A stretch of DNA of 54,165 nt, taken from the IMG/VR virus record IMGVR_UViG_3300045988_087855; one strand, given 5' to 3'. Of this stretch, positions 1 through 54,165 are shown piece after piece; position 1 is the stretch's first letter, and the number at the start of each line of letters is the position of its first letter. A program made the translations under genes and the position numbers. This DNA is from a virus. The notes beneath the pieces were generated by a model, which worked only from the letters and a program-made list of their open reading frames with translations, searched no databases and was not told the origin of the DNA.

Positions 1-45
1 GGGGGATTCGAACCCCCGATTCCCTTTAGGGGAATACACGCTTTC
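1..45. repeat. att core, left copy: 45-bp direct repeat identical to 54121-54165
   Basis: 45/45 identity read by eye between window start and window end. The reverse complement is a tRNA T-arm (GGGGG-TTCGAAT-CCCCC), a long variable arm and the 3' anticodon-stem strand. Both copies touch window edges, so 45 bp is a minimum length. Confidence 0.9.
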
Positions 46-88
46 CAGGCGTGCCATACCGCTTTGTAACCTTTCTGATTCTCAACTA
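1..88 (-). pseudogene. tRNA-Ser-like remnant at the left junction (displaced tRNA 3' segment plus a tRNA-like phage arm)
   Basis: The minus strand reads CACGC-CTGGAAA-GCGTG (anticodon stem-loop, GGA), then variable arm ATTCCC-CTAA-AGGGAAT, then the T-arm. The D-arm/acceptor region (46-88, AGAAAGGTTACAAAGCGGTATGG) does not fold canonically. The acceptor 3' end lies outside the window. Confidence 0.45.
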
Positions 89-89
89 T

Positions 90-416
90 TTATAAACTCA
101 CATTCTCGGACTTGCACGCATTTTGCACGCTTTCGCCCGAAATTATATGGTTGTCAGCCTCCAGCAAAGCACCCTCGCCAAGGAGGAGCCAGCGTGCAGA
201 GACACCATAATCACGCACCAGATACGAGAGCCAGGCAACCTGGAACAGGTCGCGATTCGGCTCCTTCTCGCAGGTGTTCATGTTCCACCGATTTATGCCA
301 TAGCGGTCGGTGAAGGTCTTCTTGCCACGGATGATATGCAGCTCCTTCAGAAACTGAAGAGCAACGAAGAAGCGATGCACAACACGAGCGGAATCATTAC
401 TTTGCATAAGCCACAC
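90..416 (-). CDS. CI-repressor-type HTH DNA-binding protein (putative)
   Basis: 108-aa ORF. The segment YGVSARWLLLGEGAL resembles the characteristic end of phage CI-type HTH domains (WLxxGEG). It is the last gene of the leftward operon headed by the XRE repressor. Confidence 0.55.
   Translation of the reverse strand: MWLMQSNDSARVVHRFFVALQFLKELHIIRGKKTFTDRYGINRWNMNTCEKEPNRDLFQVAWLSYLVRDYGVSARWLLLGEGALLEADNHIISGESVQNACKSENVSL
112..133 (+). repeat. two tandem 11-bp units TTGCACGCATT / TTGCACGCTTT (candidate integrase arm-type sites, left arm)
   Basis: Read directly. The same unit occurs in tandem at 54010-54042 in the same orientation. Confidence 0.5.
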
Positions 417-422
417 ATTAAT

Positions 423-749
423 TTATTGTTCGTCATCTTCGCCACCGAAGACCTCCCCATTGTTGATGGAGACCTCGACTTTGTCCCACTTGTCGCTCAT
501 TTCGGGATATTCAGAGCGAAGGACGGAAAGGGCGTGGCGACGATTTGCCACCAGAGTCTCGCCATCAAGACCAGTGGCAACATTTACCAAGGAGTCAATA
601 TATTTCTCGTGCTTCATTTGGGAAGCCTCGGATTCACGCATTTCTTTCTCGAAAGATTCCTGCGCAGCTTGCTCGGGACTTTTGGAATTACAAGACACCA
701 GCAGGCAAAAGCCAACCAACAAGCCGAGAGAAAACAAACACTTTTTCAT
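423..749 (-). CDS. lipoprotein (prophage-encoded, lysogeny operon)
   Basis: The N-terminus MKKCLFSLGLLVGFCLLVSC is a signal peptide plus lipobox Cys. The ORF overlaps the upstream ORF by 4 nt (746-749). Confidence 0.7.
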   Translation of the reverse strand: MKKCLFSLGLLVGFCLLVSCNSKSPEQAAQESFEKEMRESEASQMKHEKYIDSLVNVATGLDGETLVANRRHALSVLRSEYPEMSDKWDKVEVSINNGEVFGGEDDEQ

Positions 750-1138
750 AATTCACTTTTTCCATTTAACATTATTGCCTTAGCTAACCTTTTTTCAAGA
801 CGAGCAAAAGGAGAATCATACACGTTTGCATCATGGCGATGAGATAAACCAAGAGATACAACCCTAATCTCGTCAGAAAAGCGTTTTTGCTTACGATACA
901 ACACCGCAAGACGTTCGATGCTATACATATAATCATTTATTCGAAGCAAAGGAGAAGACTCCCCATAAGAGACGCAACGTTCATAGAAACCAACAGCCGA
1001 ACCCACGTCCTTACATTTTTCTGACAAAATGCCATCATTTTGAAGAGAAGACACTACAGAAAACGCAGCCTCCCATTCTTTATTTTTACGAATGACTTCA
1101 CACAGCATACGAGGAGAGGCAAGGGAGAATTCGTTCAT
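746..1138 (-). CDS. hypothetical protein (lysogeny operon)
   Basis: 130-aa ORF, tightly coupled to its neighbours (1-nt and 4-nt overlaps). No motif recognised. Confidence 0.55.
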   Translation of the reverse strand: MNEFSLASPRMLCEVIRKNKEWEAAFSVVSSLQNDGILSEKCKDVGSAVGFYERCVSYGESSPLLRINDYMYSIERLAVLYRKQKRFSDEIRVVSLGLSHRHDANVYDSPFARLEKRLAKAIMLNGKSEL

Positions 1139-1491
1139 TACTCGCCTCCTTTCTTAGATTCCATCAAGGATAGCAATCTGTCGATTTGCTCGTCCTTCTT
1201 TTCAAGGAGACCCAAGAAACGCTCAGAAATGGTCGTTATTTGGTTTTGAGACCCCAAAACAGCCACCGAACTATCAGAAGCGTTTGCAACACTACCATTA
1301 TCGTTTGGATAGAAAAAACAAACGCTTTTGTTTGTAACACGAGCAATATCCTCCAGCAAACCACTTTTCACATTATCCGAGCGCAAGGCATTATGAAGCC
1401 TTTGGTCGCCCTCATAACCAAGCAACCGAGACAACTCAGCGAGCGAGATGCCCTCTGCTGCCAAAATTTCCTTTATTCTTTGTCCTGTCAT
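1138..1491 (-). CDS. XRE-family HTH transcriptional repressor (CI-like)
   Basis: N-terminus MTGQRIKEILAAEGISLAELSRLLGYEG is a typical XRE helix-turn-helix. It is divergent from the early rightward genes across a 200-bp AT-rich region. Confidence 0.8.
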   Translation of the reverse strand: MTGQRIKEILAAEGISLAELSRLLGYEGDQRLHNALRSDNVKSGLLEDIARVTNKSVCFFYPNDNGSVANASDSSVAVLGSQNQITTISERFLGLLEKKDEQIDRLLSLMESKKGGE

Positions 1492-1603
1492 AACCCTTTA
1501 TCAATCAATCAGTTAAACAATAAGCCTTATTTTGATAAGACTTTTTAACACACAAAAATGAAAGAAACACACGAAATAGTTTGGTTATACAAACGTTTTT
1601 GTG

Positions 1604-1611
1604 TATCTTTG
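1604..1611 (+). promoter_or_regulatory. Bacteroidota-type -7 promoter box TATCTTTG (early rightward promoter candidate)
   Basis: Matches TAnnTTTG. It lies 83 nt upstream of the ATG at 1694, inside the divergent switch region, flanked by ACACAC/GTGTGT motifs. Confidence 0.45.
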
Positions 1612-1693
1612 CACACAGATAACGAAAGTAATTCCGTTACGACAAACAAAAATAAAGAAAAAAGTTGAAATAACCAAATAAAAAAGGAGAAAA

Positions 1694-1927
1694 ATGACAG
1701 AAATCGACTTATTGACTCCAATCGAAAGAAAGCGAAAGGAGCGCAACGAGAGCATCATCGCAGAGTTCAAGGAGCTGATGCCAGAGTTCAGAGCCAAGGG
1801 CTACAAGCCCTACAGGGTATTCCAAGTCCTGGCAAAGAAGTACGGAATGACGACACCTGGAGTCCGCTTTGTTTTGGTGGGCGCAGGGGTTTACACATCA
1901 GCGGACGAAACAAGTAAATCAACTTAA
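1694..1927 (+). CDS. small early protein in the Cro position (hypothetical)
   Basis: 77-aa ORF with AGGAGA 8 nt upstream of the ATG. It is the first rightward gene opposite the repressor. Confidence 0.6.
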   Translation: MTEIDLLTPIERKRKERNESIIAEFKELMPEFRAKGYKPYRVFQVLAKKYGMTTPGVRFVLVGAGVYTSADETSKST

Positions 1928-1949
1928 CAAAAACAAGGAGGGAAAGACA

Positions 1950-2162
1950 ATGAAAAGAGCAGAGAACATCATCATGTGGATTGGGGCGATTGCCTGCCTT
2001 GTCTTCGGCATCACGCAGACGGCAGCGGCACTCATCAGAGGCGAGTGGTTCGTAGCCTTTTGCTTTGCGGCAATGATAGCAATCAGCAAGGGAATGATGC
2101 AAGCCCTGGACGCAGAGAGCAGAAAGGAGGAAGGCAATGACGGAGAGCAAACCGAACGTTAA
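1950..2162 (+). CDS. small membrane protein (hypothetical)
   Basis: Internal ATG of ORF 1869-2162, preceded by GGAGGG. Hydrophobic segments IIMWIGAIACLVFGI and WFVAFCFAAMIAI. Confidence 0.5.
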   Translation: MKRAENIIMWIGAIACLVFGITQTAAALIRGEWFVAFCFAAMIAISKGMMQALDAESRKEEGNDGEQTER

Positions 2163-2334
2163 CCCAGCAGGGAGGTACACCATCGCAAAGACCTGCGAGA
2201 TTCTCGGAATCAACCGCAGCACGCTCCTCCGACACACCAAGGCAGGGCACATAAAAGCCCAGCGAAGGAAGAGCACCAACCGACCTTTTTACACAGGGCT
2301 GGAGATAGTGAAATTTTGGCAAGTAGCCATCTAA
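2137..2334 (+). CDS. HTH DNA-binding protein, excisionase/MerR-like
   Basis: 65 aa. YTIAKTCEILGINRSTLLRHTKAGHI is a typical Xis-family HTH. Confidence 0.6.
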   Translation: MTESKPNVNPAGRYTIAKTCEILGINRSTLLRHTKAGHIKAQRRKSTNRPFYTGLEIVKFWQVAI

Positions 2335-2353
2335 CATAAGTTTAACATTCAAA
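2332..2353 (+). repeat. 22-bp junction repeat TAACATAAGTTTAACATTCAAA (copy 1)
   Basis: Exact copy at 7518-7539. Both copies start with the stop codon of the upstream gene. Confidence 0.8.
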
Positions 2354-2364
2354 TTTTAGGAATT

Positions 2365-2775
2365 ATGGGATTTTTTAGCAAGAAAGTGTTCAAGAACAAC
2401 AATGAGAACACAAGTGAGCAAGAGGCTCAAAAGAGAGTGAACGAAGACGGTTCTGAGTGGATGCAGAAAGCATACGAAACCTGCAAATCGTTCAACGACG
2501 AGGATATGGGGGGGCAAGACGCACCGAAGCGAGCACGCCTCTACATCGCAGCGGAGGGCAACGAGGAAAACACATTCCTTACAGCTTCAATCGTAGCAAC
2601 CAACAAGTCACTGCTTCTCAACTCCCTGGTGAAAGCAGCACAGCAGGACGAGTTCGCAGAGACACTCATCCTGGCGGCAGCTGCAAAGATTCGAGCCTTG
2701 AAACGAATCGAGGAAGACGAGAAGCTGCCTAAGGAGTTAAAGGACATTTTGAAGAAATTAATGGAAAACTTGTAG
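2365..2775 (+). CDS. hypothetical protein
   Basis: 136-aa ORF with the codon usage typical of the window. Confidence 0.6.
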   Translation: MGFFSKKVFKNNNENTSEQEAQKRVNEDGSEWMQKAYETCKSFNDEDMGGQDAPKRARLYIAAEGNEENTFLTASIVATNKSLLLNSLVKAAQQDEFAETLILAAAAKIRALKRIEEDEKLPKELKDILKKLMENL

Positions 2776-2779
2776 CAGC

Positions 2780-4759
2780 ATGAGAATCATTTTCAACACC
2801 ATCACCATGAAGAACTTCAAGGGAGTTCTCGGTGAGAGAAAGATAGAGTTCAACAACACGCTCACCCAGATCATGGGAGCGAACCACGCAGGCAAGACCA
2901 CAATCGTGGATGCGGTGCAGTGGGTACTCTTCGACAAGAACAGCGAGGGGGCATCGGTATTCGGCATCGACCCGAAGGACGAGAACGGAAACATCATCCA
3001 CAACTTGGATAACAGCGTGACGCTCGAACTGACGGCAGACGGAACCAGCCACACCATCGAGAAGGTCAGAACCGAGACCTGGCAAAAGCCGAAGGGCAAA
3101 GAAGAGAAGGAGCTGACAGGACATACGAACAAGTACTTCATCGACGGCAACAAGCAGACGCAGAAGGATTACAAGAACTTCGTGGATAGTTTGATTAAGG
3201 AGGACTTATTCAAGGTGCTGACGATTCCTTCATACTTCCCGACATTGCCAGCAGACAACCAGCGAAAGCTCCTCACGAAGATGGTCGGCATCACCACGGA
3301 CGAGGACATCGCAGGAGACAACAAGGACTTCACGGAACTCCTCCATGAGATGGGAGGCGAGGACATCGCCAAGTTCAGAGAGCAGCTCCGATACAAGATA
3401 TCCCAGCTCAAGCAAGAGATAGCGGACATACCGAGCCGCATCAACGAGAACACGGAAGAGCTGGAGGCACTCAATGCCAGCAAGCCGAACTTCGACTTGA
3501 CCCGAGAGCGAATCAAGCAAATCGAGATAGGCATCGAGAACATCGACAAGGAGCTGGCTGACCTCAGCAAGACCGTGGACGATGAGTTCAACGAGCGAAC
3601 CAAGGAGCGCACGGAGATAAATAAGCTGAAACAGCAAATGCAATCCATCGCCCAGAGCTACCAAGACAAGAACACCACGCTGGAGCGAGAGCACAAGAAG
3701 AGAATCACCGATGCCCAGTACGCTGTCGATTCCACACAGAGAGCCATCAAGAACGCCAAGACGAACATAGAGAACAGCCAGGCGCAACTCAACAAGATAG
3801 CCATCGACACAAATGACTTCCAAAGACGATGGACAGAGCTCGACCAAACGACCTTCTCATTCGACAACAAGCTGGAGTATTGCCCGACCTGCAAGCAGAG
3901 ACTCCCACAGGAGGACATCGACAAGATGCGTAAGGAGTTGAACGGCAACTTCAACCAGCATAAGAGCGAGCAATTCGACTTACTCGAGCAGGAGGCTGCG
4001 AGAATCAAGAAGCGCAAGGCTGACGCAGAGGCAACCATCAAGACAGACAAGGACAAGCTGACCAAGCTGGAGGAACAACTGAAGAAAGAACAGCAGGAAC
4101 TCCAGCAGGCGAACGAGGCTAAGGTGCAGCTCTCCTACCCAACCGAGAGCGAGGAATACAACCAGCTGCAGGCAGAGGTTCAGACAAGAACAGCGGCACT
4201 CGATGCAAGACAGGAAGCCAACACCACCGACACGCAGGAGAAGCAAGAGGCAACCCTTCGTCAGCGCAAGGCAGAGCAGAACCAGCTGAGAGACAACCTC
4301 AGAGACGAGCTCGCCAAGGAGCAGCAGATAGCCAACAAGCAGAAGCGCATCGCTGACCTCACGGAGAAGCAGAAGACGCTGAACCAGCAACTGACAGACC
4401 TGGAGAAGAAGGACTTCACGGCAGAGCAGTTCACGCTCGCCAAGATTAACGACTTGGAGACGAAGGTCAACCAGCTCTTCACAAACGTGCAGTTCAAGAT
4501 GTTCGAGACCTTCACCACCACCAGCGGAATCAAGCCAACCTGCGAGTGTACCATGCACGGAACCCCATACCGAGACCTATCGGCAAGCGAGAAGATAAAC
4601 GCAGGCATCGACATCATCAACGCCATGTGCCTCTACAACGACACCTACGCACCGATGTTCATCGACAACGCAGAGAGCATCACGGACATCCTGCCGACAC
4701 GCAGCCAGCAGATACTCCTCATCGTTTCGAGAGACAAGGAGCTAACAATAATTCAATAA
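2780..4759 (+). CDS. SbcC/Rad50-like SMC-family ATPase (recombination module)
   Basis: Walker A GANHAGKTT near the N-terminus. Very long K/E/Q-rich coiled coil with a central CPTC hook-like motif. C-terminal PMFIDNAES is a Walker B-like block. Confidence 0.75.
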   Translation: MRIIFNTITMKNFKGVLGERKIEFNNTLTQIMGANHAGKTTIVDAVQWVLFDKNSEGASVFGIDPKDENGNIIHNLDNSVTLELTADGTSHTIEKVRTETWQKPKGKEEKELTGHTNKYFIDGNKQTQKDYKNFVDSLIKEDLFKVLTIPSYFPTLPADNQRKLLTKMVGITTDEDIAGDNKDFTELLHEMGGEDIAKFREQLRYKISQLKQEIADIPSRINENTEELEALNASKPNFDLTRERIKQIEIGIENIDKELADLSKTVDDEFNERTKERTEINKLKQQMQSIAQSYQDKNTTLEREHKKRITDAQYAVDSTQRAIKNAKTNIENSQAQLNKIAIDTNDFQRRWTELDQTTFSFDNKLEYCPTCKQRLPQEDIDKMRKELNGNFNQHKSEQFDLLEQEAARIKKRKADAEATIKTDKDKLTKLEEQLKKEQQELQQANEAKVQLSYPTESEEYNQLQAEVQTRTAALDARQEANTTDTQEKQEATLRQRKAEQNQLRDNLRDELAKEQQIANKQKRIADLTEKQKTLNQQLTDLEKKDFTAEQFTLAKINDLETKVNQLFTNVQFKMFETFTTTSGIKPTCECTMHGTPYRDLSASEKINAGIDIINAMCLYNDTYAPMFIDNAESITDILPTRSQQILLIVSRDKELTIIQ

Positions 4760-4778
4760 TTTTAAACGCAAAGTGATT

Positions 4779-5741
4779 ATGACACAAACATCACAGCAAG
4801 GAGGAACGCAGCAGCCTCAGACGCAGCTGACCTCACAGAACCAGACCGCACTCAAGAGAATGCAGGAAGAGACAACGCAGCAGATACTCGACAAGGTGAA
4901 CTGCTGGCAAGAGACAGGAGAGCTAATTCTGCCAAAGGACTACAAGGTCGGGAACGCAATCAAGCTCGCATGGCTTTACTTGCAGACCGTGGAAGACCGA
5001 AGCCACAGAAAGGCAATCGACGTATGCACCAAGGACAGCATCTGCAACGCCCTGCTCGACATGGTACTCCATGGAGAATACCCGAAGAAACATTGCTACT
5101 TCATCGTTTACGCAGACCGCCTGGAGTGGAACGAGCGATACCTTGGCAAGTACATGAGAGCCAAGCGAGACACCGAGATAGAGGCAGTGTACCCACAAGT
5201 GGTGTACCAGGGCGACGAGTTCGTCTACACTATCGACGAGCTGGGACAATACCAACTTGTGAAACACGTTCCGAACCTCGACAACCTCGATATCACCAAG
5301 ATTAAGGCAGCATACGCCATCGTGGTCAACAAGGACAAGACACGCCACATGGAGATTATGACGCTCGACCAGATCAAGAAGTCATGGATGCAGGGAGCCG
5401 CCAAGGGAACCAGCGGTGCGCACACCAACTTCACCGACCAGATGTGCAAGAAGACCGTCATGGCGAGAGCCTGCAAGATTGCACTCGACAGCCAGGCAGA
5501 CTTCTCTGAAGACGAGGATGACAACCGCAGAGACGAGGCAACCGCAGAACGAGACGCAGCCCAGCAAAGACAGGTAGCCGAGGCGGAAGCCGTGGAGGTT
5601 CACGATGAGGAAGCACCGAAGGGCATCGAGGCGAAGACAAACTACATCGACATGAACGTCAGTAACCAGCCAGAGGCAGAGGCAATACCAGCAGGATCTG
5701 GTGAGCAGCCAGCCGCAAGCGGAAGGGCATGCCCAATCTAA
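4779..5741 (+). CDS. recT: RecT-family single-strand annealing protein
   Basis: RecT-like blocks (YFIVY...LEWNERYLG, TNFTDQMCKKTVMARACK) followed by an acidic C-terminal tail. ATG at 4779 is preferred over GTG at 4773. Confidence 0.7.
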   Translation: MTQTSQQGGTQQPQTQLTSQNQTALKRMQEETTQQILDKVNCWQETGELILPKDYKVGNAIKLAWLYLQTVEDRSHRKAIDVCTKDSICNALLDMVLHGEYPKKHCYFIVYADRLEWNERYLGKYMRAKRDTEIEAVYPQVVYQGDEFVYTIDELGQYQLVKHVPNLDNLDITKIKAAYAIVVNKDKTRHMEIMTLDQIKKSWMQGAAKGTSGAHTNFTDQMCKKTVMARACKIALDSQADFSEDEDDNRRDEATAERDAAQQRQVAEAEAVEVHDEEAPKGIEAKTNYIDMNVSNQPEAEAIPAGSGEQPAASGRACPI

Positions 5742-5760
5742 ATGACAGGAGGGAAGAGCG

Positions 5761-6498
5761 ATGAGAATGACAATCCTCGGAAGCAGCAGCAAGGGAAACT
5801 GCTACGTCTTGCAGAACGACAGCGAGGCAATCATCATAGAGGCAGGCGTGAAGCTCTCGGAGGTCAAGAAGGCACTCGGATGGAACACGGCAAAGGTGAA
5901 GGTTTGCATCATCAGCCACCGCCACAACGACCACGCAGGACACGCAGCCGAATACGAGAAGGCAGGAATACCGCTGCTGGCTCTCCCCTCGGTCATCGAA
6001 GCCAAGGAACTGAGAGCAGTGACAAGCACCCCGATAAAGATGGGCAACGGCTACATCTACGGAGGCTTCAAGATTCTGCCCTTCGAGGTCAAGCACGACG
6101 TGCCATGCGTCGGGTACCTCATAGAGCACCAGGAGACAGGGCGCATCCTGTTCTTCACGGACACCTACGCAATGCCCTACAACTTCCCGAACATCACGCA
6201 CTGGATGGCAGAGGCGAACTACAGCGACGAGATACTCGATGACAACGTGCTCAACGGAAGGGTGCCAGCAGCACTCAGACGAAGGGTGATAACGAGCCAC
6301 ATGAGCATAGACAACGCCATCGGTATCTTGAAGCGACAAGACCTCACGGCAACGAGGGACATCCTGCTGATACACCTCTCGGACGGCAACAGCAACGAGA
6401 AGGAGTTCATCACCAAGGTACGCAGGGCGACAGGAAAGAAAACAAGAGCCGCAGCACCAGGAATGGAGCTGGACTACAACAAGAACATTCAAATTTAA
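5761..6498 (+). CDS. metallo-beta-lactamase-fold hydrolase/nuclease
   Basis: N-terminal MTILGSSSKGNCY and the HxHxDH motif SHRHNDHAGH. Confidence 0.8.
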   Translation: MRMTILGSSSKGNCYVLQNDSEAIIIEAGVKLSEVKKALGWNTAKVKVCIISHRHNDHAGHAAEYEKAGIPLLALPSVIEAKELRAVTSTPIKMGNGYIYGGFKILPFEVKHDVPCVGYLIEHQETGRILFFTDTYAMPYNFPNITHWMAEANYSDEILDDNVLNGRVPAALRRRVITSHMSIDNAIGILKRQDLTATRDILLIHLSDGNSNEKEFITKVRRATGKKTRAAAPGMELDYNKNIQI

Positions 6499-6504
6499 AT
6501 AAAA

Positions 6505-7098
6505 ATGGAAAAGGAACAGATTATCAAAATCGCAGTCCCAGCAGGCAAGAAAGCCGAATGGGTGGATGGCTTTTTGAAACTCGTGGACAACGAGGAAGCC
6601 AAGGAGAAGAAACCAGTCACAGAACGAGTAAAGACCTTCGATGATGCCTGCAAGGAGCTGGGCATCGACGCAGAGGCAATCCAGCAGCAATGGCAGGACG
6701 CAGGAATCACCATGCTGGACGAAGTGGCATACCAGAAGCTCCGCATCATCACCGCAGCACTCAACGAGGGATGGGAGCCAGAGTTCAAGGAGGACGAGTA
6801 CAGATACTACCCTTACTGCATTCTTTACACCAAGGCGGAAATCGAGCAGAAGGATGATGAGTGGAAGGACGAGTACAACCTACAGCTGGGGCTTGGTGGC
6901 GGCTCCTCGTCCTACGGTGCGTCTTGCGGTCTCGCTTCTGCGACCTCGCGCCACGCCTGGTCGCCTGCGTCTGCGCCCCTCTCGGCTCGGCTTGCACACA
7001 AGACAGAAGAGCTGGCAATCTACAGCGGAAAGCAGTTCACGGAGTTATGGGCTAACTACTACACAGGAAAGGAGGTTCAGTCATGGAGAAATTCATAG
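6505..7098 (+). CDS. remote DGR target protein (contains VR2), function unknown
   Basis: 197-aa ORF. Residues LGGGSSSYGASCGLASATSRHAWSPASAPLSARL are encoded by a 112-nt copy of the DGR template repeat in which nearly all differences fall at TR adenines. Confidence 0.8.
   Translation: MEKEQIIKIAVPAGKKAEWVDGFLKLVDNEEAKEKKPVTERVKTFDDACKELGIDAEAIQQQWQDAGITMLDEVAYQKLRIITAALNEGWEPEFKEDEYRYYPYCILYTKAEIEQKDDEWKDEYNLQLGLGGGSSSYGASCGLASATSRHAWSPASAPLSARLAHKTEELAIYSGKQFTELWANYYTGKEVQSWRNS
6882..6993 (+). repeat. DGR variable repeat VR2 (remote)
   Basis: Gap-free hand alignment to TR 42464-42575. There are 22 differences at TR adenines and one non-A mismatch near the 5' end. The 3' end CTCGGCTCGGCTT is identical to VR1. 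Confidence 0.85.
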
Positions 7099-7520
7099 GA
7101 CAGGAATACACCGACCCACAGGAACGTGAGCAGTTTCTGAGAGACAACGCTGACGCAATCGAGAAGATGGGCTACAGCAAACCAATCCCAAGCGACCAAG
7201 TCGAGAAGTTGAAGGAAACCCTTGCGGACGCAAGCATCAAGAAGCTGGAGCTGGAGGAACAGAAGAAGGCGCAGACCCAGATGCTTAACGAGGAAATCAA
7301 AGGATACAAGAATACCATCAAGGAGGTGGCAGACAAGCTCAAGAGCAAGAGCGAGTACGTGAACGAGAACTGCTACAAGATGGTGGACGAGCAGACACGC
7401 CATGTCGGGTATTACAACAGCGACGGACTGCTGGTCTATGACAGAGCCGCACGCCAAGACGAGCTTCAGCCTCGCCTCTTCAAGATGACGGCACAGAAGA
7501 CAGGCACAGATGACAAGTAA
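7083..7520 (+). CDS. hypothetical protein
   Basis: 145-aa ORF that overlaps the upstream gene by 16 nt. Confidence 0.6.
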   Translation: MEKFIGQEYTDPQEREQFLRDNADAIEKMGYSKPIPSDQVEKLKETLADASIKKLELEEQKKAQTQMLNEEIKGYKNTIKEVADKLKSKSEYVNENCYKMVDEQTRHVGYYNSDGLLVYDRAARQDELQPRLFKMTAQKTGTDDK

Positions 7521-7539
7521 CATAAGTTTAACATTCAAA
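7518..7539 (+). repeat. 22-bp junction repeat TAACATAAGTTTAACATTCAAA (copy 2)
   Basis: Exact copy of 2332-2353. Confidence 0.8.
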
Positions 7540-7550
7540 AGAATTTCAAA

Positions 7551-8291
7551 ATGACAAAAGAAGAGAAAACCGCAGCAACCAAGGCTGCAATCGAGAAAAT
7601 CCAGGAGTTGAACGAGAAAAATGGAGGATACTGCATCCGATTCGGAGAAGCCCTCCCACTCAAGGAGCCAAAGGCTGTAAGCATAGACGGAACCATCGAC
7701 GCACCAGCACGCTGGGTGGAGAAGCGCAAGGACGACATCAAACAGGCAGACGCACACATCATCGTGGACAGAGACCACATGAGCATCACGCTGAACATTG
7801 ACGAGAACAGCGCATACAGCGACCAGATCAAGGGAACGCTCACCCTCTCCAGCGAGATGCAGGAGTTTGGAATCAACACAGGTGAGTACATGTCCTGCTT
7901 CGACATGTCAGACCGCATCAAGCAGCTCCGCTCCTACTTCGAGACACAGCAGGAGGCGATGAAGCTGGTCAGCGAACTCCGCAACTTCAAGGCGAAGATA
8001 GACAAGGAGCTGGAACTTAGCGACGACAAGCGAGGCAATCAGCGCATCCTCAAATCGCAGTTCGTGGAGAGTAACCTGCCGAAGGACTTCAAGATTCAAC
8101 TCCCAATCTTCAAGGGCATGAAAAAGGAAACCATCCAGGTAGAGGTTGAAATCAACCCGAACGACCTCTCCTGCACCCTTGTCAGCCCAGAGGCTCACGA
8201 CATCGTGATTCAGCAACGAGACGTGCACATGGACGCAGTCATCGACAGAATCAAGGACGCAGCCCCGACAATCGTAATCATCGAGCAGTAA
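7551..8291 (+). CDS. hypothetical protein
   Basis: 246-aa ORF in the early region. Confidence 0.6.
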   Translation: MTKEEKTAATKAAIEKIQELNEKNGGYCIRFGEALPLKEPKAVSIDGTIDAPARWVEKRKDDIKQADAHIIVDRDHMSITLNIDENSAYSDQIKGTLTLSSEMQEFGINTGEYMSCFDMSDRIKQLRSYFETQQEAMKLVSELRNFKAKIDKELELSDDKRGNQRILKSQFVESNLPKDFKIQLPIFKGMKKETIQVEVEINPNDLSCTLVSPEAHDIVIQQRDVHMDAVIDRIKDAAPTIVIIEQ

Positions 8292-8360
8292 CAACACCAA
8301 CCACCGAAGGAGTCGCCACAGAGCGGCTCCCGAAAGTGATTACCATACAAACAAGAAAGC

Positions 8361-9365
8361 ATGAGCAGGAACGAAAAGATAAGAGCCTTCGTCATTGACG
8401 CACAGGACACCGAGAGAATGCTGGAGGACTTCTCCGATGAAGAGGCTGGAAAGATTCTGAAAGGATTGCTCGCCTACGCAAACAGGGGCGAGGAGTTCGA
8501 GACGGAAGACAGAGCAATGCGCTGCCTGTTCAAGAACATACAAGCGAACATCGACCGCAACTACGACAAGTACGAGGCTAAATGCGAGCGCAACAGACAG
8601 ATAGCCAAGGCAAGGGAACAGAAGAGAAAGGAGGCAAGGGAGAAGAAAGAAGAGCGTGCAGAACGTGAACCAAAAGCACCAAAGAGCACGAACGTACACG
8701 AACGTGAACAAACGTCACCAAAAGCACCAAATGAAAATGAAATAGAAATAACTAATATAAAAGTTATTAAAGAAGCTAAAGCTTCTATTATTAAAGCACC
8801 TAAAGGTGCTACGTCAGAAACAAGTTCTGACGCTGCATCTGCACCAACGCAGGAGGCGAAAAACGAAGCGAGCCAAACCCAAAAGGAAAGCAAGATAGAC
8901 TTCGAGAAGGTGCGCCAGCAGTTCAACCGACTCATGGAGCAGAAGAAGATACCATCGCTCAAGGGCAAGATTGCAGGGCAGCGCAGGGCATTCTTCGAGG
9001 CGAGGGTGCGAGAGTACGGAATCACCGCAGCGTACAGGGTCATGATAAAGGCAGCACGCAGCGGATTTCTCAACGGCAGCGGAGGCAGGGCATGGGTCGC
9101 CAACTTCGAGTGGATATTCAGACCCAACAACTTCCCGAAGGTGCTGGACGGCTACTACGACGAGCAGACACCAACACCAACGGCAATAACACCAGAAGGC
9201 AGATATGGCACACCAATGGCAGAGACCCAAGGCGGTCGGACAGATAATCGAAACCAGCAGCGAGCGCAGGAACAGCGTGAGCGCATCGAAGGCTACGCAG
9301 GCATTGCCAGCAAGTGGAGGCAGACAGCTGATGGAGATGCGACAGCGATGGGATACGAGGGATAG
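8361..9365 (+). CDS. putative replication initiation/organiser protein
   Basis: 334 aa. Two globular halves are joined by a K/E/R-rich linker whose DNA carries iteron-like repeats and an AT-rich tract. The function is assigned from position and architecture only. Confidence 0.45.
   Translation: MSRNEKIRAFVIDAQDTERMLEDFSDEEAGKILKGLLAYANRGEEFETEDRAMRCLFKNIQANIDRNYDKYEAKCERNRQIAKAREQKRKEAREKKEERAEREPKAPKSTNVHEREQTSPKAPNENEIEITNIKVIKEAKASIIKAPKGATSETSSDAASAPTQEAKNEASQTQKESKIDFEKVRQQFNRLMEQKKIPSLKGKIAGQRRAFFEARVREYGITAAYRVMIKAARSGFLNGSGGRAWVANFEWIFRPNNFPKVLDGYYDEQTPTPTAITPEGRYGTPMAETQGGRTDNRNQQRAQEQRERIEGYAGIASKWRQTADGDATAMGYEG
8661..8730 (+). repeat. iteron-like repeats (GAACGTRMAC x4; CAAAAGCACCAAA x2)
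   Basis: GAACGTGAAC at 8661, GAACGTACAC at 8690, GAACGTGAAC at 8700, AAACGTCACC at 8710. CAAAAGCACCAAA at 8671 and 8718. Confidence 0.55.
8731..8800 (+). other. AT-rich tract next to the iteron-like repeats (candidate DNA unwinding element / ori)
   Basis: ATGAAAATGAAATAGAAATAACTAATATAAAAGTTATTAAAGAAGCTAAAGCTTCTATTATTAAAG is strikingly AT-rich compared with the rest of the gene. Confidence 0.45.
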
Positions 9366-9951
9366 CCTGCTGCAGACCTTCCACGTTGACAGGCAGATGG
9401 AGCTCACGAAAGACCCAGAGCGGTGCTTTTTTCAAAACGCCCCGACACTTTGGAACGTGAACATCGGCTATGGATTCGGAACGGCACAGGAGTGGCTGGC
9501 ATACCAAATCGCAGACCTCTCCGAGTTCAGCGGAGCCAGGGACAAGATAACGGACAGGCAGCTCGACCAGATCATCCAGCTCATCACCGATGACTACGGA
9601 TTTTTGAACATGGCGGAGATTATGCTTTTTTGCCGAAGGTTCAAGAAGGGCAACTACGACAAGTTCTACGGCAGCGTTGACCCGATAGCAATCATGAAGG
9701 GACTGAACGAGTTCGTCAGAGAGCGCAACGAGGCATACGCCAAGAGGGAGCGGACGCAGCAGGAGCGCAAGGAATGGCAGGATGCCCACAACCCGAACAT
9801 CATGAGCCGTGAGGAATGGGATATCATCAAGCAGGTGCAGGCTGAATACGAGATGAACACCATCGAGGAAGACAGGCGCACCGAGCAAAAATACAAACAG
9901 ATTAAACAACAAGAAAATGGCAAGCATCAAGAATTTAGAACGCATCCATGA
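9331..9951 (+). CDS. hypothetical early protein (possible replication accessory)
   Basis: Real part of ORF 9205-9951. Candidate starts are 9331, 9337 and 9397. Typical codon usage. Confidence 0.55.
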   Translation: MEMRQRWDTRDSLLQTFHVDRQMELTKDPERCFFQNAPTLWNVNIGYGFGTAQEWLAYQIADLSEFSGARDKITDRQLDQIIQLITDDYGFLNMAEIMLFCRRFKKGNYDKFYGSVDPIAIMKGLNEFVRERNEAYAKRERTQQERKEWQDAHNPNIMSREEWDIIKQVQAEYEMNTIEEDRRTEQKYKQIKQQENGKHQEFRTHP

Positions 9952-10162
9952 GATTGCGGAGAGCCTCCCAAAGCTGGAGGACGCAAGAAAGTTATTGGCA
10001 GACAGCGAGAGCCACGTGCTGGTGGCTACGCCAAAGAAGCAGACACCAAGCGGAGAGCAGCAGGGAGTTTGCATCATCCTGCCAAAGGAGGTCAAGATGA
10101 ACGTCTTGAATGTCATCAACATCGAGATTAACAAGCAGAAGGAGGAGCTGAAGGACTTATGA
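9917..10162 (+). CDS. hypothetical protein
   Basis: 81-aa ORF. Confidence 0.5.
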   Translation: MASIKNLERIHEIAESLPKLEDARKLLADSESHVLVATPKKQTPSGEQQGVCIILPKEVKMNVLNVINIEINKQKEELKDL

Positions 10163-10419
10163 TGAAGATTTGGAACCCAATAGAGGCATACCGCAAGGCA
10201 AGCCAGCGTAGCCAGGAGGCACAGACACGCCACGAGGCTAACACCAAAATATGCATCGGGGACTACACCGACAGCAAGGGAGCGACATACACCGCCCTCA
10301 TCATCGACGGAATCCCAGTGCAGAGAGTGACGGCAGACAACATTCAGAGCTGCGAGGAGCAACTTTGCAGCGTCCGCCAGGAGTACATCGACAAGAGAGC
10401 AGCCACAGCTGCGGTTTAG
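10159..10419 (+). CDS. hypothetical protein
   Basis: 86-aa ORF with an ATGA overlap with the upstream gene. Confidence 0.5.
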   Translation: MMKIWNPIEAYRKASQRSQEAQTRHEANTKICIGDYTDSKGATYTALIIDGIPVQRVTADNIQSCEEQLCSVRQEYIDKRAATAAV

Positions 10420-10432
10420 GAAGGAGGCGCAC

Positions 10433-10795
10433 ATGGACAACAAGGAATTCTTCGACAAAGTCGCCCAGATGCGAACCCAGCAGAAGGCGTTCTTCAACAG
10501 CCGACCAAGCAGCGAGGAGCGAAAGACCGCCCTCGTGAACAGCAAGAGGCTGGAGAAGGAAATCGACAACGAGATAGCGAGGGTGCAGGAAATCATGGCA
10601 AGGAAGGAAACATACCTCGTGCAATACCAGGACGTGGACGGAAGCATCACGAGCCACATCTTCGAGGGCTTTGACATGGGGACGCAGTACTGCCCAGGAA
10701 TGATGGTCGCCAACATCACCAAGAGACTCGTCACCTACAACGGCAAGGATTGGGAGGAGATGACACTCTTCAAAGGGAAAGGAGGCAACCCATGA
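10433..10795 (+). CDS. hypothetical protein
   Basis: 120-aa ORF. Confidence 0.55.
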   Translation: MDNKEFFDKVAQMRTQQKAFFNSRPSSEERKTALVNSKRLEKEIDNEIARVQEIMARKETYLVQYQDVDGSITSHIFEGFDMGTQYCPGMMVANITKRLVTYNGKDWEEMTLFKGKGGNP

Positions 10796-11973
10796 CGACG
10801 CACGCCAGCCTCTTCTCGGGTATCGGTGGCGCAGAGGTCGCAGCCGCCTGGATGGGATGGCGCAACGTCTTCCACTGCGAGATACAGGAGTTCCCTCGCA
10901 AGGTTTTAGATTTTTGGTTTCCAAACGCAGAAAGTTATGAAGACATCACAAAGACAGATTTTACCAAATGGGGGGGCAAAATCGATGTTCTCACAGGAGG
11001 GTTCCCCTGCCAGCCTTTCTCCATCGCAGGAAGAAGAAAGGGAGAGAAGGACAACCGCTACCTCTGGCAAGAGATGCATAGGGCAATCAAGGAAATCCAC
11101 CCCACTTGGGTCATTGGTGAGAATGTTGCTGGAATCACAACGATGGTGGAGTCCAGTGAAACGACTTACATGGGTCACACGCCCGATTTATTCGAGGCGA
11201 GAGACCTATACCGAACTGAAAGCAGGTTCACCCTTGACAGAATCTGCCAAGACATCGAGGACGCAGGATACGAAGTCCAGCCGCTCCTTATACCAGCTTG
11301 CAGTGTCGGAGCACCCCACAGAAGAGACAGGATCTGGATTGTTGCCCACCGTACAGACGCAGGGATTGAAGCGATGCAGCAAGGAGGGCAAGACGGAGTT
11401 CTACCCGACGGAACTGCTGCCGACACCAACTGCTACGGACAAAGGGAACGGACGGATGAACAGAAGCCCATCGCCAGGGGCGATGGAGAGACCCACCATA
11501 GCCAAGGCAGCGAGAATGGGACTCCTCCCCACACCGAACGCAGTGGAGGCGACGAAGTACACCCACAAGCTCAACCCGAACAGCCAGATGGGACGGAGCC
11601 TCACGGCACTTGCGGTGAACGGATTGATGCCGACACCATCGGCAAGGGACTACAAGGGCAACACCATCACCACGACGAGAAGGCGCAAGGGGCAGTTCAC
11701 CCGATGGGGAGAGATGCTGCCAGACTTCATAACCCGATTGAACGAGGAGCAAACAGGGGATTCGAAGGCTTCCCCACAACTGAACCCACTATTCGTAGAG
11801 GAGATGATGGGCTTCCCTTTCGGATGGACGACCTATCCGTTTCTTTCGGAAAGTGGAGACAGGAAAGCATAAAGGCATACGGCAACGCATGGGTGCCGCA
11901 GGTCGCATACGAGATATTCAGAGCAATAGAAACAATTCAAAACCAACAAGAAAATGAAAATCGAAGCAAGTAA
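10792..11973 (+). CDS. DNA (cytosine-5)-methyltransferase; conserved blocks are split between two reading frames
   Basis: Frame 1 carries FSGIGG (motif I), GFPCQPFS (IV), ENV (VI), HRRDRIWIVA (VIII) and, at the end, YGNAWVPQV (X). Frame 2 (ORF 10937-11872) carries LLPTPTATD, LLPTPNA, LMPTPSARDYKG and NPLFVEEMMGFPFGWT, with better codon usage across the middle. Confidence 0.7.
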   Translation: MTTHASLFSGIGGAEVAAAWMGWRNVFHCEIQEFPRKVLDFWFPNAESYEDITKTDFTKWGGKIDVLTGGFPCQPFSIAGRRKGEKDNRYLWQEMHRAIKEIHPTWVIGENVAGITTMVESSETTYMGHTPDLFEARDLYRTESRFTLDRICQDIEDAGYEVQPLLIPACSVGAPHRRDRIWIVAHRTDAGIEAMQQGGQDGVLPDGTAADTNCYGQRERTDEQKPIARGDGETHHSQGSENGTPPHTERSGGDEVHPQAQPEQPDGTEPHGTCGERIDADTIGKGLQGQHHHHDEKAQGAVHPMGRDAARLHNPIERGANRGFEGFPTTEPTIRRGDDGLPFRMDDLSVSFGKWRQESIKAYGNAWVPQVAYEIFRAIETIQNQQENENRSK

Positions 11974-12322
11974 GGCAGTGAAGCTCCACTCAGTGAAGCA
12001 ACTGCGCAAGTTCCAGGCGAACACAAGAACCAAGCAGGGAGAGGCGTACATCGCCATCACCAAGACTGCGGACAACAAGGTCAGCATCGGATGGAAGGGA
12101 ACGAAGAAAGACCTCGTCAATCTCCTCTACACCACCGCAAAGAACGACAGAGGAATGGCAGCTATCATCTGCCAGGTGGCGAAAGACCACGTGGACACAC
12201 GAAAGCACAGCACCCAGTCATGGGGAGAGCTGACAGCGGACATCATCGCATTGCAGAACGAACTCGCCAATGACCAACATCAGGAAGGAGGACTGCATGA
12301 AGCAGAACGTGATAGTGATTGA
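11954..12322 (+). CDS. hypothetical protein
   Basis: 122-aa ORF. Confidence 0.55.
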   Translation: MKIEASKAVKLHSVKQLRKFQANTRTKQGEAYIAITKTADNKVSIGWKGTKKDLVNLLYTTAKNDRGMAAIICQVAKDHVDTRKHSTQSWGELTADIIALQNELANDQHQEGGLHEAERDSD

Positions 12323-12497
12323 TGACGCACGCTCCGAGTTCAGAAAGCAGCTCATCCTCGCAGCGACAATCGGGTACTGCTCCAACCCAGAGTACATTTG
12401 CACCGATTACAAGCCGCTGGCGAACATGGTGGTCAAAACCACGGACGCAATACTGCAGGAATTGGAGAACCAACGAAAGAAACAAGACAATGGCTAA
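12297..12497 (+). CDS. hypothetical protein
   Basis: ATG at 12297 preceded by GGAAGGAGG; part of ORF 12270-12497. Confidence 0.5.
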   Translation: MKQNVIVIDDARSEFRKQLILAATIGYCSNPEYICTDYKPLANMVVKTTDAILQELENQRKKQDNG

Positions 12498-12735
12498 GAA
12501 AATCGAGTACGCAACGACAGCCGAAATCAAGGTCGGGGACATTATCCAGGCACGGCTGGACGGAAGGGCAATCAAGGTGGAGAACATAGAGACGGCAACC
12601 GAGAAGGACGGAACAACGTCCCGAATCTTCCTCGGCAAGACCTGCCTAAAGGACGGAATGCCGTCCAAGGTGAGCCTCCACCGATACATCCACGAGTCGA
12701 ACGTGATGAAGGTGAACGGAAAGGAGGTGCGATAA
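12490..12735 (+). CDS. hypothetical protein
   Basis: ATG at 12490 within ORF 12319-12735 (MAKKIEYATT...). Confidence 0.5.
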   Translation: MAKKIEYATTAEIKVGDIIQARLDGRAIKVENIETATEKDGTTSRIFLGKTCLKDGMPSKVSLHRYIHESNVMKVNGKEVR

Positions 12736-12962
12736 TGAAGGCAAGACAAGCAAAGAAGATTCTGCGCCAGCAGCCAGAGAACGACCTGCCGCTCCACAAG
12801 ATAAGCTTTTATTGGATTCACCGATGGGACAGATACAACCAATGCGTCCACCCATGCAACTGGGTAGCGCAGATGTTGGGCAGCAGAGGGGACGCAAGAA
12901 TCCAAAAGGCGGTAAGCCTTGCAAGCCGCTGGGAGAAAAAGAAATTCAAACAAACACATTAA
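12735..12962 (+). CDS. hypothetical protein
   Basis: 75-aa ORF with a 1-nt overlap with the upstream stop. Confidence 0.45.
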   Translation: MKARQAKKILRQQPENDLPLHKISFYWIHRWDRYNQCVHPCNWVAQMLGSRGDARIQKAVSLASRWEKKKFKQTH

Positions 12963-12974
12963 GCAACACGGAAT

Positions 12975-13844
12975 ATGGGAAGAAAGAAGAAGCGCAACAA
13001 GTGGAGCGCACAGCCAAGAAAGCAACAGAATCCACTTGCACAACAACCACAGCAGCTCGTCGCCCCGAAGGCGGTGCGTGATTATTGGAACAACGAGATG
13101 ACGGCAGAGGAACGAGAGCTAATCAACACCCCGATAGGAGTGGCGCAACACGCAGGCATCGTGAGAAGGCTCGGCTTCATCACCGCCACCTTCTACCACC
13201 TCCACAGCGTGCAGAGCCTCCTATTCGCAGAGATGGAGAACATCATCGAGAAATGGGGACTTTACATGAAGGGCGTGCAGCCAGCCATCAACTCCCTACA
13301 GAAATCCGAGGATTCGTTCTTCAACGTGATGCATGATCTGGTGCAGAACCACAGCGAGGGAATCGAGGAAACCTACACACAGGACGTGGACGCACTCTAT
13401 GACCGCATCACCCGATGGGAGGGAATCCCCAAGGTTTGGAAGCCAGGGGACGAGCAGAAGCTGGAAGGCAAAGCCATAATGGAAGACATCATAGGCAGCT
13501 TGAAGAAGGGAGTGCTCAGAATCCAGGAGCAGTTCATGGAGCCAGAGCCAAAGGGTGAAGCGAGAACCCTGTACGCCATCGCAGAGATGGGCGAGGATGA
13601 GACGAGCAAAATCATCAAGCAGGACATCGCCAAGAAGGGAATCGCTGCAATCCAAGCCAACAAGCTGGCTCGCAAGAACACCGACAAGATGTTCATCCTT
13701 TATGAGCAAGTGATGCAAGTCCAGGAGACCTGCCACATGACACCATTCAAGGCGGTGCAGAAGCCAGCCGACCAAGACGAGCTCGTGGAGATAGACATCA
13801 AACCGAAGAAAAATGGCAAGAAGCCCAAGGAGACAAAAGAATGA
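12975..13844 (+). CDS. hypothetical protein
   Basis: 289-aa ORF with a basic N-terminus. Confidence 0.6.
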   Translation: MGRKKKRNKWSAQPRKQQNPLAQQPQQLVAPKAVRDYWNNEMTAEERELINTPIGVAQHAGIVRRLGFITATFYHLHSVQSLLFAEMENIIEKWGLYMKGVQPAINSLQKSEDSFFNVMHDLVQNHSEGIEETYTQDVDALYDRITRWEGIPKVWKPGDEQKLEGKAIMEDIIGSLKKGVLRIQEQFMEPEPKGEARTLYAIAEMGEDETSKIIKQDIAKKGIAAIQANKLARKNTDKMFILYEQVMQVQETCHMTPFKAVQKPADQDELVEIDIKPKKNGKKPKETKE

Positions 13845-13871
13845 GCGAACACTTGAATTACTTGAAATGGG

Positions 13872-14084
13872 TTGAAGCAGACGGAAGTCAAGCCACAGCG
13901 TCCGAAAGAAGCCCACCTCCTCGCAGTCATTGACAAGGGGACAGGCAAGGTATGCAACATCGAGGTGAGCCAAGACAAGCCTCCATACCACAACAGAGCG
14001 TGGAAGCTCAAGGCACTCTACCCACACAGCAGATACGACATCGAGCGCATGGAAACCAACCTCAGAGGAATAACGAGACGATGA
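13872..14084 (+). CDS. hypothetical protein (start uncertain; TTG or an upstream frameshift)
   Basis: 70-aa ORF with good codon usage but no ATG. An ATGA-coupled 30-codon ORF (13841-13933) lies in another frame. Confidence 0.4.
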   Translation: MKQTEVKPQRPKEAHLLAVIDKGTGKVCNIEVSQDKPPYHNRAWKLKALYPHSRYDIERMETNLRGITRR

Positions 14085-14251
14085 GCGGAACAGGACAAAG
14101 ACCGCAGGGAACGCAATGCGCCCGATGCGGTCACGCATACGAGAGCATCAACACATGGGTCTGCGGCAAGACAGGCAAGCCGATATTCAACGGCAACCCT
14201 TCCTGCGACAGCATAACAGACAAGAAACAGAAAGTCACATGGAAAAAATAA
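14081..14251 (+). CDS. small Cys-rich (zinc-ribbon-like) protein
   Basis: ATGA overlap at 14081. Sequence contains CARCGH...WVCGKTGKPIFNGNPSC. Confidence 0.45.
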   Translation: MSGTGQRPQGTQCARCGHAYESINTWVCGKTGKPIFNGNPSCDSITDKKQKVTWKK

Positions 14252-14580
14252 ATTTGAGCGAGGCTATCGAAAAACTTGCAATCGCACACGGAATCGCAAG
14301 GGAGGAAATCGAAGCGGTTCTCGAATACTACCAGGCGCAACAACCGCAGAACGTGCCTAAGTTCGATATCGACGATTACTGCAATCGCTACAACATCGAA
14401 TACTACATAGACCCAGACATCCGAGAGGAAACGAGGGAGCAACACAAGCTCCACCTCCACCACTCCAGCAAGAGAAGCCAGGCAGCGACAGCCAAGCGCA
14501 AGAGCCGCCAGCCAAAGGGCAACACTTGGATCTGGAACCGAATAAGAAGCCGCCCGAACACTAAGCACGGCTACCACTGA
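14239..14580 (+). CDS. hypothetical protein
   Basis: ATG at 14239 within ORF 14116-14580 (MEKINLSEAIEKL...). Confidence 0.5.
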   Translation: MEKINLSEAIEKLAIAHGIAREEIEAVLEYYQAQQPQNVPKFDIDDYCNRYNIEYYIDPDIREETREQHKLHLHHSSKRSQAATAKRKSRQPKGNTWIWNRIRSRPNTKHGYH

Positions 14581-14599
14581 GAGCCACAGCCTCGAATGA

Positions 14600-14620
14600 G
14601 GGGGAGGGTTTGGGAGGGGG
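14600..14620 (+). other. G-quadruplex-type motif GGGGGAGGGTTTGGGAGGGGG
   Basis: Four G-runs (5, 3, 3, 5) with 1-3-nt loops in a 151-bp non-coding gap. They are followed by a CA/CG-rich low-complexity tract (about 14621-14690). Confidence 0.6.
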
Positions 14621-14731
14621 TGCGCATACACCCACACATAGGGCGCACACACATACACGCATACAGGCAGGCGCACGCATAAGCGAGCAAGAGCCAAGTA
14701 AAACAACAAACAAAAGAACGAGACAAGCAAA

Positions 14732-14950
14732 ATGACGATTCAGATTACATTCACGGACGCAGCCATATCAACAGCCTGCATCCTCGCTGGAATCATATAC
14801 ATTGCGTGGCTGCTTTACGAGGTGAAGATAGCCGTGCCAGAGGAAAATGAGGCTGTGAGCCAAAATGAAGCCACACAGAGTCACGAAACAACATCGAACG
14901 AGGAAACACCAAGCAACGAAACAAAAACGCAGCAGGAGGCACGAAAATGA
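14732..14950 (+). CDS. small membrane protein
   Basis: Contains the transmembrane segment AAISTACILAGIIYIAWLLY followed by an acidic S/T/E-rich tail. Confidence 0.5.
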   Translation: MTIQITFTDAAISTACILAGIIYIAWLLYEVKIAVPEENEAVSQNEATQSHETTSNEETPSNETKTQQEARK

Positions 14951-15504
14951 GCCACAGAGAGCAAATAATCATCGGAATAGACCCAGATACAGACAGAAAC
15001 GGCATCGCAATGCTCGACATGAGCACGCACAAGCTCCAAGTCCAGATGCTCACCTTCCCCAGCCTCCTCGACTTCATCAAGGAAAAATACCACCAATTCG
15101 CAGAAATTGACAAATGGGACTTCAAGGTCGTCATCGAGGCAGGATGGATGAACCACGGCAACTACCACATCAAGCGATGGCAGGGAAAGCAAGGAATAGC
15201 CAGTCTCGGAGTTGACCAGGGGCGCAACGAGCAGGTCAGCCGAACCATCGGGCAGATGATGGAGCACTGGGGCATCCCCTACGAGTTCAAGAGACCGCTC
15301 CCTAAGTGCTGGCACGGAGCCGACCGAAAGATAACCAAGGAGGAAATCGAGGAAATAACTTTACAAAAGCTGGGCAGGCTCAACCAAGAGGGGCGAGACG
15401 CAGCCCTCCTCGCCTGGGACTACGCAGAGCTTCCGATGCGCATCACCAGCGACACGCTCAGAGGGAAACCTTCAGCGAAAAAGTCGATTTTTGCAAGGAA
15501 ATAG
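14947..15504 (+). CDS. RuvC-like Holliday junction resolvase
   Basis: N-terminal IIIGIDPDTDRNGIAMLD is a RuvC-type catalytic Asp motif. ATGA overlap with the upstream gene. Confidence 0.65.
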   Translation: MSHREQIIIGIDPDTDRNGIAMLDMSTHKLQVQMLTFPSLLDFIKEKYHQFAEIDKWDFKVVIEAGWMNHGNYHIKRWQGKQGIASLGVDQGRNEQVSRTIGQMMEHWGIPYEFKRPLPKCWHGADRKITKEEIEEITLQKLGRLNQEGRDAALLAWDYAELPMRITSDTLRGKPSAKKSIFARK

Positions 15505-15558
15505 GCTGAAAAATGTTAATTTTTTGCCTAAAGTGTTTACAATATAATCAGAAAGCCG

Positions 15559-15566
15559 TATTTTTG
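15559..15566 (+). promoter_or_regulatory. -7 promoter box TATTTTTG directly upstream of the ATG at 15571
   Basis: Matches TAnnTTTG, in a 66-bp AT-rich gap after the resolvase gene. Only 4 nt separate the box from the ATG. Confidence 0.4.
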
Positions 15567-15570
15567 CGAC

Positions 15571-16359
15571 ATGAGAAGAAGATACAACAACACAGAACAG
15601 GAACAGGAAGCCATTGCACAGGAGCAGGACTTCCTGGGCGACATCGGCAACTTCGAGCTACCCGACATAGACCTCGACCTCATGGAGTTCTTGCCATCGG
15701 ACGAAACGGAGGAAACGAGGTACACTCTGCCAAAGGTTGTGCCGATGAGGGAAGACTTCGTGCTTTATGACAACGCACAGAAGATGGCGAGGGAGCTGCG
15801 CCTTGGATTCGGTGAGCGTTTCGATGCCTTCGTGAGCGGCTCCTTCATATTCGGGGACTTCATCGAGGCATACCTAACGACACAGAACGCCTGCGCCAAG
15901 AGGATGACCATCAGCACGCTCTCCATGAGCCAGAACAACGTGGACAGCATCCACACGCTCATGGAGAAGGGCTACATCGAGGAACTGAACCTCATAATCT
16001 CGGTTTACTTTTGGGGCAACGAGCGAAGCAGCCTCATTCCCTACATCTACAAGCAGCTCGACATTGGCGACAGATTCCAGCTGGCGGTGGCAGGAGTCCA
16101 CACCAAGACCGTGAACTTCGAGACATTAGGTGGGCGCAAGATTGTCCTCCACGGCTCCGCCAACCTCCGCTCCAGCGGAAACATCGAGCAGTTCACCATG
16201 GAGGAGAACCCAGAGCTTTATGATTTCTACGACGAGCACTTCAACAGGATTCTCGACAAGTACGCAACCATACGCAAGCCGATACGCAACAGCAAGGCGT
16301 GGGATTACTTCACGAGAATGGTATTCAATAACAAAAAGCAAAAGGAGAACAAGCAATGA
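15571..16359 (+). CDS. phospholipase-D-family (HxK...GSxN) nuclease-like protein
   Basis: VHTKTVNFETLGGRKIVLHGSANL fits the PLD HxK(x)nGSxN signature. Confidence 0.55.
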   Translation: MRRRYNNTEQEQEAIAQEQDFLGDIGNFELPDIDLDLMEFLPSDETEETRYTLPKVVPMREDFVLYDNAQKMARELRLGFGERFDAFVSGSFIFGDFIEAYLTTQNACAKRMTISTLSMSQNNVDSIHTLMEKGYIEELNLIISVYFWGNERSSLIPYIYKQLDIGDRFQLAVAGVHTKTVNFETLGGRKIVLHGSANLRSSGNIEQFTMEENPELYDFYDEHFNRILDKYATIRKPIRNSKAWDYFTRMVFNNKKQKENKQ

Positions 16360-16557
16360 GTAGCGGTTCAGAATCACACGGAGGCGGAGGCTCAAAGCTC
16401 CACTCCAGCACCAGGGCTTCAAGAAGAGCCAGCAGCGTCCTGCCATTTTCGCCAGGAGGCGGTGGTGCAGCACCATTTTAGCGTAACAAACCAAGCAAGA
16501 GAGGCGAGCCTTCACGAAGGGCTCGCCTTGGCTGCTTAATAACCAAGGACACAGAAA

Positions 16558-17931
16558 ATGCAGAAAGGAATACAACGAAAGGAGATGGAGCTGGCGGTGC
16601 TCCACCCAAATGACGGACAGGTCGAGGGACTGCCAAAGAACCCACGACGAATACGAGACCCCAAGTTCAAGAAGCTGGTGCAGTCCATCAAGGACGACCC
16701 AGAGATGCTGGACTTGCGAGAACTCATCGTGTACGACACCCAGGACGAGCGAGGCTACGTCATCATCGGAGGAAACATGAGATACCAGGCACTCACGAAG
16801 CTCAAGTACAAGACGGCTCCGTGCAAGATTCTGCCCCACGACTTCCCGATGGACAAGATGCGTCGCATCGTGCTGAAGGATAACTCCAGCTTTGGAGAAA
16901 CCGACTTCGATGCACTCCTCAACGATTGGAACATCGAAGAGATAGAGGCTGCAGCCATTGACATCCCCGATATCCAGGAACCAGAGGAAGAGGAAGAGGC
17001 GAAGGACGATGGCTACGACGTGCAGGCGAACACCCCGAAGAAGGCAACCAGCAGGACAGGCGACCTCTACAGACTCGGAAACCACCGCCTCATTTGCGGA
17101 GACAGCACCAAGGGAGAATATCTCGATGCCCTCATGGGAGAGGAACAGGCAGACCTCCTCGTAACCGACCCACCATACAACGTGGACTACCAAGCCAAGG
17201 GCAAGATGAAAATCGCAAACGACCACATGGCTGATGAGAACTTCGTGGCGTTCCTCACCGACACCTTGCAGAACGCAAGCGACAGCATGAAGCCAGGCGC
17301 AGCCTTCTACATTTGGCACGCAGACTCGCAAGGCTTCAACTTCCGAACAGCCGTGAAGAACATCGGCTGGGAGACACGCCAATGCTTGATCTGGAACAAA
17401 AACAGCCTCGTCCTCGGCAGGCAGGACTACCAATGGAAGCACGAGCCGTGCCTTTATGGATGGAAGGACGGAGCCGCCCATTACTTCACCGACAAGCGAA
17501 ACCTCACCACGGTCATCGAGAAGAAGCTGGACATCGAGAAGCTGAGCAAGGCAGAGATGAAAGACCTCCTCACGCAGATATTCGAGGGAGAGACACCGAC
17601 AAGCGTCATAGACTGCGACAAGCCGAAGAAGAACCCAGACCACCCTACGATGAAGCCCGTGCCTCTTATCGGCAAGCTCATCAGCAACAGCAGCAGGCGC
17701 AAGGACATCGTCCTCGACATATTCGGAGGCAGCGGTACCACGCTCATTGCAGCAGAGCAGCTCGGCAGGTGCTGCCGTATGGTGGAGTTCGAGCCAATCT
17801 ACGTGGACGTAATCATAAAGCGATGGGAGGAGATGACAGGAACGAAGGCAGTACTCGTCCGCAACATCCTCGACCCAGAGCAGCCAGCAGACAAGCCAGC
17901 GACCAAGACGAAAGCGAAGAAGGAGGGATAA
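16558..17931 (+). CDS. ParB-like N-terminal domain fused to a DNA methyltransferase (DPPY; N6-adenine/N4-cytosine class)
   Basis: N-terminal ParB-like block (LPKNPRRIRDPKFKKLVQSIKDD...IIGGNMRYQAL). Catalytic LLVTDPPYN. AdoMet motif VLDIFGGSGTTLIAAE near the C-terminus. Confidence 0.8.
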   Translation: MQKGIQRKEMELAVLHPNDGQVEGLPKNPRRIRDPKFKKLVQSIKDDPEMLDLRELIVYDTQDERGYVIIGGNMRYQALTKLKYKTAPCKILPHDFPMDKMRRIVLKDNSSFGETDFDALLNDWNIEEIEAAAIDIPDIQEPEEEEEAKDDGYDVQANTPKKATSRTGDLYRLGNHRLICGDSTKGEYLDALMGEEQADLLVTDPPYNVDYQAKGKMKIANDHMADENFVAFLTDTLQNASDSMKPGAAFYIWHADSQGFNFRTAVKNIGWETRQCLIWNKNSLVLGRQDYQWKHEPCLYGWKDGAAHYFTDKRNLTTVIEKKLDIEKLSKAEMKDLLTQIFEGETPTSVIDCDKPKKNPDHPTMKPVPLIGKLISNSSRRKDIVLDIFGGSGTTLIAAEQLGRCCRMVEFEPIYVDVIIKRWEEMTGTKAVLVRNILDPEQPADKPATKTKAKKEG

Positions 17932-17934
17932 GCC

Positions 17935-18399
17935 ATGCCAAGAGGAAAAGAGACAATGACGGAAAGTCAGCTCGCAAACATCGAGAGCCACAAGTGGCAG
18001 AAGGGGCAGAGCGGCAACCCAAGGGGCAAGAAGAAGGACAGGGTCAAGGCTCTCTTGAAGCAGGTACTCCCAAAGAGCAAGCTAAAGAAGAGCGAGGCAC
18101 TGACCCTCGACGAGATAAACACCATCGAGAAGAGCATCCTCGTCCTGGAACTCGCAGACCTCCAATTGCTGGCGAAGGCAGACGATACCCCAGCCTACGC
18201 TAAGACATTGGCGATGGCAGCAATCATCGACATGAAGAACGGCAAGACAACCACCATGGACAGGCTCATGGACAGGCAATACGGCAAGCCACAGCAGAAG
18301 GTGGACATCACCACAGGGGGAAAGCCTATAGAGCAGGGTCGCCCACTCACCAGGGAGGAGCAAATCGAGTACTTGAAGAAGCTGGAGGAGGAATACTGA
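17935..18399 (+). CDS. terminase small subunit (putative)
   Basis: 154 aa, basic N-terminus with GQSGNPRGKKK. It lies immediately upstream of the large terminase. Confidence 0.5.
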   Translation: MPRGKETMTESQLANIESHKWQKGQSGNPRGKKKDRVKALLKQVLPKSKLKKSEALTLDEINTIEKSILVLELADLQLLAKADDTPAYAKTLAMAAIIDMKNGKTTTMDRLMDRQYGKPQQKVDITTGGKPIEQGRPLTREEQIEYLKKLEEEY

Positions 18400-18400
18400 G

Positions 18401-19855
18401 ATGATGAACGACACCGAACTGCAAAAGATGTGGGTGTTGCAGAATCCCCTCAACTTCACCAGGTACTTCTTCAAGGAGAACGGAGGAAAGCGGTTCATTG
18501 TCGGGCATCACCACAAGACCGTCTGCGACGCACTCGACAGGGTGCTCAAGGGCGAAATCAACAAGCTCATCATTAACATCGCCCCACGCTACGGAAAGAC
18601 GGAGCTGGCGGTGAAGAACTTCATAGCGATGGGACTCGCCATCAACCCAGCCTCCAACTTCATACACCTGTCCTACTCCAGCGACCTCGCTGTGGACAAC
18701 TCCATAGCGATAAAGGACATCGTGAACTGCGAGGCATACCAGCGCATGTTTGAGACCAGGGTGAAATACGGAAACGACACCAAGGCACAATGGGACACGG
18801 AGCAAGGCGGTGGAGTTTACGCAACCTCCACGCTCGGACAGATTACAGGTTTCGGAGCAGGAGAGGTGGACAGAGTGGACGAGCAGGGCAATCCGCTCCC
18901 CTACAGATTCGCAGGAGCCATCATCATCGACGACCCGATAAAGCCAGAGGACGCACTGAGCGACGTGGTGCGTGAGCGAGTGAACCGACGATTCGAGACA
19001 ACCATTCGAAACCGAGTGAACAGCCGCAACACGCCAATCATCATCATCATGCAAAGACTGCACGAGCACGACCTATGCGGCTACCTGCAAGAGATTGAGC
19101 CTGACGATTGGACAGTGGTCAGCCTTCCGTGCATCACCACGGACGAGGAAGGAAACCGAATGCCACTATGGGCGTTCAAGCACACGCTGCAGGAATTGGA
19201 GAAGATACGCCTCGCCAACTCCTTTGTCTTCGAGACGCAGTACATGCAGAACCCGACACCTATCGAGGGTTTGATGTACTCCCACTTCAAGACATACGAC
19301 ACCCTCCCGATAGAGGCGCACCTGCCAAGGCGCAAGTGCTACATCGACACAGCAGACACAGGAGCCGACTGGCTCTGCGCCATTTGCTACGACGAGTACG
19401 AGAGCGGATGCTACGTCACCGACATCCTATTCACCAACAAGAGCATGGAGTTCACGGAGCCAGCCGTGGCGAGGATGCTGGTGAGGAACCAAACCGAGGA
19501 GGTCGTGGTAGAGAGCAACAACGGAGGTCGAGGGTTCAGAAGGAACGTGGAGAAGCTCGTCCGCACCCTTGGAAATTGGATAATGGTCTTCATTGACCTC
19601 GCCCAGACCGCCAACAAGCAGACACGAATCTTCATCAACAGCTCGAAGGTGATGAACATGGTCTTCTTCCCAGCAGGATGGGAGTTATTGTTCCCACATT
19701 ACCACAACGCAATGACATCCTACCGCAAGGAGGGAGGAAACGAGCACGACGATGCGCCCGACTGCACGACAGGCGTGGTGGAGCGTTTCGGATTGATTAC
19801 CTGCGCCCAGATCACCGACGAGGAAGAGGAAGAAATCGAGGATGAGATTTATTAA
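18401..19855 (+). CDS. terL: terminase large subunit
   Basis: Walker A-like IAPRYGKTE, Walker B AIIIDDPIKPEDA, and IIMQRLHEHDL. Size and position are typical. Confidence 0.85.
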   Translation: MMNDTELQKMWVLQNPLNFTRYFFKENGGKRFIVGHHHKTVCDALDRVLKGEINKLIINIAPRYGKTELAVKNFIAMGLAINPASNFIHLSYSSDLAVDNSIAIKDIVNCEAYQRMFETRVKYGNDTKAQWDTEQGGGVYATSTLGQITGFGAGEVDRVDEQGNPLPYRFAGAIIIDDPIKPEDALSDVVRERVNRRFETTIRNRVNSRNTPIIIIMQRLHEHDLCGYLQEIEPDDWTVVSLPCITTDEEGNRMPLWAFKHTLQELEKIRLANSFVFETQYMQNPTPIEGLMYSHFKTYDTLPIEAHLPRRKCYIDTADTGADWLCAICYDEYESGCYVTDILFTNKSMEFTEPAVARMLVRNQTEEVVVESNNGGRGFRRNVEKLVRTLGNWIMVFIDLAQTANKQTRIFINSSKVMNMVFFPAGWELLFPHYHNAMTSYRKEGGNEHDDAPDCTTGVVERFGLITCAQITDEEEEEIEDEIY

Positions 19856-19883
19856 CAACACCAAGCATAAGGAGAATCAAACA

Positions 19884-21305
19884 ATGCCAGACATCAAAGA
19901 GATTATCGACAGACAGAACAGAATGCCAGCGCAAATCATCGACGACTTGAAGCAGAAGAGCCTCGATGTCATCCCTTGGGGGAACTTGCGCAAGGAGTAC
20001 GAGCCAAAGAAACACCCAGTGTACACCGACCGCCACTACCGAGACAAGGTGCGCAAGGGCAAGGTGGAGAAGATGACCAGAATCACCTACAGCATACAGA
20101 AGCAGGCGGTGAAGCGAATGAAGGAACTCATGTTCACAATCCCAACGAAGAGAAAGTACACCACCAAGACGGATGATGAGAAGCAGGCTGCAGACATCAT
20201 GGAGGCAATCTTCAAGCGCAACCGAATCAATGCGCTGAACCTAAAGCGAGCGCACAAGCTCTTTGCAAGCTGCGAGATGGTGACAATTTGGTTTGCCCAG
20301 GAGCAGGACACCATCTACGCAGGGCACAAGAGCAAGCTAAAGCTCCGCTGCAGGGTCTTCTCCCCGATGGACGGAGACATCCTGTACCCACTTTTCGATG
20401 AATACGATGACATGATAGCTCTCAGCGTCCAATACAGCCGAAAGAAGGGAATGGAGCAGCTCACCTACTTCGACACCTACACCGATGCCTTCCATTACCG
20501 CTGGGTCAGCAGGGACGGCAACGGATGGGAGGAAGACATGGAGCCAGAGCCTATCAACATCGGAAAGATTGCAGGCATCTACATCCACCGAGACCTCCCG
20601 ATATGGGAAGACCAGAGCGACAACGGCTACGAGCTGGAGTGGACGGTCAGCAGACAGGGCAACTACCTGCGCAAGAACAGCCGACCAACCTGGGTAATCT
20701 ACTCGGACAGCCAGCAGGTGACCGCACCGAAGAACAAGAAGCAGGAGCCTGTCGATGACAACGCAGGGCGCAACGTCCTCCGATACGGACAGAAGGACAA
20801 AGCGGAATACGCAACGTGGAACCAGGCAACCGATGCTTTGAAGCTCCAAACCGAGGAACTCAGACGCAACATCCACACCAGCCTCCAGCTCCCCGACATG
20901 AGCATGGAGCAGATGAAGGCGACACCAATGAGCGGAGAGGCACGCAAGATGCTCTTCATTGATTGCCAGATGAAGGTCACGGACGAGTCGGGAGATTGGC
21001 TGGAGTTCTTCGACAGGGAGGTGAACGTGATACGAGCTTTCTGCAAGCAGATGTTCCCCGAACTCGCAACAGCCTTCGACACCCTCGTGGTGGAGAACAA
21101 AATAATTCCGTTCCAAATCAATGACCGAAGCCAGCAAATCAAGGACATGAGCGACGCAACAGGAGGCAAGCCTATCGTATCGAGACGCACCGCTATCCGA
21201 GAAATCAACATCGTGCCAGAGGAAGAGGTGGACGAGGAAGAGCAGAGAATCATAGACGAGGAGAATGCAGCAGCCGATGCCTTCTCCAACGAACCAACCA
21301 TGTAA
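19884..21305 (+). CDS. portal protein
   Basis: About 473 aa, directly after terL and before the MuF gene. ATG at 19884 is preceded by AGGAGA. Acidic C-terminus. Confidence 0.75.
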   Translation: MPDIKEIIDRQNRMPAQIIDDLKQKSLDVIPWGNLRKEYEPKKHPVYTDRHYRDKVRKGKVEKMTRITYSIQKQAVKRMKELMFTIPTKRKYTTKTDDEKQAADIMEAIFKRNRINALNLKRAHKLFASCEMVTIWFAQEQDTIYAGHKSKLKLRCRVFSPMDGDILYPLFDEYDDMIALSVQYSRKKGMEQLTYFDTYTDAFHYRWVSRDGNGWEEDMEPEPINIGKIAGIYIHRDLPIWEDQSDNGYELEWTVSRQGNYLRKNSRPTWVIYSDSQQVTAPKNKKQEPVDDNAGRNVLRYGQKDKAEYATWNQATDALKLQTEELRRNIHTSLQLPDMSMEQMKATPMSGEARKMLFIDCQMKVTDESGDWLEFFDREVNVIRAFCKQMFPELATAFDTLVVENKIIPFQINDRSQQIKDMSDATGGKPIVSRRTAIREINIVPEEEVDEEEQRIIDEENAAADAFSNEPTM

Positions 21306-21316
21306 AGGATTGAACA

Positions 21317-24043
21317 ATGCCAACAAGAATCACCATTGCAACATACGACGAGAAGCACAAGCAGAACCTCGCCAAGAGAGCCAAGAAGGTGAGCAGCCTA
21401 TACGACGCAGCCGTGAAGCGATTGACGCAAGCGGCTGCGCCATCCCTTTTTGACGCAGACAAAGAGCAAGAGTTCCACTTCGAGGACTTCCCAACCTTAA
21501 AGAGGGAAATGGACGCACTCATGCAAGACCTATACTCCAGCCTACAGACGAACATCGAGGATGGAGACGAGGAAAGCTGGACGCTCGCCAACACCAAGAA
21601 CGACGCAATGGTGGAATCGGTCATCGGCAAGGCGAAGCTCCCAAAGCAGACCGTACATGCGTGGAAGCACCCACACTTGGAGGCACTCAACGCCTTCATA
21701 GACCGCAAGGAGGCAGGGATGGGGCTCAGCAAGAGGGTATGGAACCTCACCCAGCAGTTCAAGGATGAAATGGAACTCGCCCTCGAACTCGGAATGGGCG
21801 AAGGGAAGAGCGCAGCAGAACTGAGTCGCGATATCCGCAAATACCTAAAGGAACCGAACAAGTTATTCAGAAGGGTGCGAGACAAGAGCGGAGCCTTGCG
21901 CCTCTCCAAGGCTGCTGCCGCATATCACCCAGGGCGTGGCGTTTACCGCTCCAGCTACAAGAACGCCCTCCGAATGACAGCGACCGAGAACAACATGGCA
22001 TACAGGACAGCCGACCACACCAGATGGCAGGCTCTCCCTTTTGTTATCGGTATCGAAATCCATATCAGCAACAACCACCCGACAGAGGACATCTGCGACC
22101 TATTCGACGGAAAACGCTTTCCAAAGGACTTCAAGTTCACAGGATGGCATCCATGGTGCAGATGTTATGCAGTTTCCATCCTCGCCAAGCAGGAGGAAAT
22201 GGACGCATACATCAAGGCTCTCATTGCTGGCGAAGACGTGAGCGATTGGCAATTCACTGGCAAGGTCGAGCAGATGCCAACCGAGTTCACCAAGTGGATG
22301 AAGGACAACGAGAGCAGAATAACCAAAGCCAAGTCCATGCCCTACTTCATCAAGGACAACTTCAAGGACGGAGACCCAGCCAAGGGGCTGCGATGGGAAG
22401 GCAAAAATAAACAATCCGCACAATGGGAACCTTCGTTCATGAATGAAGAACAATATACAGAACTGACGAGAACTATGAAGATTACTCCTGAGCAACATCA
22501 CGAGTTATATGATGGAGATGATGTGTACATCGACAGTTCATGGTCACGTCAGATTAACAAAGAGCTGGCAAGCGAAAAAGTTAGAGGTGATATACCAGAT
22601 AATTTCATGGATGGAGACACGGGAACAATACGTCAATGTAAAGTTCTTGATGCAGTAATCAAGGCAAATACGCTAAAGGAAGATACATACGTTTATAGAA
22701 AAGTTACCGAGGATTGGTTAAAGAGAGATGGGGTCTCGTTCACAGAAGGCAATGTTATACATGAATTCGGATACACGTCAACAAGCGCAGTCGAAGGAAA
22801 TACCTATATGAGCAGGAAAACCGTAAGAATGAATATTAAAATTCCTAAAGGAACACATGCGTACGTCTCGGAGAATATAAACGAAAGCGAGATAATCCTT
22901 GGTAGAAATTCAAAATTCTTAGTAAAATCGGTAAAACACGAAGGTAAAAATACGATCATAGACCTTGAGCTACAGCCACAAATCGTCAAATCTGTCAAAA
23001 CGAAGCACGAGGTTATAATGGAGAATGCAGCCAAGCGACATGCAGCGAGAACCAGCGAACAGATAGATGATATCAAGGACGCATGGAGAGAAAGAAGACT
23101 CGATGCATACGACAACCGATGCGACCAATTGATGAAGACACTCACATATAGCCAGGGACAGACACTCCCAGCATTGACGAAGAGACAGATAGCCCTGCGC
23201 AACGCCATAGGCAAGGACGCATCCGTGAATGAGGTCGAGGCTTTGTTTGCTAAATTCGAGAAGGGCGTGAAAGCACAGAACAAATGGGACACCCAGGTAT
23301 GGGGCAGCTTCAGCAAGGAGCAAATCGCGAACATGAAGGACATCGAAAAGAGCCTCGGAATCAAGAAGGGAAGACCGATGACCTACGAGGAAGCTGACAA
23401 ACAGAGCGCAAACCCATTGCATGTGAACGAATACATTGTGGACAAAAACTCAAAATGGGTATTGTCTGGGACAAAGATTCATGTAAGCAAAAACCCATTA
23501 TACGACAAAGCCAAGCACGAGCCATACGATATAAACTGCCAAACTTGTGCTCCAGCCTACGCTCTGAGAGAATGGGGCTTCAATATTCATGCAAAAGGCA
23601 ATACACAGAAAATCGGAGACTTGTCTTATTACTTAAGCCATGGCGATAATTGGCTGGAGACATGGACTGAGAAAGACGGCTCGCCTGTAAGCATAACCAG
23701 TTTTAAAGACTTCCAAAGAGCACATCCAGGCTGGAAGCACATGACGCAACAAAGATACCTCCAATACTTCGACGAAGTTTGCAAAGAGGAAGGCACATAC
23801 GAAGTCGGTCTTAGCTGGGAACCAAGAGGTGGACATTGCACAATCGTTAAACGATTCAACGATGGAAGCCTTAAGTACATAGAGCCGCAGGAAGACAACT
23901 CCGACGGAAGCGGATTTGAGGAAAAGGACATTAAATACCTTTGCGAAAAAATGAGGAAAGACCCAATTTTGAAAGATGGAGCGATAAAGGTCAGCGACAA
24001 ATTGCTTAATTTAAAATACGTTTCAATTTTCCTTAAACGCTGA
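21317..24043 (+). CDS. MuF/SPP1-gp7-family head morphogenesis protein with C-terminal ADP-ribosyltransferase and papain-like (Cys/His) domains
   Basis: MuF block ...YRTADHTRWQ...GWHPWCRCYAV. ART R-STS-ExE triad: YVYRKV (R codon 22697), GYTSTS (22775-22786), NESEIIL (22883-22891). The C-terminus has NCQTCAPAYALREWGF and RGGHCTIV. Confidence 0.8.
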   Translation: MPTRITIATYDEKHKQNLAKRAKKVSSLYDAAVKRLTQAAAPSLFDADKEQEFHFEDFPTLKREMDALMQDLYSSLQTNIEDGDEESWTLANTKNDAMVESVIGKAKLPKQTVHAWKHPHLEALNAFIDRKEAGMGLSKRVWNLTQQFKDEMELALELGMGEGKSAAELSRDIRKYLKEPNKLFRRVRDKSGALRLSKAAAAYHPGRGVYRSSYKNALRMTATENNMAYRTADHTRWQALPFVIGIEIHISNNHPTEDICDLFDGKRFPKDFKFTGWHPWCRCYAVSILAKQEEMDAYIKALIAGEDVSDWQFTGKVEQMPTEFTKWMKDNESRITKAKSMPYFIKDNFKDGDPAKGLRWEGKNKQSAQWEPSFMNEEQYTELTRTMKITPEQHHELYDGDDVYIDSSWSRQINKELASEKVRGDIPDNFMDGDTGTIRQCKVLDAVIKANTLKEDTYVYRKVTEDWLKRDGVSFTEGNVIHEFGYTSTSAVEGNTYMSRKTVRMNIKIPKGTHAYVSENINESEIILGRNSKFLVKSVKHEGKNTIIDLELQPQIVKSVKTKHEVIMENAAKRHAARTSEQIDDIKDAWRERRLDAYDNRCDQLMKTLTYSQGQTLPALTKRQIALRNAIGKDASVNEVEALFAKFEKGVKAQNKWDTQVWGSFSKEQIANMKDIEKSLGIKKGRPMTYEEADKQSANPLHVNEYIVDKNSKWVLSGTKIHVSKNPLYDKAKHEPYDINCQTCAPAYALREWGFNIHAKGNTQKIGDLSYYLSHGDNWLETWTEKDGSPVSITSFKDFQRAHPGWKHMTQQRYLQYFDEVCKEEGTYEVGLSWEPRGGHCTIVKRFNDGSLKYIEPQEDNSDGSGFEEKDIKYLCEKMRKDPILKDGAIKVSDKLLNLKYVSIFLKR

Positions 24044-24247
24044 AATTACATCAAGGGCGATAAAACCTTTAAACTCGGTAATTTCCCCATTTGAAGACAG
24101 GACAAGAGCAACAGGGAAGCCAGTCTTGCTATTGGCAACGGCTGCACAATAGCAAGATTCCCCCTCCTTCTCCCCAACAAAGGAGACGGAATAAGCAGAA
24201 CCAAGGTTCTCGCTAACGAAGCTACGTATCGTCTTTGAAACTTTCAT
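24023..24247 (-). CDS. small antisense gene: candidate immunity protein for the MuF toxin domain(s)
   Basis: 74-aa ORF, the only minus-strand gene inside the structural block. It converges on and overlaps the MuF 3' end by 21 nt. It has its own TAAGTTTG box at 24268-24275 (minus). Confidence 0.5.
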   Translation of the reverse strand: MKVSKTIRSFVSENLGSAYSVSFVGEKEGESCYCAAVANSKTGFPVALVLSSNGEITEFKGFIALDVISAFKEN

Positions 24248-24267
24248 AAAAGTTTAGTTTTTTGCGG

Positions 24268-24275
24268 CAAACTTA
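24268..24275 (-). promoter_or_regulatory. -7 box TAAGTTTG for the antisense gene
   Basis: The plus-strand sequence CAAACTTA reverse-complements to TAnnTTTG, about 21 nt upstream of the ATG at 24247. Confidence 0.4.
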
Positions 24276-24382
24276 CGAAAAAAGTCGGAGATTGCAAAGG
24301 GAAAATCCCTATAATTTGCGAATTTAGCTTTAATTTACGTTAAATAAATGATTATATTGTAATCACTTTTAAGAAAAAGAGC

Positions 24383-24390
24383 TATTTTTG
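24383..24390 (+). promoter_or_regulatory. -7 box TATTTTTG (internal promoter for the head genes)
   Basis: Matches TAnnTTTG, 37 nt upstream of the ATG at 24427, in a 179-bp AT-rich gap. Confidence 0.45.
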
Positions 24391-24426
24391 CAGCGTTACA
24401 AATTTGTATAACCAAAGCATAATTTT

Positions 24427-25173
24427 ATGTTCGAATTGATTTTAAAGGCACTCAAAACCAAGTTTCCTGGGGTTGATGCCAAGATTTTAGAGCGGATAGC
24501 CAAGAAAAAGGCTGAGACGACAACCAAGGAAGAGGAAGTGAAAACCGTCGTTGATGGGGTGACCTTCCAATCCATTCTGGAGAGCGAGGGCGACCGAAGA
24601 GCTGACGAGGCTCAGAAGACAGCCGTGACCAACTACGAGAAAAAGTACAAGTTGAAGGACGGCAAGCCTACCGACGAACCAGCACCAAAGACCACACCAA
24701 GCTCGACAAACCAGCCAACAGGAGGGGAAGACAGCGAGGTGATGAAGATGCTCAAAGAGATTAAGGCAGACAACGAGCAGCTGCGCAACGAGCTCAACGG
24801 ATTCAAGTCCGAGAAGCTCGGCAATCAGCGTAAGCAGCAGTTCGAGGCTTTGTTTGAAGGGGCATCCGACAAATTGAAGGAACGCTACATGCGCAACTAC
24901 GACCGCCTGTCATTCAAGGACGATGAGGACTTCAACGGATGGCTCGACAGCCAGAAGCCGTTCATCGAGGATGACATCAAGACGGAGAAGGCAGCAGGTG
25001 CAACCAACACACCACCGCTCGGTGGTACCCGACGCAAGTCAGGCGAGCAAGCCGACCCAGCCGTTACCGCATACCTCAACGCAGAGGCAGTGAGAGAGCA
25101 GCAGGCAGCATCGCCAGTCATCATCGGACTCACCCAGGGCGCACCAGCGACACCAGCACCTCCTGCGCAGTAG
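24427..25173 (+). CDS. scaffolding protein (putative)
   Basis: 248 aa, charged and helical, with a P/A-rich tail. It lies upstream of the capsid genes. Confidence 0.5.
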   Translation: MFELILKALKTKFPGVDAKILERIAKKKAETTTKEEEVKTVVDGVTFQSILESEGDRRADEAQKTAVTNYEKKYKLKDGKPTDEPAPKTTPSSTNQPTGGEDSEVMKMLKEIKADNEQLRNELNGFKSEKLGNQRKQQFEALFEGASDKLKERYMRNYDRLSFKDDEDFNGWLDSQKPFIEDDIKTEKAAGATNTPPLGGTRRKSGEQADPAVTAYLNAEAVREQQAASPVIIGLTQGAPATPAPPAQ

Positions 25174-25203
25174 CAAAGTTTAACCATTTAAAGGGAAAAA
25201 GCA

Positions 25204-25770
25204 ATGAACCGCATGTTCAAGCACACGGACGCAGACCGACCTGATCCTATCGTCTTCGAGACCATCGTCACGGAGAAGCCTGGAGGCGGTCTCGTCAAGA
25301 ACCCTGAGTTCGACTTGCACAAGGGTCTCGCAATGGGACAGGACGCAAGCGGACTCTTTGTCCCAATCAAGGGATACCGCCTCATTACAGAGGTAAAGAC
25401 AGCTGACACCACTATCAAGATAGCCAAGGGCAGTGGTATCAAGAAAGGAGACGTTATCGCCCATGGCAAGGTAGGTGTCGCCTGCACCAAGGTGGACACC
25501 GAAACCAGCCAGGACTATGACGTGGTGACCGTCACCTTGGGCGTGGCTATCGCCCAGGACACCGTCCTCTTCCAAGCAGCCGAGGCAGCGGACGGAAGCT
25601 CAGCAACGGCTGCGCCAATCCACAAGCCCGAATACATCCTCGGCACATTCGTCAAGGCTGGAGAGGGCGACTTTGAGGCTCGACTGATTCGAGGCGCAAG
25701 CCTCCGAAAGGAGACAGCACCTGTCGCAGCAGAGGTCGTGGATTTGATGAAGGGCATCACGCTCGATTAA
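25204..25770 (+). CDS. head decoration / accessory capsid protein (putative)
   Basis: 188-aa ORF directly before the major capsid gene. Confidence 0.4.
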   Translation: MNRMFKHTDADRPDPIVFETIVTEKPGGGLVKNPEFDLHKGLAMGQDASGLFVPIKGYRLITEVKTADTTIKIAKGSGIKKGDVIAHGKVGVACTKVDTETSQDYDVVTVTLGVAIAQDTVLFQAAEAADGSSATAAPIHKPEYILGTFVKAGEGDFEARLIRGASLRKETAPVAAEVVDLMKGITLD

Positions 25771-25799
25771 TTCATTAACAAAAAAGGAGACAAGAATCA

Positions 25800-26963
25800 A
25801 TGGAATCACCATTATTTGACATTGACATACCTGGAATGCAGGCGACCGTCAACAAGTTCCAACCAGGAACAGGTCTCGCATGGGCTGCACTCTTCCCACT
25901 CAAGTACACCCGAAAGTTTGACTTGAAGGGCTTGGAGGGAGACGAGGGCATCCCTGTGGCAGCGGACAGAGTCGCATTCAACACCAAGGCTCCAAAGAAG
26001 ACACGCCAGAAGGTCGGCACCTGGAGCGGCAAACTTAGCAAGTACGCAGTCAGCCGTGACAAGGACGAGGTAGAGATTAACGAATACCTCGACGCACAGA
26101 CCCTCGCAAACACAGCAACCGAGAACCAGCAAGAGAAGCAGGAACTCGTTAACTTGGTTTACGATGACGTGACCTTTGTCCGCAAGGCGATGGACTACAA
26201 GGTGGAGCTGGACTGCATGAGAATCGCATCCAGCGGTGTGCAGACATTCCCAGCGAAGATTGAGGGCGACATGGCGACACAGGACACCATCGACTTCAAT
26301 GTTCCTAAAGCCAACTTCATCGGAGTATCAATCTCCAACAAGAAGAGCAAGGACGGCAAGACAACCATCGAGGCGGTAACCTGGGATGACGAAGAGAACG
26401 CAGACGGACTCCTCGACCTCGCCAACGCACAAGACATGATAGCAAAGCAGGGACTCACCAAGCCACGCTATGCATTCATGGAGAAGTCCAAGTTCAACCA
26501 GCTCATCGCACAGAAGAAGACCGCCAAGCGACTCTACCCACAGGTGAACGACCTATCGATGATTACAGCCGACATGATTACGCTGGAGAAAATCAACGCC
26601 TACAACGAGAACCCATCGAGAGGCTATCCACACATCATCATCCTCGACACCTATGTAACCATCGAGCATAAGGACGCAAGCCGTGAGACCATCAAGCCAT
26701 GGAACGTGAACGTGGTGACACTTTCGCCAACCCAGCAGCTCGGATGGACTTATTACAAGAACGTACCTATGGTTCAGAACACCTCGGCTTTGCAGGTTTA
26801 CGGAGCTTTCTTCAAGGTCACCCGATACAGCGAGGTGAACCCTCAGTCGGAGACCACGCTGGCAGAGGCATACGTGCAGCCTGCGCTCATCAACCGCAAG
26901 TCCCTTGTTTTCCTCAACACGGCAAACAAGACCTGGGCAGATGGCGAGGCAGCGACAGTCTAA
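25800..26963 (+). CDS. major capsid protein (gpE-like)
   Basis: 387 aa. Assigned from position, size, and an N-terminus that resembles the lambda gpE family. Confidence 0.7.
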   Translation: MESPLFDIDIPGMQATVNKFQPGTGLAWAALFPLKYTRKFDLKGLEGDEGIPVAADRVAFNTKAPKKTRQKVGTWSGKLSKYAVSRDKDEVEINEYLDAQTLANTATENQQEKQELVNLVYDDVTFVRKAMDYKVELDCMRIASSGVQTFPAKIEGDMATQDTIDFNVPKANFIGVSISNKKSKDGKTTIEAVTWDDEENADGLLDLANAQDMIAKQGLTKPRYAFMEKSKFNQLIAQKKTAKRLYPQVNDLSMITADMITLEKINAYNENPSRGYPHIIILDTYVTIEHKDASRETIKPWNVNVVTLSPTQQLGWTYYKNVPMVQNTSALQVYGAFFKVTRYSEVNPQSETTLAEAYVQPALINRKSLVFLNTANKTWADGEAATV

Positions 26964-26982
26964 CCCGTAACAGAGAGACAGC

Positions 26983-27309
26983 ATGAAGACAAGACACGCA
27001 ATCAAGGCAATGAGCAGCTACCCCATACCAGCCGCAACGATTGACAACATCATCGACGAGGCAGGGCTGGACGCAGAGGCTGAAATCACCAAGAAAATGA
27101 GAGCGAGCAACGAGTTCAAGAAGGCGAAGGCACTGACCTACGCCTTCCTTGCCGAAGCACCGAACATCACCCAGGGTGGAATCAGCTACACGTTCAGCGA
27201 GGACGAACGCTCACGATTCGCCAAGAAATCGAACAGCCTGCTCGCAGAGCTGGGAGAGGACGAGGCAGGAACCGACGTTCAATGCGGCTACATCGGGGAG
27301 GATTTCTGA
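26983..27309 (+). CDS. head-tail connector protein (putative)
   Basis: 108-aa ORF, assigned by position. Confidence 0.45.
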   Translation: MKTRHAIKAMSSYPIPAATIDNIIDEAGLDAEAEITKKMRASNEFKKAKALTYAFLAEAPNITQGGISYTFSEDERSRFAKKSNSLLAELGEDEAGTDVQCGYIGEDF

Positions 27310-27623
27310 TGATTATTCAAAATGGCTTTCTTTTCATTATCGATACCACCAAGGGGGGAATGCTTCACGGCATCCCCCAGAAGGTGGACAAAACCAAGGG
27401 AGAACCAATCCCTTGCAACATATCGAAGAACAAGAGCGACCACCAAGGCACATACCAGGACGGCAAGTTCACGCAATTTGCAGCCAAGGTACTAATCGAA
27501 CCGCAGGACTTCACCGCCAAAAGAGTGAGGCTAACCGACAACCGAGGCACAGACCTCGGAGAGTTCGAGGTGCAGGACATCACCTATCTCGAAGCTGTGG
27601 ACGCATTGCAGATAACCGTCTGA
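27309..27623 (+). CDS. head-tail joining protein (putative)
   Basis: ATG at 27309 (TGATG overlap) within ORF 27282-27623. Confidence 0.45.
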   Translation: MIIQNGFLFIIDTTKGGMLHGIPQKVDKTKGEPIPCNISKNKSDHQGTYQDGKFTQFAAKVLIEPQDFTAKRVRLTDNRGTDLGEFEVQDITYLEAVDALQITV

Positions 27624-27636
27624 GGAGAATAAGACC

Positions 27637-28095
27637 ATGCCTATAAAACCCAACTTCACGGCAAACGACATCCGCAACAGGATGAACCAGGAGATACAGC
27701 GAAGGAGACTGGCACTAATAGCCCAGCTTTTCTACATCGGGGAGGAATGCCTGACCCAGGCGAGAAGCGGACACAAGTACTTGAACCAAACAGGAAACCT
27801 TTGCAGTTCCATAGGTTACTGCATCCTCGACAATGGCAATATTATACACGAGGGAGAATGGCAAGCCGTGGCTGGAGACAAGGGCGACGGAACGGAGGGA
27901 GCCAAGCAAGGCGTGGCTTTTCTTCATGATCTGGCAAGCAAGCAACCAACGAAAGGCATCGTTTTTCTTATGGTGGCAGGAATGCCATACGCCCAATACG
28001 TCGAAGCTATGAGCCTCGACGTTCTCGATACAAGCGAGCAGATGGCGCAAGCCAAAATCAAGGCGATGCTCAACCGATTATTCAAGGCAACTTAA
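27637..28095 (+). CDS. head-tail joining / neck protein (putative)
   Basis: 152-aa ORF, assigned by position. Confidence 0.45.
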   Translation: MPIKPNFTANDIRNRMNQEIQRRRLALIAQLFYIGEECLTQARSGHKYLNQTGNLCSSIGYCILDNGNIIHEGEWQAVAGDKGDGTEGAKQGVAFLHDLASKQPTKGIVFLMVAGMPYAQYVEAMSLDVLDTSEQMAQAKIKAMLNRLFKAT

Positions 28096-28097
28096 CT

Positions 28098-28508
28098 ATG
28101 GCAAGAGGAACGACACAAATCGAATTGGAGATGTATGCAGCTCTCGAGGAACTGATGGGAGGTATGATAACAGGGACATTCTACCCCAGCGACCTGCGAC
28201 CACTCGATGCGAACACCGAGGACGCAGTCCTTACCGTCTCCAACGTAACGGCAGCGCAAATCCAGGAAGGCAGGGCACGGCTCAATATTTACGTACCCGA
28301 CATCGACAACGGAGGGACGAGCCTCGTCCCCGACAAGGCAAGGTTGATGGAGCTGGAGAAGATGACCGACAAGGTGGTCGAGACACTTAATGAAGCCGAC
28401 ACCGCCTACATTTTCGATTTGTTTCAAGCTACGGCAACGATTGCCGTGCCAGGGAAGAGTGAGCATTTTTTGAACATCGGCATTCATTTTAAGTTAGCAA
28501 ACATTTAA
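28098..28508 (+). CDS. tail completion/terminator protein (putative)
   Basis: 136-aa ORF, assigned by position. Confidence 0.45.
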   Translation: MARGTTQIELEMYAALEELMGGMITGTFYPSDLRPLDANTEDAVLTVSNVTAAQIQEGRARLNIYVPDIDNGGTSLVPDKARLMELEKMTDKVVETLNEADTAYIFDLFQATATIAVPGKSEHFLNIGIHFKLANI

Positions 28509-28529
28509 AATAACAAGGAGAAACAAGAC

Positions 28530-29075
28530 ATGGCAGACACCAACCGAAAGATTATCATGTCATGGGGAAAGTGCAAAGTCGAGTTTGGAGACACAGGTGA
28601 GAACGATGCATTTGCAACAGAACTCACCGATGTCGGTGTCATCAAAGACCAAAGCACCGAACTCTCAGCCAGCGATGGAGACCAGCTCCAGATGAAGGCT
28701 ACAGGTGGGGAGGTCGTGGCACAGGAAGACAACGAAGGCACGCTCCAGCTCGTGACAACCGTCATCGAGCCGACACCTGAACTTTACGAGAGACTCGGCA
28801 TCGCAGACAAGGAAGCTGATGGCGAGCAGAAGGTGAAGACCCACATCGTGCCAGGCGACAAGTGTCTGAAGGTTACACCACACAACAAGGGAGCGAGAGG
28901 AATCAAGGCTCCGCTTTGCCGCATCAAGGTAGCACCAGCCCTTGACGAACAGAATGGTAACGCCCTCACCCTCACGTACAACATCTTCAAGACAACAGGT
29001 GTGGCACCAAATGAAAAAGGAGAAGACCAGAACTACTGGTACTCCCGATTCAAGACTACGGAGGCTTTGAAATAA
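28530..29075 (+). CDS. major tail protein (putative)
   Basis: 181 aa with AGGAGA upstream. It immediately precedes the chaperone and tape-measure genes, and no sheath gene is present. Confidence 0.6.
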   Translation: MADTNRKIIMSWGKCKVEFGDTGENDAFATELTDVGVIKDQSTELSASDGDQLQMKATGGEVVAQEDNEGTLQLVTTVIEPTPELYERLGIADKEADGEQKVKTHIVPGDKCLKVTPHNKGARGIKAPLCRIKVAPALDEQNGNALTLTYNIFKTTGVAPNEKGEDQNYWYSRFKTTEALK

Positions 29076-29147
29076 TCCCATATTCCAAACCAAGGGCAGG
29101 AGGAAAGCGCAAAGCCACCCTCCTGCCCTTTCATATTCAAGAGAGCT

Positions 29148-29690
29148 ATGGACAAAGAACAAAAGACATTGGAACAGCAGGTGGTGGACACCATCCTCCA
29201 GCGCAAGACAACATCGCTGGAGATAGACGGACGCACCTACGAGATACCAGCACCGACACCAGCCACGCTCATGATGGTCAGCGAGGAAACCTACAACATG
29301 CCCGATATCAACCAAGCCCCGAAGAGCATCCTCAACGAGACCCTGCGAACCGCCAGGGACTGCAAGGCATTGGGCAGGATAGCCGCCATCTTGGTACTCG
29401 GAGCCAAGCGCATAAGGGAGAACCACAGGGTGAAGATTTCCCAGATCAAGAAATGGAGCTGGCGCAAGTTCCGATTCATCACAGAGGCGAAGACACAGAG
29501 CGAGGTGGACTACATCGCAGACCGAATCCTCGAGGAACTATCCCCACAGACGCTGAACGAGGCGATAACCAAACGGCTGCTGGAGATGCAAGTGGGCGAT
29601 TTTTTCGGTCTTACCACTTCCCTAAGCGCAACAAACATTCTAAGGGCAACAAAGGAAGTGGAACAGACAGCCCCTGGGCAATCATCATAG
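29148..29690 (+). CDS. tail assembly chaperone (G-like, short product)
   Basis: 180-aa ORF directly upstream of the tape measure gene. It contains the slippery heptamer. Confidence 0.65.
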   Translation: MDKEQKTLEQQVVDTILQRKTTSLEIDGRTYEIPAPTPATLMMVSEETYNMPDINQAPKSILNETLRTARDCKALGRIAAILVLGAKRIRENHRVKISQIKKWSWRKFRFITEAKTQSEVDYIADRILEELSPQTLNEAITKRLLEMQVGDFFGLTTSLSATNILRATKEVEQTAPGQSS

Positions 29691-29902
29691 GCTGGGCGAA
29701 GAACCTCGGAGTGACAACGGAACAGGTTCTATACGACTACAGCTGGACGAACCTCACCCTTTACTCAGCAGCGACCCCACAATTCGATGACGAGGACACC
29801 AAGGCAGGAGGCAAGGAATGGGACGAGTCCAAGGACGCAAACAACCCCGACAATTTCAACGACAAGGACGATGAGGAAGAAACCATCGTAAGGAGCATTT
29901 AA
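29148..29902 (+). CDS. tail assembly chaperone, -1 frameshift fusion product (GT-like)
   Basis: A slip at 29600-29606 joins frame 0 to frame 2 (...WAIIIGWAKNLGVTTEQVLYDYSWTNLTLY...). The fusion ends 4 nt before the tape measure ATG. Confidence 0.55.
29600..29606 (+). promoter_or_regulatory. -1 programmed ribosomal frameshift site T TTT TTC
   Basis: An X XXY YYZ heptamer in the zero frame of 29148-29690 (GAT TTT TTC). The -1 frame is open from here to 29902. Confidence 0.6.
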
Positions 29903-29905
29903 AAA

Positions 29906-32900
29906 ATGGCAGATTTCGACAACGGAAGAGAAGGATTCTCGATAGGCATAGACGATTCACAATTGCAGAGCGACGCTGAGAAGGTCGTCCAGCAATTCCA
30001 ATCCATCGGCAGGATTGCCACCGAGATAGGACAGAAAATAGACTCTGCATTCGGCAGCGTCAGCACGGAGAGCCTACGGCACGAGACGGAGGAAGCGACC
30101 GACAAAATCAAGGAGATGGGAGACACCACCAAATCCGAGACCGAGAAGATGGACGCAAGCCTCAAGAAGATAGCCGCAGGCGTTACTGCGTACTTTTCCA
30201 TTCAGAAGTTAGCCGAGTTCGAGAGCAAGGTCATCAGCATCAGAAGCGAGATGGAGAGCCTGCACGTTTCCTTCAAGAACCTCGCAGGCGAGCAGATGGG
30301 AAACGAGCTATTCGAGCAACTGAAGGAATACGAGCTGCGCACCCCGATGATTATGAACGACCTCGCACAGGGAGCGCAGACAATGCTCGCCTTCAACATA
30401 CCAGTGCAGGAGGTCATGGAGCACTTGAAGGCAATCGGTGATATCTCCATGGGCGACAGCGAGAAGTTCAAGAGCCTCACCCTCGCCTTCTCCCAGATGA
30501 GCGCAACAGGCAAGCTGATGGGACAGGACTTGCTGCAGATGATTAACGCAGGATTCAACCCATTGCAGGTTATCAGCGAGAAGACAGGCAAGAGCATCGG
30601 TGAGCTGAAGGACGAGATGTCCAAGGGAGCCATCAGCACCAAGATGGTGCAGGATGCGTTCCACGCAGCCGCCAGCGAGGGAGGTCAGTTCAACGGAATG
30701 CTGGAGCAGCAGAGCAAGACAATGAAGGGTGCGCTCTCCAACCTGGAGGGAGCATGGCAGTACATGCTCAACGACATAGGCGAGGCACAGGAAGGCTTCA
30801 TCGTTGACAGCATCGACGCAGCGCAGAAGCTCATCGCCAACTACAAGCAGGTGGGACAAATCATCATGGGCTTAATCACCACCTACGGAACATACAGGGC
30901 TGCGGTCATGGTGGCGACCGTGGCAGAGAAAGGACACAGCATCACAATGATTGCAGCAAGGGCGCAAATCCTGCTCACGCAGAAGGCACAAGCCTTGCTC
31001 AACGCAACGATGCTATCCAACCCATACGTGGCAGCAGCCACGGCACTCGGAGTGCTCATCGGAACATTGGTAGCCTGCCAGGACGGACTGACCGCTGACG
31101 AGAGAGCACAGAAATCATTCAACGAAGAAATCGAGGCAGGCAAGCAGAAACAGGAGGAATACAACCAGGAAACAGAAACCGCCATAGAGAACGCCCAAAA
31201 GGACGGAACCGCCACAAATGACAGACGCAAGGCACTGAACCTCCTCATACAGCGATACCCTGCCATCATAAGAAAATACATTGACGAAGAGGGACACCTA
31301 AAAAACATCGTCAAGCTAAAGCGAGAAATCGCAGAGATAGATGGACAGAAAACAATAAATGGCTACAACCAGCAAGCGTCGCTCAACGAGCGATATGCAG
31401 CCATACTGCAAATGGCACAAAGGAGACAACTCCAAAACATAGGCAGCACGAAGAATCCATTCACAGAGCAAGAAAGAAAACAAATCGATGAAGCCAAGGA
31501 ATACTACTACAAGCAGAACGGATGGACGAGCCGAATAACAGCGAGTCTATCCGACATGATAGGCTTCTACCAGGGCAAGGGACGCAGCTACCGCCAACAG
31601 GCTGGGAAGACTGCCACCACCCAACAAGCCAATAAGCTCGCAGAGGGATTCAAGAATCTAAACAACACCCAGCTCAACAACCTCATCAAACAGCTGGAGA
31701 AAGGCAAGGCAACAGGCAAGAACGTCACGTTCAAAATGAAGGGATTCGGAAACTACGCCTACAGCCAAAGCGACATATTGAGCATGCTCACAACCGCCCA
31801 GGGTATCAAGACAGCCAGGGGCAAGAGCAAGAAGACATACAACGCCAGCGACTGGGACAAACAAGCCAAGGACGCACAGGCGAAACTCGACGAAATGGGA
31901 GATGACAAGAAGGGAACCAAGGAGTGGAAGGCGCAAGAAGACCTAATCAAAGAAGCGCAGGAACACAAGGCATCCCGACAAGTCTCCACCCACCAACAGA
32001 GAACATCAGCCGCCAAGAAGCAACAAACCGAAGCCGAGAAAGCCGCCAAGGAGCAAGCCAAGGCAGACGAGAAGAAGGCAGAGGAAAACTACAAGTACGA
32101 GCAGCAGAGCACCCAGCAGAAGACCGACAACGAGCTACTGCAGGCACAAGCCATCGTGGATGCGATGAAGGAAGGCGAGGCTAAGAAACTCGCCCAGCTC
32201 GACATCAACTACAAGAAGGAGCAGGATGCGCTCGACAAGGAAGAGAAGGCATTGCTCCAAGCCAAGATAGACCATGCAAAGACCTTGTGGGAGGCAGACC
32301 CGAAGAACGAGAAACGAGGGTTCTATGCCACAGGGCAGCAGAAGAACATAAAGCTGACAGACGAGGAAAAGGCTGGAATCACAGCCAAGCGCACCTCGCT
32401 CGACAGCAACACCGCACAACAGAGGGACGACCTGATCAAGGCATTGCTCGAGAAATACGATGACGAGAACGAGAAAGCAGAGAAGACCCGAAAGGCAATC
32501 ACGGACGATATCGCCCAGCTGACAAAACTGAGGGACGAAGCAGCCAAGCTCGGAGACAAAGACCTCGTCCAGCGTTACGAACACAAGCGAGAGCAGGCAA
32601 CGAAAGCCCTCGAAGAGAACATACAAAGCGTTTACCTTGAGGAACTGAAGAAGTCCATCGATTGGGACTCGGTCTTCAACAACCTCGACAAGCAGACAAC
32701 GCAGCAGCTAAAGGACACCCGAAACAAGCTCCTCGCCTACAAGGGAAGCACAGAATACAAGAACGCCACCCCAGAGAACAAGAAGGTCGTGGAGACCGCC
32801 ATAGGGCAGCTCAATGACGCAATCATCAAGGGAAGCGGCATATTCGGCAACCTCGCAGAGAACTGCAAGGCATACGAGGAAGCGAGCCAAAGATACACCG

Positions 32901-34471
32901 ATGCCTTGAAAGAACTGAACATCGCACTCTCCGAGTTCAGCGACATCGAGGACAGCGATGCATCCGACGAAGCCAAGGAGAAGGCTAAGAAGCGAGTGGA
33001 TGAAGCTCAGAAGAAGGCTGACGATGCCAAGAAGGACAAGGACACCACCAAGGTGAACCGAGACAAGTCTATCAACACGACAACAAACAATATCATAAGC
33101 CTCTCCAACGCAATAACCCTGCTCGGAAGCACCAGCGAGATGAGCCTTTCAGAACTTGGCAGTGTCGCAAGCAATGTCGCAAACGTATTCGGAGAAGCTG
33201 GCTCGAAGATAGGAGGCATCATCGGTGCCATTCTTTCATTGCTTGATGCGATACAGAAGCAGGGACTCTTCAAGTTCATCGGCAACATTTTCTCCTCTGT
33301 TTTCGGAGCGGTCGGTGGAATTTTCCGAAGCCTCACAGGAAGCAAGCTATTCGGTACCGACACCAGCGTTGAAGACACGATAAACGACCTCACCCAATCC
33401 AACAAGGATCTGGAGTCTGCGGTGGACAGGCTGACCGAGATAATGAAGGACAAGGCAGGACAGGAAGCAACCGACACCTACCAAAGGGCGAAGAAGAACC
33501 TGGAGGATGCAGAGTCCAACAAGCAACAGATTCTGAAAGCGGCAGCAGGAGCATACAGCAACGGATTTGCAGGCATCGGTGGACATCACTCCGCCAACAA
33601 GAAAATCAACGACTCCATGAGCGCATCCGATTGGGCGAGGATTAGCCAAATCACAGGAGTGACCGTCCGAGGTGCTGGTGACTTTTGGAACCTTACCAGC
33701 GAGCAGATGGCGAAGGTGGCTGACGAGGCGACCGACCTCTGGTCTAAAATCAAGAACGCAGGAGGATACAAGAACGTGTCCAGCGACATGGACGAGTACA
33801 TCGAGTACTACAAGAAGCTCATCGACTTGCAGAACGACTACAATGAGGCGGTCACGAACCTATCGTTCGACAGCGCAAAGGATGGATTGAAGGAACTGCT
33901 GAAGGACACCACCAAGGGCTTAAAGGACGCAACCAAGCAGGTAAAGGAGTACATGGAGGAAGCAATCCTCAACTACATAACCAAGACGGCACTCGCCCAG
34001 GACATGCAGGACTGGTACAAGCAATTCGCTGACGCAATGGCTGACGGCACACTCGACCAAACCGAGAAGAACGCCTTGCAGAAAAAATACGAGGAAACCT
34101 ACCGCAAGGGAGAGCAGCAGAGGGACAACATGTACGCAGCGGCTGGAATCGACCCATCGGAAGACTACAACCAAAGCAGCACCAGCGCAAGCCTCAGTGG
34201 AATGACGCAAGACCAGGGCGAGGAAATGAACGGAAGGCTCACCAGCATACAGGTTGGAGTTACCACCATTTCGGAAGCCATCCAGCAGCAGGCGATGAAC
34301 AACGCAAGCATCGCACTGAGCGCATCGGCAATCAGAACCAACATGGACGACATGATGGAGATGCAGGTGCAGGCGGTCGGACACTTGGAGAAGATAGAGC
34401 GATACACCAGCGAGCTGCCTGCGATGAACCAAAAGCTTGAAAAGATAAGAAAGAACACCGAACACCTTTAA
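29906..34471 (+). CDS. tape measure protein
   Basis: 1521 aa with coiled-coil-rich and hydrophobic central segments, in the canonical position. Confidence 0.9.
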   Translation: MADFDNGREGFSIGIDDSQLQSDAEKVVQQFQSIGRIATEIGQKIDSAFGSVSTESLRHETEEATDKIKEMGDTTKSETEKMDASLKKIAAGVTAYFSIQKLAEFESKVISIRSEMESLHVSFKNLAGEQMGNELFEQLKEYELRTPMIMNDLAQGAQTMLAFNIPVQEVMEHLKAIGDISMGDSEKFKSLTLAFSQMSATGKLMGQDLLQMINAGFNPLQVISEKTGKSIGELKDEMSKGAISTKMVQDAFHAAASEGGQFNGMLEQQSKTMKGALSNLEGAWQYMLNDIGEAQEGFIVDSIDAAQKLIANYKQVGQIIMGLITTYGTYRAAVMVATVAEKGHSITMIAARAQILLTQKAQALLNATMLSNPYVAAATALGVLIGTLVACQDGLTADERAQKSFNEEIEAGKQKQEEYNQETETAIENAQKDGTATNDRRKALNLLIQRYPAIIRKYIDEEGHLKNIVKLKREIAEIDGQKTINGYNQQASLNERYAAILQMAQRRQLQNIGSTKNPFTEQERKQIDEAKEYYYKQNGWTSRITASLSDMIGFYQGKGRSYRQQAGKTATTQQANKLAEGFKNLNNTQLNNLIKQLEKGKATGKNVTFKMKGFGNYAYSQSDILSMLTTAQGIKTARGKSKKTYNASDWDKQAKDAQAKLDEMGDDKKGTKEWKAQEDLIKEAQEHKASRQVSTHQQRTSAAKKQQTEAEKAAKEQAKADEKKAEENYKYEQQSTQQKTDNELLQAQAIVDAMKEGEAKKLAQLDINYKKEQDALDKEEKALLQAKIDHAKTLWEADPKNEKRGFYATGQQKNIKLTDEEKAGITAKRTSLDSNTAQQRDDLIKALLEKYDDENEKAEKTRKAITDDIAQLTKLRDEAAKLGDKDLVQRYEHKREQATKALEENIQSVYLEELKKSIDWDSVFNNLDKQTTQQLKDTRNKLLAYKGSTEYKNATPENKKVVETAIGQLNDAIIKGSGIFGNLAENCKAYEEASQRYTDALKELNIALSEFSDIEDSDASDEAKEKAKKRVDEAQKKADDAKKDKDTTKVNRDKSINTTTNNIISLSNAITLLGSTSEMSLSELGSVASNVANVFGEAGSKIGGIIGAILSLLDAIQKQGLFKFIGNIFSSVFGAVGGIFRSLTGSKLFGTDTSVEDTINDLTQSNKDLESAVDRLTEIMKDKAGQEATDTYQRAKKNLEDAESNKQQILKAAAGAYSNGFAGIGGHHSANKKINDSMSASDWARISQITGVTVRGAGDFWNLTSEQMAKVADEATDLWSKIKNAGGYKNVSSDMDEYIEYYKKLIDLQNDYNEAVTNLSFDSAKDGLKELLKDTTKGLKDATKQVKEYMEEAILNYITKTALAQDMQDWYKQFADAMADGTLDQTEKNALQKKYEETYRKGEQQRDNMYAAAGIDPSEDYNQSSTSASLSGMTQDQGEEMNGRLTSIQVGVTTISEAIQQQAMNNASIALSASAIRTNMDDMMEMQVQAVGHLEKIERYTSELPAMNQKLEKIRKNTEHL

Positions 34472-34486
34472 TAGGAGAAGCGACAA

Positions 34487-34945
34487 ATGAACAGAATCGG
34501 GGAATTATTCATCAACGACATGGACGCATTCGGAATGTGGGGCATTTGCCTAAGCGACTCCTCGCTTTGCACGCTCATCGAGCCAGAGCCACTGAAAGAT
34601 GCGGTCAGCAACAAGGCGACCACCGAGAACGGAAAGCAGGTCATCAAGGAGCAAGCACCAAAGGTGGACGAGAGGGACATGACACTATTCGTCCAGCTTT
34701 ACGCACAGAGCCGAGACGAAATGATGCAGAGGCTGATATCGTTCAAGAAGGAGCTAAAGAAGAGGCGCATCAACATACGCACCAAGTTCGAGCCAGACGT
34801 GGTGTACCGATGCGACTATAAGAACTGTAAGCAATTCAAGTCATACTTCAAGGGAATGGCGACATTCAGCCTGTTACTGAACGAGCCGAACCCAGCCAAC
34901 AGGGGCAAGGAGGATACCGACAATTATGAAGATACAGATTTATAA
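34487..34945 (+). CDS. distal tail component (putative)
   Basis: 152-aa ORF following the tape measure gene. Confidence 0.45.
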   Translation: MNRIGELFINDMDAFGMWGICLSDSSLCTLIEPEPLKDAVSNKATTENGKQVIKEQAPKVDERDMTLFVQLYAQSRDEMMQRLISFKKELKKRRINIRTKFEPDVVYRCDYKNCKQFKSYFKGMATFSLLLNEPNPANRGKEDTDNYEDTDL

Positions 34946-37900
34946 CAGGGCGCAAGCCAAGGCATACACCATACCAGTCGGGAGCGGAAGCACCTACGCA
35001 TGGAAGAAGCAGGAGGAGGAGTACATCAGCGTGAACTTCTCCACCTCCTCCGTCCTTTCGCTCCGAAAGGGATACTACACCAACATCGAGGGACTCGGTC
35101 GCTTCGAGGTGGTGGACTTGCTAAAGCCAACTGCATCGAGCAAGGACGCAGGCTACGATTATGAACTGCGACTTGACAGACCCTGGTACAAGTTCAAGAA
35201 CCGCATCATCTTCTTTAGGATAGGCAGCGTGAACGGAATGCAAGCCAAATGGAGCAACACCGACACGCTGGAGGCGCAAGCCAGCATTCTCACCGACAAC
35301 CTCTCAAAAATTGGCTACACTTACGGAGGCAAGGAGTACATCGTATTCATCCACGATGACGTGGAGAAGAGGAACGACGCAAAGCTCATAGACTACGACA
35401 GCACCACCCTGCTCTCGGCACTTGACAAGATAGCCGAGGCTTTCGACACCGAATGGTGGATAGACAAGAATGAAATCCATTTCGGAAGATGCGAGCAAGG
35501 CGACCTGATCATAACGCTGGAGCAGCACAAGGAGCTGAACGGACTGAGTCGAAGCGAGGACAGCGAGCAGCACGGAACCAGGCTCTACGCATTTGGCTCC
35601 AGCCGTAACCTCAACCAGAACTACAGGCGCAAGCTGAAGAACCCATTCACGATAGACGGATTCCACAAGCTCTACTCCACCAAGGTGCGATTCACAACAA
35701 ACAAGCCGAAGACTTTCTACAGCGAGAAGAACCGCATCAAGATAACCAGCTACAGCAAGTACGCTGAGAAGACATACACATTCAAGGTGGTGAGCGGAAG
35801 CTACACAAACCCAGCCGCAGGACAGACCGTCTCCTGGAACAGCCCAGTCTTCGAGATAGAGGTGGACAGCATGGTGGACGCAATCGGATTCCAAAACGGA
35901 ACAGGCGTGCAGTTCATCATCGGGGACGAGACAGGAGGGCAGACGGACGCAAGCAAGACCACCATGGTCAGAGTTGAGCGAGACTACCGCCCGATTTTCT
36001 CGTTCAAGGACTTGCAACTACAGAAGAAGGCTATAACCAAGCACACCACCATCACGCTGGCAGACAAGACCGAGGCTGGAATAGAGTTCATCGGCATAGT
36101 GGCTGACGGAGACAAGAACATCAACGAAGGAAGGGACTGCTACGGACTGACGGACGAGAAGAAGCAACTCGCAGGTACAAGCCAGCAGGTCACACTCGCC
36201 CACCTCGCAATGGCATACGTCAACAAGCTCTATACAGAGCCGATAGACGGACAGGCAGACGTGGCGATACAAGGAGTGGCAGACACCATCCTCCAGTTAC
36301 CGATAGGAACACCATACATCGACAGCGACCCGAACCTCGACCCAGACGAAGTGACAGATATCGTCAAGACATACGAGGACATCTATCCAAGGGCACTGCT
36401 CACCATAACGGAGGTGACGGAGATACCAGCCAAGACAACAGACACCGACACAGGAAACGTCACCTATTGGACTGCCTACCGATTCAAGGCGAAGCTCCCA
36501 GATGGCTCTCCCTTCGTTTTCGACAGCATATACGAGACGCAGGAACAGAACAAGCCACTGAGCATCCACTTCGAGAGTGGAAAGCTGAACGGAATGGACT
36601 TCGAGGTACACTTCAACCCTGATGCGGACGTGGATGACAAGCAACTCTTCGAGATTACGAGGAACGACACCTACACGCTGGAACTGCCGAACGACACCAT
36701 GAAGCCAGCGGTCGGGGACAAGCTCTACATGTACAACATGGACATTACCTTCATTGATGACAAATTGGTGGAGGCAGCGGAAATGGAATTGAAGGCTAAG
36801 GCTGAGAAGGACATGAAGAAGATGAAGGTGGACAGCGGAACATACGAGGGAACCACGAACCCCGTGGACTTCAAGCGCAAGCAAATCGAACTGACCTACG
36901 GAAGCAAGGTGAAACTCGTCGCACCCGAATACTTCGACACCGATGACAAAGCAAGACAGAGCCGCATCATCGGATGGGAACTTGACCTCGAAGACCTCAA
37001 CCAAGGGACATACACCATCGGTGAGAGCAAGGCATACAGCAACAGCGATAGCCTGGCAAGCACGGTAAGCGAGGTGGTCTATTACAATAGCCAACTGCAG
37101 AACACCACCGCCCAGGGCAACATTCCTGCCTACGACAAGCTGATAACCGAACTTCAAAACAAGATGGAGTTCTTGGAGAAAAGGATGGACACAAAGCTGA
37201 GCAAGGTCTTCGAGGACAGCGCAAGGCAGCTCATCCAATTCAGCAAGGGCATCACAATCGGTGACTTCATCAGCGGACAATTCGGAAAGGGAGCCAGCAT
37301 CGACGGAATGGGCAACGCAGAGTTGAACAGCCTCACGATTCGAGAGTTCATCGAGACACCCGAATATAGATGCAACAGAGTAACCATTCAGATAGGCAAC
37401 CGATGGAGGGCAGCAGGCGGTGGAATCATCAAGGAGGTCATACCCGACACTGACAGCGATGGGAACCAGCTAACGACAGGAACCATCGTCCTCCACCTCC
37501 AGGACGGAGAAATAGGCAAGATTGCTGTTGATGACATTTGCCAAGGTATATGGCATGAGGGAATGAACATCGAGGACAACGAGAGCGATGACTACGACGA
37601 TGGCATAGGCAACTTCAAGTTTGCAGGGTTCTACACCGCATACTTCCGAATCACGGAAATCATCGACACCCAGCACAACAGCAGGGTGCGCTACGCATTG
37701 AGACCGAAGAGCGACACATGGCATAGCCAACACCACCCACACGATGCGATGCACTTTGTCGCATACGGCAACTTCAGCGACGAGACAAGGCAGAAGAGCC
37801 GATACAGCACGCTGACATACGAGCGATACCTTGCTGGCGTGAACAACTGGGAGTTCACGAAGGAAATGGTAGCCGCCCAATTCGGAGACTTGACGAACCT

Positions 37901-38309
37901 ATCCATTTTCGGACTCAACATGAAAGGGTACTCCGCATACCTCAACAACATATACATGAGCGGAACCATCCAGCAGTTCGAGCAGATGGGAAGGCGAATG
38001 TACATCGACCAGAGCCTGGACGGACGGATGGCTGCTGACGAGACGGAGACCGTCACAATCCAGATCCTGGACGGATACATGCAAGACCACACCAGCGAAT
38101 ATACATTCAAGGTGGAGCGAGACACAGGGGATACCGCATCGGATGCGGTCTGGAACGCAATGCCAGAGCACGCCAACTGCGGCTCCTCGTTCCAGATTTC
38201 GTTTGCAGACCTCCACATAAGCGAGAGCCACAGCGGAATCAGCACCCTGTTCTACGTCACGGCAGACGATGGAAAGGAAGCCCCGATAACGGAGCCGATA
38301 GAATATTAA
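34926..38309 (+). CDS. tail tip / baseplate hub protein (Tal-like, putative)
   Basis: 1127-aa ORF, the second gene after the tape measure. Confidence 0.6.
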   Translation: MKIQIYNRAQAKAYTIPVGSGSTYAWKKQEEEYISVNFSTSSVLSLRKGYYTNIEGLGRFEVVDLLKPTASSKDAGYDYELRLDRPWYKFKNRIIFFRIGSVNGMQAKWSNTDTLEAQASILTDNLSKIGYTYGGKEYIVFIHDDVEKRNDAKLIDYDSTTLLSALDKIAEAFDTEWWIDKNEIHFGRCEQGDLIITLEQHKELNGLSRSEDSEQHGTRLYAFGSSRNLNQNYRRKLKNPFTIDGFHKLYSTKVRFTTNKPKTFYSEKNRIKITSYSKYAEKTYTFKVVSGSYTNPAAGQTVSWNSPVFEIEVDSMVDAIGFQNGTGVQFIIGDETGGQTDASKTTMVRVERDYRPIFSFKDLQLQKKAITKHTTITLADKTEAGIEFIGIVADGDKNINEGRDCYGLTDEKKQLAGTSQQVTLAHLAMAYVNKLYTEPIDGQADVAIQGVADTILQLPIGTPYIDSDPNLDPDEVTDIVKTYEDIYPRALLTITEVTEIPAKTTDTDTGNVTYWTAYRFKAKLPDGSPFVFDSIYETQEQNKPLSIHFESGKLNGMDFEVHFNPDADVDDKQLFEITRNDTYTLELPNDTMKPAVGDKLYMYNMDITFIDDKLVEAAEMELKAKAEKDMKKMKVDSGTYEGTTNPVDFKRKQIELTYGSKVKLVAPEYFDTDDKARQSRIIGWELDLEDLNQGTYTIGESKAYSNSDSLASTVSEVVYYNSQLQNTTAQGNIPAYDKLITELQNKMEFLEKRMDTKLSKVFEDSARQLIQFSKGITIGDFISGQFGKGASIDGMGNAELNSLTIREFIETPEYRCNRVTIQIGNRWRAAGGGIIKEVIPDTDSDGNQLTTGTIVLHLQDGEIGKIAVDDICQGIWHEGMNIEDNESDDYDDGIGNFKFAGFYTAYFRITEIIDTQHNSRVRYALRPKSDTWHSQHHPHDAMHFVAYGNFSDETRQKSRYSTLTYERYLAGVNNWEFTKEMVAAQFGDLTNLSIFGLNMKGYSAYLNNIYMSGTIQQFEQMGRRMYIDQSLDGRMAADETETVTIQILDGYMQDHTSEYTFKVERDTGDTASDAVWNAMPEHANCGSSFQISFADLHISESHSGISTLFYVTADDGKEAPITEPIEY

Positions 38310-38334
38310 CTTTAAAAGCAATAGGAGAACGAGA

Positions 38335-39606
38335 ATGGCAACAAAGAAAAGGACATTCCAATCGGAGCGAAAGCACACGAGGCTCGACTTCTCGCCATTG
38401 GCAATAACCTGCGAGTTGGTCTGCATCACGGCTGACTCGCCAACGGCACAGACAGCCAACACCGCTCTGAACCAGTTCGAGCCAGACCGAGGGATTACAC
38501 CGACAATCATCAGACCGCAGACCACGGTCAATGACCCCGACGGCATCTACACATCGGGAATCAACAACCACAACCTGGCGAGCGACCAGCACGAGTGGTT
38601 TGTGAACGGCACGCCAATCGCCAAGGCTTGGAAGCAGGGAACTGACTACGATATCATCAAGGACGCAACCGAGGACAACGGCAGCTTGAAGATTATGCGC
38701 AACATCATCCCTGGTGAAGTTGCGACCCTTTCCTACAGAGGAAAGTTCAACGATTTCAGAACAGGAACCAACTACAACGTGGAAGCCAGCGGAATGGCAC
38801 TCACCACCACGGACAAGGGAGGCAACAAGATAGCCTGCTCCGTGGACTGCGAGCAAATCACCTACGACCCACTGAAGGACGAGCTGCTCCTTTATGAATA
38901 CCTGGTCGCTGAGGGTATCGAAAAGGCAGGGCAAAGGGACAAGTTCATCAACGGCAAGAGCTACGAACGCTCGGTCAGCGTGACGCTCACGCAAGGAGAC
39001 GCAACCATCACCACCCTGCCAACAGGACTGACAATGCGCCTTGTGGAACGAGGCAAGAGCACAGCCCTCACGGCAGGAACGCTCCAGCACCCAGAAATCA
39101 AGTCCATAGCATTCCCGAACATCGCCTTCGACTTGCGATTCACATGGAGTCAGGAGTTCGAGGTTCAGTTTGTGGACGCAAGCGGCAACGTTAAGACAAG
39201 CTGCGGAATCAGCCTACAAAGGGACATGAGCATCCTCACCCAGCACGACGTGGCGAGAGGAAACGACATCGTGCAAGGACAGCAGCGTTACTTCAACTAC
39301 GGCATCTTTGCCACAGGCTCGCAACCCATCCAATACCCAGAGCTCTACTACAGCATCAGATGGTGGACGCAGGCAAGAGTTTATGACTCGGTATCCAAAA
39401 GCTACAAGTTCGCAGAGAAAATCGAGAGACAGGAAGGTCAGAGCATAGAATGCAGCGTGGACTCCCTCGGCATTGGCTACGAGAAGAACCTTTGCTGGTT
39501 CGACGTGGGCATGGACATCGAGGAACGAGACGTGGCTGCAATCATGACAACCGAGGATGAGAGCAGCATCCTCACCGACGAGAACGGCAACATTTATATC
39601 ATATAG
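38335..39606 (+). CDS. tail tip/baseplate protein (putative)
   Basis: 423-aa ORF in the tail module. Confidence 0.5.
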   Translation: MATKKRTFQSERKHTRLDFSPLAITCELVCITADSPTAQTANTALNQFEPDRGITPTIIRPQTTVNDPDGIYTSGINNHNLASDQHEWFVNGTPIAKAWKQGTDYDIIKDATEDNGSLKIMRNIIPGEVATLSYRGKFNDFRTGTNYNVEASGMALTTTDKGGNKIACSVDCEQITYDPLKDELLLYEYLVAEGIEKAGQRDKFINGKSYERSVSVTLTQGDATITTLPTGLTMRLVERGKSTALTAGTLQHPEIKSIAFPNIAFDLRFTWSQEFEVQFVDASGNVKTSCGISLQRDMSILTQHDVARGNDIVQGQQRYFNYGIFATGSQPIQYPELYYSIRWWTQARVYDSVSKSYKFAEKIERQEGQSIECSVDSLGIGYEKNLCWFDVGMDIEERDVAAIMTTEDESSILTDENGNIYII

Positions 39607-39607
39607 A

Positions 39608-39820
39608 ATGAGATACGCAATAGTCGAGACAGAGAAGGCAGAAGCCAAGGGGCTGAAAGCCAAACACCATCGAACGAACAACACAGGCTCGAAGATGGCA
39701 GTGAACGAGAATGAATTGCTGAAGGTGGACAAGAACCCAGAGACAGCGGCAACGCTGCTCGGAGGCAAGCTCCAAGACCTGGAGCAATTCAAGGTTGAAC
39801 TTCAAAAATGGGACGAATAA
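39608..39820 (+). CDS. hypothetical small protein
   Basis: ATG at 39608 within ORF 39557-39820. Confidence 0.4.
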   Translation: MRYAIVETEKAEAKGLKAKHHRTNNTGSKMAVNENELLKVDKNPETAATLLGGKLQDLEQFKVELQKWDE

Positions 39821-39823
39821 GGA

Positions 39824-40924
39824 ATGGCAAACAAAATTAAGGGAGCGTTCACGGTGCGCTTCATCAGAACAGGCGACCAAATCTACGTCGAAAAGACCAT
39901 CGTGAAATTTGACAAGAACGGCACGGAAAGCGGAGGCTCGCTCTTCCAGGCAATCGATCCGACAAACGGAGGTCTGTCCGTTGATTGGAAGACAAGCATC
40001 TACGAGCAGCCAGCACTCAAGATAGGAATCAAGAGCGCAGTCGGCAACCCAGTGACGATAACCGACATCAAGTGGACATACCGAGGGACGCAGCTTGCAT
40101 TCAACGCAAGTCCTGCCACAACAGGAAACTACGCAGGCTGGAACCTATCCACTGACGGAAAGTTTGCAAAGAAGGAGACAGACGGATTCTGCTACCTCCG
40201 AGTGATTGACAACATCGCCAGCACCACCATCGTCTCCAACCAGATCATCGGCTACGAGGTCAGCTACATCAGCAACAACGTGAGAGACACCATAGCAGGA
40301 ACAGAAGATATCCTCATCCAGCAGGCAGGAGCGGACAGCTACTCAATCAACATCACCACGGCTTGCAGCACGCTGAACGCAACAACCACAAGCACCACCC
40401 TCACGGCAACCTACCTCTACGGAGTTAAGCCGATTTCAGACTCCGAGTTTGCCGCAAATTGGAAGCTGGAGTGGTACAAGGATTTCGTCCTCATAGACGG
40501 ACAGAACGGAAAGACGCTGAAAGTGACGAGGGATGATGTGGATGGCAGCTCAGTATTCAGCGTTAAGCTCCTGCACAAGGAAGGAGACACCTGGGCAGTG
40601 AAGGCTGTGGACGCACAGAGAGTGACTGACGATGCCGACGAGTGGACGATTGACGCAGAACCCGATGGAGCAAACCCAGATGCGATATCAAAGACCAGCA
40701 ACGCCAAGTTTGTACTGAAGCTGAAACAGAACGGCACAGCATACACAGGCAGCACCACCTGGACGTGGGACGTTTACAACGCACTCAACGCAAAGACCTA
40801 CAGCGGAACAGGAGCGAACGTAACGCTTACAGCGGAAATGGCGAAATGCACGCCAGACGCAAACAACACCGACAAGAGTTATTTTTCAGACGTGGCTGTC
40901 GAGGTTTCGGCAGCGTTATCATAA
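39824..40924 (+). CDS. tail fibre-associated structural protein (putative)
   Basis: 366 aa, S/T/N-rich and beta-type in composition. Its N-terminus KGAFTVRF resembles that of the 44730 fibre (KGAFTCRW). Confidence 0.5.
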   Translation: MANKIKGAFTVRFIRTGDQIYVEKTIVKFDKNGTESGGSLFQAIDPTNGGLSVDWKTSIYEQPALKIGIKSAVGNPVTITDIKWTYRGTQLAFNASPATTGNYAGWNLSTDGKFAKKETDGFCYLRVIDNIASTTIVSNQIIGYEVSYISNNVRDTIAGTEDILIQQAGADSYSINITTACSTLNATTTSTTLTATYLYGVKPISDSEFAANWKLEWYKDFVLIDGQNGKTLKVTRDDVDGSSVFSVKLLHKEGDTWAVKAVDAQRVTDDADEWTIDAEPDGANPDAISKTSNAKFVLKLKQNGTAYTGSTTWTWDVYNALNAKTYSGTGANVTLTAEMAKCTPDANNTDKSYFSDVAVEVSAALS

Positions 40925-40939
40925 AGAAGGAGACAGAAA

Positions 40940-42310
40940 ATGAGTTATCAAAAAATTACACAGGCGACAATCGCCACGACACTGAGCAATTCAGATTACA
41001 TCTTCGTGATGGCAGGGGGAACGCTTAAGCGCATCACACTCGACAACCTCAGAGCCATGATGGAGGAGAACCAGCAGCAGTTCCTGGACGAGAACGCATT
41101 CTACATCGAGGAGAACACCGCAGCAAGCAAGGGCTCTGCATACTGCGAGACAGGAGGCAGCAGCCTCATGCGACAGATTTGGCTCTCGAAGATTTGCGCC
41201 ATATTGATGACGCAGGACGGACACTTCACGAAACTCAACCCAGCCGACCACCGATACACTGCGGACGGAGACCAAGTGGTGAAGAACGGAGCCGTGGTGG
41301 ACGCATACAAGAACGCAGACTGGTTCGGAATGCTTGAAGGCGGTTATTGGAACTACCTGCAAGAGGTAACCATCAGCGGAGTGAAGCATATCCGACACCA
41401 CATATCGCTCACGCCACTGCCAGGTGGCTGGTTTACGCAGAACATACCAGCAGGCATGTTCAAATGCGTGATTCAGAACGGACAGATGCGAAGCATACCA
41501 TTTGTGGTACCAAGCGGAGGCAGCAACATCAACCAATTCTTCAACTACGCACAAGCACGAAGCAAGAACCATGGACTTGCAGGCGAGCCATTCCGCAACT
41601 TCCTCCTTCAGTACATGATGGGCAAGTACGGATACAGAGACATTCAAAACTTGGCGGCATCCGATGGTACAAAGATTTTCGGCTGCGGTTTGGACGGAAC
41701 AGAGAAGAGCGCATCTTCAACATTGGGTGACGGATTCGCAAGACAGAGAAACATCAAGACAGGAGCCTGCCTCGCTCTTGGATACAGCGACGGAAAGGTG
41801 GTGGTCAAGGACGCAGACAACTACGCCTGCCACAGCGTGAACGTGGGAGTATGGGAAAACCCATATGGGCAATATTGGGAAATGGACGGACACCTATGCA
41901 GCGTAGGTACCGACGTTTACCAATGGGACGGCAACTTCTTGCCTACAGGAACACCGACAGCGGACAGCTTTGCTGCGGTCAAGCACACCAAGATGACAAG
42001 ACTCGCAGCCGAAGGTTCAAGCGATGCCGACATCACCCTTATCACCACCAAGGGAGCGCAGCACATGAGCTACGTGCCTACCAAGCAGCATACAGGCATC
42101 ACCTACGGAGACCACTACTGGTACAATGCAAGTGGACAGCTGTGGTTTGGTGGCGGCTACTCGTCCTACGGTGCGATTTGCGGTCTCGCTTCTGCGTACT
42201 CGAGCAGCGCCTGGTCGTGTGCGTTTGCGTACGTCTCGGCTCGGCTTGATTTTCATGGTGACCTCACGGAAGTGACATCAGCCGAACTGAAAAGACTCCT
42301 TGCAAGTTAA
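40940..42310 (+). CDS. DGR target protein: tail receptor-binding protein with C-terminal variable region (VR1)
   Basis: 456 aa. C-terminal ...GQLWFGGGYSSYGAICGLASAYSSSAWSCAFAYVSARLDF is encoded by VR1. The gene lies in the tail fibre block immediately upstream of the TR and RT. Confidence 0.85.
   Translation: MSYQKITQATIATTLSNSDYIFVMAGGTLKRITLDNLRAMMEENQQQFLDENAFYIEENTAASKGSAYCETGGSSLMRQIWLSKICAILMTQDGHFTKLNPADHRYTADGDQVVKNGAVVDAYKNADWFGMLEGGYWNYLQEVTISGVKHIRHHISLTPLPGGWFTQNIPAGMFKCVIQNGQMRSIPFVVPSGGSNINQFFNYAQARSKNHGLAGEPFRNFLLQYMMGKYGYRDIQNLAASDGTKIFGCGLDGTEKSASSTLGDGFARQRNIKTGACLALGYSDGKVVVKDADNYACHSVNVGVWENPYGQYWEMDGHLCSVGTDVYQWDGNFLPTGTPTADSFAAVKHTKMTRLAAEGSSDADITLITTKGAQHMSYVPTKQHTGITYGDHYWYNASGQLWFGGGYSSYGAICGLASAYSSSAWSCAFAYVSARLDFHGDLTEVTSAELKRLLAS
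42134..42247 (+). repeat. DGR variable repeat VR1
   Basis: 114-nt gap-free alignment to TR 42462-42575. All 18 differences fall at TR adenines. Confidence 0.9.
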
Positions 42311-42461
42311 GACAAGGAACAAAACGAGAGAACAAACAAAAAAAAACAAACAAGAAAAGGTAACTTCAAAGGGGACGTGGGGGATTTCCCCCACCCGCCA
42401 ATGATGCCCCAGAATAAAGAAACCCCTCGCCCAAGCTCGTGGCGAGGTAGGCAAAGGAAAA

Positions 42462-42575
42462 GGACAGCTGTGGATTGGTGGCGGCAACTCGAACAACGGT
42501 GCGAATTGCGGTCTCGCTTATGCGAACTCGAACAACGCCTGGTCGAATGCGAATGCGAACATCTCGGCTCGAATT
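42462..42575 (+). repeat. DGR template repeat (TR)
   Basis: A non-coding copy of VR1 and VR2 rich in AAC/AAT codons (reads GGGNSNNGANCGLAYANSNNAWSNANANISARI in the VR frame). It lies 277 nt upstream of the RT gene. Confidence 0.9.
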
Positions 42576-42852
42576 ACTTCTACGTTTTCGGAGACGGAAA
42601 CGAAAAACAAATAAGGACATGAGTACTGCGTCATGGGAAAGTGTCCGCCTTTTCTGAGCCTCGGCAGCTGGTGCATAAGTACAGCCAGTGATGAGCCGAA
42701 ACAAATCGAACTTGCGCAGGCAACGCCCAGCGACCTGCCCGTGGTGTTAGTAAATCCGAACCGAGGATGGTCGGAAGTTGAAAGCTCTGCACAGAGAGAA
42801 GCAAGCCCAACGAGAACAGATACGAGCAACAACTTGATAAAGACGAAAGACA
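42576..42852 (+). ncRNA. DGR spacer region between TR and RT (probable structured part of the DGR RNA)
   Basis: No convincing CDS. Several local inverted repeats: CGTTTTC-GGAGAC-GGAAACG at 42583-42602, GGACATGA...TCATG...TGTCC at about 42606-42637, and CCGA...TCGG at about 42756-42774. Confidence 0.4.
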
Positions 42853-44265
42853 ATGCCGAAAAGACAAGGATACATATATGATGACATGTGGCAATGGGAG
42901 ACCTTGAAGGAATCCGACAGGGTATCGACCAGACGCAAGAAGAACTACGGAGTCAAGAAGCACAGGAAGCAATGGCTCAAAGACCTCGTGGAAGTCCAGG
43001 GCATCATCCATGACAGGAAGATGCGCACGGACGAATACAAGCACATGACGCTGAAGAACGGAAAGAAGGAGCGAGACATCAGCAAGCTCAACTTCCACCC
43101 GAACCACATCGAGCACCAAAGCCTGGTCTTAGTAAGCCACGACAGAATAGAGCGCACATTAATCTCGCACACTTATGCGTCAAGGATTGGCTACGGACAG
43201 ATAGCGGCTGCGCTTCAAGTCAAAAGATGGCTGCGAGAGCAAGGGAACGGATGCCTATGGTACGCACAGGGCGACATTTGCCATTATTACGCCAACATCC
43301 TGCACCAACTGCTCAGAAGGAACATGGAGCACCTATTCAAGGACAAGGAGTTCATCGACGCATACATGGAGCCGTTCGAGAGGTTCGCCCCAGATGGAAA
43401 GGGCATACCGCTGGGCATAAGACCCAGCCAGGACAGCGGCAACATTTCGCTGATGACATTCGACAGGTTCATGAAGGAGGAGGCGAAGGCGCACCTTTAT
43501 ATCCGATACCTCGATGATTTCGTCATATTCGGAAAGACGAAGGGAGAGGTGAAATGGAAGATGAAGAGAGCGATAGCATTCTTGAAGGATCTGGGATTCG
43601 AGGCACACGAGCCAAAGATTCGCCCGATAAGCGAGGGCTTGGATTTCCTCGGTTTCGTTTCCTACGAGGGAGGTAACATGTTTTGGAGGAAAAGCGACAA
43701 GGTGAGCTGGCTCAAGAGAAGAGCGAAGGTCACGAACAAGCGAAGACTCCGTGAGATAGACGCAGCAGCATGGGGCATGATAAAATGGGGAAACAGACAT
43801 TGCAAAAGACTTTATAAGATGGAAACAGGAATCAACTTACAAGACCTCGGCATCAAGATGCCAGAGAAGAAGGACAAGAACGGAAAGCGAATCATCGACT
43901 CTCCAAAGATTACGACGGCACTCATCCTCAACAAGGAGATAGAGGTCATCGATTGGGTGAAGGACGTGCAGACGAGCTACGGGGCAGGACGATACGCAGT
44001 GGAGATTGTCTTCTACGGAAGCAAGCAGAAACTCATCGTGAACAGCCCATCGATGAAGCAGCTCATCGACGCTTTCGACACCAACCACGTGACGAGCTTC
44101 AAGACTGTGGTCATTGACAAGGGAGGCTCGCACTTCGAGTTCAGCCAGGTCAAGATTCTCACAATAGATGGCAGACCTGTCGCCAAGCAGAACGACGGCA
44201 AGCTGATATACACCGACAACAACGAGGTCGTAGACCTCACCATGTTTAACAACCAAACAAAGTAG
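42853..44265 (+). CDS. DGR reverse transcriptase with a C-terminal extension of about 130 aa
   Basis: The RT motifs are IPLGIRPSQDSGNISL (a DGR-type [LI]GxxxSQ) and YIRYLDDFVIFG (YxDD). At 470 aa it is longer than typical DGR RTs. Confidence 0.9.
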   Translation: MPKRQGYIYDDMWQWETLKESDRVSTRRKKNYGVKKHRKQWLKDLVEVQGIIHDRKMRTDEYKHMTLKNGKKERDISKLNFHPNHIEHQSLVLVSHDRIERTLISHTYASRIGYGQIAAALQVKRWLREQGNGCLWYAQGDICHYYANILHQLLRRNMEHLFKDKEFIDAYMEPFERFAPDGKGIPLGIRPSQDSGNISLMTFDRFMKEEAKAHLYIRYLDDFVIFGKTKGEVKWKMKRAIAFLKDLGFEAHEPKIRPISEGLDFLGFVSYEGGNMFWRKSDKVSWLKRRAKVTNKRRLREIDAAAWGMIKWGNRHCKRLYKMETGINLQDLGIKMPEKKDKNGKRIIDSPKITTALILNKEIEVIDWVKDVQTSYGAGRYAVEIVFYGSKQKLIVNSPSMKQLIDAFDTNHVTSFKTVVIDKGGSHFEFSQVKILTIDGRPVAKQNDGKLIYTDNNEVVDLTMFNNQTK

Positions 44266-44276
44266 GAGGCAGAAAA

Positions 44277-44714
44277 ATGAAACAGCAGTACGGAAACATC
44301 AGAAGAACGTTCATGGAGCAGAAGCCAGAGGTGTACGACCGAAAGACACGCATCGCCTACATGGACTTCACAGCGGACACCCAGGAGAAGACCGACAACG
44401 CCAGCCAGGACACCGACAAGGCTAAGGGCAAGGAAGAGAAGACCACCATCGAGGGATTCAGCGGCTTTGTCATTCAGACCGACGGCATCATGGACTACGC
44501 CCACATCAAGAGCCAGCTCGTGGAGGCGGCATACCCACAGAAGGAAGAGCACGCCCTGGCATTCAATACCATCGACGCATTGCTGAAGAAGGTGGACGGA
44601 GTGGAACTGACCGAGGAAGAGAGCCAAGACCTCGCCAACTACAAGGACTTCTCGGAATACCGAGCATTGTGCGCCAACTGCGCCCACGCCATCATCGACA
44701 ACTTATTCACTTAA
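44277..44714 (+). CDS. hypothetical protein
   Basis: 145-aa acidic ORF between the RT and the tail fibre gene. Confidence 0.55.
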   Translation: MKQQYGNIRRTFMEQKPEVYDRKTRIAYMDFTADTQEKTDNASQDTDKAKGKEEKTTIEGFSGFVIQTDGIMDYAHIKSQLVEAAYPQKEEHALAFNTIDALLKKVDGVELTEEESQDLANYKDFSEYRALCANCAHAIIDNLFT

Positions 44715-44729
44715 AACAAGAGACCCACC

Positions 44730-47606
44730 ATGCAGAAGAAACGAATATTCAAGGGAGCGTTCACCTGCAGGTGGGCTCCTTCGGACGGAGCGGACGGCAA
44801 GGATGGAGACCCAGGCAAGGACGGAACAGGAATCAAGTCGGCTGACGTGGTCTTTGTCCTTTCGGCAAGCAACACCAGCGAGCCATCGGACACCGCAGGA
44901 TGGGTAACCACATTCACCCAGCTCGCAATGAAGGAGAACACCTACGTATGGAGCTGCACCAAGATTGTCCTCACGGACGGAACGAGCAAGTACACAGGCA
45001 AGCAATGCCTCGGTGCGAGCAAGGACTTCATAACCATCACCGAGCAATATGCCGTGGGCAGCAGCCCAACCACTGCGCCAACGAGCGGATGGGGAACCAC
45101 CTACACGCCAACCAAGGAGCTATGGCTGTGGACACGCAACAGAATGGAATGGAAGAACGGAACAGTCACATACACCACACCTTTGTGCGTTAGCTACTTT
45201 GGTAAAGACGGAGCGGACGGCAAGGACGGAGACCCAGGAGACGATGGCAACGGCATCAGCTCGCAGACATCGTACTTCATCGCAACCGACAAGAAGAGCG
45301 TGGCATCATACAGCTCGGTGAGCGGATGGAGCACCACATTTCCAACGCCAAGCGACCAAAAGCCGTACGTTTGGAAATGCGTGAGAACCATCTACACCAA
45401 GAGCGGTACCACCTACTCCACACCAGAGCTCGTCACAACATACCACAGCGGAGATAATGGCAACATCCTGGAGAACGCCAGCTTCACTGACGCAGACAAC
45501 ATGGAAGCGTGGAACGTCAAGAGCCAATACCAGCCACTCAGCGGAAAGACTGCACCGCAGGATCTGGGTAGCATTGACACCAGCAACAAGAAGGACGGAC
45601 GCAACTCATACCACGACACCTGCAAGGCGACAGGAGTCACCATCACCTGCAAGGAGATGCTCCGTCAGAAGGTACACCACCCAGCAGGAGGCATTCAAAA
45701 GCTGGCAGCAGGGCAATGGTACACGCTGAGTTTTTGGGCGAAGGGAAGAACAAAGCCTATTGTCATAAACGAGACGAGCAGCAACTACGGATTCGCAACC
45801 AAGGAACTCTACCTCATTGCAGGCAGGACATACACCATAAGGGTAATCGGCAAATGCGACAGCACTGCCGTAGTCAACGGAAAGGAACTGCGCACATACA
45901 TCTACGCAACCGATTGGAGCGAAGGGAACTCATGCGCAACCAAGAGCACATCGGTAACAGCAATGAGCATGACCTTCACCCCACAGAAGACAGGAGCCTA
46001 CCGCATATCGAGCTACCAATACGACAACACCGAGCCAAGGACTGGCAAGGTGACCGTCCAGCAGTACGAGATTACCGACCAGGTGGACTTGGTCACCTAC
46101 ATCTACCCGACAGCAGTGGACACAAGCACCAAGATGATTGTGGACGGAATCGAGGTAACAACGCCAAGCGACCTCGGCTACTCATGGAAGCTGACGGACG
46201 AGTGGACTCGACACAGCGTGACGTTCAAGACAAAGCAGAACCTCACCACAGAGGAACAGAACTGCCTGTTCAGATTAATGCCAGCCATTAACGAGGAAGG
46301 CTACAGAGAGGCGTGGATTTGCATGCCGAAGCTGGAGAGCGGAATGTTCGCAACAGGATTCATCGACGGCATCGATGACCTCCGAGGTATTCCTGGACTC
46401 ATAGAGAGAACCAGCGAGTGGAGCGCAGAAACGGAATACCACAACGACGAAAGCCTGTCGGGAGGAATCCGATACCTCGATATCGTGACGGTTACCGACA
46501 ATACCACAGGCAGCTTCACTATGTACCAGTGCAGGGTTACCCACACCTCCACCACAGCCAACGCACCGAGCGGAGGAGACAGCATCGAATGGCTCAAGCT
46601 GAACCAGATGCGACCAATTTACACACCTCTCATCGTGGCAAAGAATGCTGTCCTGCGATTTGCACAGACCAACCGCATCCTGATCACGAATAGCCAAGAC
46701 AAGGTGCAAGGATGCTTTGGAGGAGTCGAAGACGAGACAAACGGCTACCCCTTATGGATTGGAGGGGTTACTGCAGCAGCAGCCAAGTTCAGAGTGAAGT
46801 ACGGAGGACAACTCGAAGCAAGCGAAGCCAGCATCACGGGTACGATAAACGCAACAAATGGAAAGATAGCAGGATTCACCATAAGTGGAACCTCACTCAC
46901 TAACACGCCATGGACGAACGATGCTACTATTATTTTCCGAAACGATAATAAAAAATGTTTTGCAGGAATCGGTGGAAACGTTTTACCTGCTTCGACAGGA
47001 CTCAGAGCCGTGGCAAGATTCGAGAACGAAGACAAGACAAACCAATGGGGGCTCGACAAGAACATCGCTATGATTTTGTCCGCAAAGAACGGAACGTTCA
47101 ACTTTGCATTCACAGGCAGAGGAAATGGCATTTTAAATGGAGCTATGGCAGGTTACGCAATGGAAACGAAAGAAGCGAACAAAGAAAATACCTGCTTCAT
47201 TTTAGAGCCTACAAATGCACTTTCATTTCATGTGAAGGTTTCCCAAAAAAATGCGTCCATAGGATTGCCGACACTTTCGTGGATTTGCTTATTTCTTGGA
47301 ATTTCCCAAGGCACAGAATTTGCAATTACAATAGACATTTTAATAACGAGCACAGCCACAAGCGGAAATTGGAATGGTTCATTTATATACGGCAGAAACA
47401 GCAAAGTTAATGGAATGGACACAAAAGACTACCCATCAGCGAATTGGACTCAAGAGAAAAAAAACAATTATTATCATGATGGAAAAGTGTACAACTATTA
47501 TTTTACTGAAGGATTGAATAGAATCGTCCTGGTTTATAAGAATGGAAGTTATCTGGCTTATGCCGTAAAGACATCCGAATACAAGTATACCATCACAAAC
47601 ATTTAA
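44730..47606 (+). CDS. tail fibre protein with collagen-like GxY motifs and a duplicated N-terminal module
   Basis: 958 aa. DGADGKDGDPGKDGTGI and DGADGKDGDPGDDGNGI are each followed by a ...GW.TTF...YVW.C... module. The 3' end (about 46900-47606) is visibly AT-richer. Confidence 0.75.
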   Translation: MQKKRIFKGAFTCRWAPSDGADGKDGDPGKDGTGIKSADVVFVLSASNTSEPSDTAGWVTTFTQLAMKENTYVWSCTKIVLTDGTSKYTGKQCLGASKDFITITEQYAVGSSPTTAPTSGWGTTYTPTKELWLWTRNRMEWKNGTVTYTTPLCVSYFGKDGADGKDGDPGDDGNGISSQTSYFIATDKKSVASYSSVSGWSTTFPTPSDQKPYVWKCVRTIYTKSGTTYSTPELVTTYHSGDNGNILENASFTDADNMEAWNVKSQYQPLSGKTAPQDLGSIDTSNKKDGRNSYHDTCKATGVTITCKEMLRQKVHHPAGGIQKLAAGQWYTLSFWAKGRTKPIVINETSSNYGFATKELYLIAGRTYTIRVIGKCDSTAVVNGKELRTYIYATDWSEGNSCATKSTSVTAMSMTFTPQKTGAYRISSYQYDNTEPRTGKVTVQQYEITDQVDLVTYIYPTAVDTSTKMIVDGIEVTTPSDLGYSWKLTDEWTRHSVTFKTKQNLTTEEQNCLFRLMPAINEEGYREAWICMPKLESGMFATGFIDGIDDLRGIPGLIERTSEWSAETEYHNDESLSGGIRYLDIVTVTDNTTGSFTMYQCRVTHTSTTANAPSGGDSIEWLKLNQMRPIYTPLIVAKNAVLRFAQTNRILITNSQDKVQGCFGGVEDETNGYPLWIGGVTAAAAKFRVKYGGQLEASEASITGTINATNGKIAGFTISGTSLTNTPWTNDATIIFRNDNKKCFAGIGGNVLPASTGLRAVARFENEDKTNQWGLDKNIAMILSAKNGTFNFAFTGRGNGILNGAMAGYAMETKEANKENTCFILEPTNALSFHVKVSQKNASIGLPTLSWICLFLGISQGTEFAITIDILITSTATSGNWNGSFIYGRNSKVNGMDTKDYPSANWTQEKKNNYYHDGKVYNYYFTEGLNRIVLVYKNGSYLAYAVKTSEYKYTITNI
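44784..44815 (+). repeat. 32-bp direct repeat (collagen-motif DNA), copy 1
   Basis: GACGGAGCGGACGGCAAGGATGGAGACCCAGG matches 45208-45239 at 31 of 32 positions. Confidence 0.8.
45208..45239 (+). repeat. 32-bp direct repeat (collagen-motif DNA), copy 2
   Basis: GACGGAGCGGACGGCAAGGACGGAGACCCAGG, in frame, 424 bp downstream of copy 1. Confidence 0.8.
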
Positions 47607-47621
47607 AAGGAGAACAGACAT

Positions 47622-47909
47622 ATGAAAATCAACTTCGAGAAAGTCGAGGTTTTCACGAACCTCGCCAAAACCAAGGCAGCGGTCATCGACATCAAGGAAG
47701 GGTTTGCGGACGCAATCTATACACAGGGACAAGGGGTCGCTTGCCACGCCCTCGCCTTGAAGATTTACAACTCCAAGGGAGAGGAAGAGTACAGCGACAA
47801 GGAAGCAGAGCTCATCAGCAGATGCTCCGAGCTTTGCACCCCAGCGGTGATGGACGGCATCCAAGCAGCCATCACAAAGGGAAGAGAGCATAAGGAGGAG
47901 CAGGCATGA
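47622..47909 (+). CDS. hypothetical protein
   Basis: 95-aa ORF with AGGAGA upstream. Confidence 0.5.
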   Translation: MKINFEKVEVFTNLAKTKAAVIDIKEGFADAIYTQGQGVACHALALKIYNSKGEEEYSDKEAELISRCSELCTPAVMDGIQAAITKGREHKEEQA

Positions 47910-48307
47910 GCGCAGAAATTCTTCAAGCAATAGCGACCGCCCTCGTTACCATCCTGGGCTGCTTCATGTTCTACGATAGCAAGAAGCGAACGGAGGCAGC
48001 CAAGGCATCGCAGGAGGAAGCAAAGGCGACGGCTCAATACGCAAGCGGATGGAAAGACCTCTGCGAGCGCAAGGACAGCGAGCTGAAATCCAAGGATGCC
48101 AAGATAGACAGCCTCTACGAGATTCTAAACCAGCACCGAGCCAACGAGGATAAGCTGAAGGACGAGAACATGGAGATGAAGCTGAAACTCCAGGAGGCAA
48201 GCTGGAACAGATGCATCCGCAACGGATGCGAGCGGAGAAGCCCACCACGCAAGAGGGAACAGGAAAAGGTGAATTACACAGACAGAACAGACGAAGAAGG
48301 CGTATGA
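47906..48307 (+). CDS. N-terminally anchored coiled-coil membrane protein (i-spanin-like or holin accessory, putative)
   Basis: Transmembrane segment ILQAIATALVTILGCFMFY followed by a charged coiled coil. It lies at the head of the lysis cassette. Confidence 0.45.
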   Translation: MSAEILQAIATALVTILGCFMFYDSKKRTEAAKASQEEAKATAQYASGWKDLCERKDSELKSKDAKIDSLYEILNQHRANEDKLKDENMEMKLKLQEASWNRCIRNGCERRSPPRKREQEKVNYTDRTDEEGV

Positions 48308-48600
48308 GACTTACAACATATTTAACGAAGCTCATCCAAACCAACAGCGGAGCATCCAGCAAGGCATTCTTTCTGGTAAGCGTGACCATCATCGGATGCC
48401 TCCTGCTGTTGATAATAGGATTCGTCCTGCTTTACGAGGTGATAACCACGAACACCATCCACACAGACCTCATGGGGATTGCAGCAGTCATCGGGGCGAT
48501 AGGCTCGCTTTTCGCCACGGCAGGAATCACGAAAGCATTCGGGGAGAGAAATGAGGCATCCTCTCCAAGTAACAAACCAACAAACAACACGGAGGAATAA
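48304..48600 (+). CDS. holin (putative, two TM segments)
   Basis: ATG at 48304 within ORF 48211-48600. Hydrophobic segments AFFLVSVTIIGCLLLLIIGFVLLY and LMGIAAVIGAIGSLFATAGI. It lies directly upstream of the endolysin. Confidence 0.6.
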   Translation: MRLTTYLTKLIQTNSGASSKAFFLVSVTIIGCLLLLIIGFVLLYEVITTNTIHTDLMGIAAVIGAIGSLFATAGITKAFGERNEASSPSNKPTNNTEE

Positions 48601-48603
48601 CCA

Positions 48604-49143
48604 ATGGCAGAAGTCAAGAAGTTCGAGCCTTTCGTTCTCAGATGGGAAGGAGGCTCCAAGTACACAAACAAAAAAAGTGACAGAGGCGGAGCCACGAAGT
48701 ACGGAATCACCATCGCCACATGGCGCACCGTAGGGTACGACAAGAACGGAGACGGAAAGATAGACGAAAAGGACGTGCAGCTCATCAGCGAGGAAGACTT
48801 CAAGAAGGTGCTCAAACGCAACTTTTGGGACAAATGGAAGGCTGACGAAATCAAGAACCAGAGCGTAGCCGAGATTTTGGTGGACTGGATCTGGGCGAGC
48901 GGCAAATGGGGAATTATCAAGCCACAGCAACTTCTCGGGGTGAAGGCAGACGGCATCGTCGGCAAGCAGACCCTCGCAGCGGTCAACGGCTACCCGAACC
49001 AACGCCAGCTCTTCGAGGCTTTGAAGAACGCACGCAAGGCGTACATCAACAAGCTCATCAAGGCAGACCCAAGCCAGATAGTCAACAAGAAAGGCTGGCT
49101 GAACAGAATCAACGCACTCGAATACAAGGAGGAACAGGTATGA
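48604..49143 (+). CDS. endolysin, GH108-type muramidase with a peptidoglycan-binding domain
   Basis: FVLRWEGGSKYTNKKSDRGGATKYGIT fits the GH108 signature (EGG...D.GG.T..GI). The C-terminal LGVKADGIVGKQTLAAVN fits a PG_binding_3-like domain. Confidence 0.8.
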   Translation: MAEVKKFEPFVLRWEGGSKYTNKKSDRGGATKYGITIATWRTVGYDKNGDGKIDEKDVQLISEEDFKKVLKRNFWDKWKADEIKNQSVAEILVDWIWASGKWGIIKPQQLLGVKADGIVGKQTLAAVNGYPNQRQLFEALKNARKAYINKLIKADPSQIVNKKGWLNRINALEYKEEQV

Positions 49144-49718
49144 CAAAGGAACGAAAGACGAACCTCCTCGCCCTGATCATGGTTTGCATCGTTTACATTT
49201 TGGCAGCAGGATGCGCAACCAAGCGAAAGGCGATGGCTGAGACTACCAGCAGCACCGAGACGAGCAAGGTGGAGCGAGAGAAAGACAGCACCATCACCGA
49301 GACCCACGAAACCACCAAGGTCACCGAGAGGCTGGTACCCGTTGAGGTAGAGATACCAGCAGCCAGCAAGGAGAGAACAACCCACGACACCACATCGGTG
49401 CTGGAGACAGACCTGTACAAGTCCACCGCATCGTGGAAGGACGGAGTCCTGCACCACACGCTGGAGGCGAAGCCAGGAGCCAAGGTGAAGGGAACGGCAG
49501 CGGTCAGAGACACAACCAAGAGCAGCTCCACGAGGAACGAGAACAAAAAGACGAGGAACTCCTCTACTGATTCAAAGAACCAGCAGGACAACACCAAGGA
49601 AGTCACCAAGACGGAGACCACACCCAGCTGGGCAGGATGGCTGACGGCAGGTATAATAATAGGTATAGCAGCGACCCTCGCCATCCTTTACCGATACCGA
49701 AAGCGAGGAAAGAAGTGA
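49140..49718 (+). CDS. lipoprotein with a C-terminal TM anchor (unimolecular spanin-like)
   Basis: ATG at 49140 (ATGA overlap). Signal plus lipobox LLALIMVCIVYILAAGC. S/T/K-rich middle. C-terminal TM segment WAGWLTAGIIIGIAATLAILY followed by RYRKRGKK. Confidence 0.6.
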   Translation: MTKERKTNLLALIMVCIVYILAAGCATKRKAMAETTSSTETSKVEREKDSTITETHETTKVTERLVPVEVEIPAASKERTTHDTTSVLETDLYKSTASWKDGVLHHTLEAKPGAKVKGTAAVRDTTKSSSTRNENKKTRNSSTDSKNQQDNTKEVTKTETTPSWAGWLTAGIIIGIAATLAILYRYRKRGKK

Positions 49719-49742
49719 GGAAAGAAAAAGCAAGTGAGGAAA

Positions 49743-49777
49743 GACCTCTCCACCAAGGCGTGGAGGGGTCTTTTTTT
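49743..49777 (+). terminator. rho-independent terminator after the lysis cassette
   Basis: 11-bp stem GACCTCTCCAC / GTGGAGGGGTC (one G-U pair), loop CAAGGC, then TTTTTTT. Confidence 0.8.
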
Positions 49778-49857
49778 GATAACTTAATTTAGCTAAGTAA
49801 TTGATTTTCTGTAACTTATAATAACTACAAAGTTATACAACTTTACGAAAAATTGAT

Positions 49858-49865
49858 TACCTTTG
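49858..49865 (+). promoter_or_regulatory. -7 box TACCTTTG (promoter of accessory cassette 1)
   Basis: Matches TAnnTTTG in an AT-rich gap. The same ATTACCTTTGCA sequence recurs at 51813-51824. Confidence 0.5.
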
Positions 49866-49925
49866 CATCAGAAAAGAAAAGGAAACGCCCCCTTAACCAA
49901 GGGGCACAAAATAGGAGAAAATACA

Positions 49926-50171
49926 ATGATTACAATCATCAACAAGTACACAGGAGAAGAGATTACAAAATACAGCAACGCACTCGTAAGCGAAGCCACA
50001 GAGGACAGCTTCATCGCAAACGTCAAAGGGTCGGGGATTTTCCGAAGCAGATGGAACGCAGTGGTTGATTACTTCATAACGATAGGCACAGGAGCATACG
50101 CAAGCACACAATGCCTGCTGAAAGACCAGTTCGCAGTCAAGGAGTGCATGAAGAAACAAACAAGAGCATAA
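49926..50171 (+). CDS. hypothetical small protein (accessory cassette 1)
   Basis: ATG at 49926 preceded by AGGAGA; 81 aa. Confidence 0.5.
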   Translation: MITIINKYTGEEITKYSNALVSEATEDSFIANVKGSGIFRSRWNAVVDYFITIGTGAYASTQCLLKDQFAVKECMKKQTRA

Positions 50172-50221
50172 CAACAACCAGGGAGGCGCAAGCCTCCCAC
50201 AAAACATAGGAGACAGAAATC

Positions 50222-50734
50222 ATGATGCAGAAAGAATTTGAAGACAGAGCAAAGTTCAAGGTTAGCGCAGAGTGCTACCACATGCTAATCGAGCCAGAGT
50301 ACAACGCAAGCAACCTCGACAAGGACGAGTGGGTGAAGGAATGGAAGAAGCAAGGAGGCATCCAGAAAGCATACGATTTTGAGAGACAGAACCGTGTGGT
50401 CTTGACGAAGGAGAACAAACACCAGCTGGAGCAGTTCAACGTGATTTGTGGAGAACGAGACCTCTACAAGAAGAAGGCAGAGAACCTACAGAAAAGCGCA
50501 AGCCTAAACCTCAAGGAACTCCAAGAGACAGAGGAAGAGCTGTCAGACCTCAGAGAGAGATACGAGACCTTGGCAGAGGCACTCATTAGGAAGGCAGCAT
50601 ACTACAACGACGAGGAACTGATGGACACCGCAAAGACAATCCTCGGAGAGAAGAGATACATAAGCTTCAAGCTCCATAACAACCTGGAGCTGACGGAGGA
50701 AGACAAGGAACTCATTCTTAGCAACATAAAATAA
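50222..50734 (+). CDS. hypothetical coiled-coil protein (accessory cassette 1)
   Basis: 170-aa ORF. Confidence 0.55.
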   Translation: MMQKEFEDRAKFKVSAECYHMLIEPEYNASNLDKDEWVKEWKKQGGIQKAYDFERQNRVVLTKENKHQLEQFNVICGERDLYKKKAENLQKSASLNLKELQETEEELSDLRERYETLAEALIRKAAYYNDEELMDTAKTILGEKRYISFKLHNNLELTEEDKELILSNIK

Positions 50735-50779
50735 GAAGGAAACAGGGGAGCCAACCACTCCCCTACAAACACCAAGGGC

Positions 50780-51010
50780 ATGAAACAGATTGAAGCAAGA
50801 ACGTACATAACAGACCAGATCCACGAAAAGGAATGGGAATACACATACGGAAGACTAAAGGAAGAGAAGGTGGACTTCACCTTCATCAAAATCAAGACAG
50901 GCAAGTGCAACAAGAAGCAGGGATTGTTCACTTACAAGCAAGCCGTAGAGCTGGCAAGAATGAGAACCAAGGACGGAAGATACAAGAACTTCGAGTTCTT
51001 GATAGGATAA
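50780..51010 (+). CDS. hypothetical small protein (accessory cassette 1)
   Basis: 76-aa ORF. Confidence 0.45.
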   Translation: MKQIEARTYITDQIHEKEWEYTYGRLKEEKVDFTFIKIKTGKCNKKQGLFTYKQAVELARMRTKDGRYKNFEFLIG

Positions 51011-51056
51011 GAAGGCAACGGCTGGGCTAACCACCCAGCCACAAAGACAAACAGAC

Positions 51057-51452
51057 ATGGCAAGAACAGAGTACATCTACGAATGGGAGAGAATGCCAAG
51101 ATGCTACAACCTTTTCGGTTGCCCATTCAAGAAGGGACACAGCGGAACAACAGAGAAGAGATGCATCCTCGATGGAGAGAAGTGCAGCGGCAAGGACAAA
51201 CAGGCTGCGAGAGAGTACGCAAAGAGCCTGGAGGGACAAATCATCATCAGCGAGAAGGAGAGAGCTGACGAAGCAGCAGGGCTGAGTTGCAAGGTCATCC
51301 AATGGAGAATCGAGTACGCCCAGCACACACTCGCCCTCGCCAAGGAGCTGGATCTGGACGAGACGGCTGGAGCCATCCAGCAGTGCATAGACACCTACGC
51401 AAGGGAGCGAGACAAGAGAAAGGAGGCTGGCACATGGGAGCAAGCAAAGTAA
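51057..51452 (+). CDS. hypothetical Cys-rich protein (accessory cassette 1)
   Basis: 131 aa. N-terminal CYNLFGCPFKKGH...KRCILDGEKC. Confidence 0.5.
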   Translation: MARTEYIYEWERMPRCYNLFGCPFKKGHSGTTEKRCILDGEKCSGKDKQAAREYAKSLEGQIIISEKERADEAAGLSCKVIQWRIEYAQHTLALAKELDLDETAGAIQQCIDTYARERDKRKEAGTWEQAK

Positions 51453-51727
51453 TCGAGAACACAGCCTACAAGCTGGTGGTGGAGACGGACAACGGAGCGT
51501 ACCGCCTCCACTTCACGAGACGATACGACACCGAGGTGACGATGACAGGCAAGATCCGATACGTTTACAGAGGATGGTCTGTCAGAGGATACCAGCTCGC
51601 CTGGGGCAATTGGAAGAGCTGCGACACCAGCCACATACCAGCCAGCTACAAAGACAAGAAGGCTATCCTCGCCTTCATTAAGAACCGCCCAGCGTTCAGC
51701 ATTGCAGCGAGCGAGATAAAACACTGA
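51434..51727 (+). CDS. hypothetical small protein (accessory cassette 1)
   Basis: ATG at 51434 within ORF 51287-51727, preceded by AGGAGG. Confidence 0.5.
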   Translation: MGASKVIENTAYKLVVETDNGAYRLHFTRRYDTEVTMTGKIRYVYRGWSVRGYQLAWGNWKSCDTSHIPASYKDKKAILAFIKNRPAFSIAASEIKH

Positions 51728-51732
51728 TTATC

Positions 51733-51773
51733 AGCTAACAAAGAGATAACTTTTATTATCTTTTTTGTTAGCT
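51733..51773 (+). terminator. long imperfect hairpin terminator
   Basis: AGCTAACAAA...TTTGTTAGCT outer stem (10 bp) with an inner AGATAA/TTATCT pairing, followed by a T-rich run. Confidence 0.6.
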
Positions 51774-51814
51774 TTTGTTATCTCTATTTTTATACAACAT
51801 TGCGATATTTTTAT

Positions 51815-51822
51815 TACCTTTG
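51815..51822 (+). promoter_or_regulatory. -7 box TACCTTTG (promoter of accessory cassette 2)
   Basis: Matches TAnnTTTG; near-identical context to 49858-49865. Confidence 0.5.
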
Positions 51823-51889
51823 CAATAGAAAAAGAAACAAAGAGCACAACAACTTAAGCCCTACGGCACCACGGTCAAGCCGCATTTTT

Positions 51890-52099
51890 ATGGCAAGAAC
51901 AATGTACACATACAACATCAACGGAAAGCAGGTCAAGCTAAGATGGGAGCCAGACATCTTCAGCAACGAAGAGACGGCACGCCAATTGTTCCACACCATC
52001 GCCTACCACGCATGGCTGGTCAAGGTAGGAAACAAGGTCTGGGCAGTTTGCCCAAGAGACGCAGCGAAGCTCGAAGAAGCAGGCTGCACATTGATTTAA
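51890..52099 (+). CDS. hypothetical small protein (accessory cassette 2)
   Basis: ATG at 51890 within ORF 51800-52099; 69 aa. Confidence 0.45.
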   Translation: MARTMYTYNINGKQVKLRWEPDIFSNEETARQLFHTIAYHAWLVKVGNKVWAVCPRDAAKLEEAGCTLI

Positions 52100-52136
52100 G
52101 AAACAAGCATTATTAACAACATAAAACAGAAAGAAT

Positions 52137-52379
52137 ATGAAAGCAAGAGCTATTGAAATGATTATCAAGAACATTTATAAGGACGATGAAATCAGAGAGG
52201 TCTCAATCACATTAAGAAGCGGAAAAGAAATCATTTTCTGCCCAAAAGAGAACGAGACGAACTTCATGACAATATACAACGAAGAACGTAACACAACAGA
52301 AAAAGCGAACATTCTCGTCCTCGAAGGAAACCAAACCCGACACATTGACTGCGACGAAATCGCAATGATTGACTATTAA
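52137..52379 (+). CDS. hypothetical small protein (accessory cassette 2, AT-rich)
   Basis: 80-aa ORF that is visibly AT-richer than its neighbours. Confidence 0.45.
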   Translation: MKARAIEMIIKNIYKDDEIREVSITLRSGKEIIFCPKENETNFMTIYNEERNTTEKANILVLEGNQTRHIDCDEIAMIDY

Positions 52380-52393
52380 AAAAGGAGACAACT

Positions 52394-52711
52394 ATGACAG
52401 AGCCAACAGGAAAGTACGCATTCGGAAAGCGAGGCGATGGACGCAACCAGAAGCGAATCGGGGTAGCTATCGACACCGAGCTGGAGGATTGGCTGGGAGC
52501 GCAGCCAAACAAGAACCGCTACATCAACGGACTCATCCGAAAGGACAAGGAGCTGCACCAGCTACGAGCCAACACCAAGGCAACAGGCAAGAACGAGGGA
52601 GAGCTACTGCAGGAGATGCGAGAGGCGTGGAATGAAAAGCGACAGCAGCAGGACGCAGAGACCGTCAGCCACAAGCGAGGAAGACCACCGAAAGACAAGA
52701 CGAGCAAATAA
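52394..52711 (+). CDS. ribbon-helix-helix-like DNA-binding protein (putative)
   Basis: RIGVAIDTELEDWLGAQPNKNRYINGLIRKD has a beta-strand plus helix pattern like CopG/Arc proteins. Basic C-terminus. Confidence 0.4.
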   Translation: MTEPTGKYAFGKRGDGRNQKRIGVAIDTELEDWLGAQPNKNRYINGLIRKDKELHQLRANTKATGKNEGELLQEMREAWNEKRQQQDAETVSHKRGRPPKDKTSK

Positions 52712-52715
52712 GAAG

Positions 52716-52752
52716 AGGGAGAATCCACCACAGGGTTCTCCCTTACTTTTTG
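52716..52752. terminator. bidirectional hairpin between the convergent RHH-like gene and the integrase gene
   Basis: AGGGAGAA (52716-52723) pairs with TTCTCCCT (52736-52743). A T-run follows on the plus strand. Confidence 0.55.

Positions 52753-54165: not shown

Follow-up and report, generated by a model that had tools for sequence, protein, structure and literature searches.

Organization of the prophage

The window, by which we mean the whole 54,165-nt stretch of DNA analysed here (IMGVR_UViG_3300045988_087855), is a complete prophage with a perfect direct repeat of 45 nt at its two ends (1-45 being identical to 54121-54165). These repeats are probably the attL and attR sites, and a tyrosine integrase is encoded near the right end on the minus strand (52743-53993). 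When read on the minus strand, the repeat (GGGGGATTCGAACCCCC...) resembles the 3′ part of a class-II tRNA; no complete tRNA was found in the window by ARAGORN. The phage is of a temperate, siphovirus-like type, with indications of a Prevotella/Bacteroides-type host. Scanning the contig collection with the small protein described below returned only two fragments of Prevotella MAGs, at 46% identity, and the assignment of the host to Prevotellaceae/Bacteroidaceae is thus indicative. Megablast of positions 5700-8300 against the INPHARED phage collection gave no matches, so that this phage lineage is absent from INPHARED.

The early genes, all on the plus strand, start with an SbcC-like ATPase (2780-4759), RecT (4773-5741), and an MBL-fold hydrolase (5761-6498). 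Directly downstream lies the gene of a small protein of 197 residues (6505-7098), followed by two genes of unknown function, belonging to phrog_12688 (7083-7520) and phrog_11501 (7551-8291), by a DnaD/O-like replication initiator (8361-9365), and then by methyltransferases and a resolvase. The gene of the small protein starts 6 nt past the stop codon of the hydrolase and shares its last 16 nt with the next gene, which places it in the early operon. The first-pass annotation had put this gene outside the tail module, between the recombination and the replication genes, and the gene annotation bears this out. The hydrolase itself might serve in anti-defence by degrading cyclic nucleotides, rather than act as a nuclease in recombination, given that its counterparts in related loci have a faint precomputed Pfam match to Anti-Pycsar Apyc1 (PF23023).

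The late genes are arranged in the order terminase (18401-19855), portal, head, tape measure (29906-34471), tail, the primary DGR target, the template repeat (TR), the reverse transcriptase (RT), and a fibre-like protein of 958 residues (44730-47606). The latter contains collagen-like G-x-y repeats (GADGKDGDPGKDG...), encoded at 44784-44840 and 45207-45263. A head-morphogenesis or minor-head protein of 908 residues (21317-24043) has PHROG matches to a Bxa-type ADP-ribosyltransferase and to an ADP-ribosyltransferase exoenzyme toxin, which suggests that it may carry a virion-delivered toxin domain.

The DGR cassette

All elements of the cassette are located on the plus strand. The primary target is a tail-module protein of 456 residues (40940-42310, phrog_5302 'tail protein', E=1e-12), encoded after the tape-measure and tail genes, with the cassette-proximal variable repeat VR1 (42136-42247) close to its C terminus. 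The TR (42464-42575) comprises 112 nt, 27 of them adenines, mostly in AAC and AAT codons. All 18 mismatches between VR1 and the TR are found at TR adenines (P = 1.7e-14). The TR is separated from the RT by a spacer (42576-42852), presumed from its position to form the remainder of the DGR RNA, which contains only short open reading frames (such as one of 82 residues at 42633-42881) with no matches in Pfam or NCBIfam. The RT itself (470 residues, 42853-44265) matches PF00078 (E=7e-10) and phrog_1423 (E=5e-51). The motifs [I/L]GxxxSQ and YxDD are diagnostic of DGR RTs, and the translation has both of them, as PLGIRPSQ (motif 4) and as the catalytic box YLDD.

Searches in Pfam, PHROGs, and NCBIfam revealed no Avd-like gene among the open reading frames next to the RT (42377-42622, 42633-42881, and 44277-44714), and a divergent accessory protein is possible; Avd is missing from some of the surveyed DGRs. 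Similarly, the flanks 3′ of the variable repeats have no hairpin of the BPP-1 type (DNA-fold z-scores of +0.19 for VR1 and -0.27 for VR2, with no inverted repeats after the IMH), a feature of BPP-1 that is not universal among DGRs. Two perfect short hairpins are present between the stop codon of the VR1 gene and the TR, at 42377-42394 and 42425-42447 (GTGGGGGA-TT-TCCCCCAC and CCTCGCC-N9-GGCGAGG), and these could be a terminator of the tail gene or a 5′ structure of the DGR RNA.

The remote variable repeat VR2 and its 3′ end

The second variable repeat, VR2 (6882-6993, plus strand), encodes residues 126-163 of the small protein. Scripted alignment reproduced exactly the gap-free match of 112 nt to the TR (42464-42575) that had been made by hand. 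There are 23 mismatches, of which 22 fall on TR adenines (15 A>C, 5 A>T, and 2 A>G), the only other one being T>G at 6889, also as first reported; the substitutions are thus confined to TR adenines save for this position, and not spread over the four bases. The probability that at least 22 of 23 mismatches would be at adenines, given 27 adenines in 112 nt, is 1.5e-17 (hypergeometric) or 4.5e-13 (binomial). A scan of both strands, in which any change was tolerated at TR adenines and up to 12% mismatch elsewhere, detected only three TR-like copies in the window (the TR, VR1, and VR2), and repeat finding gave the same three-member family. The linear distance from the TR to VR2 is 35,582 nt, with a shorter path of ~18.5 kb in the excised circular form.

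The T>G change at 6889 replaces a framework tryptophan by glycine (W129G) and might impair the small protein encoded in the window. Trp129 is kept in 111 of 120 relatives, which are the best 120 of 2,313 homologous proteins and are 92-96% identical to the query. Codon 129 (TGG) encodes glycine in the window and in contig L009, and Cys, Gly, or Leu in nine of the 120 relatives, a recurrent non-A change near the 5′ edge of the repeat.

The 3′ ends of both variable repeats read CTCGGCTCGGCTT(G), whereas that of the TR reads CTCGGCTCGAATT(A). The region concerned in VR2 (6981-6994, plus strand) is CTCGGCTCGGCTTG, identical to the end of VR1, compared to CTCGGCTCGAATTA in the TR, so that GGCTTG in the repeats corresponds to AATTA in the TR. 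At the protein level, Leu163 and Ala164 are invariant among the 120 variant proteins; the change in the codon of Arg162, from CGA to CGG, is synonymous, and the fixation of that difference therefore rests on the DNA data. GGCTT is present in 16 of 16 VR2 alleles at the DNA level, and the GC form in 10 of 11 VR1 alleles; in the remaining VR1, that of contig L096, one of the two positions has kept the base of the TR. Ordinary adenine mutagenesis as the source of the GC-versus-AA difference is ruled out by its invariance in all VR2 and in 10 of 11 VR1 alleles. Being fixed across alleles, the difference resembles an IMH/IMH* distinction, and not the outcome of mutagenesis. The proposal that VR2 carries the same putative homing end as VR1, different from that of the TR, is thereby upheld by the alignment; by analogy with characterised systems, this end would be an IMH-like targeting element, its role in homing being presumed.

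The small protein that hosts VR2

The translation of 6505-7098 (plus strand) gives a protein of 197 residues, with 34 codons following VR2, in agreement with the initial description. Its mass is 22 kDa and it is acidic (pI 4.85); hydropathy analysis detected neither a signal peptide nor a membrane or hydrophobic segment. Searches with the single protein in Pfam, NCBIfam, PADLOC, and PDB sequences, as well as searches with a family alignment of 102 members against Pfam and the PDB, were not informative. Residues 28-189 match phrog_11581 (E=4e-41), a large phage family with no characterised member. When 1.84 billion cluster representatives were searched exhaustively with HMMER, 1,408 clusters (50% identity) reached E<=1e-3 and 573 reached E<=1e-10, the majority being proteins of 160-250 residues. 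Longer members (~240-360 residues) have N-terminal extensions to which neither Pfam nor PHROG families could be assigned, so that domain fusions give no clue to the function. The family consensus is ITERIKTFEDAC.ELG ... AYLKLRII.AALNEGW.P.F...E.RYYPWF.LYT.EE ... [VR] ... GSRLA.KS.ELA.Y.GKQF..IWAD, where the length of the VR segment is constant and small conserved residues alternate with positions where S, Y, N, D, and A are frequent.

Two AlphaFold2 models, of the protein from the window and of a member of the BT-TP2 type, have mean pLDDT of 82.7 and 77.6, respectively. Both are characterised by a confidently predicted N-terminal β-hairpin and helices, forming a mainly helical scaffold, with pLDDT below 50 in the VR. 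In Foldseek searches with these models, in which the VR is thus poorly placed, there were no PDB matches with E<1, and the matches in BFVD were limited to uncharacterised phage proteins. In hhalign comparisons of the family with the C-terminal domains of three tail targets, only the 38 TR-templated residues can be aligned (probability 96.7%), and neither of the two DGR targets matches any lectin family in Pfam. Thus, as far as can be judged from the models, in which the VR itself is poorly defined, no lectin signal appears to be detectable in the scaffold beyond the templated segment.

Variation of VR2 in the natural population

The best 120 of the 2,313 relatives all differ from one another. 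Among these 120 proteins, column entropy is 1.9-3.5 bits at 13 A-templated codons, compared to at most 0.5 bits elsewhere; the 13 codons are those of the TR that contain a mutable adenine (AAC, AAT, ATT, TAT, and ATC). At the DNA level, in six alleles from near-identical phages, 23 of 27 adenine sites vary versus three of 85 non-adenine sites, and the remaining 482 nt of the gene, outside VR2, contain 0-2 changes. The 45-nt core of the TR is present in 13 IMG/VR contigs, with the full TR identical in 11 of them. VR1 is represented by 11 distinct alleles in 11 genomes, VR2 is distinct in seven of seven related contigs, and the VR1 and VR2 alleles of the same contig differ from each other at most adenine sites. 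A natural marker is provided by contig L097 (IMGVR_UViG_3300045988_184351), where a point variant of the TR (G17A) is found also in its own VR1, as transfer from the TR to a variable repeat predicts. Certain VR2 alleles recur unchanged in three assemblies, and the turnover of VR2 is therefore not continuous. Three Logan contigs from three different runs (L009, L010, and L011), each of exactly 1,260 bp, have identical boundaries around the small gene and different VR2 alleles; these boundaries may result from graph breakage caused by heterogeneity of strains or of the VR.

VR2 has been rewritten repeatedly in the natural population, independently of VR1, and is a live target, not a fossil, because the variation among near-identical genes is confined to A-templated sites while the TR is constant. 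The comparison across assemblies thus substantiates the earlier proposal of an active target, variable at the A-templated sites and essentially nowhere else in the gene. The opposite outcome named at that time, an invariant VR2 next to a varying VR1, is not what the assembled contigs reveal, since both repeats differ among genomes, and the alleles within a genome agree with the independent diversification that had been expected.

Homologues of the small protein in other phages

In a tblastn search of phage records, Bacteroides phage BT-TP2 yielded a homologue with 50% identity, and phages of the LoVEphage type yielded others with 30-35% identity over ~78% of the length. In BT-TP2 (PQ571279), the TR of the phage itself (40632-40749) is matched both by the variable repeat of the large tail protein gp44 and by the VR2 of the small homologue (121-238 of the record). 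The gene, encoding 183 residues, is not annotated in record PQ571279.1, where it extends across the 141-nt terminal repeat (44862-45224 joined to 1-~430) as a second DGR target; the BT-TP2 publication reports only gp44 as a target (PMC12694917). BT-TP2 differs from the window in that its small gene lies right after the integrase/regulator region, ~4.5 kb from the TR, and in that the TR sequence and the VR framework are of another type.

The LoVEphage protein (MW660583, QVQ57199.1, 33613-34197) is also a member of phrog_11581, and its variable repeat matches, with mismatches only at adenines, that phage's own TR near 49385-49505, which adjoins the RT and a tail-collar-fibre gene. The VR framework LWGG..G..CGLA.A.S..AWS...A..SRLA is common to LoVEphage and the window. 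The small gene of LoVEphage is on the strand opposite to the structural genes, outside the structural module, with cytosine and adenine methyltransferases and RtcB encoded within 7 kb. LoVEphage/Quimbyvirus represents a different phage lineage, as there was no LoVEphage record among the RT matches with E<=1e-20. The neighbourhoods also differ (SbcC, RecT, MBL hydrolase, and replication initiator in the window, methyltransferases and tRNA ligase in Quimbyvirus/LoVEphage), and the RT is a single open reading frame in the window, whereas it is frameshifted in Quimbyvirus/LoVEphage. In turn, the tail targets of the window, BT-TP2 (gp44), and LoVEphage (tail collar fibre) are homologous over their last ~200 residues, with the C-terminal 220 residues aligning in the case of the window.

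Among 80 IMG/VR loci with members of the family, each of the eight that have an RT within +/-10 kb also carries an A-biased TR copy matching the VR of the small gene. The other 72 have no RT within that distance, as expected for remote targets. In these loci, homologues of phrog_12688 and phrog_11501 often come after the small gene, or the MBL hydrolase and RecT before it. A sister lineage in IMG/VR (L022-L025) preserves the order SbcC, RecT, MBL, small gene, phrog_12688, with 55-57% identity of the small protein and a VR that is completely different in its nucleotides; a different TR is implied, and the TR and both variable repeats must have been swapped together. These repeat matches show that phrog_11581 supplies the second DGR target in at least three divergent phage lineages, in each case with a VR that corresponds to the TR of the same phage.

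Discussion

A remote second target as such is a known phenomenon, and the novelty that the first-pass annotation implied for it was overstated. Benler et al. 2021 (Microbiome 9:78, PMC8008677) described the DGR of Quimbyvirus, a related gut phage, as having two targets, one structural and the second non-structural, and assigned a C-type lectin domain to the latter. From its matching gene neighbourhood, this second target appears to be the LoVEphage homologue QVQ57199.1 (ORF 80/84), and Dahlman et al. 2025 (Nature 647:698, PMC12629997) cite the Benler paper for LoVEphage. The LoVEphage paper mentions only an RT next to the tail fibre. The C-type lectin domain was not reproduced here for the phrog_11581 scaffold as a whole, the VR having pLDDT <50 in both models. 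Dahlman et al. also report distal second variable repeats in four inducible gut prophage species; as in the window, these are temperate Bacteroidota phages with a DGR tail target and a second variable repeat far from the RT cassette, near non-structural or counter-defence genes (PMC12629997). In that text the second targets are assigned to no protein family, and their likeness to the window is one of arrangement.

Other systems resemble the one described here in part. The DGR of Bordetella phage BPP-1, which diversifies Mtd, resembles it in the use of a TR and an error-prone RT, in the restriction of mutagenesis to adenines, and in a 3′ element, rich in GC, that is present in the VR and altered in the TR. 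It differs in that the tail fibre is its single target and adjoins the cassette, in that it has an Avd gene, and in that a cruciform follows the IMH, neither Avd nor a hairpin having been found in the window. The Bacuni phages of Bacteroides uniformis (PMC8143477) are similar in combining one TR with a proximal and a distant VR. In those phages, however, both targets are adhesins that resemble fimbrial tips and contain the VR within their final 35 residues, and neither is a small protein of an early operon. Three points appear not to have been stated in the relevant papers, namely that the second targets form one large conserved family, that the pairing of a tail target with a small target recurs across divergent phages with different TRs, and that the scaffold is without a lectin signal outside the templated segment.

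In the mechanism that we propose, the RNA containing the TR would be reverse-transcribed with misincorporation opposite adenines, and the mutagenised cDNA would replace the homologous variable repeat. By analogy with the IMH and IMH* of BPP-1, targeting would be achieved via the GC-rich 3′ end that is common to both variable repeats and missing from the TR, with VR2, at a distance of 35.6 kb (18.5 kb once the phage is circular), rewritten in trans. The 38 templated residues, in which conserved small residues alternate with hypervariable ones, would lie between confidently predicted helical segments and provide the diversifiable binding surface of a soluble, intracellular, non-virion protein made early in infection, with a possible role in conflict between phage and host or between phages. 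We consider this explanation as a whole (one DGR with two targets, VR1 in the tail and a live VR2 in the early operon, the latter in a soluble intracellular binder) to be very probably correct. The small protein is most likely such a non-virion binder, because of the missing export signal and the context of its gene in the early operon; a function in conflict is about as likely as not. A conflict-related intracellular binder is nevertheless the functional hypothesis that the gene context and the missing export signals support best. The suggestion in the first-pass annotation, a diversified binding protein that acts in the cell, is likewise in keeping with the missing signal peptide and membrane segments.

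Several other explanations need to be weighed against this one. The small protein might instead be associated with the virion or the tail, as an accessory receptor-binding or decoration protein that is encoded outside the structural module by chance and in which VR2 serves changes of host range like VR1. Such a role would account for a binding segment templated by the same TR as that of the tail protein, and for the pairing of a tail target with a small target kept in three phage lineages. It is at odds with the consistent location of the gene on the early side, among recombination and replication genes, in many lineages, with the position of the LoVEphage gene on the strand opposite to the structural genes, and with profile homology to the tail targets that is limited to the 38 templated residues; we therefore regard it as rather unlikely. 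Distinctly less probable is a VR2 that serves no selected function and is merely tolerated as an off-target of retrohoming, a TR-like segment with its IMH having landed by chance in a dispensable early gene. In favour of this, AlphaFold places the VR without confidence, but an accidental target would not be expected in a family of ~1,400 clusters (50% identity) with strongly conserved flanking motifs, with the frame and the framework residues of the VR maintained, and with phages that have different TR sequences each targeting this same family.

The two remaining explanations concern the origin of the variation, and to both of them we give very little credence. Were VR2 an inactive fossil, an old variable repeat duplicated or transferred and no longer rewritten, the hundreds of distinct alleles of otherwise near-identical genes, different only at A-templated sites, would be difficult to explain, as would the intact IMH-like 3′ end identical to that of VR1; the non-A mismatch at the conserved tryptophan in the copy from the window and the recurrence of a few alleles in different assemblies are the observations that would fit such a state. 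Because RecT and an SbcC-like protein are encoded right beside the VR2 gene, the variation might instead be traced to recombination or gene conversion, either with VR1 or among phage strains, and not to independent mutagenic retrohoming. Yet the VR1 and VR2 alleles of one contig are different at most adenine sites, each genome has unique alleles, and the changes avoid non-A positions, unlike what recombination would do. Rewriting of VR2 by the DGR itself, as proposed above, remains by far the preferred explanation.

We can speculate further that phrog_11581 represents a hitherto unrecognised DGR scaffold that is not a C-type lectin, a soluble, mainly helical, cytoplasmic binder comparable to an antibody, whose segment of 38 residues was taken from the receptor-binding domain of a tail protein and which is obligatorily paired with the tail target via the shared TR in many lineages of gut phages. 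In this extended form the proposal is rather unlikely. If it were true, such a binder could be, for example, an adaptable inhibitor of variable proteins of host defence or of superinfecting phages.

Phage DGRs are usually read as host-range devices on tail fibres. To this picture the window adds a second target that belongs to a very large sequence family, and a pairing of targets seen repeatedly in unrelated lineages whose TRs differ. The members of the family are compact (~180-200 residues), which would make it convenient for identifying what a non-structural DGR target binds. The class of remote targets has probably been under-counted, since Roux et al. 2021 state that the approach of their large survey of DGRs cannot reveal targets of this kind. 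A second target that is conserved, diversified, expressed from an early position, and apparently intracellular implies that gut phages use targeted hypermutation inside the cell too.

Follow-up and report, generated by a model that had tools for sequence, protein, structure and literature searches.

The window analysed here, a 54,165-nucleotide stretch of viral DNA (IMG/VR record IMGVR_UViG_3300045988_087855), carries with a probability of about 0.93 the complete diversity-generating retroelement (DGR) of a temperate Prevotella phage. Systems of this kind are well known and the present one is confirmed in detail rather than being new in kind; a distal second variable repeat (VR) in gut prophages has likewise already been published. 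All features described below lie on the + strand of the window.

The template repeat (TR, 42462..42575) comprises 114 nt with 27 adenines and can be aligned without gaps to the first variable repeat (VR1, 42134..42247). The two copies differ at 18 positions, and all 18 lie opposite TR adenines, for which the hypergeometric chance is 1.2e-14 (27 A in 114 nt); the original prediction had arrived at the identical count by hand. Adenine-directed variation in VR1 extends from about 42136 to 42233 and is followed by a constant 3' end, TCTCGGCTCGGCTT (42234-42247), which represents the putative IMH, while the 3' end of the TR, CTCGGCTCGAATT, corresponds to IMH*. A second, remote repeat (VR2, 6882..6993) is located 35 kb from the TR and terminates in CGGCTT as VR1 does; the repeat match itself spans 6880-6993, with true homology beginning at 6882. 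VR2 differs from the TR by 22 mismatches at A and a single non-A mismatch (T to G opposite TR 42471). Thus, 40 of the 41 pooled differences fall on A, and the tabulation by TR base that had been proposed as a check (18/18 at A for VR1, 22/23 for VR2) leaves non-adenine mismatches far from a comparable frequency. Both VRs are in frame and close to the 3' ends of their ORFs. In the VR frame, the TR is translated into GQLWIGGGNSNNGANCGLAYANSNNAWSNANANISARI, the asparagine-rich and stop-proof sequence that had been anticipated: its adenines occupy the first codon position 13 times, the second 12 times and the third twice, the diversifiable codons consist of ten AAY, three ATY and one TAT, and no A-to-N substitution generates a stop codon. 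The theoretical diversity derived from this TR amounts to ~1.5e14 peptides.

VR1 covers residues 399-436 of a 456-aa protein (ORF 40940..42310), in agreement with its predicted C-terminal position. This first target matches PHROG 5302, annotated as 'tail protein' (E = 1.3e-12), and is flanked by further tail and tail-fibre genes, but neither a Pfam match nor a PDB sequence match was found for it. Its PHROG match and its position in the tail module suggest that it may act as a receptor-binding tail protein involved in tropism switching. VR2 corresponds to residues 126-163 of a 197-aa early-region protein (6505..7098; PHROG 11581), which is encoded among genes for RecT, an MBL-fold hydrolase, an SbcC-like ATPase, a replication initiator and a DNA methyltransferase. 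The second DGR target is non-structural, a point that the original prediction missed or underplayed. PHROG 11581 is a very large uncharacterised family of ~190 aa proteins, which are encoded among early, recombination and counter-defence genes and serve as DGR targets in at least three divergent Bacteroidota phage lineages. The VR1 and VR2 proteins resemble each other within the VR alone. Searches with the VR2 protein against Pfam, by profile against PDB sequences and by Foldseek against PDB and BFVD returned uncharacterised viral homologues only, as did PHROG scans of longer members of its family, and its structure model, in which the VR has low confidence, matched no fold in PDB. For one family member a Tad2-like identity was indicated, but this weak match (E = 0.001) is below the cut-off and was not relied on. 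Evidence for a C-type lectin or Ig fold was likewise not obtained from Pfam or PDB sequence matches in either target.

The TR and the two VRs consistently differ at the 3' end, where both VRs of the window contain CGGCTT and the TR contains CGAATT. In related phages, GC is present at VR positions 111-112 in 22/22 VR copies, the TR copies have AA, and all other A positions vary. Since the change from CGA to CGG is synonymous, the fixed G is not explicable by selection on the protein. Fixed shared differences at the VR 3' end are likewise found in LoVEphage, in phage BT-TP2 and in distant lineages of the RT clade. A fixed IMH/IMH* difference that would give TR-to-VR directionality is thus a solid reading of the aligned repeats. 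The original prediction had reached this conclusion because the two VRs carry the same bases at these positions; its conclusion stands, while that argument is weak, because, of the 16 positions at which both VRs depart from the TR, 9 carry an identical substitution in VR1 and VR2, and shared bases alone therefore prove little.

The reverse transcriptase (RT, 42853..44265) is a 470-aa protein with matches to Pfam RVT_1, PHROG 1423 and PHROG 19665, and it contains both of the DGR signatures that had been noted, LGIRPSQ (43411-43431) and YLDD (43507-43518). The LGxxxSQ and YLDD motifs are invariant within the RT clade, residues S192, D221 and D222 are invariant in 106 homologues, and all 106 aligned homologues have a length of ~470 aa; one cluster at 98% identity comprises 391 member sequences. 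Bordetella bRT is the best PDB sequence match (E = 1e-16, versus 7e-7 for the best group II maturase), and it is also the best match to the predicted fold (AF2 model with pLDDT 89; 8ub7_A, TMt 0.90, rmsd 2.4 Å), with group II RTs at about 0.75. Among phage enzymes, it is closest to those of the LoVEphage and Hankyphage DGRs. Residues ~340-465 form an extra and conserved beta-rich C-terminal domain (~150 aa), which has no match in Pfam or among PDB sequences. Neither Avd nor another accessory protein, including the HRDC type, was matched by Pfam (20 small ORFs) or NCBIfam (a further set) among the ~25 small ORFs of the window, and the ORF just 3' of the RT (44277-44714) has no family match and is acidic by eye, unlike Avd. 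The missing Avd was overlooked or underplayed in the earlier reading of this DNA. The annotation of Hankyphage, a recognised DGR, likewise lacks an Avd gene, and the conserved C-terminal domain of the RT may take over the role of Avd.

The TR is located 278 nt upstream of the RT gene, and the intervening spacer (42576..42807) is a structured non-coding RNA equivalent to Sp. Coding can be excluded, because 1-nt indels occur in the spacer between close relatives. RNAalifold predicts 32 pairs across 18 lineages, with compensatory changes in 16 of them, and the helices (42615-20/42641-46, 42626-28/42634-36, 42661-65/42695-99, 42667-72/42684-89, 42716-19/42735-38, 42741-47/42784-90 and 42755-56/42774-75) are paired in 97.4% of cells, compared to 30-47% in slid controls; none of 500 shuffles reaches the observed score. 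Folded as a single sequence, the spacer is no more stable than shuffles (z = 0.13), and the RNA structure therefore rests on covariation only. Rfam returned no family match for 42250-42950, even at E = 1. A further duplex closes the TR into a loop: its 5' strand, GGAAAAGG (42456..42463), pairs with 42648-42655 in the spacer segment 42648..42660, where CCTTTTCT supplies the 3' strand of the duplex. In 17 lineages, 89.7% of the cells of this duplex are paired (37-48% in slid controls), compensatory changes are present in 8/8 pairs, and the observed score is again reached by 0/500 shuffles.

The same spacer segment continues into TGAGCC (42655-42660), a candidate primer strand that is complementary, with one G-U pair, to GGCTCG in the TR (42566..42571), the candidate template strand. 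Both motifs are conserved across the RT clade. GGCTCG begins shortly after the last variable A (42561) and directly precedes the fixed AA (42572-42573), so that the GAGCC/GGCTC complementarity falls exactly at the mutagenesis boundary. This position and conservation suggest that TGAGCC and GGCTCG form the priming duplex. Upstream of the TR, two hairpins (GTGGGGG/CCCCCAC, 42377-42394; CTCGCC/GGCGAG, 42426-42446) have invariant stems and variable loops in relatives with diverged flanks; this region (42377..42446) is probably either the 5' part of the DGR RNA or the terminator of the target gene. No promoter was identified in a promoter and terminator scan that used a sigma-70 consensus, which is unsuited to Bacteroidota. 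In the window, neither VR1 (z = -0.4) nor VR2 (z = +0.8) is followed by a significant hairpin or cruciform, and one relative has a stronger post-VR hairpin (z = -3.3). A GC-rich inverted repeat downstream of the IMH is found in only 34% of known DGRs (PMC5758913).

The DGR is active in this lineage, which is a statement on the lineage and not on the individual genome copy. Nearly every TR copy from related viral, genome and metagenome contigs has an identical sequence, in most cases that of the window TR, and TR polymorphism is confined to A positions except for one G-to-T change at position 84. The corresponding VR1 and VR2 copies are each unique (11/11 and 11/11), with variation at TR-A sites and only ~5 non-A changes in total over the 22 copies. 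Among 120 homologues of the VR2 protein with 92-96% identity, 119 unique VR peptides were found on 15 scaffolds. Entropy averages 1.03 bits within the VR compared to 0.02 outside, and the variable columns are the TR A-codons. The genome of Prevotella sp. 885 carries the same TR, VR1 and VR2, and the VR-TR-spacer-RT cassette is common to 36 of the 40 loci of the RT clade.

In some relatives the TRs are eroded at adenines but are nevertheless still used as templates. In these phages the TR gains adenine-specific changes and then acts as a new template, for which the simplest explanation would be that mutagenised cDNA occasionally homes into the TR. An assembly chimera as the source of the eroded TRs was rejected, because a distal VR of the same contig contains the bases of the eroded TR.

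From these elements, the following route of diversification is proposed. An RNA of ~430-480 nt, made up of the sequence immediately 5' of the TR, the TR itself (42462-42575) and the spacer from 42576 to ~42807, would be transcribed, and the 8-nt stretch at the TR 5' edge would pair with 42648-42655, closing the TR into a loop. The neighbouring spacer TGAGCC would pair with the GGCTCG at the TR 3' end, where the RT (42853-44265) would begin cDNA synthesis by cis-priming. Copying would be faithful except opposite TR adenines, where any base may enter, and the cDNA would then replace the homologous stretch at the 3' end of the tail gene (VR1) and in the early-region gene 35 kb away (VR2). CGGCTT (IMH) would mark the recipients and CGAATT (IMH*) the donor, imposing the flow of information from TR to VR, and the A-bearing codons could yield up to ~1e14 stop-free peptide variants.

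Alternative explanations account for these data less well. That the RT derives from a group II intron, a retron or a defence system, with the repeats being unrelated to it, is hardly credible: the RT does produce weak NCBIfam matches to such models, but these are far below the respective cut-offs (54.9 versus 300 bits for group II, 31.9 versus 200 for Drt3a, 31.4 versus 390 for Drt2 and 19.4 versus 235 for retron St85), Bordetella bRT is the top match by sequence and fold, and the TR precedes the RT by 278 nt in an arrangement that is repeated in 36/40 clade members. By PDB sequence, predicted fold and NCBIfam cut-offs, the RT thus groups with DGR RTs and not with group II intron, retron or DRT enzymes. 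Equally negligible is an origin of the three repeats by duplication followed by ordinary divergence or gene conversion without reverse transcription; beyond the existence of repeats nothing speaks for it, and it is at odds with 40 of 41 differences on one base of one copy and with the directional asymmetry between an invariant TR and hypervariable VRs across the population. It is also improbable that the cassette in the window is a recently inactivated relic, in which the VR differences reflect past activity only. Ongoing activity is not demonstrable from one sequence, Avd was not found among the small ORFs of the window, and some relatives have eroded TRs; but the RT ORF is unbroken and retains its catalytic and DGR-specific residues, the RNA elements are likewise intact, none of the 27 TR adenines has been lost, the TR exactly matches the most frequent TR in the population, and the VRs are all unique in sister genomes.

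More weight is due to the possibility that the DGR is real but its tail target serves binding other than host range, e.g., to mucus or other surfaces, and that the second target is more important, although we still consider this unlikely. The function of the 456-aa protein is read from its PHROG tail-protein match and tail-module position only, adherence to mucus has been suggested in the case of Hankyphage (PMC6199706), and three divergent phage lineages have conserved the second target. On the other hand, the gene of the first target lies within the tail-fibre block beside tail-fibre-like genes, and the Bordetella precedent is tropism switching, both of which favour a role of the tail target in host range.

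The closest mechanistic parallel is the DGR of Bordetella phage BPP-1 (mtd-avd-TR-brt), in which a tail gene likewise receives A-specific information from the TR at its 3' end, the RT has the same fold (TMt 0.90), and an asymmetry of IMH and IMH* is present at the 3' end. The RNA logic of the window agrees with that of the solved Bordetella DGR RNP (bioRxiv 10.1101/2023.10.23.563531): the sequences on either side of the TR pair with each other, and part of the spacer pairs with the TR 3' end. Different from BPP-1, no Avd was found in the window, a second, distal target is present, the spacer is longer (~230-277 nt versus 140 nt) and no clear GC-rich inverted repeat follows the VR. The RTs share only ~23% identity, and that of the window is longer (470 versus 328 aa) because of its extra C-terminal domain.

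Among gut phages, the DGR of LoVEphage/Phocaeicola phage PV4-TP1 has the same paired targets, a tail protein (gp23) and a 195-aa protein (gp58), and this pair is also used by a Hankyphage-like phage. LoVEphage, like the window phage, is a temperate Bacteroidota phage; its gp58 is a homologue of the VR2 protein, gp23 and gp58 show A-only mismatches and shared fixed 3' differences as in the window, and its spacer shares the motifs GTGTTAGTAGG, CGAAAGCTC, GCAAG and CCGAGCC. In contrast, RT identity is ~30% and nucleotide similarity is absent, the LoVEphage genome has 71 kb, its hosts are Bacteroides and Phocaeicola, and the region matching the window RT, C-terminal part included, is annotated as three separate ORFs. 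Hankyphage (Bacteroides phage p00) resembles the window in its order of VR, TR, spacer and long RT (434 aa) without a recognisable Avd, and BT-TP2 has its second VR in a homologue of the small protein. However, in Hankyphage/BT-TP2 the tail-side target has ~2200 aa and the spacer RNA has no motifs in common with that of the window; Hankyphage is moreover a transposable phage with 26% RT identity. Published gut-prophage DGRs with a distal VR also connect one TR to two functionally different genes of one phage genome, with the distal VR near counter-defence-type genes, e.g., a DNA methyltransferase, but the second target of the window differs from theirs in being small and without a Pfam, PDB or fold match. 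A megablast search of 40000-46000 against a phage collection gave no match.

Temperate gut Bacteroidota phages commonly carry DGRs, these have been well described, and the class itself is not news. The element described here adds an Avd-less DGR clade, in which a covariation-supported RNA mirrors the cis-priming design of Bordetella, and it names concrete nucleotides at which the priming and stop duplexes of a gut phage system could be tested. Its host belongs to Prevotella, a genus that is dominant in the gut and for which few phages have been characterised. A tail protein and a small non-structural protein are paired as targets across phages whose RTs are only ~30% identical, and this conservation suggests an important role for the second target. 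We tentatively propose two linked readings, which taken together remain doubtful: the PHROG 11581 target could be an intracellular hypervariable binder, e.g., of host-defence or competitor-phage proteins, and the TR may not be fully protected but be eroded by homing of mutagenised cDNA. If mutagenised cDNA homes into the TR, this would constitute a ratchet that wears down the diversifying capacity of the element. If the VR2 protein is an intracellular binder, diversification by DGRs would serve an intracellular arms race in addition to adsorption.

The template repeat (TR, 42462-42575) of the diversity-generating retroelement (DGR) and the first variable repeat (VR1, 42134-42247) form a gapless alignment of 114 nt, and a scripted comparison reproduced exactly the 18 differences, 18/18 at TR adenines, that the original prediction had counted. 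With 27 adenines among the 114 nt of the TR, the probability that all 18 differences fall on adenine by chance is 1.2e-14. Scanning the whole window for further TR copies, with adenine as wildcard, revealed only one, at 6880-6993 (VR2, with real homology from 6882), which shows 22 differences at TR adenines and one non-adenine change. Each VR is read in the frame of its own ORF. The TR, read in the VR frame, includes 10 AAY, 3 ATY and 1 TAT codon, and a stop codon cannot arise by substitution of any of its adenines; approximately 1.5e14 peptides are possible. Of the 16 positions at which VR1 and VR2 both depart from the TR, 9 have the identical substitution in the two repeats, about five being expected, and this excess may reflect either structural selection on a common VR scaffold or a shared history.

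The first target is a 456 amino acid long protein (40940-42310) that matches PHROG 5302 ('tail protein') and contains VR1 as residues 399-436; its gene is flanked by other tail and tail-fibre genes. The second target, a 197 amino acid long protein (6505-7098, PHROG 11581) with VR2 at residues 126-163, is encoded in the early region, where its neighbours encode an SbcC-like ATPase, RecT, an MBL-fold hydrolase, a replication initiator and a DNA methyltransferase. Similarity between the two target proteins is confined to the VR. The second-target family comprises 1408 clusters at 50% identity, or more than 7400 proteins by profile search, mostly of 160-250 amino acids. Motifs conserved between the window protein and its homologues (P0241-P0510) include ITERIKTFEDAC, LNEGWxPxF and RYYPWF, and the family had no match in Pfam or among PDB sequences and PDB folds.

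Natural relatives were retrieved from three collections with the exact pattern of the TR core, in which each adenine was replaced by N. This pattern matched 24 stretches in viral contigs and one Prevotella sp. 885 genome, and a second pattern anchored in the TR flanks recovered 12 metagenome contigs; TR, VR1 and VR2 copies were told apart by their flanks. Nearly all TR loci are identical to the window TR, and every VR1 copy (11/11) and every VR2 copy (11/11) is unique. The VR variation lies at TR adenine positions, where all three alternative bases are used, with about five non-adenine changes overall. The 120 homologues nearest to the VR2 protein, at 92-96% identity, display 119 distinct VR peptides on only 15 scaffolds. 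Their hypervariable columns, 14 in all, coincide exactly with the TR codons for N, I and Y, and mean entropy is 1.03 bits within the VR versus 0.02 elsewhere. The population heterogeneity that had been proposed as a check is thus present for both targets and shows that the DGR is active at the level of the lineage, a statement that does not extend to the individual copy in the window. A VR-like fragment at position 11076 of contig IMGVR_UViG_3300013382_000106 (L098) also fits the clade pattern in a different context; its VR frame reaches a stop codon shortly past the matched core, and it may be a degenerate target remnant.

The relatives also bear on directionality, which the original prediction had attributed to fixed differences between the 3' end of the VRs (IMH, CGGCTT) and its TR counterpart (IMH*, CGAATT). 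The original argument, that both VRs share these bases, is weak alone, since the two VRs of the window also agree at 7 of the 14 other doubly changed positions. Among the relatives, repeat positions 111-112 are GC in 22/22 VRs and AA in the TRs, whereas every other adenine position is variable. Selection on the protein does not account for the fixed G, since CGA to CGG, the change at the first of these positions, leaves the amino acid unaltered. Fixed non-TR bases common to both VRs are likewise found at the extreme 3' end in LoVEphage (PV4-TP1), in the Hankyphage-like phage BT-TP2 and in distant lineages of the reverse transcriptase (RT) clade. These sequence comparisons bear out the earlier proposal, and the IMH/IMH* difference is well supported as the probable source of directionality.

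The 470 amino acid long RT (42853-44265) matches RVT_1 and PHROG 1423. Its best PDB sequence match is the Bordetella phage RT (bRT; E = 1e-16), compared with 7e-7 for a group II maturase. Modelled with AlphaFold from 106 homologues (pLDDT 89), the RT superposes on bRT (8ub7_A) with a TMt of 0.90 and an rmsd of 2.4 Å, compared with approximately 0.75 for group II RTs, and the RT falls far short of the NCBIfam cut-offs for group II, retron and Drt enzymes. Since bRT ranks first by both sequence and fold and the non-DGR models fail, an origin in one of these other clades is contradicted and the enzyme is a DGR-type RT, as originally claimed. The other outcome named as refuting the original prediction, non-adenine mismatches at comparable frequency, is contradicted by the TR/VR alignments. 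Residues ~340-465 form an extra β-rich domain (43870-44265 for residues ~340-470; PHROG 19665), which is present in 106/106 aligned homologues, each of about 470 amino acids, and had no match in Pfam or the PDB. C-terminal extensions of up to ~150 amino acids occur in ~20% of DGR RTs (PMC5758913). The accessory protein Avd was not found among the ~25 small ORFs of the window, and the conserved C-terminal domain may act as its stand-in. The LoVEphage annotation splits the region matching the window RT into three ORFs.

TR and RT are separated by a highly conserved spacer of 277 nt, which is non-coding because close relatives differ by 1-nt indels. A scan for RT relatives yielded 41 loci with 46-99% RT identity, and 36/40 loci share a cassette in which the VR lies 245-333 nt upstream of the TR and the TR 215-460 nt upstream of the RT. 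Aligning the spacers of 18 lineages revealed 32 consensus pairs, half of which (16) show compensatory changes; 97.4% of the cells in these helices are paired, versus 30-47% with slid partners, and none of 500 shuffles reached the observed values. Covariation further identified a long-range duplex that closes the TR, in which 8 nt at the TR 5' edge (42456-42463) pair with 42648-42655 in the spacer. Both strands change in almost every lineage and complementarity is kept (89.7% paired cells versus 37-48% when slid; compensatory changes in 8/8 pairs; covariation score 0.98 versus at most 0.22). Next to this duplex lies the spacer motif (U/C)GAGCC, which is complementary to the conserved GGCUCG at the TR 3' end (42566-42571), between the last variable adenine (42561) and the fixed AA (42572-42573). 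This is exactly where a template:primer duplex should be located, and we infer that it is the priming site of the DGR RNA. In this model, cDNA synthesis would begin opposite C42565 or close to it, with the spacer acting as primer at around 42660-42661. The arrangement parallels the Bordetella DGR RNP, in which cis-priming relies on base pairing of Sp with the 3' end of the TR, and an upstream segment is joined to a downstream one by base pairing (bioRxiv 10.1101/2023.10.23.563531). The single-sequence spacer fold is not unusually stable, so the case for RNA structure comes from covariation, and an Rfam search of the region returned no matching family. The LoVEphage spacer (L002:3600-3880) shares the motifs CCGAGCC, GGTGTTAGTAGG, CGAAAGCTC and GCAAG with the window spacer, and therefore the RNA family may extend to LoVEphage-like phages; three of the four window-clade motifs searched are absent from the Hankyphage and BT-TP2 spacers.

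A nucleotide search for phage relatives returned no match, and the nearest annotated phages by RT are LoVEphage and Hankyphage (26-30% identity by tblastn). Hankyphage has the same layout of VR, TR, spacer and long RT. In LoVEphage and BT-TP2 alike, a homologue of the 197 amino acid long protein carries a second VR, and this is also the case in lineages with ~50% RT identity. Phage DGRs commonly have non-adjacent targets within 50 kb (PMC5758913), and tentaclins represent a different second target in other two-target phage DGRs (PMC10743442). Compared to the Bordetella paradigm, the window DGR shows no Avd, has a long RT and includes a second distal target, but all three departures are inside the known DGR range. 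Thus, the DGR is real and its original interpretation correct; its design is standard and of an already known kind.

Several other repeats are present in the window. An exact 45-nt direct repeat at its ends (1-45 and 54121-54165) includes a motif resembling a tRNA T-arm (GGGGGTTCGAATCCCCC on the minus strand), and a tyrosine-integrase gene (52743-53993, minus strand) adjoins the right end. The repeats resemble the attL/attR sites of a prophage inserted in a tRNA gene, or else the overlap of a circular contig; ARAGORN detected no complete tRNA. Downstream of the RT, a 958 amino acid tail-fibre-like gene contains a 57-nt direct repeat (44784-44840 and 45207-45263, 81% identical) that, judged by eye, encodes a repeated collagen-like DGADGKDGDPG segment. 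Each of two intergenic 50-nt repeats (50726-50775 and 51002-51051, 72% identical) has a GC-rich hairpin, GGGGAG...CTCCCC in one and GGCTGGG...CCCAGCC in the other; they may be terminators or regulatory sites.

The window TR is intact. In some relatives, however, 9-17 TR adenines are replaced by other bases, with the flanks and the AATT end being kept. The stretches concerned are L090 (12473-12586) and L102 (~5187-5300), listed with contig IMGVR_UViG_3300045988_187778, L101 (~4029-4142 and 3700-3813), L095 and L021 (5654-5767). In contig 3300045988_187778, 14 adenine positions and G84T distinguish the TR from the canonical one. The distal VR2 of the same contig has all altered bases; its only departures from the altered TR are at nine of the adenine positions that this TR retains, and thus it was rewritten from it. 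In contig 3300045988_175279, VR1 stands in the same relation to the altered TR, and where other contigs have a TR with a single changed base, the change is always at an adenine. These observations exclude an assembly artefact and show that the eroded TR is real and still serves as template. No report of such a change was found in the literature searched, which does not prove novelty. The data indicate that the TR itself is subject to adenine-specific change, the simplest explanation being that cDNA occasionally homes into it.
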